DNA of 64,000 nucleotides from Balneolaceae bacterium. GTDB taxonomy: Bacteria > Bacteroidota > Rhodothermia > Balneolales > Balneolaceae. The DNA lies in assembly GCA_040880485.1 (NCBI GenBank), contig JBBDIJ010000002.1, forward strand, positions 51,518 to 115,517, read 5' to 3'. The position numbers and the translations under genes were made by a program. Position 1 is the stretch's first letter. Each line of letters opens with the position of its first letter. The notes beneath the pieces were generated by a model that ran no database searches, was not told the origin of the DNA, and saw only the letters and a list, made by a program, of their open reading frames with translations. Shown here in pieces: positions 1 to 64,000 of the stretch.

Positions 1-103
1 GCCTACCTTAAGAAATATACCGGTTCGCTTCAGCCAAAGTAAGGGAGCGCCTGTGTAATCAGGAGTTGGGCAATCACCCGAATTTGTGATAGATTCCCTC
101 CTG

Positions 104-132
104 CCCGGCCATTAAAAGGCCGGTAATTTTTT
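104..132 (+). terminator. possible rho-independent terminator of a gene ending upstream of the window
   Basis: GC stem CCGGCC (105-110) pairs with GGCCGG (118-123) around a 7-nt loop and is followed by TAATTTTTT. Confidence 0.3.
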
Positions 133-197
133 AACGATCCGGCAGGTGCAGGAACCCCGTTCGGGCCGGCCGCCGGAGCCAGAAACCGGAGTAAAGT

Positions 198-371
198 ATG
201 GGATTAGGTGGTTTTGAGTGGCTGATTATTTTGTTGGTCATCGTCTTTCTTTTTGGTGCGAAACGGATTCCCGGACTGGCCAAAGGGCTGGGACAGGGGT
301 TTCGTGAATTTAAAAAAGCGAAGGATTCGGACGACTCCGAACTGGAGGATAAGAGAGAGGAAGATAGATGA
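198..371 (+). CDS. tatA: twin-arginine translocase subunit TatA/E (57 aa; below the ORF-track length cutoff)
   Basis: My own translation is [57 protein letters not shown]. It has the TatA architecture: N-terminal TM helix, hinge FG, amphipathic KxLGxxxxxFKKA helix and an acidic tail. A GGAG lies upstream. The stop overlaps the next ATG (ATGA). Confidence 0.75.
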
Positions 372-1336
372 CCTTTGCAGCATTCAGAGTGGGAGCAGCT
401 ACGAATTTCCATCGATTCTACCAGCCAAAAGCCGTACTGCTCGTACTTTTGGCCCCTTTTTTTCTGCAATGCAGTGCACCCGGACAGACCGATGTTACCT
501 TCCTGGTCGCCTCCGACATTCACTACGGGATCAGTGATTCGGTAGCAATGTATAATCGCCGGGCCATTGAGGAGATGAACCGCCTCCCAGGGACGCCCTG
601 GCCATTCGGAGGCGAGACCGACACGCCCAGAGGACTTCTCGTTTCGGGCGATATGACGGAGGATGGAGAGCCGGAAGAGTGGCAGGCCTTCCTGGAAGAT
701 TACGGACTTACCGGTGATAGAAGGCTGCAATACCCCGTCTATGAGGGCTTTGGCAATCACGACGGAGAGGTGGATGGAGCGGTTCGCAGCGGGATACGTG
801 AAAGAAACACGAACAGGCCTGGTGTGACGAACATTTCGGAAAACGGGCTCCACTACTCCTGGAGTTGGGACGACCTCCACATTGTGAACCTGAACAGTTA
901 CCCGAGCTACGAGTGGGATTCGGAGTGTGGCTGGTGCCACTACTTTACCCGATCGTTTCGGGAACCGGAGGAGAGCCTGCAGTTCCTGGAGAAAGATCTG
1001 GCCGAACAGGTGGGGCAGAGCGGCCGGCAGATCATTCTCTATTTCCACTACGGGTTTGACGATTGGGGCGACCTTTGGTGGACCGAACAGGAGCAGGAAG
1101 ATTTTTATGAGGCTATTCGGGACTACAACATTCTGGCCATATTCCACGGCCACTCTCACAACATTCAATTCAGCGAGTGGCGGAATATTCCGGTATTCTG
1201 TGTCGGGTCCACACAGAAGGAGTCGGGACCCGGAGAGTTCATGGCGGTACGTGTGACTTCCGACTCGCTCTATGTGGCGGAGCGTCGCACCGGTGAGTGG
1301 GGCCAGACTCTCGCATTACCCCGGTTTTCCGAGTAG
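368..1336 (+). CDS. secreted calcineurin-like metallophosphoesterase
   Basis: Hydrophobic N-terminal signal-like segment. Phosphoesterase motifs are present in order: [25 protein letters not shown]. Confidence 0.8.
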
Positions 1337-1477
1337 ATTTTTACTAAAATTTTTCTCACTATCCATCTTTCTTTACGGGTTGAACCGGCTGGTTGCCAAA
1401 GATGGAAGAGTCTGTACCGGCTGGCCTACTGCGATGGAAGAGCGGGTACCGGTAGTTAAAACGGATAAACAATCTAT

Positions 1478-2509
1478 ATGGGCATTACAGAAGAGCATTT
1501 CGGGAAGTTGAAAGATGGGCGTAAAGTGAGCCGATTTACGATAACCGGCGAAGGGGGTCTGGAGGTAAAGATTATTAATCTGGGTGGAATTATTACCTCT
1601 TTGAAAGTACCGGATCGCGAGGGCCGTTCAGGAAATGTGGTACTCGGATTCGACGATCTGGACACCTATCTGGCCGGCCACCCCTACTTCGGTGCACTTA
1701 TAGGCCGTTACGGGAACCGGATTGCCGGAGGAGAGTTTGAACTGGATGGCCGGGTCTACACGCTTGCCAAAAACGACGGTGAAAATCATCTTCATGGCGG
1801 GGAGATCGGGTTCGATAAGGTCTACTGGGAGGCGGAACCGTGTGCGGAGACCGCTCTGCGTATGACCTACCAGAGCCCGGACGGGGAAGAGGGCTATCCC
1901 GGAAATCTGGATGTGGAGGTGATCTATACAGTTGGACGGGAGAATGAACTCACTATCGGCTACAAAGCCATTACGGATAAGGCGACTCATGTGAACCTGA
2001 CGGCCCATAGCTATTTTAATTTGACGGCCGATCTCTCCCGTAGTATTCTGGAACACGAGGTACGCCTGAATGCAGACCGGTTCACCCCGGTGAATGAGAA
2101 CCTGATACCGACCGGAGAACTGCGGAGTGTACAGGGAACGCCGTTCGATTTCCGGGGAGCCCGGAGACCTGAAGAGCGGTACGATCAGGTGGATGGCGGG
2201 TATGATCACAATTTTGTACTGAACGGCGAGGAGGGTGTGCTTCGAAGTTCGGCGATGGTTCGTGATCCGTATAGCGGCCGCACACTGGAGGTGCTCACTA
2301 CGGAGCCCGGGATACAGTTCTATACAGGAAATTTTCTGGACGGTTCGCTAAAAAGTTCAGACGGAGTTCCGTTTGAGGTCAATTCCGGTTTCTGTCTTGA
2401 ACCGCAGCACTATCCGGATTCGCCCAATCAACCCGATTTTCCCTCGACGGTTCTGCTTTCCGGTGAGGAGTATCGCACGAAGACGATCTATCGGTTTGGT
2501 ACGGATTGA
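1478..2509 (+). CDS. galM: aldose 1-epimerase (mutarotase)
   Basis: 343 aa with GRYGNRIA, HLHGG, HSYFNL and FCLEPQHYPDSPN, which are characteristic of the aldose 1-epimerase family. Confidence 0.85.
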   Translation: MGITEEHFGKLKDGRKVSRFTITGEGGLEVKIINLGGIITSLKVPDREGRSGNVVLGFDDLDTYLAGHPYFGALIGRYGNRIAGGEFELDGRVYTLAKNDGENHLHGGEIGFDKVYWEAEPCAETALRMTYQSPDGEEGYPGNLDVEVIYTVGRENELTIGYKAITDKATHVNLTAHSYFNLTADLSRSILEHEVRLNADRFTPVNENLIPTGELRSVQGTPFDFRGARRPEERYDQVDGGYDHNFVLNGEEGVLRSSAMVRDPYSGRTLEVLTTEPGIQFYTGNFLDGSLKSSDGVPFEVNSGFCLEPQHYPDSPNQPDFPSTVLLSGEEYRTKTIYRFGTD

Positions 2510-2516
2510 TATGAGA

Positions 2517-2550
2517 CCGGCAAGGTGACAGGTCCTTGACGGTTTTTTTT
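2517..2550 (+). terminator. rho-independent terminator after galM
   Basis: Stem CCGGCAAGG (2517-2525) pairs with CCTTGACGG (2534-2542) with one mismatch, has an 8-nt loop, and is followed by T8 (2543-2550). Confidence 0.5.
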
Positions 2551-2576
2551 CGCTTTCAACAAATGGATACGCTCTT

Positions 2577-4331
2577 ATGGGAGTATTGGCATGGCTGGAC
2601 TGGGCCGTTATCGGCCTCTACTTTCTGCTGATTGGCGGGGTGGCCTGGTGGGTTATCCGGCAGGCACAGCAGACACCCGCCGACTACTTTTTGGCGGGTC
2701 GGCACCTCGGTTTCTTCATTGTGGGTGCATCTATCTTCTCTTCGAATATCGGTTCGGAGCACCTGGTCGGGCTTGCAGGTTCCGGCGCTACGGACGGGGT
2801 GGCCATGGCTCACTACGAGCTTCACGCCTGGTGTCTTCTGGTGCTGGGCTGGGTGATGGTTCCCTTCTACATTCGCTCCAAAGTGTTTACGATGCCGGAG
2901 TTTCTGGAGCGTCGCTTCTCTCCGCTTGCCCGTTCGCTTCTTTCCGGAATCTCGCTTATTGCCTATGTGCTCACCAAAATTGCGGTCGGAATCTTTGCCG
3001 GAGGAATCGTTTTCAGTGTGCTTATTCCCGAGCTGACGTTTATGGGGCTTAACAGCTTCTGGATCGGTTCCATACTGGTGATCCTGTTTACCGGAGCCTA
3101 TACGGTTCTTGGGGGATTGCGTGCGGTGGCATATACCGAGGCCATTCAGACCGTGGTACTCGTTTTCGGATCTCTGCTTGTGCTCTATTATGGCCTCCAG
3201 GCGATCGGGGGGTGGAACCGGCTCTACGAAATTGCGGGGCCGGAGATGTTCAACCTCTGGAAACCGCTGGTACCGGAGGGTGTGGAGAGTACCTGGGCAC
3301 CCGTACGGGAGGAGGGACGCATGGCATGGTACTTCAATAGTAATTACCCATGGCTGGGGATGCTTTTCGCTGCACCTATAGTTGGCCTCTGGTACTGGAC
3401 AACAGATCAGTATATTGTTCAGCGGGCTCTGGGCGCTGCCAATATACAGGAGGCACGACGCGGTAGTATTATGGCCGCATTTTTGAAACTGCTTCCGGTG
3501 TTCATTTTCATCATTCCAGGAATCATTACCTGGGCGCTGGCAGAGTCGGGCGAGATTGCGTCTTTGCAGCAGCATCTGGTTGGGCCGGACGGAGAGGTAA
3601 TTACAGAGAATGCACAGGCGGCTTTTCCCCTTCTGGTGACTCATGTTCTTCCGGTGGGAATTCGCGGGCTGGTGGTTGCCGGCCTGCTTGCGGCTCTCAT
3701 GAGTTCACTGGCCGGAGTCTTTAACGCCTCTTCTACTCTCTTTACGATGGACTTTTACAAGAAGTATCGGCCTGAGTCGTCCGAAGAGCGCCTCGTCTGG
3801 ATGGGCCGTCTTGCCACCATCATTATGGTGATCATTGGCCTCCTATGGATTCCTGTCATACAGGGAAGTCGCGGGCTATATGACTATCTGCAGGGGGTTC
3901 AGTCCTATCTTGCGCCGCCTATTTTCGTGGTCTTTTTCATGGGTATTTTCTACAAACGCCTGAATCGTGAAGGCTGTCTGGCGGCCCTGGGTGTCGGGAT
4001 GGCTATGGGCCTCTTCCGTCTGGCCGTCGATACACCGGTGATGTTGATCGACGGATTTGAATATGCAAACGGCAGTTTTCTGTGGGTGGTTAGCAATATC
4101 TTTTTTCAGTACTACAGTCTGCTCATTTTTATCACCTGTATTGTGGTGATGGTTGCCGTGAGCCTCGCCACTCCTCCTCCTGACGAGAAGCGCATAGCTG
4201 GCCTGACCTACTCGACCCTCTCGGAAGAGGATAAGCGTGAGAATCGATTGAGCTGGAACAGAAAAGATGTGATTCTCTCTGCACTTCTGATGATCCTGAT
4301 CGTGACCATCTACATCTACTTTAGTGGGTAG
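2577..4331 (+). CDS. sodium:solute symporter family transporter (SGLT-like)
   Basis: 584 aa, polytopic with about 13-14 hydrophobic segments, and an SSS-like GGLRAVAYTEAIQT region. It sits next to galM, suggesting sugar uptake. Confidence 0.85.
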   Translation: MGVLAWLDWAVIGLYFLLIGGVAWWVIRQAQQTPADYFLAGRHLGFFIVGASIFSSNIGSEHLVGLAGSGATDGVAMAHYELHAWCLLVLGWVMVPFYIRSKVFTMPEFLERRFSPLARSLLSGISLIAYVLTKIAVGIFAGGIVFSVLIPELTFMGLNSFWIGSILVILFTGAYTVLGGLRAVAYTEAIQTVVLVFGSLLVLYYGLQAIGGWNRLYEIAGPEMFNLWKPLVPEGVESTWAPVREEGRMAWYFNSNYPWLGMLFAAPIVGLWYWTTDQYIVQRALGAANIQEARRGSIMAAFLKLLPVFIFIIPGIITWALAESGEIASLQQHLVGPDGEVITENAQAAFPLLVTHVLPVGIRGLVVAGLLAALMSSLAGVFNASSTLFTMDFYKKYRPESSEERLVWMGRLATIIMVIIGLLWIPVIQGSRGLYDYLQGVQSYLAPPIFVVFFMGIFYKRLNREGCLAALGVGMAMGLFRLAVDTPVMLIDGFEYANGSFLWVVSNIFFQYYSLLIFITCIVVMVAVSLATPPPDEKRIAGLTYSTLSEEDKRENRLSWNRKDVILSALLMILIVTIYIYFSG

Positions 4332-4371
4332 TGAGTGCTTACTGTGTGGCTAAATGTACAACAGACGGGTG

Positions 4372-5163
4372 CTACGCTGTCCAGGGTTCGGTGCGGTACC
4401 CTTTTCCTTCTGTATAGTCCGTAACCCGAAAGATTGGCGAATCGGTTTCGTGATAGGCCATGATCGCGTAACCCTCTTTTAGCGCCAGGTCGGCAAGCTC
4501 CTTGCGCATCCTTGTCGATTGTTGGGGGTCGTAGTCATACTTGGCAGCATAGGTGCGGTTGATAGCCCCTTTGGTACCAATCACATCACCGGCCATCAGA
4601 AATCGCACACCATCGCTATGGAAGTGAAGGGCCAGAGAGTATTCCGTATGTCCACCGATGGTTTGTATCGTCACTTCGGGAATGGGCTTCTCTCCGTCTG
4701 CTACCGCTTCGATCTCCATCCGGGATTCCAGGAAGTAGAGGAACTCCAGGCGGGTTTCGTTGTCCGGTGTGCTCTCTGCATTGGTCAGTTTCTCCCACTC
4801 CTCACCCGATACCCGGAGAATAGCATCCGGAAAAGTGAGCTCCCAGAATCCGGAATCCCTGCCGGCGAGGCCACCCAGGTGGTCGATGTGGAGATGACTC
4901 ATAAAAATATCGGTGATATCTCCTTCGGCCAGGCCGTGCTTCTGCAGATTTTCAAGTAGTGTATTTGTGGATGTGTTCTCCCCGAACGACCCCAGGCCAG
5001 TATCGAACAGAATGTTTCGGGACCCGGTTTGGATCAAAAAGGGGTTAATGGAGAGCTTGAGTGATTGGCGGGCAGGAGGTTCATCCCGGGCAATCGGGTT
5101 GAACCGTTTGTCCAGGCCAACAGAGAAGGTGCCTTCATAGAGTGCTGCTGCCGTGGGCTTCAT
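4372..5163 (-). CDS. MBL-fold metallo-hydrolase
   Basis: HxHxDH motif (SHLHIDHLGG) plus downstream His/Asp ligands (GGHTEYS, AGD, YHE). Confidence 0.8.
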   Translation of the reverse strand: MKPTAAALYEGTFSVGLDKRFNPIARDEPPARQSLKLSINPFLIQTGSRNILFDTGLGSFGENTSTNTLLENLQKHGLAEGDITDIFMSHLHIDHLGGLAGRDSGFWELTFPDAILRVSGEEWEKLTNAESTPDNETRLEFLYFLESRMEIEAVADGEKPIPEVTIQTIGGHTEYSLALHFHSDGVRFLMAGDVIGTKGAINRTYAAKYDYDPQQSTRMRKELADLALKEGYAIMAYHETDSPIFRVTDYTEGKGYRTEPWTA

Positions 5164-6176
5164 CCCTTCTTGCCTCTCTTATCCTCATGCTTTTCATACG
5201 CTTCGATGATCTCACGCACCAAACGGTGCCGTACGACATCCCGCTGATCCAGATCGACAAACGAGATCCCTTCAATTTTGCTGAGTACATCTCGTATCGA
5301 GCTGAGTCCCGACTGCTGAGTGCGGGGGAGGTCGGTCTGGGTTACGTCACCGGTAATGATGGCACAACTGTTGAACCCGATCCGGGTCAGGAACATCTTC
5401 ATCTGGGTGTAGGTCGCATTCTGGGCTTCATCGAGAATGACAAAAGCGTTGTTCAACGTTCGGCCACGCATGTAGGCGAGAGGGGCGATTTCAATTACAT
5501 TTTTATCAAGTTGGTACTCCAGTTTGTCGAACTCGATCATCTCTTCGAGGGCGTCGTAGAGCGGTCGCAGGTAGGGGTCGATCTTCTCTTTTAGGTCTCC
5601 CGGCAAAAAACCCAGGTTTTCTCCCGCTTCTACAGCAGGACGGACCAGAATGATCTTCTTGATACGCCTCTGTTTGAGAGCCTGTACCGCCAGTGCGACC
5701 GATGTGAATGTTTTACCGGTACCCGCCGGTCCAATGGCAAAGACGATGTCGTTATTGACCGATGCTTTGACCAGCGCTCGCTGGCCGGGAGTTTTTGCCG
5801 CGACCACTTCACCGTTGTGAGTGTGAAGGATGATGTCTCCACTCTCCTTTTTGAACGGCTTTTCCGATGATTCGGCCGATTCGACTCTCTCTTCAAGGGC
5901 CAGCAGGGTTTCCAGGTCGGAGGCAGAGACCTGGCGGTTCTGTTTTGCCAGCACGATGAGCTCCCTGAAAATTCCTGTGAGCGTCTCTACCTCTTGACTG
6001 GGACCCAGCATCTTGATCCTGTTGCCGCGGGCTGTAACCTGAGTAGCGGGGAAAGCCCGATCGATGCGTGCAAGGTGTTCGTCGCGAAAACCGAAGATGA
6101 GGACCGGTTCAATATCTTCAATCATCAACTCCTGTTCATCTATGTCGCCCTGTTTTTCGATAGTAGTCCTATTCAA
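5160..6176 (-). CDS. phoH: PhoH-family ATPase
   Basis: Walker A GPAGTGKTF, Walker B FVILDEAQN, and PhoH-like C-terminal ITGDVTQTDLP. Confidence 0.85.
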   Translation of the reverse strand: MNRTTIEKQGDIDEQELMIEDIEPVLIFGFRDEHLARIDRAFPATQVTARGNRIKMLGPSQEVETLTGIFRELIVLAKQNRQVSASDLETLLALEERVESAESSEKPFKKESGDIILHTHNGEVVAAKTPGQRALVKASVNNDIVFAIGPAGTGKTFTSVALAVQALKQRRIKKIILVRPAVEAGENLGFLPGDLKEKIDPYLRPLYDALEEMIEFDKLEYQLDKNVIEIAPLAYMRGRTLNNAFVILDEAQNATYTQMKMFLTRIGFNSCAIITGDVTQTDLPRTQQSGLSSIRDVLSKIEGISFVDLDQRDVVRHRLVREIIEAYEKHEDKRGKKG

Positions 6177-6856
6177 CTTTGATTTGCAGTTTCCGCCAGT
6201 TTCCTGAGGGATTGAATACTCTCTGTAATGGATTCTGCCTGAAAGATGGCGGTACCGGCTACAAGGACTTCAGCGCCAGCCTTAACTGCTTTTCCAATAC
6301 TTTTCGGTCCTATGCCCCCGTCAATCTGAATCAGAAAATCTGCTTTTTCTTCACTGCGTATTTTTACAATCTCTTCGATCTTACGGCAGCTTTCAGGTAT
6401 GAACGACTGCCCGCCATAGCCGGGGTTCACACTCATAACAACGGCCATATCCATCATGTAGGTCACAGGCCGGATGGCGTCGCCGGGCGTCGCCGGGTTC
6501 AGTGCTACTCCGCACATGCAGCCGAGGGATCGAATCTGTTGCAGGGTTCGGTGCAGGTGGCGGCAGGTCTCCTGATGGACGGTTATCAGATCTGCACCCG
6601 CATCGGCGATGGACTCCAGCAGGTGTTCAGGTTCTTCTACCATCAGATGTACATCAATGAACAGATCGTCAGAAATGTCGGCAATGGATGCAATCACATC
6701 AGCACCAAAGGTGATGTTGGGTACAAAATTTCCATCCATCACATCACAATGAATCCAGGTTGCTCCGCCATCCACACATTGAAGAATCTCACTTTTCAGG
6801 GACGAAAAGTCAGCGGCAAGAATGGAGGGGGCGATGACAGGTAAAGAGTGGTCCAT
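6173..6856 (-). CDS. rpe: ribulose-phosphate 3-epimerase
   Basis: IAPSILAADF, HCDVMDGNFVPN and VMSVNPGYGGQSF motifs. 4-nt overlap with phoH. Confidence 0.9.
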   Translation of the reverse strand: MDHSLPVIAPSILAADFSSLKSEILQCVDGGATWIHCDVMDGNFVPNITFGADVIASIADISDDLFIDVHLMVEEPEHLLESIADAGADLITVHQETCRHLHRTLQQIRSLGCMCGVALNPATPGDAIRPVTYMMDMAVVMSVNPGYGGQSFIPESCRKIEEIVKIRSEEKADFLIQIDGGIGPKSIGKAVKAGAEVLVAGTAIFQAESITESIQSLRKLAETANQS

Positions 6857-6864
6857 CCGGGTCG

Positions 6865-7743
6865 TTATTCGTTTACTTCTTCAATGTCCGGATTGTCGGG
6901 TTCCTCATTGTCCAATTCATCCGGGTCCACATCTTCATTGCTGTTTTGCTCGTTATTTCCAGTGTCGATAATGGCACCTGCTTCATCTACCTCTTCGATG
7001 TCCAGACGCTCTGAAACGATGAGTGTAAGGTATTCTCCTTCTCTCATTTCGGCAGTGTCGGGAAGGTAGGAGATGATCGTGTAGGGGGCAAGGTCCTCTG
7101 CCTCCTCATAATGAATGTCTGACACGAACAGGCCGACCTCCCCAAGCCGCTGCTGCGCTTCATTCAGGTTCAAACCCGCAATTTCCGGTACCTGTACGAT
7201 TTCGTCACCAAGTCCGTCGCTCACGGTCAGGTCTACAACCGCTCCCTGATCTACTGTGTCTCCGGGGGCGAGAGACTGCCTTAACACGGTGTTCCGAAAC
7301 TCACCGGACTCCATGCTCACGCCTCCGAGGCTCAGGCCGTAATTTTCGATCTGTATCGTGGCATTCCGGAGAGACATTCCGGCTACATTCGGTACCACGG
7401 CGGTGGGCCGTATTGCAGTGTTTACGGTCAGGTAGATCTTGCGATTCGGTTTTACAATCTGTCTCGCGGGTGGGGCCTGATCGATAATGTAGTCGGCCGG
7501 ATAGGCGGTGTGTGCCCGACGATCCATCACTTCGAATCGGAATCCATAATCAGAGAGAACTTGCTCTGCCTCTTCCAGTGAGATCTTGGTTACATCCGGA
7601 ACCGTTACGCCTTCGTTATAATTTGTGTAGACAGGCATAATGAGCCGATCCAGGATCAATATGCCCAAACCACCCGCTACAATCAGGGAGATTGAGAGGA
7701 TATAGAACCATCTGTTTGTAAAAATAAACTTGATCCAATACAT
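6865..7743 (-). CDS. membrane-anchored PASTA-repeat protein
   Basis: N-terminal TM helix followed by three PASTA-like modules (VPDVTKISLEEAEQVLSDYGF, VPNVAGMSLRNATIQIENYGL, VPEIAGLNLNEAQQRLGEVGL) and an acidic tail. Confidence 0.7.
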   Translation of the reverse strand: MYWIKFIFTNRWFYILSISLIVAGGLGILILDRLIMPVYTNYNEGVTVPDVTKISLEEAEQVLSDYGFRFEVMDRRAHTAYPADYIIDQAPPARQIVKPNRKIYLTVNTAIRPTAVVPNVAGMSLRNATIQIENYGLSLGGVSMESGEFRNTVLRQSLAPGDTVDQGAVVDLTVSDGLGDEIVQVPEIAGLNLNEAQQRLGEVGLFVSDIHYEEAEDLAPYTIISYLPDTAEMREGEYLTLIVSERLDIEEVDEAGAIIDTGNNEQNSNEDVDPDELDNEEPDNPDIEEVNE

Positions 7744-7845
7744 ATGTACACCAAAATACGGGTTTCCCCGCTGAGAGTGAAAAGGGATTGCGAAAAGGAA
7801 ACGCCTGAAGAGAGGGAACTGGTGTCCGCGAAGAGTCAGTTTTTG

Positions 7846-9006
7846 TCAGAAGTTCAGCAGGACACTGAATCGCATCGTATTGGCGAGTGGGTGATCGTCT
7901 TCGAGGGCATAGATGTAGCTGAAGTCTACACCGAACATATTGTAGCGCAGGCCGGCACCCAGAGATATATATTCGCGATTCCCGTTCTCAGGATGTTCGT
8001 AGTAATATCCTGTGCGCAATGCGAACTGGTTGTTATACCAGTATTCGGCCCCGACGCCCACCATGAACTGCTGAAGGAGGCCCAATTCTACCATTTCACT
8101 TCCATTAAATCGTTCCAGACTGTTCCAGGAGCCGAAGAGTGCTCCAAAAGAGCTCATCGCTTCGTATGTCGTGTCGGTTCCGGTGACGGTCATCTCCGTT
8201 CTTGCCATCACCTTGGACAGATCTGTTGCCAGGGTGAGCCGGTTGATTCCATCCCTGTCCAGATCCGTTGTGTATGCACCGCCGATACGTAAAACAGTGG
8301 GGAGAGGATCCTTCTGGGCATTATCGGTGTATTGTACCCCGGGACCGATGTTGGAGATGCTGAGACCGGCCTTTAAATGTGCGTTTCGATTGAACATCAC
8401 GAATGCATCGGAGCGGTAAAGGCTGGCGAGATCCAGCCCAACCGTGGTTCCGGGATTGATTTTCTGCCCTCCCACATCTCCGTCGGCCAGGCTGCTGTAG
8501 ATGAAGCGCAGGCCCGTTCCAACTGCTAAATTTTCGTTCACTTCATATCCGTAGGAGAGGCCGGCTGCAAGTTCGTAACTGTTGAAGCGCCCTTGCTCGA
8601 TGCCCTGATTATCGGTCCGGATCTGCTCTCCCAGATTGAGAAAAGTGATGTGCCCGCCCACTGTTCCAATCCCTTCAATGTGGTACTTTCCGACCAGATA
8701 GTCATAAAAAAGGTCGGCATTAAAAGCCGGGAGCCAGCTTGCGTGTGTGATACTGATCTGATTGCCATGCTGCCAGGCAAGTCCAGCCGGATTCCAGAAG
8801 ATCGCATTTGCGTTGTCGGCAATGGCGACCCCCGTGCTTCCCATACCCGCAGCACGGGAATCGGGCTCAATCTGAAGGAAGGGGACCGCGGTGATACCCA
8901 CCTGGGCCTGAGCGGTAGTCCCCAGGATCGCAAGTGTGGCTGCGACCAGAAGGGTGGTGAGGATTCTGAATGGAGTTCTCATGACAAATCGGTCGTTGTT
9001 AGACAT
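7846..9006 (-). CDS. porV: PorV/PorQ-family type IX secretion outer-membrane beta-barrel protein
   Basis: Signal peptide, then AVPFLQIEPDSRAAGMGSTGVAIADNANAIFWNPAGLAW. This matches my memory of the conserved PorV/LptO N-terminal signature. Size is about 390 aa, with an aromatic C-terminal residue (LLNF). Confidence 0.65.
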   Translation of the reverse strand: MSNNDRFVMRTPFRILTTLLVAATLAILGTTAQAQVGITAVPFLQIEPDSRAAGMGSTGVAIADNANAIFWNPAGLAWQHGNQISITHASWLPAFNADLFYDYLVGKYHIEGIGTVGGHITFLNLGEQIRTDNQGIEQGRFNSYELAAGLSYGYEVNENLAVGTGLRFIYSSLADGDVGGQKINPGTTVGLDLASLYRSDAFVMFNRNAHLKAGLSISNIGPGVQYTDNAQKDPLPTVLRIGGAYTTDLDRDGINRLTLATDLSKVMARTEMTVTGTDTTYEAMSSFGALFGSWNSLERFNGSEMVELGLLQQFMVGVGAEYWYNNQFALRTGYYYEHPENGNREYISLGAGLRYNMFGVDFSYIYALEDDHPLANTMRFSVLLNF

Positions 9007-9130
9007 GCCTGAATGGCAATGTATGAAATTTTCCAGTAAAACGGATCGTAATCACTATAAACAAGCTTCTGAAAATATAATAGCTTCGGTTATTTAAATT
9101 GTCAAGTGAGCGACGTGCCTTTACGGGACA

Positions 9131-10309
9131 TTACATTCGCTCTACAACCATGGCTGATGCACCGCCACCGCCATTGCAGACCGCTGCACAACCGAGGTTT
9201 CCCCCGGTCCGGGCGAGTGCATGCAGGAGAGTGACCAGAATGCGGGCTCCGGAACAGCCGATCGGATGGCCGAGGCTCACTGCACCACCCTGGATATTGA
9301 CTATCTCAGGTGAGAGGTCAAGCAGATCCATGTTAGCCAGCGCTACAACAGAAAAAGCCTCGTTGATCTCATAAAGATCGATATCTGTTGTGGAGGCGCC
9401 GGCTCGCTTCAATGCTGCCGGGATGGCGTCCGCCGGTGCTGTCGTAAACCACTCCGGCTCTCGTGCCGTGCTTGCATGGCTCAAAATTTTCGCAATAGGT
9501 GCGAGCCCCAGGGAGGCGGCTCGATCTTTCGACATCAACAGGAGGCCAGCCGCACCGTCACTCAGAGTGCTGGCGTTGGCCGCCGTTACGCTTCCCTCAT
9601 TTTCAAATGCAGGTTTAAGCAGAGGGACCTTGTCGAAGCGTACCCGTCCGGGCTCTTCGTCATGCTCCATCATATAGGGTTCCTTGCCGCGTTCACGGAT
9701 TTTGATCCGGATGGTCTCTTCGTTGAACCACCCTTTCTCAATGGCTTCCTGTGCTCTCTTGTACGAACGAATGGCGTACTGATCCTGACGCTCCCGGCTA
9801 ATTTTTTTCTCCCTTGCACAGAGCTCTGCCGCACACCCCATGTGATAGTCGTTATATACGTCCCAGAGGCCATCTTTCAAAATCCCGTCCAGTGCCTCTG
9901 AATGCCCGAGACGGGCTCCAAATCGCTCCTTTGGAAGGTAGTAGGGGACTCGGCTCATGCTCTCCATGCCACCTGCAATGATACAGTTCGCCTGTCCTGC
10001 CCTTATCTGGTCGGTAGCGAGCATGACCGCTTTCATTCCGGAGGCACACACTTTGTTTACTCCGGTGGAGGGTGTCCGGTTCGGCAGCCCCCCTTTAAGT
10101 GCAGCCTGCCTGGCGGGAGCCTGGCCGCAACCGGCTGTTAACACCTGTCCCAGTAACACTTCATCGACTTCGTTCGGTGGAAGACCGGACTGTTTGATCA
10201 GTTCAAACAGGGCCATGCCACCAAGCTCCGGCGCACTGAATCCGGAGAGCCGGCCTCCCCAGGAGCCGATTGGAGTCCTCTTTGCCTGTACAACGACAAC
10301 CTCGTTCAT
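9131..10309 (-). CDS. acetyl-CoA C-acetyltransferase (thiolase II)
   Basis: Active-site Cys context VNKVCASGMKAV and C-terminal GHPIGCSGARI and NGGGGASAMVVE. Confidence 0.9.
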   Translation of the reverse strand: MNEVVVVQAKRTPIGSWGGRLSGFSAPELGGMALFELIKQSGLPPNEVDEVLLGQVLTAGCGQAPARQAALKGGLPNRTPSTGVNKVCASGMKAVMLATDQIRAGQANCIIAGGMESMSRVPYYLPKERFGARLGHSEALDGILKDGLWDVYNDYHMGCAAELCAREKKISRERQDQYAIRSYKRAQEAIEKGWFNEETIRIKIRERGKEPYMMEHDEEPGRVRFDKVPLLKPAFENEGSVTAANASTLSDGAAGLLLMSKDRAASLGLAPIAKILSHASTAREPEWFTTAPADAIPAALKRAGASTTDIDLYEINEAFSVVALANMDLLDLSPEIVNIQGGAVSLGHPIGCSGARILVTLLHALARTGGNLGCAAVCNGGGGASAMVVERM

Positions 10310-10327
10310 AGGCCGGTACCTGTTGGT

Positions 10328-11464
10328 TTAAAACGCCTGTTCAAGATCTTCAATCAGGTCTTCTATATCCTCAATGCCAACAGACAAGCGGATGAGGGAG
10401 TCTTTAAGCCCGCCCTTTTCCCGCATCTCTTTTGGTATGGAACCGTGGGTCATGGATGCAGGATGGCTGATCAGGGATTCAACTCCACCAAGACTCTCTG
10501 CAAGAGTAAAGATCCGGGTTTTTTGCATAAAGCGGATGGCAGACTCCATTGAATCTTCCTTGAGAGAGAAGGAGACCATGGCGCCGAAACCACTCATCTG
10601 CTTTGCAGCCAGCTTCTTTTGAGGGTGCGAATCGAGCCCGGGATAGTGGACTGTACCGCTTCCGGAGTGCTGCTCAAGGTAGCTTGCGATAGCTCCGGCG
10701 TTCTGCATGGCTCTTTCGACGCGTAGGCTCAGGGTTTTCACACCTCTTAGCAGCAGATAGCAGTCCATTGGGCCGGGAACAGCTCCTGTGGTCTTCACCT
10801 GAAACCGGATCTTCTCCATAAACTCCGGATTGGACGAGATGACCGCTCCCCCGATTACATCGGAGTGCCCTCCCAGGTATTTGGTCGTAGAGTGAACGAC
10901 GGCGTCGGCACCCAGTTTCAGAGGCTGTTGCAGGGCAGGGGAGGAGAATGTGTTATCCACCACTGTTAAAATCTCTCTCTCCCTGGCTATCTTTGCGATC
11001 TCTTCGATATCTGCAATGCGAAGCAGGGGATTGGTTGGGGTTTCTACCCAGATCATCCGGGTCTTCCTGTCCAGTGCATCAACTACATTCTGTACATCGG
11101 TCATATCTACAAAGCTGAAGCGAATGCCGAACGGCTCAAACACCTGTCGGAAGAGTCGGTAACTGCCACCATAGAGGTCGGCCGAGGAGATCACATGATC
11201 ACCGGGCCGAAGGGTCTTCATCACGGCATCGGCTGCGGCACACCCGCTGGCCAGGCAGGCACATTGATCGCCCTCTTCCAGCCCTGCGAGAAGTTTTTCA
11301 AGTGCTGTACGGGTAGGATTTCCTACACGCGCATAGTCGTACCCCTGGTTCACATTGGGCGCTTCCTGTACGAAGGTGGAGGTTTGAAAGATGGGCGGCA
11401 TGACCGCACCGGTCGTCTCTTCCGGTTTCTGTCCAAAATGGATGGTTCGGGTATTGAATTTCAT
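10328..11464 (-). CDS. Cys/Met-metabolism PLP enzyme (cystathionine gamma-synthase / beta-lyase / gamma-lyase family)
   Basis: PLP-lysine motif STTKYLGGHSDVIGG and family-typical length of 378 aa. The exact specificity cannot be decided by eye. Confidence 0.85.
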   Translation of the reverse strand: MKFNTRTIHFGQKPEETTGAVMPPIFQTSTFVQEAPNVNQGYDYARVGNPTRTALEKLLAGLEEGDQCACLASGCAAADAVMKTLRPGDHVISSADLYGGSYRLFRQVFEPFGIRFSFVDMTDVQNVVDALDRKTRMIWVETPTNPLLRIADIEEIAKIAREREILTVVDNTFSSPALQQPLKLGADAVVHSTTKYLGGHSDVIGGAVISSNPEFMEKIRFQVKTTGAVPGPMDCYLLLRGVKTLSLRVERAMQNAGAIASYLEQHSGSGTVHYPGLDSHPQKKLAAKQMSGFGAMVSFSLKEDSMESAIRFMQKTRIFTLAESLGGVESLISHPASMTHGSIPKEMREKGGLKDSLIRLSVGIEDIEDLIEDLEQAF

Positions 11465-11488
11465 CTGGAGCTTCTCGGAATAGAGGGT

Positions 11489-12724
11489 TTATAGGTTAAT
11501 ACGGTGTTCTATTGCGTCGGCTTCGGCGTTCAGGTCCAGCTGCCTGTAGACCTGATAGATGCTTCTCCAGATCTCCGGATTTTCAGGATTCCTGTCGGCA
11601 ATAGCTTCCCAGAGAGGCACCGAGCGGTGAAGCAGGACGTGTGCCCGCTCCCGGATTTGAGGTGACGGTTCCTGGCTGGTATGTGAGGCGAGGCGTAAGA
11701 GCGCGGCCGCACTGTTCTTGTAGAAAGAAGCGGCCAAATAGGTAAACTCATCAGGATCGGGATGCCGCTCCTGTACCACTCTCAGATGATCTTCAGCTTC
11801 CAGCAGCAACTCTTCGAGGCCAGGCCACTCTTCGGAAAGTACATCGCCAGTGCCGGCTGTGGCTGCATCTATGATCCCGTTGATTTCGGTCTGAATAAGA
11901 AAGTAGAGCTCTGTTGTAAGAGCTTCGTAGGTGTTGATGTTTTCAGGATGCTCTTCCGAAAGTTGGCGAAGCAGGGGGACAGAGTTGAAATGCTGGGCGG
12001 CAAGGATGTAGGCGTTGGCCAGGCCCATCGCCCAGGAGACATTTTCCGGATCCTGATCGTAAAGTGTTTCATAGGCCCTGATGGATCGGTCCAGTTGCCC
12101 CTCCTCCAGGTAAAGGAAAGCGAGCCTTTCTCTGAAATCGGCGGGAACCGGTTGCAAAGTCTCAGTCGCTTTTTCAAGCGTTTGCACGGCAAGGGACACA
12201 TCGCCGTGCCGGTAGTGCGCTGTTGATTTCAGCTTCCAGGTGGTACTGCTGTCGGGGTTGATGGCAAGTGCATTCTCGAAATGGTCCATCGCCATGCTAT
12301 ACATTAAACTGCCGGGGTCGTTGCCCTCCCTGGGCAGGCTTCGTACTGCAGCCCCCTGTTCCCGGGACCAGGAGGTGTAAATGACCTCTTTTCTCTTTTC
12401 GAGGAAGTTCTGATCCTCCCCGTTATCCGGTTCCAGCACGGCACGCATCTCCCGATAGTGCTGCAGCCTTAGAGCTGGTGGGTCGGTCGAGAAAGCCATA
12501 TCGGCCAGGATTTCCGCTTTCAGGATTCGTGCACCTGTATGGCCAGGATCGTCGGCAAGTATCCGGTTCACCTCAGCGAGTGCGGTTTCCGGCTGCCCAC
12601 TTTGAAACTGCTCTTTCGACTTCTCGAGTAGTTGCTGGTGATTGCCGCAAGATGCTAATAAAAAAAAGAACCCGACGGCGGGCAGCAAGCGCGCCAGTCG
12701 GGTTTTGATATCTCTGTTGATCAA
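11489..12724 (-). CDS. TPR-repeat lipoprotein
   Basis: Signal peptide with lipobox-like LLASCG. Repeated Ala/Tyr/Leu-spaced helical TPR-like units. Confidence 0.6.
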   Translation of the reverse strand: MINRDIKTRLARLLPAVGFFFLLASCGNHQQLLEKSKEQFQSGQPETALAEVNRILADDPGHTGARILKAEILADMAFSTDPPALRLQHYREMRAVLEPDNGEDQNFLEKRKEVIYTSWSREQGAAVRSLPREGNDPGSLMYSMAMDHFENALAINPDSSTTWKLKSTAHYRHGDVSLAVQTLEKATETLQPVPADFRERLAFLYLEEGQLDRSIRAYETLYDQDPENVSWAMGLANAYILAAQHFNSVPLLRQLSEEHPENINTYEALTTELYFLIQTEINGIIDAATAGTGDVLSEEWPGLEELLLEAEDHLRVVQERHPDPDEFTYLAASFYKNSAAALLRLASHTSQEPSPQIRERAHVLLHRSVPLWEAIADRNPENPEIWRSIYQVYRQLDLNAEADAIEHRINL

Positions 12725-12753
12725 TGTTGTGGTGCTCAGATTACAGGTTTGGG

Positions 12754-14079
12754 TTACTGCTCGGAACGTTCCAGAGCTTCTTCTGCCAGATCATCCAATC
12801 CCAGTCCGGTGTAGACCTGAAAGAGTGCGAACCAGTAGTTGTTTCTGTCCGGGCTCAGCTCGACTGCATTTTCATAATACTCACGGGCGTGTTCCAGCTG
12901 TTCCATACCAAGCTCGTCGTACTCCATTGCCTGGTCATTGTCCAGTGTATTGTTTCTCTTGTCAAAGAAGGAGGCGGCTCTGTTCTGATGAATCACGCCA
13001 AGAACATGCCACGGTTCTGGCATGTCGCCATCCAGTTCCACTGAGAGATTCAGGGCCTCCGTGGCTTCTATACTGAGCTCTTCGCCTTGCTGCTCCAGCT
13101 CCTCCGCTTTGGCCAGTAGTTCATCGATATGCTCCTGAAGGTCTGCCTGCTCCTGGCCGCTCAGGTCATCGAGCTGTTCCATTATGGACAAGGCCTGTCT
13201 GAATGTGGTGGAAGCGGGGATCAGATACTCCTGGTCCGCCAGGTGATAGATCTGTGATCCCAGGATATATTGGAATCGGGGGTTGTTCGGGTCGCTCTCT
13301 ACAAGACCACGTATGAGCGCGATCGCTTCATCGGCATTATCGAGACGCAGGTAAGCATCCGCAAGATATTGTATGAAAAGGTCTTCGTCGGGATACAGTT
13401 CTCTCGCTTCCAAAGAAAGATCCCGTGCATCTTCAAACCGCTCATGCATGAAGTAGGATCCAATCATATAGTCGTAGTCTTCCACCTGTGGCGGGTCCAG
13501 TCGGGGCATCGCCTCCTCGTAATACTCCATCGCACTCTGTGTATCTCCCTGTTGGTGCAGGATGGAGGAGAGTACGATGTAGCTGAGTGCGCTGTCCGGT
13601 TCAATGGTGATTGCATTCTTCAGGTGGCTTACTATCGCTTCATCCGGATTGGGTGTTTCGGCCCTCAGGCTGTCGCTCAGATAGATCTCTGCGGCGATGT
13701 TGTGTTCGGCCGACCAGAATTCAATGATAATCCCTTCGATCTCATTATATTCTGCAGGCGGTTCATCCTCCATCGACTCAAAATAACGGCGGGCCTCCTC
13801 CAGGGAGGAGCGCAGCTCCTGATAGTAGGGTATTCGGTCGGCAGGCGGCTGAATTGTACTTGCCATCATCCCGTACGAAACACCACGGTAGTAGTGTGCA
13901 AGTGCATTGGCCGGGTTTTCCTGCAGCGCTGAATCTGCTGCGGCCACAGCCTCTTCGTAGTTTAAGTTTTCAAAATGGGTTTTCACTTCACGCGTAATCG
14001 GATCCATCGGACTGCAACTCCAGAGCAGGCCGGCTGTAAGAAAGAGCAGGGTAATTGATCTCAGATTCATGTCGTACAA
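12754..14079 (-). CDS. TPR-repeat lipoprotein
   Basis: Signal peptide with LLWSCS lipobox. Multiple TPR-like units (ALAHYYRGVSYG, ALSYIVLSSILHQQGD and others). Confidence 0.6.
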   Translation of the reverse strand: MYDMNLRSITLLFLTAGLLWSCSPMDPITREVKTHFENLNYEEAVAAADSALQENPANALAHYYRGVSYGMMASTIQPPADRIPYYQELRSSLEEARRYFESMEDEPPAEYNEIEGIIIEFWSAEHNIAAEIYLSDSLRAETPNPDEAIVSHLKNAITIEPDSALSYIVLSSILHQQGDTQSAMEYYEEAMPRLDPPQVEDYDYMIGSYFMHERFEDARDLSLEARELYPDEDLFIQYLADAYLRLDNADEAIALIRGLVESDPNNPRFQYILGSQIYHLADQEYLIPASTTFRQALSIMEQLDDLSGQEQADLQEHIDELLAKAEELEQQGEELSIEATEALNLSVELDGDMPEPWHVLGVIHQNRAASFFDKRNNTLDNDQAMEYDELGMEQLEHAREYYENAVELSPDRNNYWFALFQVYTGLGLDDLAEEALERSEQ

Positions 14080-14374
14080 GTTGACTTAAGGTTTGGTTTG
14101 GAGCGACAGGGTGCACAACATTGGCCCGCTCTCGCTCCATACAGCGCAAGCTCAGTTTCAGGTGCTATGCGCGACTATTTCTGAACGATATGAAAGTAAT
14201 CATATAATGGGCGATCCGCAATAAACGTACAGGCTGTGGGTGCCGGTCGTGAAACACCGGCTCTGTCTGACCTGCATCTCTTTAACTGTATTAAAAGGTT
14301 GATCGTATACACTTTTTTTATGCAATTTACAGCCGATTGACCGATATGGATGAACCCCACACAAACGGAACGTT

Positions 14375-14758
14375 ATGAAAGACAGAAATATCGTCTATAC
14401 CGACAAGGCACCGGAAGCGATAGGCCCCTATAGCCAGGCCACAACTGCGGGAGGGTTTGTCTGGTGCTCCGGACAGATACCGCTGGACCCCCAAACGATG
14501 GAGATGGTTCAGGGGGATGTCTCTGTGCAGGCCAGACAGGTGATGGAGAACCTGAAACACGTTCTCTCCGAGGCCGGTAGCAGTTTCGGACGTGTCATTA
14601 AGTGCACTATCTATCTTGCTGACATGAAGGACTTTGCAAGTGTGAACGAGGTGTATGGCCACTACTTCCCGCAAGATCCTCCTGCGAGGGAGACGGTTGC
14701 TGTAAAGGAGCTTCCGAAGGGATCCAGAGTGGAGATCAGTTGCATCGCCCTTCAGTAA
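14375..14758 (+). CDS. ridA: RidA/YjgF-family enamine/imine deaminase
   Basis: 127 aa with APEAIGPYSQA, and ARETVAVKELPKGSRVEI near the C-terminus. Confidence 0.85.
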   Translation: MKDRNIVYTDKAPEAIGPYSQATTAGGFVWCSGQIPLDPQTMEMVQGDVSVQARQVMENLKHVLSEAGSSFGRVIKCTIYLADMKDFASVNEVYGHYFPQDPPARETVAVKELPKGSRVEISCIALQ

Positions 14759-14791
14759 CGCTGAGGGCAACTCTTCGACAAGGGCAGCCAT

Positions 14792-16747
14792 TTACAGGGG
14801 CGCTTCCGGCAGGATCCAACTCCTCTCTGTACGATTTCCAACACCGTCCAGAACGGTTAATGAAACACGATTCTCCTCTTCAGGTGTAAAACCGGGGAGG
14901 TAGAATGTGAGTCTCTCTTTTTCGGGATCATACTCCGTGATTCCGCGCAATCCATTTACACGTATTTCCGAGTGTTGATAATCGATTCCGGACATCTCGT
15001 CCAGTACCTCTATATGCACCACGTGGGCTCCGCCCAGAGTCTTCGCCATACGAGCCGGGCCCACTGTGGGAGGCTCCAGGTCCTCCAGAACGTAGAGCGT
15101 CTGCAGCTCGTTGAACCGGCCGCGGATTAGCTGGGTTCCACGGCTACTCCCCACCAGTGAATAACGTTCGCGCCTCTCATCGTAGCTATAGAGGCCGTAC
15201 CGGCTCACCTCTCCTGAAGCTGGTTCGTCGAGAATAAGCTGGATAGTCGCATGGGATTGAAGAGGGATACGCCCGGGGTGGAACCGTATGACCGGCAGAT
15301 CATCTATTTCTGAGAGTTCTACCTCCAGATTCAGGGTGTCGAACAGTGCCTTTTCAGAGAACTGAATCCGGAGAGAGGGCCGGGCAAGTTCGATAACCTG
15401 ATTTTCGTTGGGGGCCAGCTTCTTTCGAAGGATTCGGGTTGTGCTCTCCCGAGGGCCGCCGCTCTGTTCATCGCTCCGGTTCTCCCGGCAGATTCGCGCT
15501 CCGTTCAAAACGGAACTGTCCGGCTCATGAGGCGAGGGAGTGTGGAACAGTGGCTCGGGTTCTATTCGTTGTGCCTGGACAGGTGCAACCGGCCGGCACT
15601 GAAGATCTTCTTGTTTCTGAGGGGCGGGATAGGCCGGAATTCGCTCGATCTGGCCGGTAACCGGTTCAAATCGATCACGTACCTGAACGGACAAGCGCCC
15701 TGTAGCCCGGTTGCCGAAGTAGTCGGCGGCAATGATTTTGAGCTCGTGGTTGCCTTCAGGAAGATCCACCACACCTCTTCGGGCATCCGTTTGATAGAAG
15801 GGAAGCGAATTGCCATCGGTCACATAGAGGCGTTGATAACCCTGCCGCTGTTCTCTCAGCAGCTGAAAATCGCGATCGATAAACATTTGGGGTGCATCAT
15901 CATAGCTGAAATAGTTCTTTGTGCCGTGATACAGAGTGTCTGCTTCATGGATCAGGGTCAGCGTATATACGGCATAGACATTCGGGGTGTTGTTGGCCCT
16001 GTCGTGGGCGTTTACAGCCAGGCCAAAAGGACCATCAGTATCCATAGACCCGAAGTGAAACTCGCCGTCCCGGCGCTCCGGAAACAGGAGTTCGGTTCCC
16101 GCCGGCTGCAGGGTTTGCGGGTCCAGCCGGGTGACGGCAAGGGAGGAGAATACAGGTGGCAGGTTGTCATCAATAGACAGGTTGGTGAGCAGCGGGTTGA
16201 AGGGGTGGTTGTCGGGGGTACGCAGTTCAAAATGGAGATGGGGAGGCCCGACTCCGGTAGAACCTGTGTAGCCGATCCGCTCTCCCTGACGCACTGTAAA
16301 AGTGCCCGGTTCCACCCGCTCATCCATTTCGAATTGGTAGTCGGCCATTCGAATCGAATCGGCCCAGGCCTGCAGGTAGGGCTCGAATCGGTTCAGATGG
16401 GCATAGATAGAAAATGAGCCGTCTTCATGCTTCAGGGTGATCCCATTACCGTACCCTTTGGGGCCCGTCATGATACGATACACTTCCCCGTCTCTGGCGG
16501 CAAATACCTGGTATCCCTCTCTACCCCAGGTCCGAATGTCCAGGCCTGCATGAAAATGGGCAGAGCGCGTCTCTCCGAATGTGGAAGAGAGGTAGGGGCT
16601 GGCGTCGGTCGGCCAGAGATAGGCAGGGTTCTCCTCCAGAAAGGAGAGGTCCTGCGCAACGACTGCCACCCTGCCGGGCAGCAGATAGAGGAGAACAGAG
16701 AGCAGAAGCGTAAAGAGAGAATATTTCAATTCAGGCCACATCCACAT
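14792..16747 (-). CDS. M23-family metallopeptidase with a long C-terminal extension
   Basis: HAGLDI and GSTGVGPPHLHFEL zinc-ligand motifs in the N-terminal third. N-terminal TM/signal segment. Confidence 0.75.
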   Translation of the reverse strand: MWMWPELKYSLFTLLLSVLLYLLPGRVAVVAQDLSFLEENPAYLWPTDASPYLSSTFGETRSAHFHAGLDIRTWGREGYQVFAARDGEVYRIMTGPKGYGNGITLKHEDGSFSIYAHLNRFEPYLQAWADSIRMADYQFEMDERVEPGTFTVRQGERIGYTGSTGVGPPHLHFELRTPDNHPFNPLLTNLSIDDNLPPVFSSLAVTRLDPQTLQPAGTELLFPERRDGEFHFGSMDTDGPFGLAVNAHDRANNTPNVYAVYTLTLIHEADTLYHGTKNYFSYDDAPQMFIDRDFQLLREQRQGYQRLYVTDGNSLPFYQTDARRGVVDLPEGNHELKIIAADYFGNRATGRLSVQVRDRFEPVTGQIERIPAYPAPQKQEDLQCRPVAPVQAQRIEPEPLFHTPSPHEPDSSVLNGARICRENRSDEQSGGPRESTTRILRKKLAPNENQVIELARPSLRIQFSEKALFDTLNLEVELSEIDDLPVIRFHPGRIPLQSHATIQLILDEPASGEVSRYGLYSYDERRERYSLVGSSRGTQLIRGRFNELQTLYVLEDLEPPTVGPARMAKTLGGAHVVHIEVLDEMSGIDYQHSEIRVNGLRGITEYDPEKERLTFYLPGFTPEEENRVSLTVLDGVGNRTERSWILPEAPL

Positions 16748-17384
16748 GTAACGTTATGAGCTCCTCTCCAAGTGTGGCTGTGAGAGAATCTCCGGATTGA
16801 ACCGGCCCTACTCCACTCGGTGTGCCGGTATAGATCAGGTCGCCCGGCTGCAGAGTAAAGACTTCGGAGAGGTATCGTATGACTTCACGGACGGTGAAGA
16901 TCATATCTGAAGTGCTCTCCTGCTGACGGATCTCTCCATTCACATTCAGGGTGAGCTGCAGGTTCTGAAGGTCTCCCGCATCTTCCAGCCTGATGAATCG
17001 GCTGACGGGTGCGAAGGTGTCAAAACCCTTTGCAAGAGACCAGGGCGTGCCCTGGCTTTTTGCTTTCTGCTGGAGATCTCTGGCAGTGAAGTCGATGCCC
17101 ACAGCAACACCGGCTATGAGCGGCGCCACCTCGTCGTCTGTTACGTTTTTTCCGTGTCCGCCTACAGCAATGACCATTTCGATCTCATGGTGTACATCGG
17201 ATGAGCGGGAGGGAAGGAGAACCGGTTCCCCTTCGAAGATAACGGCACTGTTCGGTTTCAGGAACACCATCGGTTCCCGGGGGATGGCGGAGTTCATCTC
17301 TTTGGCGTGCAGCCTGTAGTTGAGGCCGATGCAGAAGATGTTATTGAGTCTGTGTGGCGCAAGGCCTGGAATGGGTCTGCTCAT
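16731..17384 (-). CDS. fumarylacetoacetate hydrolase family protein
   Basis: IFCIGLNY, HHEIEMVIAVG and GDLIYTGTPSGVGPV motifs typical of FAH-fold isomerases/decarboxylases. Confidence 0.8.
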   Translation of the reverse strand: MSRPIPGLAPHRLNNIFCIGLNYRLHAKEMNSAIPREPMVFLKPNSAVIFEGEPVLLPSRSSDVHHEIEMVIAVGGHGKNVTDDEVAPLIAGVAVGIDFTARDLQQKAKSQGTPWSLAKGFDTFAPVSRFIRLEDAGDLQNLQLTLNVNGEIRQQESTSDMIFTVREVIRYLSEVFTLQPGDLIYTGTPSGVGPVQSGDSLTATLGEELITLHVDVA

Positions 17385-17443
17385 GGGATCATTTGTGTGG
17401 TGGTCAGTTCTGCCTGTTATGAAAATCGGAAACCTGAGGACAT

Positions 17444-17475
17444 AAAAAAACCCTGCATCCTATTCGGATACAGGG
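17444..17475 (-). terminator. rho-independent terminator after rpmA
   Basis: On the minus strand, a 10-bp stem (17451-17460 with 17466-17475, one mismatch) is followed by a T7 run (plus-strand A7 at 17444-17450). Confidence 0.5.
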
Positions 17476-17500
17476 CTCTTCTCATTTGATTTGATCGGGT

Positions 17501-17755
17501 TCAGGAAGCCGGAACGATATTGACATACTTTCTGCCGTTCCGTGTGACAAACTGAACCTGGCCGTCGGCTGTAGCGAAGAGTGTATCGTCTCCTCCGCGC
17601 CCAACCAGTTCACCTGGGTGAAACTTGGTGCCGCGCTGGCGCACAATGATGTTTCCGGCACGGACCACCTGTCCGCCAGACTTCTTCACGCCAAGTCGTT
17701 TCGATTGGGAGTCACGTCCGTTTCGGGTTGAACCCTGACCTTTCTTGTGTGCCAT
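17501..17755 (-). CDS. rpmA: 50S ribosomal protein L27
   Basis: [25 protein letters not shown]-terminus is diagnostic. Confidence 0.95.
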
Positions 17756-17769
17756 AACTCAATCCTCCT

Positions 17770-18078
17770 TCAGGAGATTTTCTCAATTTGCAGTTGTGTC
17801 AACGGCTGCCTGTGTCCGCGTTTGACTTTGTAGCCCTTGCGGCGTTTTTTCTTGAATACGATGACTTTATCGGCTTTCAGGTGATCGACGATTTTGGCCT
17901 CTACCTTCGCTCCTTCGACTATCGGTTTGCCGAACTGAACCTCACCTTTTTTGTCTTTCAAAAGGAGAACGCGATCTACAGTCACCTTCTCCTCTTCCGT
18001 GTTCAGCCGGTTTACAAAAATCGTATCTTTTTCGGCAACCTTGTATTGATGCCCGCCAATCTCAATAACAGCGTACAT
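17770..18078 (-). CDS. rplU: 50S ribosomal protein L21
   Basis: MYAVIEIGGHQYKV is the canonical L21 N-terminus. The ORF-track start at 18102 adds 8 non-conserved residues, so I prefer the ATG at 18078. Confidence 0.9.
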   Translation of the reverse strand: MYAVIEIGGHQYKVAEKDTIFVNRLNTEEEKVTVDRVLLLKDKKGEVQFGKPIVEGAKVEAKIVDHLKADKVIVFKKKRRKGYKVKRGHRQPLTQLQIEKIS

Positions 18079-18237
18079 TGTGTCCTGATTAATTAAAAAC
18101 ATTCATTTTGTACCTTCTGCCACCGGCATGCAATGGACAGACAAGAAATATAAAACTTTACCTTCCTAAAAGAAAGGGGCGGTTGCTCCGAAATGAGGGG
18201 AAAAGTTCCTTTGGAACGTTTATTTTCAACAGAGCCC

Positions 18238-18477
18238 ATGAATAGCAACAACCGAGACGCGACCGATATGGAGATGAAGAAGGCACTTCCCGACCTGCAC
18301 AGACAAGCATTTGCACTCAAGAACCATAGCAATTTCCGCCGCGATGGAGGAAGGGCCTGGATCAGGGATTCGCAGCTATACGATGCGAGATGTGGTGAGA
18401 ACAGAAAACTGGAGACCATACACGAGCATCTGGACAAGCTCTCCAGCAGGGAAGGCGATTCTGGAAAAATGATTTAG
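18238..18477 (+). CDS. possible small hydrophilic protein (79 aa), unknown function
   Basis: Internal ATG of ORF 18193..18477. Codon usage looks genome-like (frequent GAG/AAG/CTG/GAC, G/C-rich third positions). It fills an otherwise empty 370-nt gap. No family recognised. Confidence 0.3.
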   Translation: MNSNNRDATDMEMKKALPDLHRQAFALKNHSNFRRDGGRAWIRDSQLYDARCGENRKLETIHEHLDKLSSREGDSGKMI

Positions 18478-19133
18478 CGTGCAGCACGAACCGGTTCAGC
18501 CCGATGGATTCCGGTCCGGTTTACGTGCCCCACATACTTTCCGATCACCCGGACATCCTCAAACATATCCGGTTCGATGACGATCTCATCATACTCTTCA
18601 TTGGCCGGCTCCAGTCGCAGACCGTTCTCGTCATAGTAGACCCGTTTCAGGCTGGTCTCTCCGTCGTACAGGACGGCGCCGATATCTCCGTCCGAAATAT
18701 CGGAATCCATGAGCAGGACGAAGTCTCCGTCGAAAATACCGGCATCCCTCATGCTCATACCCGATACACGCAGTGCAAAGATACGGTTCATGTCCGGGAA
18801 AATAGTCTGCAGGGTGATCTTGCCGAGGTCGGCTTCTACCGCTTCCTGTAAATACCCGGCAGCAATCAGTCCGCGAACCGGAATACCCGGAGTCTCTTTC
18901 TCTCTCTTTTTCTTCCTGAGGCGCGGGTGGAGGTCATATTCGTTGTCATCCTTTCTGACCAGATACTCCTTTTTCAGGAGTGCCTGAATATTCTGGGTTA
19001 CACTGTTGGGTGAGCGGTAGTCGAAGGCGTCCGCAATTTCGCGGTAGGTAGGCCAGACATCGTGCTCTTTCTTGTAGTCCAGAATGAAGTCGAAAAACTC
19101 CTTCTGTTTTCGGGTCAGTTGTGCGTTATCCAT
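18474..19133 (-). CDS. lexA: LexA-family transcriptional repressor (S24 peptidase)
   Basis: N-terminal winged-HTH (PTYREIADAFDYRSPNSVTQNIQALLKKEYL). S24 catalytic Ser context LRVSGMSMRDAGI and a downstream Lys (SLKR). Confidence 0.8.
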   Translation of the reverse strand: MDNAQLTRKQKEFFDFILDYKKEHDVWPTYREIADAFDYRSPNSVTQNIQALLKKEYLVRKDDNEYDLHPRLRKKKREKETPGIPVRGLIAAGYLQEAVEADLGKITLQTIFPDMNRIFALRVSGMSMRDAGIFDGDFVLLMDSDISDGDIGAVLYDGETSLKRVYYDENGLRLEPANEEYDEIVIEPDMFEDVRVIGKYVGHVNRTGIHRAEPVRAAR

Positions 19134-19214
19134 AGAGCCAGGTTATTGGTATATGCAATATATGTGTAAATAACGCAAATCGAAGGTGAATGCCAAACGG
19201 TAGTTGAAATTTTT

Positions 19215-20408
19215 TTATGGGTTGCCCAGCGGAGTAAAGGCCTGAATGCCGGTCAGCTCCCGGCCCAGTATAAGGCCATGTATATCGTAGGTGCCCTCAT
19301 AGGTGTTCACCGACTCCAGGTTTACCATGTGATGGATCACCCGGTACTCTCCGGTGATGCCGTTGCCCCCATGCATATCCCGGGCTGTTCGGGCGATCTC
19401 GAGAGCGGTATTCACGTTGTGCCGCTTGGCGAGCGATACCATCTGGTGATTGTCCCGGCCGGAGTCTTTGAGCGCGCCGATGCGCCAGGCGAGCATCTGC
19501 ATGGTGGTGATGGAGGTGGCCATGTTGGCCAGTTTGGTCTGTACAAGCTGTGTGGCCGACAGGGGCTGCCCAAACTGTTTACGATCCGACACGTAGTTCA
19601 GGGCGCGTTCAAAACAGTTTTCCGCCGCCCCGGTCGCACCCCAGACGATGCCGTACCGGGCGCTGTTCAGACACATGAAGGGCCCTTTGAGACCGCGGAT
19701 CTCCGGAAAGACGTTTTCGTCGGGTACGAACAGATCTTCGAAGATGAGTTCGCCGGTACTGGATGCACGAAGGCTCATCTTCTGTGTAGTGACCGGTGTG
19801 GAGAAGCCCTCCATGCCGCGCTCCACAAGAAACCCTCTGATCACGGGATCATCCCCCTTCTTCTCCCGGGTTTGGGCCCAGACGATGGCCAGGCCTGCGA
19901 TGGGTGCATTGGTGATCCACATCTTGGCCCCATTCAGGATATAGCCTCCGTCGGTTTTCATGGCACTGGTGACCATGGAGCCGGGGTCGGAACCGTGATC
20001 CGGTTCGGTGAGGCCAAAGCAGCCGATGAGTTCACCGTTGGCCAGCGAGGGCAGGAAACGTTTTTTCTGCTCTTCGGTGCCAAAGGTTTCAATAGGGTAC
20101 ATCACCAGGGAGGATTGAACCGACATGAAGGAGCGGTAGCCAGAGTCGACCCGCTCCAGTTCGCGTGCGATAAGACCGTAAGCAGTGTGGCTGGCGCCGC
20201 CTCCACCGTACTTCGGGCTCGATGCCGCACCCAGCAGACCCATGTCGCCCAGCTCTTTCGGAATCTCCGGGTCAAAATATCCCTCCTGATTCCCTTTCAG
20301 TGCGCGGGGTTCGAGATACTTCTGCGCATATTCGCGCGCACTCTCCATAATCATGCGTTCCTCTTCACCCAGTTCGGATTCGAAGAGTAAAATATCCTCT
20401 CTGTTCAT
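19215..20408 (-). CDS. acyl-CoA dehydrogenase, glutaryl-CoA dehydrogenase-like
   Basis: GCFGLTEPDHGSDPGSM and the C-terminal YEGTYDIHGLILGRELTG resemble glutaryl-CoA dehydrogenases. Confidence 0.85.
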   Translation of the reverse strand: MNREDILLFESELGEEERMIMESAREYAQKYLEPRALKGNQEGYFDPEIPKELGDMGLLGAASSPKYGGGGASHTAYGLIARELERVDSGYRSFMSVQSSLVMYPIETFGTEEQKKRFLPSLANGELIGCFGLTEPDHGSDPGSMVTSAMKTDGGYILNGAKMWITNAPIAGLAIVWAQTREKKGDDPVIRGFLVERGMEGFSTPVTTQKMSLRASSTGELIFEDLFVPDENVFPEIRGLKGPFMCLNSARYGIVWGATGAAENCFERALNYVSDRKQFGQPLSATQLVQTKLANMATSITTMQMLAWRIGALKDSGRDNHQMVSLAKRHNVNTALEIARTARDMHGGNGITGEYRVIHHMVNLESVNTYEGTYDIHGLILGRELTGIQAFTPLGNP

Positions 20409-20471
20409 TGTTCCTCCTGATTTATCATCTGTTTTTCAGTCTGTTCTGTTTTAATTCTGTCCTTCGGCCTG

Positions 20472-20825
20472 TTATCCGAAATTCCAGGTGACCCCGCGGC
20501 CCTTCTCCGGGTCGGGGAACTCCCAGCTCACCGCCCCCTGGTCGCAGACATACATACAGGTGCCACACTCGATACAGTCTTCTACCTGAAAATGGACGAC
20601 TCCATGGTCGTCGATGGTGTAGCAGTTGGCAGGACAGGTGGTGGTAGTGCCCCTGTGAGGGCAGGTGGAGTTACAGATGTCGGTGTTGACCTTAATGTGC
20701 GGCTTGAAATCACTTTTCGACTGATTCCGATAGCGCACCGTACCCAGGCGGCGGCTCAGTTCGGCCTGACTGTCGGATCTTTCACTGCTTTTTGGTTCGT
20801 TCCGGTTCACATCTATTCTACTCAT
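20472..20825 (-). CDS. fixX: FixX-type ferredoxin-like protein
   Basis: Cys clusters CPANCY and CIECGTCMYVC. 4-nt overlap with fixC. The N-terminal 20-25 residues may be over-extended. Confidence 0.7.
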   Translation of the reverse strand: MSRIDVNRNEPKSSERSDSQAELSRRLGTVRYRNQSKSDFKPHIKVNTDICNSTCPHRGTTTTCPANCYTIDDHGVVHFQVEDCIECGTCMYVCDQGAVSWEFPDPEKGRGVTWNFG

Positions 20826-22150
20826 AATGATCTCAACCCTTTTATCCCGACTTGTATCATCTCCCGCCAGGAGGCGTGTTCTTTCACAGATTCGGCAAAG
20901 AGCCTCCTCGCCTTTCGAGACGGTTCGTTACGAACAGAGAAGTATTTCTGGCCGAAGCTGCAGAGAAGTGGCGGAACCTTGCGGTAGAGAACCGGATCGT
21001 GTAGCAGCTCGACCGCACCCTGAAACCCGTTGATCTGTTTCATGACAAAGCTCTCGTCCAGTTTTTTCTGATACCCTTTCAGGACCGGCAGACCGAAGTC
21101 CTGCGCCTCATGGGCTTCAAGAATGGTCTCGGCCGCCAGCATGCCGGATCTCATCGCGAAGTCCATCCCCTGAATAGCTCTTCCGTTGTTCATGAGAAGG
21201 TGGGCTGCTTCACCGCATACCAGCAGGCCATCCATGCAGAGCTCTTTCGGAATCAGGTTTCGGTCTCCGGATGAGACTACATGGGAAGAGTACTCCACCG
21301 TTTCGCCGCCGGCAATCATATCGCGAATCACCGGATGCTCCTTGAATCGGGAAAGGATATCGTACGGTTTGTGGCCTTTTTCCCGCAAATCGTGCAGTCC
21401 AAGTACCAGGCCGATGGATACAGAGTCGCGGTTGGTGTACAGAAAACCGCCACCTTCTACACCCAGGGTCGAATCACCGACAAACTCGTACGTTACCCCG
21501 CTCTGCCCACGTAGCTGAAACCGGTTCTCCAGCACCTGGCGATCGAATCGTATAATCTCCTTGACCCCCGTCAGCATCGAGTCGTCCGGCACCCTGGAGT
21601 GCTGCAGGCCCACCTGGCGGGTGAGCAGATTATTCACTCCTTCGGCCAGAATGACAGATCGGGCCGGAAACGATTCGCCTCCGGCACGGATTCCAACGGC
21701 CCGGCCCTCTTCGATCAGGATCTCATCAACCAGTATACCCGTGGCAATCAGCGAACTGCCTGCGGCAGGGCCCTCTGAAATGGCCGCCTCCGTTTTTTCT
21801 GCCAGCCAGCGGTCGAAGCGGGAACGCAACACCGAAATCCCGGTCCAGGGTGGTGTGTCGAAACGTTCGGACTTGAAGTCCAGAGAGAATGCACTCTGGC
21901 TGTCCAGAAAGGAGAGCCTTCGGTGGTTGATGTAGCGTTCCCAGCCCGCCTCCTCTGTCTCGAATCCGGGCACCAGGCGGGAGAGATCCTCTCCCCAGAG
22001 GATACCACCCGAAACATTCTTTGCCCCCGGAAATTCCCCTCTCTCAACAAGCAGGAAGGAGAGGCCGCTGCGGGCCAGTGTCATTGCAGCCGAAAGCCCT
22101 GCCACACCCCCGCCTACAATAATACAGTCGAAAGTGTCATCCATCTCCAC
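20822..22150 (-). CDS. fixC: FAD-dependent electron-transfer-flavoprotein:quinone oxidoreductase FixC
   Basis: N-terminal dinucleotide fold DCIIVGGGVAGLSAA. About 440 aa, positioned between etfA and fixX. Confidence 0.8.
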   Translation of the reverse strand: MEMDDTFDCIIVGGGVAGLSAAMTLARSGLSFLLVERGEFPGAKNVSGGILWGEDLSRLVPGFETEEAGWERYINHRRLSFLDSQSAFSLDFKSERFDTPPWTGISVLRSRFDRWLAEKTEAAISEGPAAGSSLIATGILVDEILIEEGRAVGIRAGGESFPARSVILAEGVNNLLTRQVGLQHSRVPDDSMLTGVKEIIRFDRQVLENRFQLRGQSGVTYEFVGDSTLGVEGGGFLYTNRDSVSIGLVLGLHDLREKGHKPYDILSRFKEHPVIRDMIAGGETVEYSSHVVSSGDRNLIPKELCMDGLLVCGEAAHLLMNNGRAIQGMDFAMRSGMLAAETILEAHEAQDFGLPVLKGYQKKLDESFVMKQINGFQGAVELLHDPVLYRKVPPLLCSFGQKYFSVRNEPSRKARRLFAESVKEHASWREMIQVGIKGLRSL

Positions 22151-23129
22151 CTCGCTTTTTCAGCTCTTCAATGAGCAGTGGCAGGATCTTGTAGAGATCT
22201 CCGACCAGCCCTATATCGGCAATATCAAAAATAGGCGCATCGGGGTCTCTGTTAATAGCCACTATGAAATCACTGTTGATCATGCCGGCTACATGCTGAA
22301 TGGCCCCCGAAATCCCAACGGCAATGTAGAGTCGGGGGGAGACTACTTTTCCAGTCTGACCAATCTGAAGGGAGGGATCGAAGACGCCCGATTCAGTAAG
22401 GGCGCGTGAAGCCCCGATGGAGGCGTTCAGTAGTCCGGCCAGCTCTTCGATGAGTTGAACACCCTCCGGGTCCCGAACTCCCCTGCCGGCAGCAACGATT
22501 TTTTCAGCCTCGGCAAGGTTGGTTCTCTGTCCGTCGGGCATCAGCTGTTCCAGTAGCCGGGCGGTACGGTCACGATCGGGGTGCTTGACCTCGATGATCT
22601 CCGGTTCAGGCAGCGGGACCGGGCCTCCCGCCGGCGGGGCGGTGGAGGAGCCGGGCCGAACCGAGAGCAGCACCGGGGTCCCGTCAGCCGATACTCTGGC
22701 CAGAAAGCGGGATGCCATCACGGGACGCTTGCCCTCGGCACCCTCTTCTGTAAACGAATATGAAACGAGGTCGGGAAGTGCGGGTGCATCGAGTGCCGAA
22801 GCGAGGGCTCCGAGCATCTCGCGGCTGCTCTCGGAAGAGGGGAACACGGCGGCTTTCGGGGCAATCGTCCTCAGGGCCTGTTCAATCGCTTGCAAGTGGG
22901 GAGCGTTCAGTGGGCTCTCCAGGGCTTCCGATTGTACCCTCCAGATTCGGGACAGCCCCGCTCCCTCCAGCTTCTCTATTCTCTCTTTGCTTCCGGGGCC
23001 AATGACGAGCGCACCAGTTTGATAGCCGGCCTGCTGTGCCCGGGATTGGCACTCCCTGACCCATGAAAGAGTGGATGCCGAAATCTCTCCGTCCCGGCTG
23101 TCGAGACAAACCACAACCCATTCACTCAT
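22137..23129 (-). CDS. etfA: electron transfer flavoprotein alpha subunit
   Basis: C-terminal FAD-binding signature PRLYIAVGISGAIQHVAGM. Confidence 0.85.
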   Translation of the reverse strand: MSEWVVVCLDSRDGEISASTLSWVRECQSRAQQAGYQTGALVIGPGSKERIEKLEGAGLSRIWRVQSEALESPLNAPHLQAIEQALRTIAPKAAVFPSSESSREMLGALASALDAPALPDLVSYSFTEEGAEGKRPVMASRFLARVSADGTPVLLSVRPGSSTAPPAGGPVPLPEPEIIEVKHPDRDRTARLLEQLMPDGQRTNLAEAEKIVAAGRGVRDPEGVQLIEELAGLLNASIGASRALTESGVFDPSLQIGQTGKVVSPRLYIAVGISGAIQHVAGMINSDFIVAINRDPDAPIFDIADIGLVGDLYKILPLLIEELKKRGGDG

Positions 23130-23895
23130 TCAGATACTCCTCCGGCAGCAGCCGAAACATCTCCCGGACCAACTCTTCGGGTTCTCCTTCAAGTTTAACT
23201 CCCGCCTGCCGCCCCGGCTTCTCCTCTACGCTCCGGACCACAGTTCTGGCTTTCAGTTCTGCGGCCGACAGCCCGAGCTCCGATACTGGCGTGGTTTCCA
23301 GAGGCTTGCTCTTCGCTTGCATAATTCCTCTGAGCCCCGCAATACGCGGTTCGTTCATGTCGTTGGAGCAGGTGACCAGGCCGGGCGAGGGGAGGGCAAT
23401 GCGCTCTCTGCCCCGGTCGTCCTGCCGGGTAACTACCAACTCCTCCTCACTCCACTCCAGGGCTGTTGCATTCCCGACAAAAGGTACGCCAAGCTTCTGC
23501 GCGATCATGGCGCCCGCCAGGCCGGCGTCGCTGTCCTGAGACTGTTTTCCACAAAACACAAAGTCGAACTCCATCTTTTTAAGTGCTTCTGCCAGAAGGA
23601 TTGCAGAGTTGGCGGAGTCCATCTCGTCTGGAGAGATGTCTGTAACAATATGCAGGGCCCGATGAGCTCCCATCGCCAGTGCTTTGCGGATCGTTTCACT
23701 GGCCGATTCCGGCCCGGCAAGCAGCAGGCTAACTTCTCCGCCGTGCTTCTCCGTTAAAACAAGGGCCGCTTCCACTGCAGACGCATCGTATGCGTTAAGC
23801 ACCATCCGGCTCATATCCGGCTTCAACTCTCCACCTTCCAGTCGGGCAGGGGCTTCGATATCGGGTACCTGTTTGATGCAGACGACTATGTTCAT
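23122..23895 (-). CDS. etfB: electron transfer flavoprotein beta subunit
   Basis: The canonical N-terminus MNIVVCIKQVPD begins at the ATG at 23895. The 65 residues upstream in the ORF track are low-complexity and I did not accept them. Confidence 0.85.
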   Translation of the reverse strand: MNIVVCIKQVPDIEAPARLEGGELKPDMSRMVLNAYDASAVEAALVLTEKHGGEVSLLLAGPESASETIRKALAMGAHRALHIVTDISPDEMDSANSAILLAEALKKMEFDFVFCGKQSQDSDAGLAGAMIAQKLGVPFVGNATALEWSEEELVVTRQDDRGRERIALPSPGLVTCSNDMNEPRIAGLRGIMQAKSKPLETTPVSELGLSAAELKARTVVRSVEEKPGRQAGVKLEGEPEELVREMFRLLPEEYLNE

Positions 23896-24032
23896 TTTGT
23901 GAGGAGAAGGTGAAGCGTTTATTCGCCCTAATCTAATACAATTGGGAGGCAGGGTAAAGCGTCTAATGGGTGTCCGTTGTGAATCTGAATTCTGGTCACT
24001 ATCTTGCAAAAACCCTGATTTGCCAATCGCTG

Positions 24033-24950
24033 ATGTTCCGATTGAAACAATTTTTTCCTTTCGCCGCCCTCCTGTCTCTGCTCTGTTCATGTAATGTGTT
24101 CGAGGTAGATGACGGCCTAGTCTATCCGGACCGGATCGATCCGCTTAGCCTCTCCCAACTACAGGAGCTAAACAGCACGTTTCACGAGCTAAACGATGGA
24201 CACATCTGCTCTACACTCAATATCTATGGGCTTACCGGATTTAGCCGCATCCTCTTTCCGGAGAACGGCACACCCTGTGAGAACCGGCAGGTGGTTCGCA
24301 TAGAGATGAACCGCCCCGATACGCTGGCCCGCGCGGCGCGGGAGGCACTCTTGCTGAACCGGGATTTTACGGGTGTCCAGGACCCGTCCCGACTTCAGGT
24401 ACTCGCAATGGAGGATCTGAGGGGGTGTGTCATCTGTGAAGGGCCCGATATAGACAGCCGCGCCATTGAGTGGAAGGTGGTCTTTGAAGGCCAACAGGTG
24501 AACGGTTTACCGATTCACGATACACGAATCACAGTGGTGATGGACGCACACGGGGTGAACCGGATCTGGGGAAACTGGTACCCTGAGTTCTATGTGCCGG
24601 AGAATCCCAACTACGAGCTCTCCAGGGCGATGGATATGCTGGACGGCGAGACACTTCGATGGGCCGGAGATGAGGGTGAGGTTGTAATGTATGATGTCTC
24701 AAGAGAGGATCTCTCCTCGAACGGTACCCGAATGGTTGTTCCCTTTCGTACCGACAAAGACCGACTGGAGCTCCGTACCGGCTGGCTGATCCATGTAAAT
24801 CACGACGGCGGTTTGTCCAGCGGCCTGCGGGTGGTCGTGGACATGATGGATGGCCGCCTGCTGCTGGTCACTCCTCGAAGTGAGGGAGTAGAACCGGGCC
24901 TGCCTGACGATACGATCGCAACGGATGAGACCGAAATACTACCCCGGTAA
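24033..24950 (+). CDS. hypothetical lipoprotein
   Basis: An internal ATG gives MFRLKQFFPFAALLSLLCSCN (signal peptide plus lipobox Cys). No family recognised. Confidence 0.5.
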   Translation: MFRLKQFFPFAALLSLLCSCNVFEVDDGLVYPDRIDPLSLSQLQELNSTFHELNDGHICSTLNIYGLTGFSRILFPENGTPCENRQVVRIEMNRPDTLARAAREALLLNRDFTGVQDPSRLQVLAMEDLRGCVICEGPDIDSRAIEWKVVFEGQQVNGLPIHDTRITVVMDAHGVNRIWGNWYPEFYVPENPNYELSRAMDMLDGETLRWAGDEGEVVMYDVSREDLSSNGTRMVVPFRTDKDRLELRTGWLIHVNHDGGLSSGLRVVVDMMDGRLLLVTPRSEGVEPGLPDDTIATDETEILPR

Positions 24951-24974
24951 CGCTTCATGGTTTGATTCGGAAAC

Positions 24975-26243
24975 TTGTATATTGGGCGCTCTTGCAAGGA
25001 AATGAACGAGATGAAGCTTCCGGAACAGAATAGCATAGCCAACCGCCTCTCTATCGGCCTTACAGCACTGCTGGCCGGTACTCTCTTCTTTACGATGGTT
25101 CGGGATGCGGATCTCGGCGAGCGGGTGGTAGCGATGCGCTACTTTCTGTTCGGTATGGCCGGGCTGATCGCCTTTATTCTGCCCTATCTCTCCTTTCCCG
25201 ATCGCAAAACTGTCTGGATTCAACTCCTGAACCTCTCTCCCAACTCGATATGGCGCCACTATCTGAAGGGGCAGCGCATGGTGTGGGGAATCGGACTGGT
25301 TCCGGTAGTGGTCATCGCCCTGGGGGGCACAGAGTGGCCAGAAGGCGATCTGGCAGATCGGGGCTTGTTGCTTGTTTACGGCGTTTTGTTCCTGACTGGC
25401 CTGTGGCTCTACGCTTCAACCCGGTATCTGCAGGTGGGGGCCAGCTCTCAGGAGTGGCAGGAGGGGGAGAAGGGCAGGGAGGCACGTCAGTCTCTATCGG
25501 CCATAGCCAAGTACCCGGTGGACCCGGGCTCCATACCCAGCTTGCTGGTTTCGGGAAAGGTATCCGTTCTGGGGATGATGGGGGTGGTTTCAGGCGCCTT
25601 CCTCAACGCATTTTTCGGATTGGCCGGGGAAGCGGGGATCGCTCTGTTGATGGCACTGGCCGGCCTGGCCGCGGCTCGACTTCCGGCAAGGTCGGCTGAT
25701 CGTTTTTTCTATCGAACCCACGCTTTTTTCGGTGAGTTTTTCGGTAGCGGTTCCGATGCAGGCAGTGGACGGGAGCCTGTCCGGCCGCACCAGCTCTGGT
25801 GGATACCGGTGCGATGGACAGCACACAGCTGGGCGTTTACCCTGCAGCTCGATCGGAAAATACCGGCTGGCCGCTGGGTCGCTCTGGGGCACCTGTTCGT
25901 ATGGGTAGTGGCCTACCAGAGACCGGGTGAGGAGGCTATGTATATCCTGTGGCTGCTTTTCGCGCTCCTTCATCATACTCTGCTGCTCTTTACCGCCAAT
26001 GCATCGCTCGCTCCGGTCTGGTGGCTCAGACATCTTGACCGGCTCTCTGAATGGGTCTGGACCCGTTTCTGGGTTCAGGTTCGATGGCTGCTTCCCCTGC
26101 TTGCCAGCATGGCTCTCATGATGGGCCTTTTCGGCCTTTTCAGCTGGAGTATGATTTTTCAGGCAGGCCTCTTCTACCTCGGAACCGCCCTGCTTGCCGC
26201 GGTTCTGATTCACTTGAGACATGAACGACGCTGGATCTCCTGA
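24975..26243 (+). CDS. polytopic membrane protein, possible permease partner of the downstream ABC ATPase
   Basis: About 10 hydrophobic segments rich in Leu, Trp and Gly. The stop lies 1 nt before the ABC ATPase start. The start codon is uncertain. Confidence 0.5.
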   Translation: MYIGRSCKEMNEMKLPEQNSIANRLSIGLTALLAGTLFFTMVRDADLGERVVAMRYFLFGMAGLIAFILPYLSFPDRKTVWIQLLNLSPNSIWRHYLKGQRMVWGIGLVPVVVIALGGTEWPEGDLADRGLLLVYGVLFLTGLWLYASTRYLQVGASSQEWQEGEKGREARQSLSAIAKYPVDPGSIPSLLVSGKVSVLGMMGVVSGAFLNAFFGLAGEAGIALLMALAGLAAARLPARSADRFFYRTHAFFGEFFGSGSDAGSGREPVRPHQLWWIPVRWTAHSWAFTLQLDRKIPAGRWVALGHLFVWVVAYQRPGEEAMYILWLLFALLHHTLLLFTANASLAPVWWLRHLDRLSEWVWTRFWVQVRWLLPLLASMALMMGLFGLFSWSMIFQAGLFYLGTALLAAVLIHLRHERRWIS

Positions 26244-26244
26244 T

Positions 26245-26919
26245 ATGCAGAACAGAATGGATAAAGAACCCTCAATAGTGGTCGAATCGGTTACCAAGCA
26301 GTACACCGCCGGCAAACCGATATTCACCGAAATTTCCGAAGAGTTCCGGCCCGGGGAAGCGGTAGGCCTCACCGGGCCCAACGGCTCCGGAAAGACGACT
26401 TTTCTGAGGCTCCTGTCGGTGAATACGTTCCCGACATCGGGACAGGTTCTCTATGGCGGCCAGAATATTCATGAGAAGCCCTGGAACTATCTGCAGCATG
26501 TGGGGCTGGTTCACGACGAGGAGAGCCTTCCCACCTATCTTACTGCTGTCGAGTTGCTGGAGTGGGTGCTCAGGGCGCGAAATGCATGGGATGAGAATTC
26601 AGAAGGGCGAATCAGCGAACTGTTTGACCGTCTGGAACTGGATGAATCTCGTACCGATCCGGTGGGAACCTACTCTACCGGCATGAAAAAAAAGGCACAG
26701 ATTGCAGCCGCACTGATCGCCCGGCCCAGAGTGCTTGTTCTGGATGAGCCGCTGAGGGGGTTGGATGTGACCGCGAGAAAGCGTGCTATCGAGCTCTTTT
26801 CCGAAGAAGTGAATCGGGGAGCTATCTTTCTTATGGCAAGCCATGCAGGGGAAGAGTTGGAGAGGCTGGCAGGTAGAATCATGAAGTTCCCGCTCGAACA
26901 GGAACCGGTTCCGGGCTGA
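26245..26919 (+). CDS. ABC transporter ATP-binding protein
   Basis: Walker A GPNGSGKTT, signature-like YSTGMKKK, Walker B VLVLDEP. Start chosen at the ATG at 26245, just after the upstream stop. Confidence 0.8.
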   Translation: MQNRMDKEPSIVVESVTKQYTAGKPIFTEISEEFRPGEAVGLTGPNGSGKTTFLRLLSVNTFPTSGQVLYGGQNIHEKPWNYLQHVGLVHDEESLPTYLTAVELLEWVLRARNAWDENSEGRISELFDRLELDESRTDPVGTYSTGMKKKAQIAAALIARPRVLVLDEPLRGLDVTARKRAIELFSEEVNRGAIFLMASHAGEELERLAGRIMKFPLEQEPVPG

Positions 26920-26990
26920 ACGGGTTATAACCGGCAGGATCCATTTTGTCATGGACTGAACCGATCCGCCAGACCTGTATGTATGCGTCG

Positions 26991-27944
26991 TCACTCCTTT
27001 TTCTCGCCTTGTTGCTCTTCGGTTTCGGAGGGTTCTTCTTCCGATACGACTGCACGGATTTTTTCTCTGAGCACGACAAAACTGTAGGGGAGTATGGTTC
27101 CGCCATACCGGTCGGTATAGACCTGCGTGAAGACTGCACCTAACAGGATGGTAAGTACGTTATAGTAGACCCAGATGATAAAGATGACCAGGGTGCCGGC
27201 TGCCTTGTAGGTGGCCTGAAGTCCGGTGGTGGAGAGATAGAAGCCAATCAGATATTTACCCAGCAGGAAGAGGAGGGTGGTAACGGTGGCTCCCACAAAT
27301 ATATGCTTCCAGGAGACGTTGACGTCGGGAAGGATTCTGAAAATGAGGGCAAAGAAGGTGATTGCAAAGCCCAGGGTGGTGATTTGGGTCAGTATCCGGT
27401 AGAAGTCGACCTGAATAAACGGAACCAGATCGAAGATCAGTGCAGCCAACAATGCAATCATCGCTTCCGCAATCAATGAGGAGAGAAGCAGAAGGCTTAT
27501 CACGATGACCATCCCGAATGAGAGGAGCCGGTTCAGCAGGAATTTCCAGACAGAGCTGATTTTTACCTCTGTGACGTTCCAGATGCTGTTCAGGCTTAAT
27601 TTGAGCTGGTTTATTACGGTGGTGGCTCCGAATATGATGATAAGTGTTGCGAAGATGGTGGTAACGATGCTACCGGACTGCAACGAGTGTTCGTTCAGAA
27701 ACTGCATCAGGTTTTCTGCCATGTCGCCGCCCAGCAGCTCTTTGATCTGCTCTTTGATCTGTTCGGAGAGAACCTCCTCGCTTATAAAGATGCCGGACAG
27801 GGCTACAATGATGAGAAAGATGGGAGCGATAGAGAATATGGTGTAGAAGGCGATGGCCGCTCCCATCGTCATAATATCGTCATCCAGAGCTTTGTTCAGG
27901 GTATCCAGAATGAGGTGTCCGATCTGTTTGGCCAGATTGATCAT
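26991..27944 (-). CDS. YihY/BrkB-family membrane protein
   Basis: About 6 TM segments and an N-terminal DDIMTMGAAIAFYTIFSIAP motif typical of the YihY family. Confidence 0.75.
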   Translation of the reverse strand: MINLAKQIGHLILDTLNKALDDDIMTMGAAIAFYTIFSIAPIFLIIVALSGIFISEEVLSEQIKEQIKELLGGDMAENLMQFLNEHSLQSGSIVTTIFATLIIIFGATTVINQLKLSLNSIWNVTEVKISSVWKFLLNRLLSFGMVIVISLLLLSSLIAEAMIALLAALIFDLVPFIQVDFYRILTQITTLGFAITFFALIFRILPDVNVSWKHIFVGATVTTLLFLLGKYLIGFYLSTTGLQATYKAAGTLVIFIIWVYYNVLTILLGAVFTQVYTDRYGGTILPYSFVVLREKIRAVVSEEEPSETEEQQGEKKE

Positions 27945-29113
27945 TCTTTGATGCCGAGTTCTCTCTTCAGGCTCCCGAGCACGGTTTCCACCTCTTCAGG
28001 GGTGTTGTAGAAGTGGGGCGATATGCGAAGCATTCCCTCCCTGTCCGAGATGGCAATCTTCTGCTTTTGAAGAGCAGCCGTTATAGAGGAAGCTTCTTTA
28101 CCGGCAGGGGGAGTGAACGTCACGATGCCTCCCCTCTGGCCGGGGTCCAGAGGCGTGGCCAGACGGCACTCGTTCCAGCTCTCAATGGTTTCGGTAAGAG
28201 TCCGCGTGAGCGACGAAATGTGCTGTTCGATTTTCAGGTAACCGGCGTTGGACAGCGTTTTGAGGGACCGGTTCAACCCGATGATTCCGATGATGCCGGG
28301 TGTGCCCGTTTCCAGGCGCCGGGCGGTGTCGAGCCAGGGCTGTTCGTACAGATGCATCTTCAGGGGGTCTTCAACCGAGAGCCAGCCCGTCCGGGGAGGG
28401 TCGAACTGATCTTTCAATTGGTCGGACAGATATAGAAAACCGGCTCCCATGGGGGCCATAAGCCACTTGTGACCGCCCGTGGCTACGGCATCGATCCGGG
28501 CGCTTTGAACGTCGATGGCGCCGGCGCCCAGATGCTGGATCGCATCAACGACAAAGAGGATATTGTGTTCGCTGCAGAACTGCCCAATCGCTTTCAGGTC
28601 GGCCCGATGGCCGGTCTGGTACTGCACAGCACTGATGCTGAGCAGGCGGGTGGAGGGGGTGATCGCCTTCACCAGGTCCTCTGTTTCTATGCGTCCATTC
28701 CTGTTTTTTAAAATTCTTAGAGTAACCCCCCGCCTCTCCAGTGCACGCCAGGGCTGGATGTTCGCGGGGAACTCCAGATTGTTGAGCAGGATCTCGTCTC
28801 CCTTGTTCCAGCGTATCCCTTCTGCAATAATATTGAGGCCGTCGGATGTGTTGCGGGTAAAGGCGATCTGGTCGGTAGAGGGAGCTCCTATGAGCCCGGC
28901 AATCCGGCCGCGGCACTCGGCGATGGCCTGCTGCGAGCCCTCGAAGAGGTTGAACGGACCACGGTTTCGTACTCTCAGATGACGGTGGATCTCGTTGCAA
29001 ACCGTGCTGGAGAGAGGGCTCACGGCTGCATGGTTCATCCAGATCACACCCTCCCTGGTGTGTGGAAAGTCCTCTCTCAAAATGCCGAGGTGCGGGGCAA
29101 GGGGAGATGTCAT
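27941..29113 (-). CDS. class V aminotransferase / cysteine-desulfurase-like PLP enzyme
   Basis: PLP-lysine context ATGGHKWLMAP, about 390 aa. 4-nt overlap with the yihY-like gene. Confidence 0.8.
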   Translation of the reverse strand: MTSPLAPHLGILREDFPHTREGVIWMNHAAVSPLSSTVCNEIHRHLRVRNRGPFNLFEGSQQAIAECRGRIAGLIGAPSTDQIAFTRNTSDGLNIIAEGIRWNKGDEILLNNLEFPANIQPWRALERRGVTLRILKNRNGRIETEDLVKAITPSTRLLSISAVQYQTGHRADLKAIGQFCSEHNILFVVDAIQHLGAGAIDVQSARIDAVATGGHKWLMAPMGAGFLYLSDQLKDQFDPPRTGWLSVEDPLKMHLYEQPWLDTARRLETGTPGIIGIIGLNRSLKTLSNAGYLKIEQHISSLTRTLTETIESWNECRLATPLDPGQRGGIVTFTPPAGKEASSITAALQKQKIAISDREGMLRISPHFYNTPEEVETVLGSLKRELGIKE

Positions 29114-29161
29114 GAGTGCGATTCTGTAGGGTTGCGGGGTTTATAACGGGCGTGTCGTATG

Positions 29162-29740
29162 TTACTCTTCTGATTCGATATGGGCAACCCCGGCCGTAAC
29201 GGCGAACTTCATCACATCGGCCGGTGGAAGAACGAGCGGTCGTATCCGATCCCGGCTCACCAGAAACAGGTTTCCGGAGAAGTTGTAGGAGTGTGGGCAG
29301 TAGACTGCTACACGGTTTTCCAGTGAGAGGATGGAGAGGTCCTCCTCTGTGATAAATCCGATGCGATCCAGGCCCTCGGCCAGGGTAAAGAGAACCGGTT
29401 TGTTGAACTTTTTCTTATCACTCACAAAGGCAGCGGTAAGGTCCCGCAGGGCGTTGTAGAGAATTTTGATGAGTGGGGTGCGCGCCATCAACCGTTCCAT
29501 GAGGCTGAAGAGGGGCCGGGAGAATGCGCGTGAAACCAGAAAGCCGAGCAGTGTGATGAGGGTGATGGCGGTCAGGATTCCCAGGCCGGGGATCTGAACG
29601 GAGAGCCAGTTGAAGAGCAGCCGGTTGAAGAGGTCGTTCGCCCAGTCGATGAGTAGAAGAACGATGGCGAAGGTGGCGAATACAGGAAAGATAAAGAGGA
29701 GGCCTCGAAAGAAGAAGTTGAGCAGTTTCTTGAGAATCAT
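29162..29740 (-). CDS. DUF502-family membrane protein
   Basis: Two N-terminal TM helices followed by a PLIKILYNALRDL-type segment. I prefer the ATG at 29740 (MILKKLL...) over the track start at 29803. Confidence 0.6.
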   Translation of the reverse strand: MILKKLLNFFFRGLLFIFPVFATFAIVLLLIDWANDLFNRLLFNWLSVQIPGLGILTAITLITLLGFLVSRAFSRPLFSLMERLMARTPLIKILYNALRDLTAAFVSDKKKFNKPVLFTLAEGLDRIGFITEEDLSILSLENRVAVYCPHSYNFSGNLFLVSRDRIRPLVLPPADVMKFAVTAGVAHIESEE

Positions 29741-29919
29741 GGGTCCGAGAGTCAGGTTCAGGGTTTCGTATCGTGTTTGCGCCGTGGCGGTCAGGGTGTG
29801 CACAATATATGGTGTTCGTAATATACAGACAGCAGGGGAGAATCGGGGAAGAGCCGGATGAGGTTCATCCCGTTTTTTTCTATCTTCAGGGCTTCGTAAA
29901 AAGGCTCAAAAGAACTGTC

Positions 29920-32589
29920 ATGACCCAGAAATCATCCGACCTGATTCGCCAGGAGTTTTTCGATTTTTTTCGGGAGAAGGAGCACCTGATTACAGAGGGT
30001 GTGCCTGTAGTACCGCAGAACGATCCCACGCTACTCTTTATCAATGCTGGTATGAACCCTTTCAAACCGATCTTTCTCGGGGAGAAGAAGGGTGTCCGGG
30101 ATGGAGGTAAGCTCTGGAGGCGCGCAGCCAATACGCAGCGTTGCATCCGTGTGAGTGGAAAACACAACGATCTGGAAGAGGTGGGGCACGATACGTACCA
30201 TCACACTCTGTTCGAAATGCTGGGGAACTGGTCTTTTGGAGATTACTTCAAGAAGGAGGCGATCTCCTGGGCCTGGGAGCTGCTGGTGGATCGTTGGGGG
30301 CTGGAACCCGACCGGCTCTATGCAACCGTTTTTGAAGGCAGCGAAGGGGAGGGTATTCCGGCTGATGAGGAGTCGATCGCTCTCTGGAAGAGCGAAACCG
30401 GAATCCGTCCCGATCAAATCCTCCGTTTTGGAAAGAGAGACAATTTCTGGGAGATGGGAGAGGCGGGCCCCTGTGGCCCCTGTTCGGAGGTTCATATAGA
30501 CCTTCGGCCGGATAGCGAGAGAAAAAAGGTGCCCGGCAGCGAGTTGGTCAATCAGGACGACCCAAGAGTGATGGAGATCTGGAATCTGGTCTTCATTCAG
30601 TATAATCGCAGGGAGGATGGATCTCTCGAGAAGCTGCCGGCACAGCACGTGGATACCGGAATGGGCTTCGAGAGGATCTGTGCGGTTCTGCAGGGCAAGC
30701 GATCCAATTACGATTCAGACATCTTTGCACCGCTTCTGGATGCCATATCAGAGATGGCGGGGCGGAAATATGGTACTGATGAGAGAAGTGATATCGCTAT
30801 GCGCGTGATTACCGATCATATACGAGCCGTCGCTTTTCCGATTGCCGATGGGGCTTCACCATCCAATGAGGGGAGGGGTTTTGTGATCCGCCGCATTCTT
30901 CGAAGAGCGGTGCGGTATGGCTGGGACAGGCTGGAGTTCAGGGAGCCATTCCTCTACAAGCTGGTGCCGGTTCTGGCCGGTCAGTTCTCAGCTCTCTTTC
31001 CTGATCTGAAAGCGCAGGAAGAGTACGTTTCGGGGGTGGTGCATTCGGAGGAGAAGAGTTTTCTTAAGACTTTGGGACAGGGAATCGAGCTGTTTGAACA
31101 GATGTCTGCAGGTGGAGAGCTGACTGGAGAAGATGCGTTTCGCCTGCATGACACCTACGGGTTTCCGATAGACCTGACACGGCTGATGGCTCGTGAGAAG
31201 GGTATCGATGTAGATACGCATCGTTTCGAGGAGCTCATGCAGGAGCAGAAACAGCGCGCTCGCGCAGCCGGAAGGTTTGGTGCAGCAGGTGGTGGTACCG
31301 ATGGCTGGACCATCCTTACGAATACCGATACTTCATTTGAGTTTGTAGGTTACGACCGGTTGAGTGCCGAAGTGGAGGTCACGGGCGTTTCTGCGGAAGG
31401 GAAACATCCGGCTCTGAAACTGAACCGATCTCCGTTTTATGCCGAGAGCGGTGGGCAGGTGGCCGATACCGGATGGCTTACACAGGAGAAAGGTGGCGGC
31501 CGGATGGAGGTTCTGGATGTGCAGAAGAGTGGTGACGGATTTATTCATGTAGTGGATCAATTGCCGGAGGATCTTTCGGGAGAGTGGGTAGCGGAGGTAG
31601 ATGCGAATCGGCGGCGGGAGATCAGCCGCCATCACACGGCGACCCATCTGATGCACGCCTGCTTGCGTGAGGTGTTGGGCGAACACGTGGTTCAAAAGGG
31701 TTCACTTGTAGACACGGGACGGCTTCGTTTCGACTTCTCACACTTCGAACCTGCCACTTCTGAAGAGCTGAATCGTATAGAAGCGATGGTGAATGAGAGG
31801 ATCAGGGAGAATATTCCGAAACAGGAGGAGCGGGATGTTCCGATTGAGGAGGCACGGAAGAGGGGAGCGATGATGCTCTTTGGTGAAAAGTATGGGGAGA
31901 GGGTGCGGATCATTACATACGACAGCCGTTTCTCTATAGAGCTTTGCGGTGGGACCCATGTAGGTGCAACCGGAGAGATCGGCTATTTTCGGTTTCTGAA
32001 CGAATCTTCTGCATCGGCCGGAATCAGGCGGGTAGAGGCTGTCGTCTCCCGCTCCGCGGACTCTCTGCTTCGAAGCGAGAAGGAGTTGACGGAACGTATT
32101 CGGCAGGAGTTGGGAGCGCAGAAGGATCCCCTGGAAGCACTCTCCGAGCTTCGTGAAGAGCGCCGGCAGCTGGAGCGCTCTCTTCAGTCGCTTGAACAGA
32201 AGATGGCTTCAGGGCGTCTGGACACTCTCCTGTCCAGTGCGGAGGAGGTGAATGGGGTCCGGCTGGTGTGCGGCGAAGTGGAGGGTGCAGATATGGATAC
32301 ACTCAAGCAGATGGGCTACGATGCGCTGGAGAAACTGAAAAGCAGCGGGGGAGTGGTGCTTCTCTCGAACGATCAAAGCGAAAAAAAGGTCTATTTAATG
32401 GCTGCGATGACCCCGGATTTGAACGAGAAGGGATTGAAAGCGGGAGCTCTGGTCTCTGAACTGGGCCGTATCATTGGCGGAGGTGGAGGGGGGCAACCCT
32501 CGCTCGCTACGGCAGGGGGGCGGCTGCCGGAGAAGTCGGGAGAAGCCCTGAAACGAGCCAAAGAGTGGTTTGAGGAGCATCTTATGTAA
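29920..32589 (+). CDS. alaS: alanine--tRNA ligase
   Basis: HHTLFEMLGNWSFGDYFK, editing-domain HTATHLMH and CGGTHV, and C-terminal DHHA1-like GGGGGQP. The conserved N-terminus MTQKSSDLIRQEFFDFF starts at 29920. Confidence 0.95.
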   Translation: MTQKSSDLIRQEFFDFFREKEHLITEGVPVVPQNDPTLLFINAGMNPFKPIFLGEKKGVRDGGKLWRRAANTQRCIRVSGKHNDLEEVGHDTYHHTLFEMLGNWSFGDYFKKEAISWAWELLVDRWGLEPDRLYATVFEGSEGEGIPADEESIALWKSETGIRPDQILRFGKRDNFWEMGEAGPCGPCSEVHIDLRPDSERKKVPGSELVNQDDPRVMEIWNLVFIQYNRREDGSLEKLPAQHVDTGMGFERICAVLQGKRSNYDSDIFAPLLDAISEMAGRKYGTDERSDIAMRVITDHIRAVAFPIADGASPSNEGRGFVIRRILRRAVRYGWDRLEFREPFLYKLVPVLAGQFSALFPDLKAQEEYVSGVVHSEEKSFLKTLGQGIELFEQMSAGGELTGEDAFRLHDTYGFPIDLTRLMAREKGIDVDTHRFEELMQEQKQRARAAGRFGAAGGGTDGWTILTNTDTSFEFVGYDRLSAEVEVTGVSAEGKHPALKLNRSPFYAESGGQVADTGWLTQEKGGGRMEVLDVQKSGDGFIHVVDQLPEDLSGEWVAEVDANRRREISRHHTATHLMHACLREVLGEHVVQKGSLVDTGRLRFDFSHFEPATSEELNRIEAMVNERIRENIPKQEERDVPIEEARKRGAMMLFGEKYGERVRIITYDSRFSIELCGGTHVGATGEIGYFRFLNESSASAGIRRVEAVVSRSADSLLRSEKELTERIRQELGAQKDPLEALSELREERRQLERSLQSLEQKMASGRLDTLLSSAEEVNGVRLVCGEVEGADMDTLKQMGYDALEKLKSSGGVVLLSNDQSEKKVYLMAAMTPDLNEKGLKAGALVSELGRIIGGGGGGQPSLATAGGRLPEKSGEALKRAKEWFEEHLM

Positions 32590-32653
32590 TCTTTTGAATT
32601 TTTGGGTATCTTTCTCGACTACCAGCAATTAATACGATAACAGACGTATCTGC

Positions 32654-33754
32654 ATGAGCAATAAAAATGAAGAACAGGTTCTGTTTACGCCCATAGGCCT
32701 GGAGAATAACAGTACAGAGAAGATTGAAAAAGCCGTAGAACTGCCCGAGCCTACGAAGAAGACCCATGACGAGCTGGGTCTTTCGGACCGTGATGTGGTG
32801 AATATGTTCGATTCGATGTATCTCCAGAGGCGCTTCGAGGAGCGTGCGATGCAGATGTATCAGAAGGGCAAATTTGGAGGGTTTCTTCATCTTTACATTG
32901 GCCAGGAAGCGGTTTCAACAGGCACGGTGTGGGCTCTGAATGATGATGATGATATCATTACAGCCTATCGGGACCACTGCTGGGGGCTGTCGAGAGGTGT
33001 AACACCCCGGGAGGGGATGGCCGAGCTCTACGGGAAGGCGGCAGGCTGTTCGAAGGGGAAGGGGGGATCTATGCATTTTGCGAAGGTAGAGAACCATTTT
33101 TGGGGTGGTTACGGTATTGTTGGTGGGCACATTCCGCTCGGAACCGGAATCGCATTTGCGAACAAGTACCAGGAGAATGGGCGGGTGACCGCCTGTTTCC
33201 TGGGAGATGGCGCCGTCCATCAGGGGGTACTGCATGAGGTGATGAATATGAGCCAGCTCTGGAAGCTTCCCTGCATCTTTGCAGTCGAGAACAACGGTTA
33301 CGCGATGGGTACATCGGTACGGCGCCACAGTGTTGGCGAGATTCATGAGCGTGCCGCTGCCTACAGGATGAAGAGTGCCGTGATAAACGGTATGGATGTC
33401 TTTTCGGTCTATGAGAAGATGAAGGAGATTGCCGGGGAGATGAGAAAGGATCTGGAACCGTGGTTTGTAGAGATCCGGACCTATCGCTATCGCGGCCACT
33501 CTATGTCGGACCCTCAGACGTACCGGACCAAGAAGGAGCTGGAGGAGTATCAGAGTATAGACCCCGTTGAGCGCCTGAAAACCTACATTCTGGAGAAGGG
33601 GCTGGTAACGGAGAAGAAAATGGAGAAGATGACAGACAAGGTAGAAGAGAAAATTCTGGCGGCAGTCGAATTTGCAGAGAATGCAGATTTCCCGGACCCG
33701 GAAGCTCTCTACGAAGATATGTTTGTCGAAGAGAACCCGGTGTTCCACAAGTAG
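32654..33754 (+). CDS. pdhA: pyruvate dehydrogenase E1 alpha subunit
   Basis: ThDP-binding GDGAVHQG...NNGYAMGT and YRYRGHSMSDP motifs. Confidence 0.9.
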   Translation: MSNKNEEQVLFTPIGLENNSTEKIEKAVELPEPTKKTHDELGLSDRDVVNMFDSMYLQRRFEERAMQMYQKGKFGGFLHLYIGQEAVSTGTVWALNDDDDIITAYRDHCWGLSRGVTPREGMAELYGKAAGCSKGKGGSMHFAKVENHFWGGYGIVGGHIPLGTGIAFANKYQENGRVTACFLGDGAVHQGVLHEVMNMSQLWKLPCIFAVENNGYAMGTSVRRHSVGEIHERAAAYRMKSAVINGMDVFSVYEKMKEIAGEMRKDLEPWFVEIRTYRYRGHSMSDPQTYRTKKELEEYQSIDPVERLKTYILEKGLVTEKKMEKMTDKVEEKILAAVEFAENADFPDPEALYEDMFVEENPVFHK

Positions 33755-33804
33755 CGTCCCGCTGCTTAGTTGAATTTATAAATCTAACCTGATTATAGAA
33801 GAAG

Positions 33805-34788
33805 ATGGCAATTATTCAATTCAGAGAAGCATTGCGTCAGGCACTCGATGAAGAGATGGAGCGGGACGAGAGTGTGTTCGTAATGGGTGAAGAGGTGGCC
33901 GAATATAACGGTGCCTATAAAGTGACTGAAGGCCTGCTGGAGAAGTACGGATTCAAACGGATGATCGATACTCCGATTTCGGAGCTGGGCTTTGCCGGTA
34001 TAGGAGCCGGCGCTGCCATGAATGGGCTCCGTCCCGTCATCGAGTTTATGACGTTCAACTTTGCCGTACTGGCTGCCGACCAGATTATCAACCACGCCTC
34101 CAAGGTGCGGTATATGCTGGGTGGGCAGGTGAAAGTTCCCGTGGTCTATCGCGGCCCTAACGGCTCTGCCGGCCAGCTGAGTGCGACCCATTCGGTGGCT
34201 TACGATGCGATGTACGCCCACTTTCCGGGACTCAAGGTGATTCAGCCTTCCGAGCCGGATGATGCCAAAGGCTTGTTGAAGTCTGCGATTCGGGACGACA
34301 ATCCGGTCCTTTTCATGGAGTCCGAGCAGATGTACGGGCTTAAGGGAGAGGTGTCGGAAGAGGAGGATTATTTAATACCTATCGGTAAAGCGAAGGTGAA
34401 ACGGGAAGGCTCCGACGTAACAGTCGTGGCTCACGGCAAGATGTATCACGTGGCAAAAAAGGCGGCGGAAGAGCTGGCCAAAGAGGGTGTAGAGGTGGAA
34501 CTGATCGATCCTCGAACCATTAAGCCTCTGGATATCGATACCATCATTCAATCGATCAAAAAGACCAACCGCTGTGTGGTGGTCGATGAGGCACACCCTT
34601 ATGGAGGGCTGGCTGCCGAGGTCGGTTTCCTGCTGCAACGTGAAGCGTTTGACTGGCTGGACGCTCCCGTGGCGCGGGTCACTCTTCCGGATGTGAACGC
34701 CCCCTTTGCAAAAAACCTGCTTGATCTCTGGCTGCCGAATGCAGGAGATGTCGTGGAGGCTGTCAATGCAGTGCTCTACCGAAACTGA
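33805..34788 (+). CDS. pdhB: pyruvate dehydrogenase E1 beta subunit
   Basis: FVMGEEVAEYNGAYKVT, DTPISELGFAGIGAGAA. 327 aa. Confidence 0.9.
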   Translation: MAIIQFREALRQALDEEMERDESVFVMGEEVAEYNGAYKVTEGLLEKYGFKRMIDTPISELGFAGIGAGAAMNGLRPVIEFMTFNFAVLAADQIINHASKVRYMLGGQVKVPVVYRGPNGSAGQLSATHSVAYDAMYAHFPGLKVIQPSEPDDAKGLLKSAIRDDNPVLFMESEQMYGLKGEVSEEEDYLIPIGKAKVKREGSDVTVVAHGKMYHVAKKAAEELAKEGVEVELIDPRTIKPLDIDTIIQSIKKTNRCVVVDEAHPYGGLAAEVGFLLQREAFDWLDAPVARVTLPDVNAPFAKNLLDLWLPNAGDVVEAVNAVLYRN

Positions 34789-34895
34789 GAGCCGGGTGTT
34801 ACCTCTTTGTGGATGTTTGAGTACCTTCCCGTTGGGTGCATTAAACACCGGCGCTGAATCGATTCATATTTACTGAACCTTAATCGGACTGGACT

Positions 34896-36143
34896 ATGGC
34901 TGTAAAAATTGAGATGCCCAAACTGAGCGATACAATGGAGGAGGGGGTGATCGCAAAATGGAACGTGAAGGAGGGAGATCAGGTGCATTCCGGAGATGTG
35001 ATCGCCGAGGTGGAGACCGACAAGGCGACCATGGAGGTTGAGGTTTTTGACGACGGTCAGGTTTTGAAGATCCTGGCCGGGGAGGGAGATGCAATTCCCC
35101 TTGGCGGTGGCATTGCCATTATAGGTGAAGAGGGAGAAGATATCAGCGACTTGCTGGAACAGAATGGAGAGAAAGCCGATAAAGAACCGGCTCCGGAGAA
35201 GAAGAAAAAGAAGTCAGATAGTCCTGCTTCTGAAACAAAGAATAAACAGGACTCAAAGGGTACGAAAGAGAAGGATTCAACCGAGCCGTCTTCTAAGGAG
35301 AACGGACGGCTTAAGGCCTCACCGCTGGCTAAAAAGATGGCCGAGGAGCGGGGAATTGATCTGAACCGGGTAGAGGGAAGTGGCCCGGAGGGGAGAGTGG
35401 TACGGAAAGATATTGAAGAGTTTAAAGAGAGTGCCGGCAGGTCTGCTGCCACATTTGAACCCGCAGAGAGTGAAGAAATTCGTGTCTCTCAGATGCGCAA
35501 GACCATCGCACGGCGCCTCTCCGAGAGTAAGTTCGGAAGCCCGCACTTTTATGAAACGGTAGATATCGATATGAGTTCGGCTGTGGAGGCGAGGGACCGG
35601 ATCAATGAGGTGAGCGATGTGAAGATCAGCTTTAACGACATCGTTGTGAAAGCGTGTGCTGCCGCTCTGAGGCGACATCCCGATATCAACAGCTCCTGGA
35701 AGGGGGATACCATCCTTCAGCATGGCGACGTGCATGTGGCCGTCGCTGTTGCTGTAGAAGAGGGGTTGATGACTCCGGTGATACGACATACAGATCAGAA
35801 AAACCTGCGGCAGATCTCTGCAGAGACGCGTGAACTTGCGGGACTGGCCAGAGACCGGAAACTTTCACCTGAGCAGATGGAGGATAGCACCTTTACCATC
35901 AGCAACCTGGGGATGTTCGGAATTGAAGAGTTTACGGCGATTATCAACCCGCCCAACGCCGCTATACTGGCTATTGGGGCGATCCGGGATGTACCGGTCG
36001 TAAAGGGAGGCGAAGTGGTTCCCGGCAAGCGAATGAAAGTTACGCTCTCCAGTGATCACCGTATCGTGGATGGAGCGAAAGCCGCCCGGTTTTTGAATAC
36101 TCTGCAACAGATGCTGGAGAACCCGCTATCGATGCTTTTCTGA
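34896..36143 (+). CDS. pdhC: dihydrolipoamide acetyltransferase E2
   Basis: Lipoyl-lysine motif VETDKATMEVE, Lys/Glu/Ser linker, E3-binding domain (ASPLAKKMAEERGIDL), catalytic SSDHRIVDGA. Confidence 0.9.
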   Translation: MAVKIEMPKLSDTMEEGVIAKWNVKEGDQVHSGDVIAEVETDKATMEVEVFDDGQVLKILAGEGDAIPLGGGIAIIGEEGEDISDLLEQNGEKADKEPAPEKKKKKSDSPASETKNKQDSKGTKEKDSTEPSSKENGRLKASPLAKKMAEERGIDLNRVEGSGPEGRVVRKDIEEFKESAGRSAATFEPAESEEIRVSQMRKTIARRLSESKFGSPHFYETVDIDMSSAVEARDRINEVSDVKISFNDIVVKACAAALRRHPDINSSWKGDTILQHGDVHVAVAVAVEEGLMTPVIRHTDQKNLRQISAETRELAGLARDRKLSPEQMEDSTFTISNLGMFGIEEFTAIINPPNAAILAIGAIRDVPVVKGGEVVPGKRMKVTLSSDHRIVDGAKAARFLNTLQQMLENPLSMLF

Positions 36144-36234
36144 TCCGAGATTGTGAGGTTTAGCTGCAGGTCTACCCGTTAGCATTGTGAAACCTGTTAG
36201 ATAAATCGGCCTTGGCTGCCGAATAAAGTTGTAA

Positions 36235-36267
36235 AAGCCGGCTTAAGAAATGGAGCCGGCTTTTTTT
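36235..36267 (+). terminator. rho-independent terminator of the pdh operon
   Basis: Perfect 9-bp stem AAGCCGGCT (36235-36243) pairs with AGCCGGCTT (36254-36262). It has a 10-nt loop and a T7 run. Confidence 0.65.
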
Positions 36268-36275
36268 ATGCCCTT

Positions 36276-36388
36276 CTGAAAAATTCTAATAATTGTAAAA
36301 AGCTTTTCTACACTCTTTTAAACGCAATAAATGGTAAAACGCACAGCTTCTTTAAACATTAGAATTTTATAATGTTAGAAAATTCTAA
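36276..36388. promoter_or_regulatory. cluster of three dyad sites (TTAGAA-N2-TTCTAA type) upstream of the orphan DUF4402-like gene
   Basis: CTGAAAAATTCTAA (36276-36289), TTAGAATTTTATAA (36359-36372) and TTAGAAAATTCTAA (36375-36388). The last has perfect inverted arms TTAGAA/TTCTAA and recurs exactly at 45395-45408. Confidence 0.4.
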
Positions 36389-36462
36389 TATATTAAACTC
36401 AAGCTCAATAAAGAGACCGACAACGCACGCAGGCACCAGCCACGACTCAGGAGGCAGCCACA

Positions 36463-36897
36463 ATGAAAATTCAAAGAAATTACCGTTTTGCTGCTGCCGC
36501 CATTCTGGTTGCCATGCTTTCGCACCTCTCCGTGGTACAGGCACAAAACTCGGTACAGGCTGTCATGCAGGTATCGGTAGAAGTTGTGTCCGGTGCAACG
36601 ATCCTGAGCAGTTTTAACGAAGACATTTCTGAGCAACTCTATTCGAACGAATCCAGCCAGATCCATTTTGGAGAGTACACGATTACAGTACCGAAAGGGG
36701 CAGAGTTCGCCGCAACAACCGAGAGAGAGGTAAGAATGGATGGCCACGCGGGTTCATTCACTATTCAATCCAAAATGGCTGGCAAGAGCGGTACGGACGG
36801 CAGCGTTACCTTCGAAATCAGTGGCTCCGCCAACGGGTCAGATCTTGCAGCAGGTCATTACAGCGGACGTCAGATTGCCACAGTCGTCTATTATTGA
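36463..36897 (+). CDS. secreted DUF4402/spore-coat-U-like fimbrial-subunit-like protein (orphan, convergent)
   Basis: Signal peptide ending VQAQ. AGGAGG lies 8 nt before the ATG. The mature part begins with alternating hydrophobics (VQAVMQVSVEVV) and the protein ends GHYSGRQIATVVYY. That is the G-x-Y-x-G...Y C-terminal pattern I associate with DUF4402. Confidence 0.5.
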   Translation: MKIQRNYRFAAAAILVAMLSHLSVVQAQNSVQAVMQVSVEVVSGATILSSFNEDISEQLYSNESSQIHFGEYTITVPKGAEFAATTEREVRMDGHAGSFTIQSKMAGKSGTDGSVTFEISGSANGSDLAAGHYSGRQIATVVYY

Positions 36898-39551
36898 CCC
36901 GCGGGCTCTGACTGAGTTTCGGGTACCACACTAATCTCGAGCCCCTCTACAAAGTCGCCTTCGGGCAGGGCACGTACCTTAAATTGAAGCCGGTCGGGGT
37001 TCGAACGTGCATTCAGGAAGGTGAGCTGCGCAGGGTCGATGGCCAGTTCATACTCTCCCGGCGGAATCTCATAGGCGTAAAAACTGCCGTCGGAGTAGGT
37101 ACGTAACTCTTCAGAATAGGGTTCTGCCCCATCTCCGGCATCCGTCTGGTTCAAAAAGAGACGGACACCCGGCAGCGGGTTCCTTCCCTCCTCCGTGTAG
37201 ATAAAAATACGGCCGTCCACGACACCGGACATATAGAGCGGTACATCGATCTGTTTATACTGGTTGGGATCGGTCACCAGGGAGAATTGATCGAATTGCG
37301 GCACGTGCATAGGGTTCAGAAGTGCCCCCTTGTTCACCGACAAGTTATACTGCCGGTAGGGCTGAAGCTGTGTGATGTAGGTGACCCCGTCTTTCTGCGA
37401 GATTACACCGCCACCTCTCTCAATTCTTACGGCGTTTCCGGGCTGTAGCTCGTCGCCATCGTCGTAAGTACCGTTATTGTTGTTGTCCACGTACATGCGA
37501 ATGGCCAGGGCCGACCGGCCGACCTGCTGGCGGTTGGAGGTCAAAAACTGGCCGTTATTAGAGTCGTATCCCAATGAGCCCCGAAGGCTCTGTGTGAACA
37601 CGGTATTGCCCGCTGTGCTCCGAAGATTGGAGTTGGATCGAACGGAACTGAAGTCGAATGTGAGGCCAAACCGCAAGTAGGTAAAGCCTCCGATGAAGTT
37701 TCGTCCCAGGGCGGCCTGAAAACGGCCCCGGTCAAATAGGCTCCGCCCTGCATGGATCTCCAGGTCTTCCAGGCTGTTTCGCGCCGGAGCATAGGTCATC
37801 TGCCCTCTCAGGTAGAGGCCGCGTAAAACGGGATGAACCTCACGGCTTCTCGAAAAACTGTAGGAGCCCGATCCCTGTATCCGTGAGGAGGTAGTAGGGC
37901 TGATTCCGAATGCACCGGTCTGGGTATCGCGGTAACTCATACGGACATTCATCCGCCCCAATCTGCTGTTGAGCTCTATGCGATATCGCGTGGTATTCAC
38001 CGAAACCCGGTTGTCGTGCGTAAGGGTGAGTCTCAGGAAAAGCGGGAATGAATCGGAGAGTGGTATTGGAGTAAAGATAGCCGATTGGATTCGGCTTCGG
38101 CTCCGCCCCGTATTGTAGATACCTCCGAGCTCGGAGAAGTGTGTATAGTCCAGCTGAAAACTTGCCGAAGAGGGGTAGATAACACTACTGTTCAGGCGGT
38201 AAAATCGTGCAGGTGCGGCCTCTACTGTAACCAGATAGTTGGTCATCAGCCTGGCAGAGAGTGCCGTACTGATGGTGGGAAGTTCGTCATGATACGCACT
38301 GAAATACTCTACATTGGCCCGGCCGGTCAGCCAGTTGGTGAAACCCGTGGTCACGGTGCCGTGTCCCATCCAGCTTCTCAGAGAAGTTCCCGGAAGGGGG
38401 GTGTCCATGCGTCCTGCATTCAGAGAGTAGTTTACCTCGCCGGGTGGAAGAAAGTTGAACGGGATCTGCAAACGAGCCTGACGTTCACTCATCTGGCCTG
38501 AGGCCCCATAGGTGCGTACGGTATATTGTGAAATGCCGTATGTGAGAGGCACCCGAAACTGATAGTACCCGTCTTCACTGGTCATTTGATAGTCGATCAG
38601 AGTGTTGTTGCGATAGATTTCAATTTCGGAGGAGGGGGCGGCCGTTCCGGTAAAGAGGTAGTCGTCATAGATGTATCGGGGTTCAATCGGGTCATTGGTG
38701 ATCTGAATCCCGGTGTAGGCTGCCGGCAACAGCCCGTCGGAGGTGCTTTGGCCTGCAGTAATCCGGCTCACCCACTCATTATCCCGAATTCCATAACGCC
38801 AGCGCAGGTTGCTGGAGCGCAGTGTGGAGGCGCTTTGTGAAAAATTACCAAAGAGGCTACCCTGGAGGTCCCCTCCCATCACTTCCGATCCGATACTGCC
38901 TGAGAAGAGATAGCTTGAATTGGTTTGGGAGATATTAGCCGATAGACTGTAGTCCAGGAATCCCGTGTTGAACCGGTTTTGCTGCCGGTCGAATCGCAGT
39001 GGGTAGTACTCCATGTAGATCTGCTGCTGCCGTCGGGTCAGCTGTTCGCGGCGCAGCTCCCGGTTTCGTCGTGCAACCACTGGCATAGTATCGTCAGACT
39101 CAAGAATAAGGCCCAGTGTGTTGAAATCGGGGATAAAGCGGAGCCCGAACAGCTCTTCAAACAGGTCCGGGTGAAGGTAGTAGTCGAGCTGCTCTATCAG
39201 AAAGTCGTTAGCCTCGAACTCAATACGTACGTCGCCCAGTGTGGCGGTGCGGCTATTGAAGTCGATGCGGTAGCGCCCGCGGTCCAGATACTCTCCCGTG
39301 ATCTGCAACCGGCCGTTCCTCACTTCGTAATCGATCTGCAGCAAGCTGAACACCTCTGTGACCGGGATGTAGAACTCCTCGCCGGTATAGAAGGAAGAGA
39401 TGTAGCTGTTTATGACTCCTGCATGGCGGAAATGGAGGAAAACTTCATCGGTATCCGCTACCTGCGCAGAGGCGTTATTTACCGGTCCCCACGCGAGAAA
39501 GAGGATGGCAACAAAGAGAACCCGGTGTATGGTTCTGCGAGGGGCATTCAC
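36891..39551 (-). CDS. usher-like outer-membrane assembly protein with atypical C-terminal beta-sandwich domains
   Basis: GTG start overlaps the chaperone stop (GTGA), and a signal peptide is present. TGTAAPSSEIEIYRNNTLIDYQMTSEDGYYQFRVPLTYGISQYTVRTYGASGQMSERQARLQIPF resembles the conserved usher plug/middle signature. A long Ser/Arg/Tyr-rich alternating-strand region looks barrel-like. The C-terminus has DNNNNGTYDDGDE (SdrD-B/Cna-B-like) and a carboxypeptidase-regulatory-like segment (TYSDGSFYAYEIPPGEYEL). Confidence 0.5.
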   Translation of the reverse strand: MNAPRRTIHRVLFVAILFLAWGPVNNASAQVADTDEVFLHFRHAGVINSYISSFYTGEEFYIPVTEVFSLLQIDYEVRNGRLQITGEYLDRGRYRIDFNSRTATLGDVRIEFEANDFLIEQLDYYLHPDLFEELFGLRFIPDFNTLGLILESDDTMPVVARRNRELRREQLTRRQQQIYMEYYPLRFDRQQNRFNTGFLDYSLSANISQTNSSYLFSGSIGSEVMGGDLQGSLFGNFSQSASTLRSSNLRWRYGIRDNEWVSRITAGQSTSDGLLPAAYTGIQITNDPIEPRYIYDDYLFTGTAAPSSEIEIYRNNTLIDYQMTSEDGYYQFRVPLTYGISQYTVRTYGASGQMSERQARLQIPFNFLPPGEVNYSLNAGRMDTPLPGTSLRSWMGHGTVTTGFTNWLTGRANVEYFSAYHDELPTISTALSARLMTNYLVTVEAAPARFYRLNSSVIYPSSASFQLDYTHFSELGGIYNTGRSRSRIQSAIFTPIPLSDSFPLFLRLTLTHDNRVSVNTTRYRIELNSRLGRMNVRMSYRDTQTGAFGISPTTSSRIQGSGSYSFSRSREVHPVLRGLYLRGQMTYAPARNSLEDLEIHAGRSLFDRGRFQAALGRNFIGGFTYLRFGLTFDFSSVRSNSNLRSTAGNTVFTQSLRGSLGYDSNNGQFLTSNRQQVGRSALAIRMYVDNNNNGTYDDGDELQPGNAVRIERGGGVISQKDGVTYITQLQPYRQYNLSVNKGALLNPMHVPQFDQFSLVTDPNQYKQIDVPLYMSGVVDGRIFIYTEEGRNPLPGVRLFLNQTDAGDGAEPYSEELRTYSDGSFYAYEIPPGEYELAIDPAQLTFLNARSNPDRLQFKVRALPEGDFVEGLEISVVPETQSEPAGQ

Positions 39552-40378
39552 TCAATTTCAAACGTTGTCGAGTGTGAAACCGGCGGCATCTGAATCAGGT
39601 TTCTTGATGAGATATCGCTTCTGGACGATTCAAATGTCACTTCAGCTCTGTAGGTTCCGGCTCCCAGGTCAGTAGCCTGGAATTCGCTTCGGTGATGGTT
39701 GCGGAAATAGACGGAAGTGGAGCTGTTCTGCTCCTGAACAAGCTGGTCGTTGCTGTTGTAGATGCGCACCGTTGCACTCCCCAGAAAGGGGGCGGAACCG
39801 GTTCTCTCCACATCGGTAAATATCATCAGCTGGTCGTTGTTCGTTTCGGCGCTCACGCTGTGGATCTGAAGGCCGGTGTTCGGACTTCCGACTTCAAGTA
39901 GTACGGCTGTAATCTGGTCGACCTGAAATGCCACCCTTGCGGTGACCCCTTCCGTCTCTTCTCCGATCGGTGGGGTTACCATGTTGGAGGAGACTCTCAT
40001 CCGGGTCCAGTAGATACCATCCTCCAGGTTTCCGGGGGGACGTCCCACGAGGCGAACGGTCTGTCGTTGTCCGGGTTGCAGCACAAAGGTAGTGGGGAAG
40101 GCTCGGAGCCACTCCTGCAGGGAGTACCGCTCTTCTGCCTCCCCGTCGTCGTAGTTGAGGGTCACATTGCCGTTCTCGTCGGTTTGCGGATAGGCGAATT
40201 CGAAGGAGAGGCGCACCTCGACCGGCTCATTAGCCGGATTGGAGACATAGAAGGAGCCGACGCCGGAGCTCTTTTCGAGAAAAACGGCGGTAGGAGAAAT
40301 AGTGACCTGAGCCAGTGCAGTGCCTGCGGAGAGAAGAAGAAGCACTATTCCGGAGAGAAGTAGTCGTTTGGGTTTCAT
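39548..40378 (-). CDS. PapD-like periplasmic fimbrial chaperone
   Basis: Signal peptide ending ALAQ. VTISPTAVFL...FYVSNPANEPVEVRL...FPTTFVLQPGQRQTVRLV parallels the PapD N-domain pattern (IxPTRxI, LxVxN, PPxxxLxPGxxQxVR). The length fits two Ig-like domains. Confidence 0.5.
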   Translation of the reverse strand: MKPKRLLLSGIVLLLLSAGTALAQVTISPTAVFLEKSSGVGSFYVSNPANEPVEVRLSFEFAYPQTDENGNVTLNYDDGEAEERYSLQEWLRAFPTTFVLQPGQRQTVRLVGRPPGNLEDGIYWTRMRVSSNMVTPPIGEETEGVTARVAFQVDQITAVLLEVGSPNTGLQIHSVSAETNNDQLMIFTDVERTGSAPFLGSATVRIYNSNDQLVQEQNSSTSVYFRNHHRSEFQATDLGAGTYRAEVTFESSRSDISSRNLIQMPPVSHSTTFEIE

Positions 40379-40455
40379 GGGTTCGTTTCGTGAATGTCTT
40401 GCCCTGCCTGACGGTTGGAAAAGTCTGTAAAAAATGAGCTACCGCAATTATAATC

Positions 40456-40490
40456 AAAAAAAAGGCTCCATGAAATGAAGCCTTTTTTTT
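40456..40490 (-). terminator. hairpin terminator/attenuator between the major-subunit gene and the chaperone gene
   Basis: A8-GGCTCCA-TGAAA-TGAAGCC-T8: a 7-bp stem with one mismatch, flanked by an A8 and a T8 run. It lies in the 137-nt gap after the stop at 40516. Confidence 0.55.
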
Positions 40491-40515
40491 CTGATTTTCC
40501 GTACGTTCTATCGGT

Positions 40516-41031
40516 TTAGATACCAGTGTATTGAACCGTTATAGTCAGGTTCGACCCGTTCGTGTTGGTGGTGCTGTAATCTCCCGCTACAGTAGCTGCG
40601 TCCAATGCTCCACCAACCGTGAATACCAGAGGGCCAGTTGAAAGATCGAAATCGGTTCCAGCCGGCAGTACCTCGGTGTTGCCGCTATTTTCGAAGATGG
40701 AGGGAGTAAAGGTCAGGGTGTTGGTACCGTCACCATCGGCCAGTGTGGCTGTTCCGAAGGATATGGCGGCATTTGCATCTCCGGCAACTGTAAAAGCACC
40801 GGTCTGAGCGTTCTCCCCGACATTTTCATCGGGGTCGTCGCTCGCGTTGGCGTTCAGATAGGCGCCGCTATTCTGAGAGATGGTTCCGAAATTAACGTTT
40901 GTAATGTCGGAGAACGTAATAGCAGCCTGAACGTCTGCCGCTACCTCGATATCCTGAGTGGATTGAGCCTGTGCCTGTACAGTAAATACGATGGCGATTA
41001 CCAGGATCGGGGCAATGATTAATTTATTCAT
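40516..41031 (-). CDS. DUF4402-like secreted protein, candidate major filament subunit
   Basis: The ATG at 41031 gives MNKLIIAPILVIAIVFTVQAQAQ (signal peptide). The mature protein is Ala/Thr/Gly/Asn-rich with NVNFGTI, GAFTVAGD and a C-terminal GDYSTT...LTITVQYTGI. It has its own upstream region and downstream terminator. Confidence 0.6.
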   Translation of the reverse strand: MNKLIIAPILVIAIVFTVQAQAQSTQDIEVAADVQAAITFSDITNVNFGTISQNSGAYLNANASDDPDENVGENAQTGAFTVAGDANAAISFGTATLADGDGTNTLTFTPSIFENSGNTEVLPAGTDFDLSTGPLVFTVGGALDAATVAGDYSTTNTNGSNLTITVQYTGI

Positions 41032-41098
41032 GGTCTGTAGGATTGGTTGCGCGTTTAAAATCTTCAATGAAAGTTTATTGCTATTTTCGGTGCCGCCC

Positions 41099-41116
41099 AA
41101 GTTAGAAGCCTTTAAT
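41099..41116. promoter_or_regulatory. proximal copy of an 18-nt repeat AAGTTAGAAGCYTTTAAT upstream of the major-subunit gene
   Basis: AAGTTAGAAGCCTTTAAT, with one mismatch to the copy at 41209-41226. It contains the dyad-like TTAGAAGCCTTTAA. Confidence 0.4.
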
Positions 41117-41208
41117 TAACAAGCTCTAATGTCAGTAGCTTTCCGTTTTTAACCCATGCATTTTTTTCTGTAGATATAGAGATGATATCAGGTTCCCTGC
41201 CCAATCCA

Positions 41209-41226
41209 AAGTTAGAAGCTTTTAAT
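41209..41226. promoter_or_regulatory. distal copy of the 18-nt repeat; its minus-strand reading contains TAACTTTG
   Basis: AAGTTAGAAGCTTTTAAT, one substitution away from the perfect palindrome TTAGAAGCTTCTAA. The reverse complement of 41207-41214 is TAACTTTG, which matches the Bacteroidetes -7 consensus TAnnTTTG. Confidence 0.4.
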
Positions 41227-41261
41227 ATATACGATGCATGAGGGTGAGTAGAAAAGTGGAC

Positions 41262-41798
41262 TCAATCGTAGAGGATGTCGAGTACAATCTCTCCGGAGTA
41301 GGTTGCATTCGGGATATTGCCGACCTCTACTTCACCATAGAGATAGAGGAATACAGAGGACCAGTTCTGCCCCGGTGCGTTGGGAGGGGGCTGAATGGTA
41401 ACATCCTCCGTTGGGAGTGTGAAGGGGCGAGCCAGCCTGTAATCATTCACGCCGAAATCGACCAGAGCCGCCTCCATCCGGATAGGTATGGTGGCCGTAA
41501 TCGCCGGGTCGGTGGCGGTCAGCCTCTCGGGAAGGTTCAGCGTGAAGTGCAATCGCTGGCCTGTGAGGCCATTGATTCCGAATACGCCCATGCCCATATC
41601 TCCGAGTTCAACCCGGCTTATACCATTGCCAGCCACGACGCTCCCGAAGGAGAGGTTGCTCTCTACAGTGGCATTGACCTCCGAGGGGACCTCAATCTCT
41701 ACGGTCAGGAACTGGCCACTGAGTTGAGGGGGTACCCAGAGGGAGAGCAGTAGTGTGAGAATGGGTACCGGGAGGGTGTGTGTCACCTTCCTACACAT
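41262..41798 (-). CDS. DUF4402-like secreted protein (minor subunit candidate)
   Basis: Signal peptide ending LSGQ. SNLSFGSVV and C-terminal ATYSGEIVLDILYD. 8-nt overlap with the upstream gene. Confidence 0.5.
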   Translation of the reverse strand: MCRKVTHTLPVPILTLLLSLWVPPQLSGQFLTVEIEVPSEVNATVESNLSFGSVVAGNGISRVELGDMGMGVFGINGLTGQRLHFTLNLPERLTATDPAITATIPIRMEAALVDFGVNDYRLARPFTLPTEDVTIQPPPNAPGQNWSSVFLYLYGEVEVGNIPNATYSGEIVLDILYD

Positions 41799-42399
41799 CG
41801 GCCTGTTCGTAATAGATGGTTACCGTAATGGTGCCCTGGTAGTATCCGGCGTCCACATTTCCGACGTCGATGGTTCCGTAGAGGTAGAGGTATGCGTTCT
41901 CGTTCACCAGGCTCTGATCGAAATCAAGCGTTGGAGGGGGTGGGGGAGGCCCGGGAGCGTTTTGCAGCCGTCCCAGTATGGGGAATCGGGCGTTTGAAAA
42001 GTTGTTGACGACCGGAATGTACTGGGAGTCGCCCAGGTTGTTCTCTCCTCTGTTGGCATAAGCTGCCTGCAAGTTGAAAGGGATGCTGCAGGAGGGGTCT
42101 CCGCTGCAGGCGGCATTCCCTTCGAGAAGGAGCTCTCCGTCTGCCTCTATCTGAACAAAGGCATCCAGATAGTTTACACCTGTGACCATCAGGGCTTTCG
42201 CCTGGGGCAGTTCCACTTCATAGAGGCCGCCACCAGTTACAATGGGCCCTTCAAAGACCAGGTCATCCAGAGAGAGCTGGTCGAGTGTGATGGTATAGCT
42301 CTCATACTGGCTGAAAGAGAGCTCCTGCCCGAATCCGCTCTTTGCCACAAAAACAAGCATCAGAGAAGCGGCAAGGATATGTTTGCAGAAGTGCCTCAT
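41791..42399 (-). CDS. DUF4402-like secreted protein with Cys pair and poly-proline insert
   Basis: Signal peptide ending GFGQ. C-terminal GYYQGTITVTIYYEQADV, plus CSGDPSC and APGPPPPPPT inserts. The track start at 42402 is TTG. I use the adjacent ATG at 42399, which shares one nt with the upstream stop. Confidence 0.45.
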   Translation of the reverse strand: MRHFCKHILAASLMLVFVAKSGFGQELSFSQYESYTITLDQLSLDDLVFEGPIVTGGGLYEVELPQAKALMVTGVNYLDAFVQIEADGELLLEGNAACSGDPSCSIPFNLQAAYANRGENNLGDSQYIPVVNNFSNARFPILGRLQNAPGPPPPPPTLDFDQSLVNENAYLYLYGTIDVGNVDAGYYQGTITVTIYYEQADV

Positions 42400-42977
42400 C
42401 AATTGTACTCCACTTCCAATGTAAACTCCCCTTCATAGGCTCCGGTGGTGGCGTCTTCCAGATTGACGAGCCCTCCGATCCAGAGGTAGAATTGGCCTTC
42501 TTCGTTAAACTGATACTCCCGGCTGTCCGGCTCCAAAACCTCCGCCGTGTCCTGTTCGTCGAGATAATTTCCAGCTACATCGAACCGGATGCCAAGAAGG
42601 CCGGTGCGCTCGATGTTTACCATTTCCCGATTGCGCAGCCAGGTGACCTGAAACGAGGAACCAGGTGATCCCTGGGCCACCATCTTTCCCGCCCTGGGGC
42701 TCAGAACCGGGTCTATATTCAGCTCCCTCTGATCTGCTTGCAATTCACTGAAATCCATACCCTGTAGCGTGACCACTTCAAGCGACTGCAATACGCTGGC
42801 ACTCACCTGAATGGTAATGATCTCCTGCTTTCTGTCCTCGCTCTGGGCGGCCAGTTTTGAGGGAAACAGAAAGGCCGGAACAAGACAAAGAAACCATGCC
42901 ACAGGAAGCAAATTATGCAAACTCACTTGTATCCCGACGGAGAGAAGAACCGGCTTTATTTTGTTGCGAAAATTCAT
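42399..42977 (-). CDS. DUF4402-like secreted protein (minor subunit candidate)
   Basis: C-terminus GAYEGEFTLEVEYN matches the GxYxGxFxVxVxYN ending I recall for DUF4402 proteins. Long N-terminal signal/anchor ending KLAAQ. The track start at 42992 is TTG, so I prefer the ATG at 42977. Confidence 0.5.
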   Translation of the reverse strand: MNFRNKIKPVLLSVGIQVSLHNLLPVAWFLCLVPAFLFPSKLAAQSEDRKQEIITIQVSASVLQSLEVVTLQGMDFSELQADQRELNIDPVLSPRAGKMVAQGSPGSSFQVTWLRNREMVNIERTGLLGIRFDVAGNYLDEQDTAEVLEPDSREYQFNEEGQFYLWIGGLVNLEDATTGAYEGEFTLEVEYN

Positions 42978-43058
42978 GCCCAAAGATCGCAAGAAGCAGA
43001 CGCGTCCCCTAATTAAGCTTTTTTAACACGAACCCTGATCGGCTACAGTGAAGCCACC

Positions 43059-44111
43059 CTACTCATAGATACTTGTGGCCGTGTATTTGCGGCCGGCGCC
43101 GTTTACGTTGGCTGATGCTTTTTTTGCATACTCTATGGCCTGGCAGTCGTACTGAATGTTCACGTTACCGCTAATACCGACATCCATAGTTCCTATATCA
43201 TTTGTATTACCGATCAGCATCGAACCGTTAATACTGGGGGTCCCCTTGGCAGAGAGGGAGAAGGCGTTTTCGAAGATCACCAGGCCGTTGAATGTAAAGT
43301 TCCCTCCCAGATCCAGCTCACCTTCCATCTCCAGCTCTCCGTTGGTCCGGATTACCAGGATACCATATCCCTCACTGGCACCACCCTTTAGTTGGGTAGA
43401 GGAGGTGACAAAGAAGACACCGGGATTATCGGCAGAGCCAAGAGGTTCATTCACGTTACCTCCGAGAAACTGTGCCCCAGGTTGCTCCTCCAGCCTTTGA
43501 ATCATTTCTGTGACATCATCGAAGTTGAGAGCAGGGTCGACCTCGATTGCGGGATCTCCATCAATCTGGCTGGCATATCCCTCCACTTTATCTTCGCCTT
43601 CGGCGCTCTGTACCGCTACACCGGGCCCATCTTCACAAGTCATGCTGGCGTCATTGCCGCTAATGGATGCAGAAGCTCCGTCTATGCCGAAGGTAAAATC
43701 GTCGGTAGCGATACCGATCGCCCCATTGAAATCCGGTAAGAAGTGCAACTCCTGAAGTTGATAGGTGACGTTGATCGACTGTTCCTGGTCGCCCACGGTA
43801 CCTGTAGCACGGAGGCGGTAGGTTACGTCATCTTCGTCGGCCGGGTCGGCGCAGTAGATAAACTGCACGATGGCGGTTCCCTCATCCAGCGCGTAGGTCA
43901 GGCTGCCGTCCTGGGTGCACACTGTCTCGTCCTGCATCATCTGGTGAATCGTGAGCTCCAGGGCAGAGTGTGCGATATTAGAGGATTGGGTGCGTTCAGC
44001 GTATCCGGTACTGTGCCGGGAAAGGCCCAGAACCGTGTCCTGAAGGCCCGATTGTGTGATTCCGACGGAGAGAAGCACGCCGGATACGATAATGAGCATG
44101 GCACGTCCCAT
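43059..44111 (-). CDS. PilX-N-like pseudopilin-like protein with beta-helix-like C-terminal part
   Basis: N-terminus MGRAMLIIVSGVLLSVGITQSG followed by NIAHSALELTIHQM resembles the PilX N-terminal domain. The C-terminal GYGILVIRTNGELEMEGELDLGGNFTFNGLVIFENAFSLSAKGTPSINGSMLIG resembles the repetitive end of PilX-like proteins. Confidence 0.45.
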   Translation of the reverse strand: MGRAMLIIVSGVLLSVGITQSGLQDTVLGLSRHSTGYAERTQSSNIAHSALELTIHQMMQDETVCTQDGSLTYALDEGTAIVQFIYCADPADEDDVTYRLRATGTVGDQEQSINVTYQLQELHFLPDFNGAIGIATDDFTFGIDGASASISGNDASMTCEDGPGVAVQSAEGEDKVEGYASQIDGDPAIEVDPALNFDDVTEMIQRLEEQPGAQFLGGNVNEPLGSADNPGVFFVTSSTQLKGGASEGYGILVIRTNGELEMEGELDLGGNFTFNGLVIFENAFSLSAKGTPSINGSMLIGNTNDIGTMDVGISGNVNIQYDCQAIEYAKKASANVNGAGRKYTATSIYE

Positions 44112-44171
44112 ATCAGCTCCATTTCATTTTCAGGTTATAGGTCATTTCATTCTTCACGGCTGGAACCGGTT

Positions 44172-44825
44172 TTAGAGGTCCAGGTTGGGCGGTACAATGG
44201 TTTTTCGCCATTGGGAGGCGGGAAACCGCACCTCCCCGCCCGGCATACCCACCCCTTCCCGGGGCTGGGTCTCTACAAATATTTCGATCCGTCGTATTTC
44301 ACTCATGTCAGATGCGGCTATCGGGAACGTCATTGGAGTATTGCTGCCAGCAGTATAGTACTGCAGTTCAAAACGTGTAACCCCAATTCCGATGTTGGTA
44401 ACTTCGTCCGTGGTGGCCCCGGTCACAATGCTGCCACCCGGGGTGTCAATCACCATATTACTGGAGACGATTCGCTGGAGAATTCGGTGATCCGGGTTTC
44501 CGCTTCCGGGAACCATCTGGTCGGTGTAACCCCACATGACAATCGGAGGATTTCCGGCAAGGACCGGATCGGCTTCTACGTTGGCTTCAAATGCGATGGT
44601 GTCGGGTGTGGCCAGAAAAATTGGAGAAGAGATTGCTCCATCGATATCATAACCGGCTTTCTGGAAGTCGAATAGAAGCATCTCGTAAACCGCTTCTATA
44701 TGGGTTTTGGACATCTCATGAAGTGCAAGGTCGGAGGAGTGCTGGCCCAGACGCAGATTGAGTGTGGCGATCATCAGGATCAGCACACCTGAAATGATAA
44801 AGCTCATTGAGAGTCCGAGGTTCAT
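44172..44825 (-). CDS. PilW/GspJ-like pseudopilin-like protein
   Basis: Single N-terminal hydrophobic helix (MSFIISGVLILMIATLNL). LLFDFQKAGYD and VTRFELQYYTAG...IRRIEIFVETQ resemble minor-pilin beta-sheet signatures. There is no GFTLIE motif. Confidence 0.35.
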   Translation of the reverse strand: MNLGLSMSFIISGVLILMIATLNLRLGQHSSDLALHEMSKTHIEAVYEMLLFDFQKAGYDIDGAISSPIFLATPDTIAFEANVEADPVLAGNPPIVMWGYTDQMVPGSGNPDHRILQRIVSSNMVIDTPGGSIVTGATTDEVTNIGIGVTRFELQYYTAGSNTPMTFPIAASDMSEIRRIEIFVETQPREGVGMPGGEVRFPASQWRKTIVPPNLDL

Positions 44826-44837
44826 ACCTTTACTTCC

Positions 44838-45356
44838 TCAGTCGTGATTGTAGGTTCGTACATAGGCCACCCGAACAGGATTGGTCAGAGAGGGGTTGGT
44901 TACCGTGACCACCATTCGTTTATGCCGGGTACGTATAGTGGTGGGAGTGGCCGGATCGTCCTCCGTAACATAGTGTACCTCTGCTGAAATCTCATACGGG
45001 CCCAGGTTGGTATCCATCACCTCTTCCCAGCCGTGGTACCCTTCATATGAAGCTATATCGCTGCGGTTGCCTGCCGTCGTATGGGGGAAATTGGGGGCGG
45101 CAAACTCTTCGGGCATCTGAATCGGAATGTGTCCATCTACTGTAACACTGTCGAAGGGACGCAGGAGGGCCTCCTCAATCAGATCCTGGCCCAGAGTGAC
45201 CGCCAGCATCTCCACTTCCGACGCCACCTGCTGTTGGGTGTTGGAGAGCATATAGCGATTGGTGGATAGAAGAATGATCGAGAAAATCACCATCGCCCCC
45301 ACCACCTGTATCACTTCTGCGTATCCGTTCATATCATTTCCGTTATGAGCTGTCAT
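44838..45356 (-). CDS. PilV-like pseudopilin-like protein
   Basis: N-terminus MTAHNGNDMNG-YAEVIQVVGAMVIFSIILL: a Gly followed by a hydrophobic helix, with Glu at +3 rather than the canonical +5. Small globular C-terminal part. Confidence 0.35.
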   Translation of the reverse strand: MTAHNGNDMNGYAEVIQVVGAMVIFSIILLSTNRYMLSNTQQQVASEVEMLAVTLGQDLIEEALLRPFDSVTVDGHIPIQMPEEFAAPNFPHTTAGNRSDIASYEGYHGWEEVMDTNLGPYEISAEVHYVTEDDPATPTTIRTRHKRMVVTVTNPSLTNPVRVAYVRTYNHD

Positions 45357-45394
45357 GAAGGCCCCGACACTGCAATGAGTTCGGTACCTTTTTA

Positions 45395-45408
45395 TTAGAA
45401 AATTCTAA
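45395..45408. promoter_or_regulatory. dyad TTAGAAAATTCTAA upstream of the pseudopilin-like genes
   Basis: An exact copy of the site at 36375-36388 (the identical stretch is the 15-mer TTAGAAAATTCTAAT). It lies about 40-50 nt upstream of the ATG at 45356, in the 153-nt gap after the adhesin gene. Confidence 0.4.
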
Positions 45409-45509
45409 TGAATTAGGTTCAATCTACAAAATTTCATCAGTAATTCCATCCTGATCATTCAATGTGAACGTAAATGTTATCGTAGTCAATACATTTCATA
45501 CATACCGAC

Positions 45510-48500
45510 CTATTCAATACGAGTCATCTTTCGGTTTAATACCCCTTCCGAAGTCACCAGGCGAACAAAATAGACTCCGCTGGCGATCGACCCTCCGTTC
45601 CACGGCAGTTCATAGTATCCCGCCTCCTGCCGTCCGCGGAGCACGGTCTGAACCCTGCGTCCCAGAATATCGTAGATCTCGATGCGGACATCGGTTTCCA
45701 CCGGCAGGCCATAACGAAGTGTGGTTGATCCGGCAAAAGGGTTTGGATAGTTGCTCTGTAACACCAGGTGATCAGGTATTCCGGCCGCGTCGGCTCCAGG
45801 GTCTATCACCATGACAAAACGGGCCTCACTACGCAGGCCGGTAATCTTGCGAACCAGACTGAATGAACCGGGACGATTCACGTGCGGTTTGGCAGCCCCT
45901 GCCGATGAGAGCGTAAAATCGTACCAGCTGTTCTGCCTCATATCCACTTCGCCTCCGGTATTGCGGTCAATTAGCCGGAGCGACCACTCCTGCGGGAGAT
46001 TTTCAAGTTCCGGCCAGGAGAGGGTGGCTTCTCCCTCCATCCAGTTGCCGTTACGAACCCCACCCACCTGAATCGGAATTTCTATGGTTCGGCCAAACCG
46101 GCGCGGCAAGTTGCGGATCGCCAGTTCGGTGCCGTCATCCAGAAGAGAGTAGACCTCTACCCAGGTATCGGTTCCAAACGGGAGGAGGCGGTAGGCATCC
46201 TGGTCGTCCAGCTTGTTGCTGCCCCCCTCCGTGAAGGAGAAGTGCGTGGATTGGGAGAGTCCGTCTGATGTGAGCTCGAGTGCAATCACGGGTGGACTCT
46301 CCGGCTCTGCGGATTCGCGATAGAAAGTTCCGCCTGTGGTTTTAGAGACTTTGCGAACCCGGAGGGAAGGAGCCCCGTTTCCGTTTGCCTTGACCCAGAA
46401 TCCCTGGAAAGGGGCAATTTTACCCGACCCGAGCGAGCCAGCCGACCCGTTCCATGTGAGATATTGGCCGCTTGTTTCGTCCCACACGTAGATCGTGTTG
46501 TTCATGTTCGTTTTTTGCCAGGTTCCGTCGTCCCAGTCGATGGCAGCAGCGAAGGGGTTGGCCACCAGGTTCCAGCCCGTGTCGGCCACGGCAGTGTACG
46601 TAACCGGAAGGGCGACCTCGGTTCCGTTTCCGTCATGCTCCTCTCCGGTCACCTCCAGTGTTTGAGGCAGCGGGTCGTTGTAGCGATTGTCTTCCGGGAT
46701 ATCCCCGAAAAAATATACGAAGTAGCCGCGACCTGGTGTGACCGTGTCTGAGGCATCGGCAGGTGCCCTCCAGCGCTGATTGTCGGTCCCCGGGTGAGAC
46801 TCCTGATACCAGAGTACGTTCGGTTGCAGTGTGTCGCTCTCCGTATCGTAGAGGTCGGCACCGGGATAGCCCTGTGTGAGGGTTCCACCCAGAAGGTCAG
46901 AGACGCTGGATATGATCGGGCTGCCGAGCAGTCTCCAACCCCGATTTCCTGATATCTCCCTCTGCATCCGGAGGTTTTCCGTAGTGCCTGATTTGTTGTT
47001 GGCCACCAGGCTATAGCCAGATGGGATATCCAGTAGCCCATTCTGCAGTGTGAGTGTGCCGTTCACCACCAGGTCGTTGTTAAATGTGACCGATACACCG
47101 TTGTTGATAGTGAGGTTATGGATCGGGCTGAACCCGCTCACTTCCTGCGCAGCGGTTCCGTTGAACTCAACATCGGTGTCGGTGAGCAGAATGTTTGAAG
47201 TGGTTGCATCGATGCTGCCTCCAAATCGAAAGGTAGATCCGTTTCCGGATAGGTTACCGTCAATAGTGATCTGGTCAATCATGACCAGTTCGGATCCCGT
47301 TTCATTATTCAACGTCTGTCCGGTGTTGACGCTCAGGTTCAATGAGGCCTCCAGATAACCCTCGTTCACAACATCACTCTGAATAAAAATCTGATCTCCT
47401 ACAAGGTTGGTCGAGTCGGAAATCGTCAGACCTCCTGCCCGCTCCAGATAGATATCAGAGGTACCAGCTGTAATGTTTTTGATATTAATCGGGCCAAATA
47501 GCTCAACTGTCGCTTCGTCGGCAATTAGCGTCCCGCTTCCTGAAATCTCCTGGTGGATCGTCAAAAGACGTCCGGAGTTGAGATTGATGGTTGCATCCTG
47601 GTGGATCACCAGAAAGTCGATCTCGACATCCAGCTCATCAATGAGCGGAAAGTTTTGACTTTCAGCCGGATTGGTCGGAATGATGACTACCTGGCCTGTA
47701 GTTGGAACTCCAAGTTCCCAGTTTCCTGCCTGCTCCCAGATTCGACTATTTGCGGGGTTCCCTCCGGCGCTGGTCCATGTGTTGAACTGTGTAACGCTGA
47801 TCACTGCGTCGTTGGTGATGGCACTGCTGTTGACGGTTCCAGTAACGGTCACCGACTCCATTGCCATACCAGCGGTCAGGGTGGCGGTGTAGATCCCACC
47901 CCCCTGATTGGTAACGGCAGAGAGTGAGCTGTTGCTGCCACCGTCGTCCAGGGTCACGGTGTCGTCTCCCTGGGTTCGAAGGTTTCCAAAGGCGTCCCGA
48001 ACTTCAACGGTGATGGTGGTGTTGTCTGTCCCGTCGTTCTGGAGGAAGGAGGTGGCTGGGGTGATGGTGGTTGTGGCGGTACTGGCCGGACCGGCGACGA
48101 CGGTGAACAATTCACTGGTTCCGCTCTCCGAAAAGCCCGATCGTCTTGCGGAGATCGAAAAATTGCCGGCGGAAGAGAGTGTAACACTGTGGGTGTTCAG
48201 AACACCCTCTGTGAAGGTAGCAGTGGTGCCGCTGCCGGACGAGATGGTTCCGCTTGAAGTGATGACCGTGGTAGCTCCGCTACCATCAAACGACTCCACA
48301 ATGTTGTCAAAAGCGTCGAGAGCAGTGATCCGTATCGGAAAGATCACACCTGCGGTCTGCTCTCCAATGGTCCCGCCTGTTTCCGCCTCCACCAGAAAGG
48401 TGGTGAGGGCGCCAAAGGTAAAGTTGACCAGCACATTTCCGGAAGTGATTGTCTGGCTGTTTACACTGGCGCCAATCTCGAAATTTCCTACCTCACCGGG

Positions 48501-50537
48501 AGCGGTAATTGTGGCACTCCAGGTACCGTTGCCTGTATAGACAGGGGTGCTGATAGTGAGCTCAGCGGCCAGGTCAAAGATCTGGACCAGGTTCTGGTCG
48601 TCCTCTATCGGGTTGCCAAATTCGTCTCTTAGCTGAACCGTCACTTCTGCCTCGCTGGAGCCGTCGGCAATCAGAGTGTCTGTGTCGATAGTGATAATAG
48701 AGCTATCGGGATCGGCCGCCGCGGCCGAAACGGTGAATTCATTGGATGTGCCGGTCTGAGGCCCGTCGTTGTTCACAACGAAAACCGTGTGTGTGCCGCT
48801 CTCGATGAGGGCCACCGGATGGGTCGCAATTCCGTCGGTAAAAGGGATGGTGGTATTGGTGGCGCCGGACAGGGTGCCGGTAGTGGAGAGGGTGACTTCT
48901 CCGTTAAATTCATCAATCAGGTTGTTGTTGCCGTCCACCGCACGAATCGAGAGGTCGAATGTCTCGCCAGCTGTTTTGGAGGAAATGATCTCCTCATTTC
49001 CATTCACCAGCTCCCAAATGTTAAACCGGGAGAGTTTACCACTCTCCACGACTATAAATGGAATACTTGTCGTACTCTGCAAGTCAGTACTCACCGCTTC
49101 CAGCCGATACTCCAACGTTGAGTCGGGAGGCTGGTCCACTGCGATGTTGTCGAACACCGACCGCCCCTCGATGTCGGTGTCTACCGAGGTGGTGCTCAGG
49201 TGGAAGCTACCGTTACTGTGATTGATCCGAATCAGGTTCAGCTCCACCGTGCGTCCTGCCTCCTGGACCAGGTTTTCCCAGGCGTCCACCAGGCGGACAA
49301 TGGGCGGTGGTTCAATGGTGCTCTGCCGGTTGGCAGATCGGGGTAGGGTGGTAAAGATCAGGCTGTCGGCTGCGGCCGGCACAATGGTAACAGGATCTGA
49401 AGTGATGGAGAGAAGGCCGGGTGCGGTGAATCGGAGGTCTATCTCGCTCGCCAGGGTGTGGAACAGGTCATTGAAATCGTACTGGGCCGAGCTGTTTTCC
49501 AGGCTGGTGGTTCCCTGCAAGGTTCCACTGCCGGATAGCCGGGCTGCGGTTACGGTTCGGGCAACCCCGTCGGTTACGCGGTTGCCAAAGTTGTCATGGA
49601 CCTCTACCCGGAAGAGGTCCATCACCTCGCCGGCATCATATTGCGGGCTGGCGCCCAGGTCGGAGGGTTGATCGGTGAGCACGAGCCGGGTCGCTTCAGC
49701 CGGTACAACTTCGATCTCACCGGAAGGGAAGGGCGTGAGGCCGGTGATCTGAGCGCGGATGTTGGCCGTTCCTGTTCGTGCACCAATCATTGTGGCGGCC
49801 TCCCCATCCCCGGCGGCTACCAGGTCGGCCTGTTGAATCTCTCCGGTAATATTGGTCAGATCCCAGGTGGCCGATCCGGGCGATTTAAAGTTGTTGAACT
49901 GGTCCCGCACCACAGCATAGACGTCCAGGGAGTTTCCGGCTGGCAACTCCTGGAATGCGACGAGGGAGCCACTACCGTCGGGGGCTGATTCCACCCGTAC
50001 ACCCGCGTCGGCACCGGCCACTTTGGTGACCTGTGCAAAGCTGGTGGAACCCACCGCAATGGCAGGACCCGATGCGGTGACATTGAAGTCTCCCAGATGG
50101 GTACCGCTGGTCGGCCGAAGCCGGAAATTGGAAAAGGTGGCCTGGCCGGCTCTTCTTGGCGGGTCATTGCTCGTTGACGTTACCTGAAAGGTGATGGTGG
50201 AAGCGGTCCGGCTCACATACTGGATGGCGAGTTTCGTGTTGCCGTTGAAGCCGGGCGCCACATTGATCGCAACGGCAGGGGCCGTTCCGCCGGTATCCCA
50301 TTCAAATCCACTGGGCGCGTTAAAACGGATTTCACCCAGCACGACCTGTCCCGCCGAGGTTTCGGTTATCACAGGGCCGTTCATCAGGGTGTTGTATGTA
50401 CCACCGACGTTATCTGCACTGATGATCACGGGGGTGGCCGGCTGCACCTGTTGTGCATCGGACACAGCGGCTCCTGCAAGCATGCCGAGAGTCAGCATCA
50501 GAAGGGTGGAAAGAGCGGTTGAAATGCGGAGGTTCAT
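45510..50537 (-). CDS. giant (1675 aa) Ig-repeat surface adhesin, T9SS cargo
   Basis: Signal peptide MNLRISTALSTLLMLTLGMLAGAAVSDAQ. Seven roughly evenly spaced D-x-(F/W/N)-x-N motifs (VRDQFNNF, VHDNFGNR, VDAWENL, VDGNNNL, LRDEFGNP, LDAFDNI, VRDAFGNL) are typical of bacterial Ig-like repeats. The middle is Asn/Gly/Thr/Ile-rich and beta-helix-like. The C-terminus is a T9SS sorting domain. Confidence 0.8.
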   Translation of the reverse strand: MNLRISTALSTLLMLTLGMLAGAAVSDAQQVQPATPVIISADNVGGTYNTLMNGPVITETSAGQVVLGEIRFNAPSGFEWDTGGTAPAVAINVAPGFNGNTKLAIQYVSRTASTITFQVTSTSNDPPRRAGQATFSNFRLRPTSGTHLGDFNVTASGPAIAVGSTSFAQVTKVAGADAGVRVESAPDGSGSLVAFQELPAGNSLDVYAVVRDQFNNFKSPGSATWDLTNITGEIQQADLVAAGDGEAATMIGARTGTANIRAQITGLTPFPSGEIEVVPAEATRLVLTDQPSDLGASPQYDAGEVMDLFRVEVHDNFGNRVTDGVARTVTAARLSGSGTLQGTTSLENSSAQYDFNDLFHTLASEIDLRFTAPGLLSITSDPVTIVPAAADSLIFTTLPRSANRQSTIEPPPIVRLVDAWENLVQEAGRTVELNLIRINHSNGSFHLSTTSVDTDIEGRSVFDNIAVDQPPDSTLEYRLEAVSTDLQSTTSIPFIVVESGKLSRFNIWELVNGNEEIISSKTAGETFDLSIRAVDGNNNLIDEFNGEVTLSTTGTLSGATNTTIPFTDGIATHPVALIESGTHTVFVVNNDGPQTGTSNEFTVSAAAADPDSSIITIDTDTLIADGSSEAEVTVQLRDEFGNPIEDDQNLVQIFDLAAELTISTPVYTGNGTWSATITAPGEVGNFEIGASVNSQTITSGNVLVNFTFGALTTFLVEAETGGTIGEQTAGVIFPIRITALDAFDNIVESFDGSGATTVITSSGTISSGSGTTATFTEGVLNTHSVTLSSAGNFSISARRSGFSESGTSELFTVVAGPASTATTTITPATSFLQNDGTDNTTITVEVRDAFGNLRTQGDDTVTLDDGGSNSSLSAVTNQGGGIYTATLTAGMAMESVTVTGTVNSSAITNDAVISVTQFNTWTSAGGNPANSRIWEQAGNWELGVPTTGQVVIIPTNPAESQNFPLIDELDVEIDFLVIHQDATINLNSGRLLTIHQEISGSGTLIADEATVELFGPINIKNITAGTSDIYLERAGGLTISDSTNLVGDQIFIQSDVVNEGYLEASLNLSVNTGQTLNNETGSELVMIDQITIDGNLSGNGSTFRFGGSIDATTSNILLTDTDVEFNGTAAQEVSGFSPIHNLTINNGVSVTFNNDLVVNGTLTLQNGLLDIPSGYSLVANNKSGTTENLRMQREISGNRGWRLLGSPIISSVSDLLGGTLTQGYPGADLYDTESDTLQPNVLWYQESHPGTDNQRWRAPADASDTVTPGRGYFVYFFGDIPEDNRYNDPLPQTLEVTGEEHDGNGTEVALPVTYTAVADTGWNLVANPFAAAIDWDDGTWQKTNMNNTIYVWDETSGQYLTWNGSAGSLGSGKIAPFQGFWVKANGNGAPSLRVRKVSKTTGGTFYRESAEPESPPVIALELTSDGLSQSTHFSFTEGGSNKLDDQDAYRLLPFGTDTWVEVYSLLDDGTELAIRNLPRRFGRTIEIPIQVGGVRNGNWMEGEATLSWPELENLPQEWSLRLIDRNTGGEVDMRQNSWYDFTLSSAGAAKPHVNRPGSFSLVRKITGLRSEARFVMVIDPGADAAGIPDHLVLQSNYPNPFAGSTTLRYGLPVETDVRIEIYDILGRRVQTVLRGRQEAGYYELPWNGGSIASGVYFVRLVTSEGVLNRKMTRIE
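45513..45767 (-). other. T9SS C-terminal sorting domain (type A) of the giant adhesin
   Basis: The last 85 aa are LVLQSNYPNPFAGSTTLRYGLP...IEIYDILGRRV...GYYELPWNG...SGVYFVRLVTSEGVLNRKMTRIE. They carry the NYPNPF, IYDxxGR and GVYFVRL hallmarks. Confidence 0.7.
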
Positions 50538-50598
50538 ATACGGTTCACACTCCTGCTAAAGTTTCTGTAAATTAAGCAGATATCGCCCCCAAAGGGAA

Positions 50599-50612
50599 TT
50601 AGAATACTTTAA
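50599..50612. promoter_or_regulatory. degenerate dyad-like site in the divergent adhesin / rhamnose-operon promoter region
   Basis: TTAGAATACTTTAA, preceded by a C-rich tract (CGCCCCCAAAGGGAA) as in the copies at 41099 and 41209. Only one arm is conserved. Confidence 0.25.
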
Positions 50613-50625
50613 GAGTAGCCAAGGT

Positions 50626-51336
50626 ATGAAAGGAGTAGTGCTTGCAGGCGGGACCGGCTCCCGGCTCTATCCGTTGACAAAAGTAACCAACAAGCATCTG
50701 TTGCCCATCGGAGACCGCCCGATGATCTACTATCCGATCGGGAAATTGACGGAAGCGGGCGTGGAAGAGATACTGATCGTTACGGGAACCGAGCACATGG
50801 GGGATGTGGTGAATCTGTTGGGTTCGGGACGGGCGTTCAACTGCCGGTTCACCTACAAGGTACAGGAGGAGGCGGGTGGCATTGCACAGGCCCTTGGCCT
50901 TGCAGAGAATTTTGCGGGAGGCGATCCGGTGGCGGTCATTCTGGGTGATAATATCTTTCAGGATTCGATCGCTCCCATGGTGCAAAGCTGGTCGGGAAAG
51001 GGGGCCAAAGTGCTTCTGAAGGAGGTTCCGGACCCGGAGAGGTTTGGCGTTGCCGAGGTACGGGGACATAAAATCGTGAGCATCGAAGAGAAGCCGGGGA
51101 AACCGAAGTCGAAGCTTGCAGTAACCGGAGTCTACCTCTACGACAACAGGGTATTCGATTATATCCGCTGCCTGAAACCTTCGGGCAGGGGAGAGTTCGA
51201 GATCTCGGAAGTCAATAACCGCTATATCGAAGAGGGGGCTATGGAGTTCGAAATTCTGAAGGGGTGGTGGACGGATGCGGGAACCATGCCCTCCTACCGT
51301 GCTGCAAACAGCCTGGTGTCGGGGGGCGGAGCGTGA
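50626..51336 (+). CDS. rfbA: glucose-1-phosphate thymidylyltransferase (short form)
   Basis: MKGVVLAGGTGSRLYPLT N-terminus (GxGxRL nucleotidyltransferase motif). First gene of an rml operon. Confidence 0.8.
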   Translation: MKGVVLAGGTGSRLYPLTKVTNKHLLPIGDRPMIYYPIGKLTEAGVEEILIVTGTEHMGDVVNLLGSGRAFNCRFTYKVQEEAGGIAQALGLAENFAGGDPVAVILGDNIFQDSIAPMVQSWSGKGAKVLLKEVPDPERFGVAEVRGHKIVSIEEKPGKPKSKLAVTGVYLYDNRVFDYIRCLKPSGRGEFEISEVNNRYIEEGAMEFEILKGWWTDAGTMPSYRAANSLVSGGGA

Positions 51337-52226
51337 AAAAACTGCTCGTGACCGGCGCCGGCGGGCAGCTGGGCCGGGAGTGGATGGAGAGTATGGCTCA
51401 GAGCGAAACGCTCTTCGGGCCGGAGGGGAGTTTGCAGGTCCCGGAGATTGTCGGATGCGGTTCTGCCGAACTGGACATTACCGACCGCCCGACGCTCCGG
51501 GAAAAACTGGACAGGGAGCAGCCCGACCTGATTGTGAACTGTGCTGCCTGGACCGATGTGGATGGCGCACAGGAGCATCCCGATGACGCCCGCCGGGTGA
51601 ACCGGGACGGCGTATTTAATCTGGCAGAGTGGTGTGCCGGGCGGGGTGCAATTCTGGTTCACTACTCTACCGACTACATCTTTGCCGGAACGGATGCAGA
51701 CAGACTCACCTACCCCGGGGGCTACCCCGAAGAGGCGCCGGCCTCTCCGGTGAACCTGTATGGAGAGAGCAAACTGGCGGGCGAGCAAGAGCTGGAGCGA
51801 TCGGGAGCTCCCTATCTGCTGATTCGGGTCTCCTGGCTATGCGGGGCCCATGGCCAAAATTTTGTAAAGACGATGCTGGAGCTCGGAAAAGCGGGGAAGC
51901 CACTGCGCGTTGTGGACGACCAGTGGGGGAGCCCGGCATATTGCACCGATGTGGTATTAAATACGATTCGGCTGTTGCAAGCGCGGCAGAGGGGTGTCTG
52001 GCACCTCAGCTCCCGCGGAGTCACGACCTGGTATCATTTTGCGGAGGCGATTTTCGAGGAAGCGGGTATAAAAGCCGACCTGATACCCGTTACCTCCGAA
52101 GAGTATCCGCGTCCGGCACCGCGTCCCACCTGGTCCAAATTGGAGACGGGAAAGCTGGAGGCAATGACTGAAACCCGCCTGCCGGAGTGGAGAGCCGGGC
52201 TAAGAACGCTGCTGGATCGGTTGTAA
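51333..52226 (+). CDS. rfbD: dTDP-4-dehydrorhamnose reductase
   Basis: A GTG start overlapping the rfbA stop (GTGA) gives VKKLLVTGAGGQLG (Rossmann fold). YSTDYIF and YGESKLAGE (YxxxK) motifs are present. Confidence 0.85.
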   Translation: MKKLLVTGAGGQLGREWMESMAQSETLFGPEGSLQVPEIVGCGSAELDITDRPTLREKLDREQPDLIVNCAAWTDVDGAQEHPDDARRVNRDGVFNLAEWCAGRGAILVHYSTDYIFAGTDADRLTYPGGYPEEAPASPVNLYGESKLAGEQELERSGAPYLLIRVSWLCGAHGQNFVKTMLELGKAGKPLRVVDDQWGSPAYCTDVVLNTIRLLQARQRGVWHLSSRGVTTWYHFAEAIFEEAGIKADLIPVTSEEYPRPAPRPTWSKLETGKLEAMTETRLPEWRAGLRTLLDRL

Positions 52227-52405
52227 TCAGGGTTGGCATTTAATCGGAACAGAGACCCCAAACTGATGAAAGAATTTCCTATTCTTGACCCTTCTGACTC
52301 ATTTTCAGATGTAACTCGCCTGCACTCCTGCAGTAGTGAATGGCCGGCGTAAAATGCGACCAGTCGCCGGATGGATGAAAATTTAATTATGAAGAAACGG
52401 AACGG

Positions 52406-52954
52406 ATGAAGTGGCAACCGACCGACATAGAGGGCGTCTCGATCCTGGAGCCGTCTGTACACCGAGACTCAAGAGGATACTTTTTTGAGAGTTTTCGTCA
52501 GGAGGATCTGCGAATGAGGGGCCTGGATATCGACTTTGTGCAGGACAACTGTTCGCAATCTGTACGGGGAACCGTACGGGGCCTCCACTATCAGATCGGG
52601 ACAGCTGCACAGGCGAAACTGGTGCTGGTGGTTCGCGGTGTCATTCTGGATGTGGCGGTGGATCTGCGCAAGAGCTCTCCCTCTTTCGGATCGTACGTTC
52701 AGGCAGAACTCAGCGAAGAGAACCATCGGCTTCTGTTTGTCCCGGAGGGGTTCGCTCACGGCTTTTCGGTCCTCTCTGAGGATGCTGTGGTATGCTATAA
52801 ATGCAGTCACTCGTATGATCCGGATCTGGAAAGGGGAGTGCGCTGGAATGATCCGGTGCTTGGGATCGACTGGGGGGTCCCGGACCCGCTGCTGTCGGAA
52901 AAAGACCGGGCACAGCCTCTGTTTAAAGAGTTGCTTCCGGAGGATCTCTTTTGA
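52406..52954 (+). CDS. rfbC: dTDP-4-dehydrorhamnose 3,5-epimerase
   Basis: HRDSRGYFFESF, RGLHYQ and VPEGFAHGF motifs. Confidence 0.9.
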   Translation: MKWQPTDIEGVSILEPSVHRDSRGYFFESFRQEDLRMRGLDIDFVQDNCSQSVRGTVRGLHYQIGTAAQAKLVLVVRGVILDVAVDLRKSSPSFGSYVQAELSEENHRLLFVPEGFAHGFSVLSEDAVVCYKCSHSYDPDLERGVRWNDPVLGIDWGVPDPLLSEKDRAQPLFKELLPEDLF

Positions 52955-53068
52955 GAGTGCAGCAGCCGGAACCTGGCTTCGTTTATCCGATGGTTTTCTG
53001 TCGGAGAGCATATTTTCCGCCAACAGGAAGGCATCAATAAACCGGAATCAAAAGTGTGGTAAGAAGTA

Positions 53069-54064
53069 ATGAAACTGATTGTAACTGGCGGTGCGGGATT
53101 TATCGGGTCGAACCTGATTCTCTACCTGCATGAAGAGTTTCCCGATATAGAGATTTTCAATCTCGACAAACTGACCTACGCGTCTGATATAGGTTATCTG
53201 AAGCCACTGAAAAATTCGTTGCGTTACCGGTTTGCGAGAATCGACCTCGCCGACCGCAATGCATTGAGAACCGCTTTGCAGCGCTGGGTTCCTGACGGAG
53301 TGATTCATCTTGCGGCGGAGTCTCATGTGGACAAATCGATTCAGGGACCGGAGCCTTTTGTCTGGTCGAACCTTGTGGGAACTTACAATATACTGGATGA
53401 GTGCAGGCAGCTCTGGAGTGAAACGGAGGGAGAGAGTAGCCCGTCACATCGCTTTCTGCACGTCTCTACTGATGAGGTGTATGGGAGCCTGGGCGGGGAG
53501 GGTACTTTTGATGAAAGTTCTCCGTATAACCCGAGCTCACCCTATTCGGCGACCAAAGCGGGGAGTGATCTGCTCGTTAAATCCTACTACCGAACGTATG
53601 GAATGAACGTGGTTCTTACCCACTGCTCCAATAACTTTGGCCCTCATCAGCATGCAGAAAAGCTGATTCCGACGGTGATTCGCAAAGCGTTGGCCGGGGA
53701 GTCGATTCCGGTGTATGGGTCGGGTGAGAATGTGAGAGACTGGATCTATGTGGGGGATCACTGCCGGGCACTGGTTTCCGCTTTCCTGAATGGCGAGAAG
53801 GGTGCCAGGTACAATATTGGTGGTAACAACGAGTGGAAAAATATAGATCTGGTTCACCGCATTTGTGAAATTCTGAATCGGGAGCGTGGCGACGGGCCGG
53901 ATGGGGACTTTGCAAATCTGATTACTCATGTAGAGGACCGTCCAGGTCACGACTGGAGATATGCGATAGACAGCTCCCGCATTCGAAAAGAGCTGGGCTG
54001 GAAGCCGGACGGTTCATTCGACGAGCGGCTTGCCGAAACCGTTCGTTGGTATCTGGAACACTAA
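53069..54064 (+). CDS. rfbB: dTDP-glucose 4,6-dehydratase
   Basis: MKLIVTGGAGFIGSN, VSTDEVYG and YSATKAGSD (YxxxK) motifs. Confidence 0.9.
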   Translation: MKLIVTGGAGFIGSNLILYLHEEFPDIEIFNLDKLTYASDIGYLKPLKNSLRYRFARIDLADRNALRTALQRWVPDGVIHLAAESHVDKSIQGPEPFVWSNLVGTYNILDECRQLWSETEGESSPSHRFLHVSTDEVYGSLGGEGTFDESSPYNPSSPYSATKAGSDLLVKSYYRTYGMNVVLTHCSNNFGPHQHAEKLIPTVIRKALAGESIPVYGSGENVRDWIYVGDHCRALVSAFLNGEKGARYNIGGNNEWKNIDLVHRICEILNRERGDGPDGDFANLITHVEDRPGHDWRYAIDSSRIRKELGWKPDGSFDERLAETVRWYLEH

Positions 54065-54083
54065 TCCTGAAGATTGGAGTGAA

Positions 54084-54551
54084 ATGGCCCCAAAAAAATT
54101 CTGGCTCATGAAATCGGAACCCGACGCCTACAGCATCGAGGACCTGGAGCGGGATGGCAGAGAGCCCTGGGACGGCATTCGTAACTATGAGGCGCGAAAC
54201 TTCATGCGCGACCAGATGGCGGTGGGAGACCGCGCACTCTTCTACCACTCCAACGTGAAGCCTCCAGTGATTGCCGGTCAGATGGAGATCTGCAGCAAAC
54301 CCTACCCCGATCCGACCCAGTTCGACCCGGATAGCAAATATTTTGACCCGAAGAGCTCCGAACAGGAGCCGCGGTGGATGCTGGTGGATGTGAAGTTTGT
54401 GAGCCGTTTCGATTCACCGGTCATTCGAGACAGCCTTAAAAGCGACCCTTTGTTAAGCGAGATGATGATTTTCAAACGAAACCGTCTCTCTATTACACCC
54501 GTTACAGAACAGGAGTACAGAAAAGTACTGGAACTGGCCGGGGAGATGTAG
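54084..54551 (+). CDS. EVE-domain (PUA-like) protein
   Basis: The internal ATG gives MAPKKFWLMKSEPDAYSIEDL...WDGIRNYEARNFMRD...GDRALFYHS, the typical EVE/thymocyte-nuclear-protein-like N-terminus. Confidence 0.75.
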   Translation: MAPKKFWLMKSEPDAYSIEDLERDGREPWDGIRNYEARNFMRDQMAVGDRALFYHSNVKPPVIAGQMEICSKPYPDPTQFDPDSKYFDPKSSEQEPRWMLVDVKFVSRFDSPVIRDSLKSDPLLSEMMIFKRNRLSITPVTEQEYRKVLELAGEM

Positions 54552-54619
54552 ACGGAACCTAACCGTATTTTGTGTAAATTGGCGCCCGAAACCAACTGAA
54601 TGTGACGAATCTTGCGGGT

Positions 54620-55840
54620 ATGGGGAAAAGTGTAGATGAGATGCAGCTTCGAACCAGGGGAATTCTCCCGGTACAGAAGCTGAAGTTACTCTGCGAAGCC
54701 GGGGTCATTCGAGCCCGTGAAGGGGCTCCCATTCAGGAAGATCAGTTTCAGCCCAATTCGATCGATCTGAGGCTGGGCCTGGTGGCCCATCGAGTGCGTT
54801 GCAGTTTTCTTCCGGAGAGCGAGGCGGTTGAAGAGAAGATCGGGAAACTGCATCACTACACCTTTTCGATTGAGGACGGGGCCATACTGGAACCCAACTG
54901 TGTCTATATTATTCCGTTACTCGAAGAGATCTACCTGCCGGAAACCCACTTTCCACCCCAGCAGAAACTTTTTAACGGTGAGGAGAGAGGAGAGGGGTTT
55001 CGCCTTGTCTCTACCGATCACCTGACGGCCAAGACCAATCCGAAGAGCACTACGGGCCGGCTCGATATCTTTACACGTGTGATTACCGACTACTCCCACC
55101 GGTTCGAGGAGATCGAGCGTGGATACCGCGGGAAACTCTATCTGGAAGTGGTCCCCAAATCCTTTCCGGTGAAGGTTCGAACCGGACAGCGCCTGAATCA
55201 GCTTCGGGTTCGACACGGGCAGGAGGTGATCTCCGATCAGGATCTGCTTCGGATTCACAATAGCGAACCGCTGCTTTACGACGGAGCCGGGAATCCGCTC
55301 CCCATGGATCAGGTAAAGGTGAACAATGGCCTGTTTCTGAGTGTAAATCTGCCTGCCGGAGGGGATGGTGAAGTTGTAGGGTATAAAGCCAGGAAGCATC
55401 GGGACATGATAGACCTCGACAGGATTGACCACTATGCCGTGGAAGATTTCTGGGAACCGATCAGCTGCCGCAAGAAGGATCAGGTGATTCTTGAACCGGA
55501 GGCCTTCTATATCTTCGCTTCGAAGGAGCGCTGCCGAATACCGTTCGACCTGGCTGCAGAAATGATTGCCTACGATACCGGATCAGGTGAATTGCGTACC
55601 CACTATGCCGGTTTTTTTGACAGCGGTTTCGGGGGAAGCGTGAAGGATGGAGGCGCGCGCGCGGTTCTTGAGGTTCGGTCACACGACGTCCCATTTCTGA
55701 TCGAGGATGGGCAAACCTTCTGCAGTATGCGGTTTGAACCCAATACCGAAACGCCTGAAGTGGTCTACGGAACCGGAGCGACAGGAAGTAACTATCAGGG
55801 TCAGGGACTCAAACTGGGAAAGCACTTCAGAAAACCGTGA
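54620..55840 (+). CDS. dcd: long-form 2'-deoxycytidine 5'-triphosphate deaminase (dUTPase-fold)
   Basis: About 400 aa with two dCTP-deaminase-like halves (NSIDLRLG, and NPKSTTGRLDIFTRV in the first half; FDSGF, VLEVRSHDVPFLIEDGQ in the second). The start is uncertain (GTG 54602, ATG 54620 or ATG 54641). Confidence 0.65.
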   Translation: MGKSVDEMQLRTRGILPVQKLKLLCEAGVIRAREGAPIQEDQFQPNSIDLRLGLVAHRVRCSFLPESEAVEEKIGKLHHYTFSIEDGAILEPNCVYIIPLLEEIYLPETHFPPQQKLFNGEERGEGFRLVSTDHLTAKTNPKSTTGRLDIFTRVITDYSHRFEEIERGYRGKLYLEVVPKSFPVKVRTGQRLNQLRVRHGQEVISDQDLLRIHNSEPLLYDGAGNPLPMDQVKVNNGLFLSVNLPAGGDGEVVGYKARKHRDMIDLDRIDHYAVEDFWEPISCRKKDQVILEPEAFYIFASKERCRIPFDLAAEMIAYDTGSGELRTHYAGFFDSGFGGSVKDGGARAVLEVRSHDVPFLIEDGQTFCSMRFEPNTETPEVVYGTGATGSNYQGQGLKLGKHFRKP

Positions 55841-56556
55841 ATCTCTTTTACGCAGAACCGGAATTGATAGCCGGGTCCAGCCTGATCCTGGAGGGCCCTG
55901 AGTTTCACCACGCGTTCAAGGTGCTTCGCATGCAGCGCGGGGATGTAATACGACTAACAGATGGCAAGGGGATCATCTACAGTGGTGTGGTGGCAGGGGT
56001 CGAGAAACGTTCTGCGCGAATCGAGATCGAAGAGAAGCGGGAGGGTGCCGACCTCCGGCCGCGCTATTCAGTGGCAGTAGGTAACATTCGACAGCGCAGC
56101 CGGATAGAGTTTGCCATCGAAAAAGCAGTAGAGCTGGGTGTCCGGCAATTTCTTCTTTTTAATGGAGATCACAGCGAGAAGGGAGGGGTGAAATTGGAAC
56201 GGCTTCATACGGCGGCTCTTTCGGCGATGAAGCAGAGTTTACGCAGCTGGCTGCCGGGGGTAAGACACTGTGATTCGTTGGAGAGGCTGCTGGATGAGTC
56301 TCCATTCGCTCCTGTTTATATGGCTGATGAGACCCTGGATATGGCTGCGGATCCGATCCGGAGTGAACAGGAACAGGATGAACCCCTTCTTGTCATCGGG
56401 CCGGAGGGAGGTTTTTCGGAAATGGAGAGAGCGTTGCTAAAGGCCAGAAAAGCGAAGGGGTTCTCGCTCGGGTGCGCCCGCTTGCGAACAGAAACGGCTG
56501 TATTAGCAGCGCTTTGCAAATTCAACACAAATGCAGAGGCCTCACAGGATCATTGA
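55837..56556 (+). CDS. rsmE: 16S rRNA (uracil1498-N3)-methyltransferase
   Basis: A GTG start overlaps the dcd stop. N-terminus MNLFYAE...HHAFKVLRMQRGD and C-terminal LLVIGPEGGFSEME are typical RsmE motifs. Confidence 0.8.
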   Translation: MNLFYAEPELIAGSSLILEGPEFHHAFKVLRMQRGDVIRLTDGKGIIYSGVVAGVEKRSARIEIEEKREGADLRPRYSVAVGNIRQRSRIEFAIEKAVELGVRQFLLFNGDHSEKGGVKLERLHTAALSAMKQSLRSWLPGVRHCDSLERLLDESPFAPVYMADETLDMAADPIRSEQEQDEPLLVIGPEGGFSEMERALLKARKAKGFSLGCARLRTETAVLAALCKFNTNAEASQDH

Positions 56557-58451
56557 GGGTCCAGGTTGATACCGGCCTGGGCCGAGAAAGCTGCCAGTTG
56601 ATCGACTTCGTCCCACAGTTCCATCGCTCTGCTAAGGATATCGTTAAATTCGTTGATAATCGGATAATAGTACTCCATTCCCCAAACTCGCCGCGCCAGT
56701 TCTGCCTTTAGCCGTCCTTCGATCAACCAGAGGGCATCCTCGTACTGACTCCGTGTAATGGTTAGTCCGTCTTCCTCATGAACTGGTGACTCCAGATCCT
56801 CTACAAATACCATTCCCAGGCTATTCAGGCTGGCCGTGAAGCGTTCGAGCTGGTCGTCCGGCCAGCGATACTCTGACTGAAAGCGGTTGAAATCACTCTC
56901 CCAGTCCGCTCTGAAGTCGCTCCCCTGACGGTCCATGAACTCCAGGGCAAAGCTGCTGAGTGCCCCATTGCTGATGATGAAGTTGAAGAGTTCATTGGAG
57001 ATGGTGGTGTCGATGGGTACAATGAAGTCGGGGACAATACCGCCGCCGCCATAGACTTCCCTCCCGCCAGTGGTAGTGAATCGCAGGGAGTCGGGTACAT
57101 GATCTATAAATTGTTCTACATCGGCCCTGCCGGTATCGCGATTGTAGATCTCGTAGACGTATGCTTCCCGGCCGTTCTCATAAGGTTTTTGAATCAACCG
57201 CCCGGACGGTGTAAGGTAGCGGGAGATGGTTACACGGATGTTACTATTGTCCACAAGTTCATATTGCTGCTGTACGAGTCCCTTCCCAAAGGTTCGTCTA
57301 CCAACGATGAGTCCGCGGTCGTGATCCTGAACTGCTCCACTCACAATTTCACTGGCCGAGGCGGAGCCTTCATTGACCAGCATGATGACGGGGAGGTCCT
57401 TGAATAAGCCGTCCCTTCGAGATACTACCTGCTGTTCGAACCGCGCGTGGCGGCTCTCTGTGGAGACGAGTCGGGTTCCCCTGGGAAAGAACTCTTCTGC
57501 AATAGCGATCGCCTGGCTCAGGTACCCGCCGGGATTGTTTCGGAAATCAACGACCAGCCGCTCCATCCCCTCATCGGTAAGGTCGGCGGTGGCAGACAGG
57601 AATTCATCATGGGTTGTAGCTGCAAACCGGTTGATTTTGATGTATCCTGTCCGATCATCCAGCATGTAACTTGCATCGATGGTCGTAATGGGGATGTCGT
57701 CCCGCACTATGGTGAAATTGAGTCTGTTGGAGAGTCCCGGGCGGTAGATGGTTACGTCCACTTCGGTACCTGCCGGGCCTCGCAAAAGATGAACGACATC
57801 GTCGTTGGTGAGGCCGATGGCACTGCTGTCATTGATCTCAATAATGCGGTCGCCCGAAATAATTCCGAGCTGGTCACTGGGCCCTCCGGAGATCGGTGTG
57901 ACTACTGTAATTGTGTCCTGCATGATACTGAACTGTATGCCAATCCCCTGGAAGCGCCCTTCAAAATCTTCCTGCATTCGTTCGCTGTCTTCAGGTTCTA
58001 TATATACGGAGTGTGGATCCAGCCCTGTAAACATGCCGCGGAGCGCACTTTCAGTAAGCATCCCCATATCCTTCTCCGGGAATTTATTGGCAATGTAAAG
58101 ATAGGCTTCCTCGAACCGGTTGACTGATTCCCGGACCGAGCTTAAATCCAGATCGGTAAATATAGTATCGAGCGGGGTCCCTTCGAGGTCTGCCACTTCC
58201 ATTTCCTCAGTTTCCGCCTCTTCCTCTTCGGTGAAGGCACGGACAAATGCGAGCATACTGTTTTTGTGGAGTTCATTGATATCGGTTTCCCCCACGTAGT
58301 TATCTACAATTCGGTTATGAGTCTGAACATATTTTGTCAGATTGATCTGATGATCATTCTCTACGTAGACCTGATCGATACCGGCCAGCCAGACAATGGA
58401 GAGAAGAACAACAGCTATAAGATTGGGAGCGATAAACTTTTTGAAACTCAT
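56550..58451 (-). CDS. S41-family carboxyl-terminal processing peptidase with PDZ domain
   Basis: N-terminal TM anchor, PDZ-like GGPSDQLGIISGDRIIEIND, catalytic Ser context NEGSASASEIVSGA and Lys context RRTFGKGLVQ. Confidence 0.85.
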   Translation of the reverse strand: MSFKKFIAPNLIAVVLLSIVWLAGIDQVYVENDHQINLTKYVQTHNRIVDNYVGETDINELHKNSMLAFVRAFTEEEEAETEEMEVADLEGTPLDTIFTDLDLSSVRESVNRFEEAYLYIANKFPEKDMGMLTESALRGMFTGLDPHSVYIEPEDSERMQEDFEGRFQGIGIQFSIMQDTITVVTPISGGPSDQLGIISGDRIIEINDSSAIGLTNDDVVHLLRGPAGTEVDVTIYRPGLSNRLNFTIVRDDIPITTIDASYMLDDRTGYIKINRFAATTHDEFLSATADLTDEGMERLVVDFRNNPGGYLSQAIAIAEEFFPRGTRLVSTESRHARFEQQVVSRRDGLFKDLPVIMLVNEGSASASEIVSGAVQDHDRGLIVGRRTFGKGLVQQQYELVDNSNIRVTISRYLTPSGRLIQKPYENGREAYVYEIYNRDTGRADVEQFIDHVPDSLRFTTTGGREVYGGGGIVPDFIVPIDTTISNELFNFIISNGALSSFALEFMDRQGSDFRADWESDFNRFQSEYRWPDDQLERFTASLNSLGMVFVEDLESPVHEEDGLTITRSQYEDALWLIEGRLKAELARRVWGMEYYYPIINEFNDILSRAMELWDEVDQLAAFSAQAGINLDPQ

Positions 58452-58580
58452 TTACGAAAACCGGTCATTTAAAAAAAGTGCGTGGGTGACGGAAGATAAA
58501 AATCCCCGCCCTATACTGGTGAACGAACCGCAAGGTGCGTTCATTATACATATACAAGCCTCAAAATGCTATATCTGCGG

Positions 58581-60020
58581 TTACAGGATGTAGTGACTCA
58601 GATCCTTGTCTTTAATAAGGTCTTCCAACTGCCTGTTCACATAGGCTTTGTCGATCGTAATATCTCCGGACGGGATATCATCGGGAACGGCAAACAGGAG
58701 ATCTTCCAGCAGGGAGGAGAGGATGGTGTGCAGGCGGCGTGCACCGATGTTCTCTACCCTGTCGTTTACTTCGGCTGCAATGTGTGCAATCTCACGGATC
58801 GCCTCATCATCGAATTGGATCTGAACATCTTCCGAAGCGAGCATCGCCTGATACTGCTTGGTTAGTGCATTTTTAGGCTTCGTAAGAATATCGTAAAAGT
58901 CCGCTTCAGTCAGTGAATCAAGTTCCACCCGAATGGGAAAGCGGCCCTGAAGTTCCGGAATCAGGTCGGAAGGGCGGGTAATATGAAATGCTCCCGATCC
59001 GATAAAGAGGATATGGTCTGTTTTCACCATACCATGCCTTGTGCTCACATTGCTACCCTCTACAATAGGAAGAAGGTCTCTCTGCACTCCCTGCCGGCTA
59101 ACATCGGGGCCGGATTTGCCGCTGGTGCCCGGACTATCTGCCACTTTGTCGATCTCGTCAATAAAGACGATCCCCTGGTTCTGTACCCGTTCCAGGGCTT
59201 CCTGGGTCGCGGCTTCGTGATCGATCAGTTTTTCGGACTCCTCTTCGAGCAAAATCTCCCGTGCTTCCCGGATCGGAAGGGTACGTTTGACCCGTTTGCC
59301 CCCCCGCGAGAGATTGCCCAGCATATCCTGCAAGTTGATTCCCATCTCCTCCATTCCCATGGGCCCAAAGAGCTGCATCATCGGCTTTTTGGAAGAACTT
59401 ACTTCGATCTCGATCTTCCGGTCCTCAAGCTCACCATTCCGGAGTTTTTCACGAAAGCGTTTACGGGTGCGCTCATTCAGTTCACCGTCATCGGCACGAT
59501 CCGGGTCAAATCCGGCGTCGTCGTTCTGGGTTCCGGCTCTCTCCTGGCCCGGTCTTGACTTCACAGGCGGGATCAGAATATCGAGGATTCTCTCCTCCAC
59601 AATGGCTGCTGCCTTCTCCTGCACGCGCTCCTGCATCTCCTGCTTGACCATGTTGACGGCCACGTCGGTCAGATCCCGGATCATCGACTCTACATCACGG
59701 CCCACATACCCTACCTCTGTAAACTTGGAAGCCTCTACCTTGATGAAGGGGGCGCAGGCCAGCCGTGCAAGCCTTCTGGCGATCTCGGTTTTTCCAACTC
59801 CGGTAGGGCCAATCATAAGTATGTTGTTGGGAATGATCTCGTCCCGAATGTCCGGATCGGCGTTCAGGCGCCTCCACCGGTTTCGAAGGGAGATGGCTAC
59901 AGATCGCTTGGCCTCTTTCTGCCCTATAATATAGGTATCCAGTTCCGCAACAATCTGATGTGGTGTAAGGTTACTCTCTTTGACAGGTGTACTGCCTTTG
60001 GTTGTGGACGCTTTACTCAA
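58581..60020 (-). CDS. hslU: ATP-dependent protease ATPase subunit HslU
   Basis: [21 protein letters not shown], Walker [16 protein letters not shown], Walker [10 protein letters not shown]. Confidence 0.95.
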
Positions 60021-60561
60021 TGGTTAAAAGGGTTAGATTGTGATTCGTATAGATGTCGATGTCGGCGGCAATATGCAGGGACTCCTCTACTATCTTCTTT
60101 GCCGACAGGTCGGGAGCGTGCTTCTTGAGGGCACGAGCTGCGGCCAGAGCATAGGACCCGCCGCTGCCAATGGCCAGTACATGGTCGTCCGGTTCAATCA
60201 CATCTCCCTGTCCGGATACGAGAAGGGCCATTTCTCTGTCCATAACGACCAGAAGGGCTTGCAGTTTCTGCAAGTATTTATCCTTGCGCCACTCTTTTGC
60301 GAGTTCGACAGCCGCTCTTTGAAGATTGCCGTTATAGCTGTTTAATTTCTCCTCGAACCGTTCAAAAAGTGTAAAGGCATCGGCTGTAGATCCTGCAAAA
60401 CCGGCCAATATGGCGCCGTCCTGTAGCTTGCGTACCTTTCGAACCGTTGCTTTCATAACGGTTTTGTCCAGCGTCGCCTGGCCGTCCCCGCCTATAGCGA
60501 CCTCTCCATTGTGAATGACACCGATTACGGTGGTTGCGTGAAGTTGACTGAGATCTGTCAT
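60013..60561 (-). CDS. hslV: ATP-dependent protease subunit HslV
   Basis: The ATG at 60561 gives [28 protein letters not shown], a short pro-sequence before the catalytic Thr. The track extension to 60708 is Thr/Ser/Arg-rich, not protein-like, and overlaps the RNase G 3' end. Confidence 0.9.
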
Positions 60562-60571
60562 GCGTCTGTCT

Positions 60572-62293
60572 CTATCCGTTTTGTGTCTGGCCTCTTTTTG
60601 GGCGTTCGGAGCGCCCGTCGTTCCCGTTACTCTTGTCGTAGTAGTCGAGTTGCTCGCTTGAAGAGCTGCTCTCTTCGACTTCGTAGAGTTTTTCGTGCGC
60701 AGCCTCAATCGCCTGATCGATTTCTTCTCCCCGGATTACGATGTCGGTGATGTCTATCTCCGACCCGGAAAGGGTGACCTTGAACTCGTTTAGGGAGATC
60801 TTTTCGTCAGTAATCAGGGAGATCCTGGTATGATAACGTACCATCCACTTCCAGCGTGTGCTCAAAAAGCCTTTTGTGAGATAGGACTTCAGAAAAGGGT
60901 TGATGTAGATGTCGAGTGATCGATAGTCGGAGTTGTGGCTGAACTTGTTAAGCCATCCCTCTATATCGGTAACAATGGTGTTGCGAGTAACCACAGTTCC
61001 CGTACCGCCACACATCGGACACACTTTGGATACGGAGTTCAGAACACTGGGCCGTATCCGCTGCCTGGTGATCTGGACAAGACCAAAGTCGCTCATTCCG
61101 ATCACATTGGTCTTGGCCTGATCTTTTTTGAACTCCTTCATCAGTTCATCATAGATCTTCTTGCGGTTCTTGTCTTCCCGCTGATCGATGAAGTCCACAA
61201 CAATGATACCACCAATATCCCTGAGACGCAGTTGTTTGGCGACCTCTCTTGCAGCCTCCAGATTCGTTTTCAGTGAGTTATCCTCCTGGCGCTGTTTGGC
61301 AGCGTAGGGTCCGGAGTTCACATCCACCACAAACATCGCTTCGGTCTGTTCGAATATAAGATATCCGCCGGAAGGCATACGCACTCTCGGACTGAAGATG
61401 GAGTTGACCTCTCCGGTGATTCCTACATGGTCAAAAATGTGCTCTTTGTCCTTGTATAGCTGGACATTGGGAACCATTTGGGGGGCTATACGTGATACGT
61501 ATCCCTGAATCGACTTGTATAATTTATAGTCGTCGATGAGGACCCGGTCGTAATTCTTGGCAAATAGATCCCGGACCAGACTTTCGGTCATGTCCAGGTC
61601 TTTGTGAAGCAGGGTGGGGGGCTTTGCACTCTCCAGCTTGTCCAGAATGCTCTCCCACTTTTTGAGCACATTCCGCATGTCGTCTTCCAGTGCCTCCTTA
61701 TCCTGCCCTTTGGCAACGGTCCGTACAATGACCCCGAACCCGTCCGGAAGCATGGAACCCACAATCCCTTTCAGGCGTTTGCGCTCCTTGTGATTGCTGA
61801 TTTTTCTGGAGACCGCAATGTACTCTCCCATGGGGATCAGGACCAGAAAACGGCCTGCAATGGTAATATCTGTGGAGACCCGCGGCCCTTTCGATCCGAT
61901 CGGTTCCTTGACGATCTGAACCAGTGCACGTTGATCGGTATTAAGCAGCTTTCCCGCCAGTGCCTGCTTTTCGTAATTGGAGAGTTTTTCAAACTTTTCA
62001 AGCTGCTTCTCCGCGTGCTGGCTGATGCTCTTTTCACCATTCAGCATCTTCAGATACATGCCAAGATGGTCTCCGGCATCGGAAAAGTGGAGGAAAGCGT
62101 CTTTGGGCATTCCCACATCGATGAAAGCGGCTCGAATGCCACTCATCACTTTGTGAACGCGGCCGAGATAGATATCTCCGACCGTGCGCTGATTGTCCTC
62201 AGACTCAATAAATACCTGGGCGAGTTCTCCGTTCTCTATAAGTGCAATTCGGTTCTGTTTTCCCGAAGAGTGTATAATAATCTGGTTTTTCAT
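60572..62293 (-). CDS. rng: ribonuclease G/E family endoribonuclease
   Basis: N-terminus [25 protein letters not shown]1 domain ([24 protein letters not shown]), catalytic region VVDVNSG...IIVVDFID, and Zn-link CPMCGGTG. Start chosen at the ATG at 62293. Confidence 0.85.
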
Positions 62294-62657
62294 GCAGGTA
62301 CGCACAGTTATTGCGCACCAAGCTCTGCCGTAACCATCTGCTGCAGATGTCAAAAAGCGTATTCAATTCAATATCAAAAGCTGATCTCACGGGACCGCAA
62401 GCAGAGCTTGAGCGGACATCATTATCATTCCTGTTTTGGTTACCGTATGGTGCAGGTGAGACCTGATCCGGATTCAGGAGAGATGAAGGGTATACCGGCC
62501 CGCGGCTGAGCGCGGAAGCGATCCATATAAAAAGCCGGTATTTCGGTGTCAAGTCTTTAATAAACAATTGTTTGCATCTCAAATAATCATCCGGACAGGG
62601 AACCACTGTTCCAACCTGCAATATAGCAGATTGTTTATTAAACGTAAGGCCCTGCTT

Positions 62658-63932
62658 TCAGGGCTCCTGCGGAACCCGCCGAATAGAGGCTCCTACACGG
62701 TTCAATTTACTCTCCAACATTTCATAGCCCCGATCCAGGTGGTAGATTCTTAATACGTGTGTGGTTCCTTTGGCCACCATGCCGGCCAGTACAAGGCTTA
62801 CGCTTGCACGCAGGTCGGTACTCATCACCGAGGCACCACTCAATTGCGTGCCGCCCCGTATTGAGACACTATTGTCATCCATGTTCAGATCGGCACCGAG
62901 TCGTTTCAGTTCCGGTACATAGCTGAACCGGTCGTGATAGATCATGTCGGTTACCGTGGAGGGGCCGTCCGCCTGCGTCATCATCGTGGCCCACTGTGCC
63001 TGCAGGTCGGTGGGAAAACCGGGATAGATCGCTGTGGTTACCGAAACGGCTCGCAGGGGTTCCTGAGCCCGGACCGAGATGGTCTCTCCTTCGGCTTTAA
63101 CCTCTGCCCCTGTGAGTTGCAGCATACGCGTAAACTGCCCCAGCTCTTCCGGGTCGGTGTCGGTCAGGGTGATATCCGAGCCGGTACTCATGGCAGCGGC
63201 TATCATGAAGGTTCCTGTTTCAATCCTGTCGGGCGCGTTCCGAAGCGGTACAGAGTTCAGTTTTTCTACCCGCCGGATGGTCAGGGTATCTGTGCCTACC
63301 CCTTCGATATCGGCCCCCATCTTCTGCAGGGCTCTGCAGAGCAGTGCTACATCCGGTTCCCGTGCCGCATTCTGAATGGTAAACTGTTTGGTTCGAAGGA
63401 CAGCTGCGAGGATGAGGTTTACCGTGGCCCCCACACTACTCGGGTTCAGTGTATAACGACCTCCCTCGAGTATGGGTGCAGGACACTCCGCAATCACATA
63501 CCCTTCGTCCAGCGAGATCTTCATGCCCATCGCCTCCAGGCCTTTCAGGTGGAGGTCCACCGGGCGTGGACCCCACGCACACCCTCCCGGAAGGGATACT
63601 TTTGCCTGACACTCGCGCCCTAAAAGGGCTCCCAGCATATAGAAAGAGGCGCGCATTCGTCGTACCAGTTCATACTCGGCTACCGGCCGGTTCAGCCCGG
63701 AGGGATCGATGATGAGCCGGTTCTCCTCCTCAAGAAACCGAACGTCCGTTCCTGTAGCACCTATGACGCTGTTAAACGTATAGATATCCTTCAGTTTGGG
63801 TATATGGGTGATCTCCGTGGGGCCGTCCGCCAACAGAGCGGCAGCCATCAGGGGGAGGGCTGCATTTTTTGAGCCGCTGACCGGAATTGTGCCGGAGAGC
63901 GTTGTAGGTCCTTCAACTATGAATTTGTCCAA
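62658..63932 (-). CDS. murA: UDP-N-acetylglucosamine 1-carboxyvinyltransferase
   Basis: SGSKNAALPLMAAALL and the active-site Cys context LPGGCAWGPRPVDLH. 424 aa. Confidence 0.9.
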   Translation of the reverse strand: MDKFIVEGPTTLSGTIPVSGSKNAALPLMAAALLADGPTEITHIPKLKDIYTFNSVIGATGTDVRFLEEENRLIIDPSGLNRPVAEYELVRRMRASFYMLGALLGRECQAKVSLPGGCAWGPRPVDLHLKGLEAMGMKISLDEGYVIAECPAPILEGGRYTLNPSSVGATVNLILAAVLRTKQFTIQNAAREPDVALLCRALQKMGADIEGVGTDTLTIRRVEKLNSVPLRNAPDRIETGTFMIAAAMSTGSDITLTDTDPEELGQFTRMLQLTGAEVKAEGETISVRAQEPLRAVSVTTAIYPGFPTDLQAQWATMMTQADGPSTVTDMIYHDRFSYVPELKRLGADLNMDDNSVSIRGGTQLSGASVMSTDLRASVSLVLAGMVAKGTTHVLRIYHLDRGYEMLESKLNRVGASIRRVPQEP

Positions 63933-64000
63933 TGGGAATGTTTCTTTTCGGTGTGGTTAGATTTTTCTATTTCGGGATCGCTCTCTTCTGTTCGGGTTGA

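Follow-up and report, generated by a model that had tools for sequence, protein, structure and literature searches.

The locus studied here raises the question of whether three consecutive genes for hypothetical proteins in a Balneolaceae bacterium can encode minor pilins, without a leader peptide and without type IV machinery in the vicinity, and if so, what such pilins would serve. An earlier note, made from the sequence alone, had read the genes as a PilV/PilW/PilX-like trio and had left three explanations side by side: a tip or priming complex for a filament encoded elsewhere, relics recruited to an adjacent adhesin or chaperone-usher (CU)-like fibre, or an unrelated family that only looks pilin-like. 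We analyzed the window (the whole 64-kb stretch of DNA) together with related loci. The three genes are here called A, B and C:

44838-45332, minus strand: gene A, leaderless pilin-like protein in the GspI/PilV position (164 aa from the NCBI start at M9; the longest ORF extends to 45356, 172 aa)
44172-44825, minus strand: gene B, leaderless minor pilin of 217 aa with a GspJ/PilW-type fold predicted by an AF2 model
43059-44111, minus strand: gene C, leaderless minor pilin of 350 aa, of PilX/GspK/ComZ type according to an AF2 model

The ORFs are consecutive and co-directional, with intergenic gaps of 12 and 60 nt, and each product has a hydrophobic helix at its N-terminus. The corresponding claims of the earlier note (three consecutive ORFs of 172, 217 and 350 aa, each with such a helix) held, except that NCBI calls the first one at 164 aa. 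The strings that it quoted are also all present (G-YAEVIQ in A, LLFDFQKAGYD and VTRFELQYY in B, GYGILVI...FNGLVIF in C). The NCBI start of A at M9, which gives the N-terminus MNGYAEVIQ..., agrees with the conserved start in 93 homologues.

Sequence comparisons alone did not identify the trio. Neither single proteins nor family profiles nor member-by-member scans of A, B and C gave a Pfam, NCBIfam or PDB sequence match above noise. B and its 96 homologues had no Pfam match at E<=1 (the T2SSJ and PilW profiles were not matched), C had no match to PF14341 (PilX_N) at the same threshold, and no trio protein matched the T2SSI, T2SSJ or T2SSK families at the sequence level. Alignments by hhalign of the A profile with the single E. 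coli GspI sequence and of the B profile with the single E. coli GspJ sequence were not significant (probability 0.6% for the latter). These null results speak for an unrelated family of single-pass membrane proteins, pilin-like by eye only.

Structure models speak against it. In the AF2 model of B (pLDDT 87.2, pTM 0.75), a helix from residue 3 to 55 is followed by beta domains. The top 16 Foldseek matches of this model were XcpW and EpsJ (GspJ-type pseudopilins) and the Thermus pilin TTHA1219, with probabilities of 0.96-1.0 and TM-scores of 0.47-0.58 per target (∼0.5). In its predicted structure, B carries a two-domain GspJ-type fold.

The AF2 model of C (pLDDT 86.4) contains a pilin domain made of a helix (residues 3-60) and four strands (70-121), with a beta-solenoid (about 130-320) interposed ahead of the last strand. 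Two cysteines, C159 and C323, are invariant. Foldseek returned ComZ (6qvi) as the best match (E-value 3.3e-4, probability 0.92), followed by the solenoids of ice-binding proteins; the global TM-score with ComZ is only 0.22, and sequence identity is about 11%. The models of B and C share the lollipop fold, a helix of about 50 residues on an antiparallel beta-sheet.

For C, profile data support the assignment as well. A profile search found 735 representatives, including three proteins (P0303, P0311 and P0318, E-values of about 1e-15 to 1e-16) that exceed the PilX_N gathering threshold (29-39 bits versus a cut-off of 25.5) and bear normal leaders of the ...RG/xALV type. The database name of P0311 is 'pilus assembly PilX N-terminal domain-containing protein'. 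Since these relatives pass PF14341 and C itself does not, the homology of C to PilX_N is transitive rather than direct. We conclude that C is a pilin related to PilX_N proteins and carries a beta-solenoid like that of ComZ, the fold being a model prediction.

The structure matches of B and C, the profile homology of C to PilX_N proteins and the location of homologues inside T4aP-like clusters (see below) all but exclude an unrelated family, and this explanation of the earlier note is refuted. The note had named structure comparison as the check on its reading, and the absence of a pilin-like fold as what would refute it; for B and C, pilin and pseudopilin matches were found and the refutation was not met. 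The core of the PilV/PilW/PilX-like reading is thus supported by the structure matches of B and C and the profile of C. The evidence supports the trio as real but very divergent kin of the minor ("tip") subunits of type IV pili. Three Balneolaceae families so far annotated as 'hypothetical protein' now receive a structural assignment. For A, membership is inferred. There is no fold model, and a GspI/PilV-like role rests only on where the gene lies, on the length of its product and on the invariant acidic residue 6.

The most unusual property of the three families is the start of their proteins. ORFs were called from the first start codon after a stop, so that B and C cannot be extended upstream. 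Homologues begin with M-x-G-Y-x-[ED] in A, M-N-x-G in B and M-G-R in C (∼95, ∼95 and 55 aligned sequences, respectively; MGR in 55/55 for C), and as even their longest ORFs start straight at the hydrophobic helix, there is no room for a leader. In the alignment of 94 A homologues, M1 is found in 94, Y4 in 87 and E or D at position 6 in 94; the acidic residue is at position 6 of the precursor, and loss of Met1 would make it residue 5. The helices of B and C are devoid of acidic residues, and neither protein has an equivalent of Glu5. A canonical motif of the G-F-T-L-I-E type was not found in 1.4 Mb of trio-bearing loci. The claim that a canonical class III signal is missing therefore held, and is strengthened by the homologue starts and the maximal ORFs. 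The reading frames show that the A, B and C families start directly with the hydrophobic helix, without a leader; there are no cleavage data.

Other accounts of the N-termini and of the family were considered and rejected. Mis-called start codons are ruled out by ORFs that are already maximal. A Sec-cleaved signal peptide does not fit, as the models show an unbroken helix to residue 55-60 or so and this helix is homologous to PilX_N. Proteins of the Tad type (TadE/F/G) are rejected because Pfam matches are lacking and the associated machine is T4aP-like.

In the pilus literature, all type IV pilins are described as prepilins with a type III signal peptide that PilD removes, and surveys report a prepilin peptidase alongside the ATPase and platform protein in almost every phylum that they covered. 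Our literature search found nothing relevant on Balneolaceae pili, leaderless pilins or 'MGQQQL' (a start discussed below). If the proteins truly assemble, leader and peptidase are dispensable, and their role in membrane insertion, assembly timing and N-methylation would be directly testable.

The trio is not a chance arrangement, as the A-B-C order recurs in about 80 loci of different Balneolaceae species (97 A, 99 B and 111 C ORFs). A is always directly upstream of B in these loci, and there are several A-B-C sets per genome. Many trios are stand-alone three-gene units amid housekeeping genes, without adhesin or CU-like genes. Clustering of the ORFs neighboring trios identified no additional conserved partner.

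Type IV machinery was not found in the 64-kb window, either by Pfam scans of most large ORFs or in the precomputed Pfam annotation of called genes. In a phmmer search with E. coli GspC-O, the six-frame translation of the window and about 85 relative loci (nearly all from Balneolaceae, 1.42 Mb in total) gave nothing at E<=10. These searches bear out the claim that the 64 kb contain no type IV machinery. GspE-type Walker A and PilD motifs were not found near the trios, and the 10 kb on either side of the approximately 80 Balneolaceae trio loci yielded no PilB/C/T/M-Q or secretin gene, also when phmmer was run with the machine proteins of L092 and L094, two of the clusters described next.

Outside these loci, homologous trios are found within machine gene clusters. 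In an Ignavibacteriota locus (L092), in L093 and in a Balneolales MAG (L094), the gene order is MAJ-PilC-PilB-A-B-C-PilT-PilMN-PilO-secretin, and many metagenome contigs likewise carry homologous A-B-C genes inside T4aP-like clusters. NCBI names in the clusters include 'PilT/PilU family type 4a pilus ATPase' and 'type 4a pilus biogenesis protein PilO'. Because of the PilT-like ATPase and PilMNO, which distinguish it from type II secretion, we regard the machine as T4aP-like rather than T2SS-like. L094 is the only Balneolales example, and its family was not assigned.

Several observations tie the Balneolaceae trios to these clusters. Machine-linked A, B and C each match about 100 Balneolaceae ORFs, with E-values down to 1e-37 to 1e-44; in particular, the A genes next to the machine in L093 and L094 share homology with Balneolaceae A (E-values to 1e-37). 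In a rough neighbor-joining tree, Balneolaceae C proteins fall within the machine-linked leaderless clade. Among the metagenome loci with complete coverage of the PilB-to-PilT interval, the trio is inside it in 20/53 and absent from it in 33/53, which argues that an unlinked trio is common. BLAST comparison of the genes flanking trio-less machine loci and Balneolaceae loci found no shared orthologues.

Short starts are also seen in the machine clusters. MAJ ORFs begin with MG[QSTM]QQL in 50/50 cases, and machine-linked C proteins with MG[RK]. The MAJ protein (MGQQQLLL...), a putative major subunit, is pilin-like by position, size and N-terminal helix only, and an E. coli GspG query fails to detect it. 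No homologue of the prepilin peptidase GspO was found in 83 machine loci, where GspD, GspE and GspF homologues were detected, nor did the 10 kb around any machine cluster with a trio yield a prepilin peptidase.

The proteins could still be ordinary prepilins, with the glycine near the start (G3 in A, G4 in B, G2 in C) as G(-1) of a tiny leader (Mx, MNx and M, respectively) and a peptidase encoded elsewhere. In favor of this, G2 of C is aligned with G(-1) of the leader-bearing PilX_N relatives and is invariant in C and in the MGQQQ (MAJ) proteins, and MSH loci borrow their peptidase from another locus (PMC6668835). Against it, the glycine is not conserved in A (65/94, with D or S in the paralogous A' copies of a second tandem trio) or in B (80/96), a cut there would make Arg the first residue of C and put Glu at +3 in A, and the 83 clusters have no peptidase homologue beside PilB-PilC. 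To our knowledge, leaders this short and uncharged have not been described. We consider this explanation unlikely.

Together, the above observations are best explained if A-B-C is a paralogous minor-pilin set, counterpart of GspI/J/K and PilV/W/X, of a divergent, leaderless T4aP-like system of the FCB group (Fibrobacterota-Chlorobiota-Bacteroidota). We put the probability of this reading at roughly 0.6. The Balneolaceae trio is probably an unlinked paralogous set that forms a tip or priming complex, with the presence of a machine in this genome being inferred. Of the three explanations of the earlier note, the tip or priming complex for a filament encoded elsewhere has the strongest support, since other FCB-group bacteria carry homologous trios between PilB and PilT in complete T4aP-like clusters.

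According to this reading, A, B and C would be anchored in the inner membrane through their N-terminal helices, the MGR of C facing the cytoplasm, and would form a heterotrimer of the I-J-K type, topped by the solenoid of C (no model of the complex supports this step). The invariant acidic residue 6 of A would stand in for Glu5 of pilins, and the complex may prime or cap a filament made by a machine that is encoded elsewhere in the genome. Balneolaceae would have multiplied the trio, each copy being co-encoded with a different Big_1/Invasin_D3 adhesin, comparable to the pairing with PilY1 elsewhere.

The neighborhood of the trio bears on this last step:

45510-50537, minus strand: adhesin-like protein of 1675 aa, upstream of the trio, with Big_1 (weak), Invasin_D3 and Por_Secre_tail (weak) in precomputed Pfam data
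42399-42992, 41791-42402, 41262-41798 and 40516-41100, same direction as the trio: four secreted DUF4402-like proteins (weak DUF4402, E-value 0.075)
39548-40378, same direction as the trio: PapD-like protein (weak PapD_N match, E-value 0.0067)
36891-39551, same direction as the trio: outer-membrane-type protein of 886 aa
36463-36897, plus strand: fifth DUF4402-like gene, from its translation

The adhesin combines Big_1/Invasin_D3 repeats with a C-terminal sorting domain of the type IX secretion system (T9SS). Most Balneolaceae loci have adhesin-like ORFs before or after the trio, and Big_1/Invasin_D3 lipoproteins come after the secretin in the machine clusters, so the pairing with adhesins exists there too. 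The combination of Big_1/Invasin_D3 and T9SS domains raises the question of whether a pilus tip complex meets T9SS cargo. PorV is also encoded in the window.

The genes from 36463 to 42992 possibly resemble a very divergent CU-like fibre module; they are context, and have not been demonstrated to work with the trio. Among homologues of the PapD-like protein, PapD_N was matched in 12/29, below threshold, and among those of the 886-aa protein, Usher was matched in 2/23 (best E-value 4.4e-6) and CarboxypepD_reg in 17/23. Neither the PapD-like nor the usher-like protein had a PDB sequence match. Synteny of the DUF4402-like, PapD-like and usher-like genes with the trio was found in about 35 loci.

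This neighborhood suggests that the trios may be uncoupled from any filament, that is, pilin-derived, inner-membrane-anchored periplasmic complexes that serve the T9SS adhesin or CU-like fibre as anchor, scaffold or spacer. In about half of the Balneolaceae loci, the trio has a T9SS-type adhesin on one side and the DUF4402-like/PapD-like/usher-like genes on the other, with all of these genes co-directional; a protein of about 590 aa with Por_Secre_tail comes after other trios; no machine gene was found near the roughly 80 loci; and PorV, as mentioned, is encoded in the window. On the other hand, many trios stand alone among housekeeping genes, homologous trios elsewhere are integral to T4aP-like clusters, and the invariant acidic helix residue of A, like the strict three-gene stoichiometry, is in keeping with filament priming. 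Neither the T9SS nor the chaperone-usher pathway is known to need inner-membrane pilin-like proteins. The uncoupled reading, which corresponds to the recruited relics of the earlier note, is possible and not excluded. The preferred tip-complex reading has a weakness of its own, as T9SS-sorted adhesins should not exit through a pilus secretin but along another path, and the model leaves this unexplained.

A bolder reading would make the FCB machine a T4aP-like system that builds filaments from leaderless pilins (a major subunit starting with MGQQQLLL and minor subunits starting with MxGYxE, MNxG and MGR) with no need for a peptidase, and would couple each of the multiplied Balneolaceae trios to a T9SS-sorted adhesin. 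On balance we lean slightly against it. If it were true, a widespread machine (Ignavibacteriota, Balneolales and uncultured relatives) would tie type IV filaments to type IX secretion.

Among known systems, GspI-GspJ-GspK (XcpV-W-X, EpsI-J-K) is similar in having three consecutive genes in the order small, medium and large, each product with an N-terminal hydrophobic helix, and a largest member without Glu5 and with an extra domain on top; B, moreover, has the GspJ fold. The trio differs by the missing leader, and B also lacks the Glu5 found in GspJ. The extra domain of GspK is an alpha-helical insert, whereas that of C is a beta-solenoid.

Minor-pilin sets paired with PilY1 are likewise encoded as units, often unlinked to pilBCD and pilMNOPQ, with several paralogous sets per genome, each adjoining a large adhesin gene, and C is distantly homologous to PilX_N. 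The trio, however, consists of three genes, none of which looks FimU/GspH-like or PilE-like, and has no class III signal, and its partners are Big_1/Invasin_D3 adhesins with a T9SS sorting domain instead of PilY1.

As in C, an ice-binding-like beta-solenoid interrupts the pilin fold ahead of the last strand in ComZ of Thermus thermophilus (6qvi) and in cyanobacterial PilX, for which a location at the pilus tip has been proposed. C starts with MGR, whereas the pilins of those systems are described as carrying a type III signal peptide that PilD removes.

The Bacteroidetes 'T2SS' described in Cytophaga hutchinsonii (CHU_3191-3201) falls into one group with T4aP. Its genes include those for an A24 prepilin peptidase (CHU_3197) and a major pseudopilin of the T2SSG family, and the paper that describes it does not list a PilT-like ATPase among the components. 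The FCB clusters found here have no nearby peptidase and carry the MGQQQLLL-type protein instead. Like them, the C. hutchinsonii system is a divergent machine of the same superphylum with barely recognisable minor pilins.

A, B and C, the three adjacent genes under study (the trio), lie head to tail on the minus strand, with spacers of 12 and 60 nt in the ORF listing. They belong to a single run of ten co-directional genes (an adhesin-like gene for a 1675-aa protein, A-B-C, four DUF4402-like genes, a PapD-like gene and a gene for an 886-aa protein), flanked by oppositely oriented dTDP-rhamnose and pyruvate-dehydrogenase genes.

Trio genes and surroundings in the window
44838-45356, minus strand: A, 172 aa, longest ORF
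44172-44825, minus strand: B, 217-aa ORF
43059-44111, minus strand: C, 350-aa ORF
45510-50537, minus strand: 1675-aa protein with Big_1, Invasin_D3 and a T9SS sorting domain
36463-36897, opposite strand to the ten-gene run: fifth DUF4402-like gene, from translation

Searches of Pfam, NCBIfam and PDB sequences with A, B and C gave no useful match. An earlier note, made from the sequence alone, had read the trio as PilV/PilW/PilX-like. Every string it quoted from the three proteins was found, and the reading is upheld by fold for B and C, and also by profile homology of C to PilX_N proteins. The AlphaFold2 model of B, built on a 56-sequence alignment (pLDDT 87.2, pTM 0.75), consists of a helix (3-55) followed by beta domains. 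A Foldseek search of the PDB returned, as its first 16 hits, only GspJ-family minor pseudopilins (XcpW, by itself or within XcpVW/XcpVWX complexes, and EpsJ) and one Thermus pilin (TTHA1219), with probabilities of 0.96-1.0 and a TM of ~0.5 per target. The C model, also from 56 sequences (pLDDT 86.4), comprises helix 3-60, a four-stranded sheet (70-121), a beta-solenoid (~130-320), a short helix and a closing strand. Its best PDB match is the Thermus competence pilin ComZ (E 3.3e-4, probability 0.92), with a low global TM of 0.22, followed by ice-binding-protein solenoids. An ice-binding-protein-like solenoid inserted before the last strand has recently been described for all cyanobacterial PilX proteins and ComZ; C, with its solenoid predicted ahead of the final strand, shares this architecture and falls in the solenoid-bearing PilX/ComZ type.

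Searching 1.84 billion representatives with the C-family profile identified 735 proteins at E<=1e-3. Some distant matches (E about 1e-15 to 1e-16) carry ordinary leaders, i.e. cleavable class III signal peptides (...DRRG/VALV, ...QEAG/FALI, ...NERG/MALV). These leader-bearing proteins exceed the Pfam PilX_N threshold, one being named PilX N-terminal domain protein, and G2 of C aligns to their G(-1). For A, the GspI/PilV position is only inferred, without a structural model, from gene order, size, N-terminal helix and an invariant acidic residue. Comparing the A and B profiles by hhalign with E. coli GspI and GspJ, each as a single sequence, gave no significant match.

The trio proteins begin straight at the hydrophobic segment. 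Both ORF callers start at the first start codon after a stop, and the ORFs of A, B and C cannot be extended because that codon is already used. The longest frame of window A adds eight residues at its front; M9 is the start both in the NCBI call and in the family alignment.

Conserved starts of the three families
A: M-x-G-Y-x-[ED]-V-[LI]-Q; M1 in 94/94, G3 in 65/94, Y4 in 87/94, acidic residue at position 6 in 94/94
B: M-N-x-G-[LI]-x-T-S-[YF]-I-I; N2 in 87/96, G4 in 80/96, no acidic residue
C: M-G-R-A-M-L-I-I; M-G-R in 55/55

Given the start-codon limits and the starts of the homologues, the missing leader is therefore a conserved trait of the A, B and C families, not a product of annotation. 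The claim that no class III signal is present thus held, and applies beyond the window proteins to the families as a whole. Alternatively, a peptidase encoded elsewhere might cut after the early Gly of the trio proteins, which is unlikely, as this Gly is poorly conserved in A and B.

C has 302 relatives in a collection of 5.8 billion proteins. Among the 120 listed, every organism-named one comes from a Balneolaceae genus (Balneola, Gracilimonas and Halalkalibaculum) or a Balneolaceae MAG. A scan of GTDB species genomes gave 80 loci, nearly all labelled Balneolaceae or a genus thereof, and three merely Rhodothermia or Bacteroidota bacterium. ORFs were called in these loci, and iterative HMM searches seeded with window A, B and C recovered 97 A, 99 B and 111 C ORFs, with an invariable A-B-C order. 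In the first of three layouts, an adhesin (1500-2700 aa) is followed by A-B-C, an optional second tandem paralogous set (A'-B'-C'), four DUF4402-like genes, a PapD-like gene, a large protein and a DUF4402-like gene on the other strand. In the second, A-B-C stand alone amid housekeeping genes, and in the third they precede a ~590-aa protein with Por_Secre_tail. No further conserved neighbour was seen among the neighbouring ORFs of the Balneolaceae loci. Several single assemblies contain two or three separate trio loci.

The second set directly follows the first in many Balneolaceae (L005:11334-13744, and for example the loci L012, L014, L016 and L021), and L016 has three consecutive sets. A' starts with M-[NS]-[DS]-[YF]-[SA]-[DE], hence without Gly, and C' has 430-510 aa and a weak DUF4900 match. 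C homologues without A and B directly upstream occur at L004:10001-11086, amid PAS/histidine-kinase/response-regulator genes, and at L090:10001-11080, where the gene order is C-A-B-C.

Also as claimed earlier, the 64 kb hold no type IV machinery: the window is without a PilB/C/D/T/M-Q or Gsp gene, and its remainder consists of housekeeping genes and a T9SS PorV gene. Several intermediate C relatives likewise start with MGR, and the three on long enough contigs (L092-L094) are each surrounded by a complete T4aP-like cluster, here called the machine.

Gene order in L092 (Ignavibacteriota MAG)
1: 133-aa protein starting MGQQQLLLIILGVIIVGIAIAVG
2-3: T2SSF (PilC); T2SSE, 596 aa (PilB)
4: proteins of 180, 204 and 350 aa (trio homologues)
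5-6: T2SSE, 432 aa (PilT-like); 526-aa PilM/N-like protein
7-9: 294-aa protein; secretin; Big_1/Invasin_D3 lipoprotein

This order is repeated in L093 and in L094, which comes from a MAG named Balneolales bacterium. NCBI names of cluster neighbours include 'PilT/PilU family type 4a pilus ATPase' and 'type 4a pilus biogenesis protein PilO'. The three small cluster proteins are true homologues of window A, B and C, each matching ~100 Balneolaceae ORFs (E down to 1e-37, 1e-39 and 1e-44). A metagenome scan with the PilT-like protein gave 80 further loci, which were annotated locally together with L092-L094 (83 machine loci in total). The order is kept as MAJ (a pilin-like protein, 1-5 copies), PilC, PilB, A-B-C where present, PilT, PilMN, PilO and secretin. 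Machine-linked C starts with MG[RK]; in machine-linked A, position 5-6 holds Gln or an acidic residue. In a rough neighbour-joining tree, the Balneolaceae C' and C clades nest within the machine-linked MGR proteins, and canonical PilX_N proteins lie outside both. The PilB-to-PilT interval is complete in 53 machine loci, with the trio there in 20 and not in 33; having the trio unlinked, as Balneolaceae do, is thus more common than having it in the cluster.

The trio is inverted in two machine clusters (L132:8050-9375 and L135:8076-9443), where trio and PilT are separated by the gene for a ~450-aa protein whose T9SS sorting domain is clear (Por_Secre_tail, E 4e-9); T9SS cargo genes are thus found inside a pilus-like cluster too. 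A ~167-aa gene separates PilB and PilT in 18 of the 83 loci; the gene at that position in L093, where the trio is also present, matches cNMP_binding. The gene after the secretin is repeatedly a lipoprotein with a lipobox Cys (485-1401 aa; L133, L141, L147, L158, L167, L092), with Big_1 and Invasin_D3 repeats, the types seen in the window 1675-aa adhesin, and no T9SS domain.

The putative major subunit also lacks a leader. MAJ proteins have 120-170 aa, with a ~20-residue hydrophobic helix following the start motif, and are encoded in the major-pilin position just upstream of PilC-PilB, often in 2-5 tandem copies. All of the 50 MAJ ORFs start with MG[QSTM]QQL, 48 of them with MGQQQL (L092:4569-4970, L093:2585-3055 and ~50 ORFs in L095-L172). 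Gln replaces Glu5, and a search with E. coli GspG did not detect them. No prepilin peptidase was found within 10 kb of the machine clusters at any of the 83 loci (phmmer, E. coli GspO, E<=1e-3); E. coli GspD, GspE and GspF do detect homologues there.

Our main reading, to which we give a probability of about 0.6, is that A-B-C form a leaderless minor-pilin heterotrimer priming or tipping a filament. Shown are the folds of B and C, the homologies, the neighbourhoods of the genes and reading frames without a leader; every step of the mechanism is inferred from homology. A, B and C would insert in the inner membrane via their N-terminal helices, with the MGR of C as positive-inside signal; two invariant cysteines (C159 and C323) fit a periplasmic location of C. 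Together they would make up a heterotrimer of the GspI-J-K or PilV-W-X kind, topped by the C solenoid; this complex would act as primer or tip of a filament that PilB and PilC would polymerise from the subunit starting MGQQQLLL. The invariant acidic residue of A would stand in for pilin Glu5. The pairing of the trio with a Big_1/Invasin_D3 protein recurs in Balneolaceae and beside the machine, and parallels that of minor pilins and PilY1 elsewhere. How a cargo bearing a T9SS sorting domain would meet a pilus tip has no explanation.

The main rival, which remains possible, is that the dispersed Balneolaceae copies no longer work with the machine and instead serve the adhesin or chaperone-usher-like module beside them. 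No machine genes were found within 10 kb of any Balneolaceae trio, a search of trio-less machine loci for flanking genes shared with Balneolaceae loci gave none and hence no taxonomic placement, and the literature searched contained nothing on pili in Balneolaceae. For the minor-pilin reading, presence of the machine in the window's organism is an inference, no whole Balneolaceae genome having been scanned, source assembly included. It rests on the Balneolales example (L094), the high conservation of the trio and the frequency of unlinked trios.

The I-J-K and V-W-X minor-pilin sets are distant relatives of the trio, which by analogy may work like both. Because the trio lacks the defining class III signal and stays below the Pfam cut-offs for T2SSJ, PilW and PilX_N, we do not treat it as a regular member of these families. 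Among the machines described from this superphylum, the closest is the Cytophaga 'T2SS', which groups with T4aP and, unlike the clusters here, has an A24 peptidase and a T2SSG pseudopilin. MSH loci, like these clusters, are without a peptidase of their own, but only MSH pilins have leaders, PilD being borrowed. In the literature searched, we came across neither leaderless type IV pilins nor the MGQQQL motif. The leaderless trio is of interest chiefly because it would run counter to the usual claim that every pilin starts out as a prepilin.

Elsewhere in the window, a PorV-family T9SS protein is encoded 35 kb from the trio (7846-9006, minus strand, E 1e-32), consistent with adhesin export via T9SS in the host organism. 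The region 36463-42992 encodes five DUF4402-like secreted proteins, which end in ...Y-x-G-x-[IFL]-T-[LV]-x-[VI]-x-Y or a similar motif, the PapD-like protein and the 886-aa protein, whose homologues show weak matches to Usher, TcfC and CarboxypepD_reg, often with SPOR. On these weak matches, the region looks like a chaperone-usher-type fibre locus, strongly diverged in sequence but conserved throughout Balneolaceae. Directly 3' of the fourth DUF4402-like gene (40516-41100) is a strong terminator-like hairpin with a 16-pair stem and a T run (40456-40490, minus strand), a pattern frequent 3' of major fibre-subunit genes.
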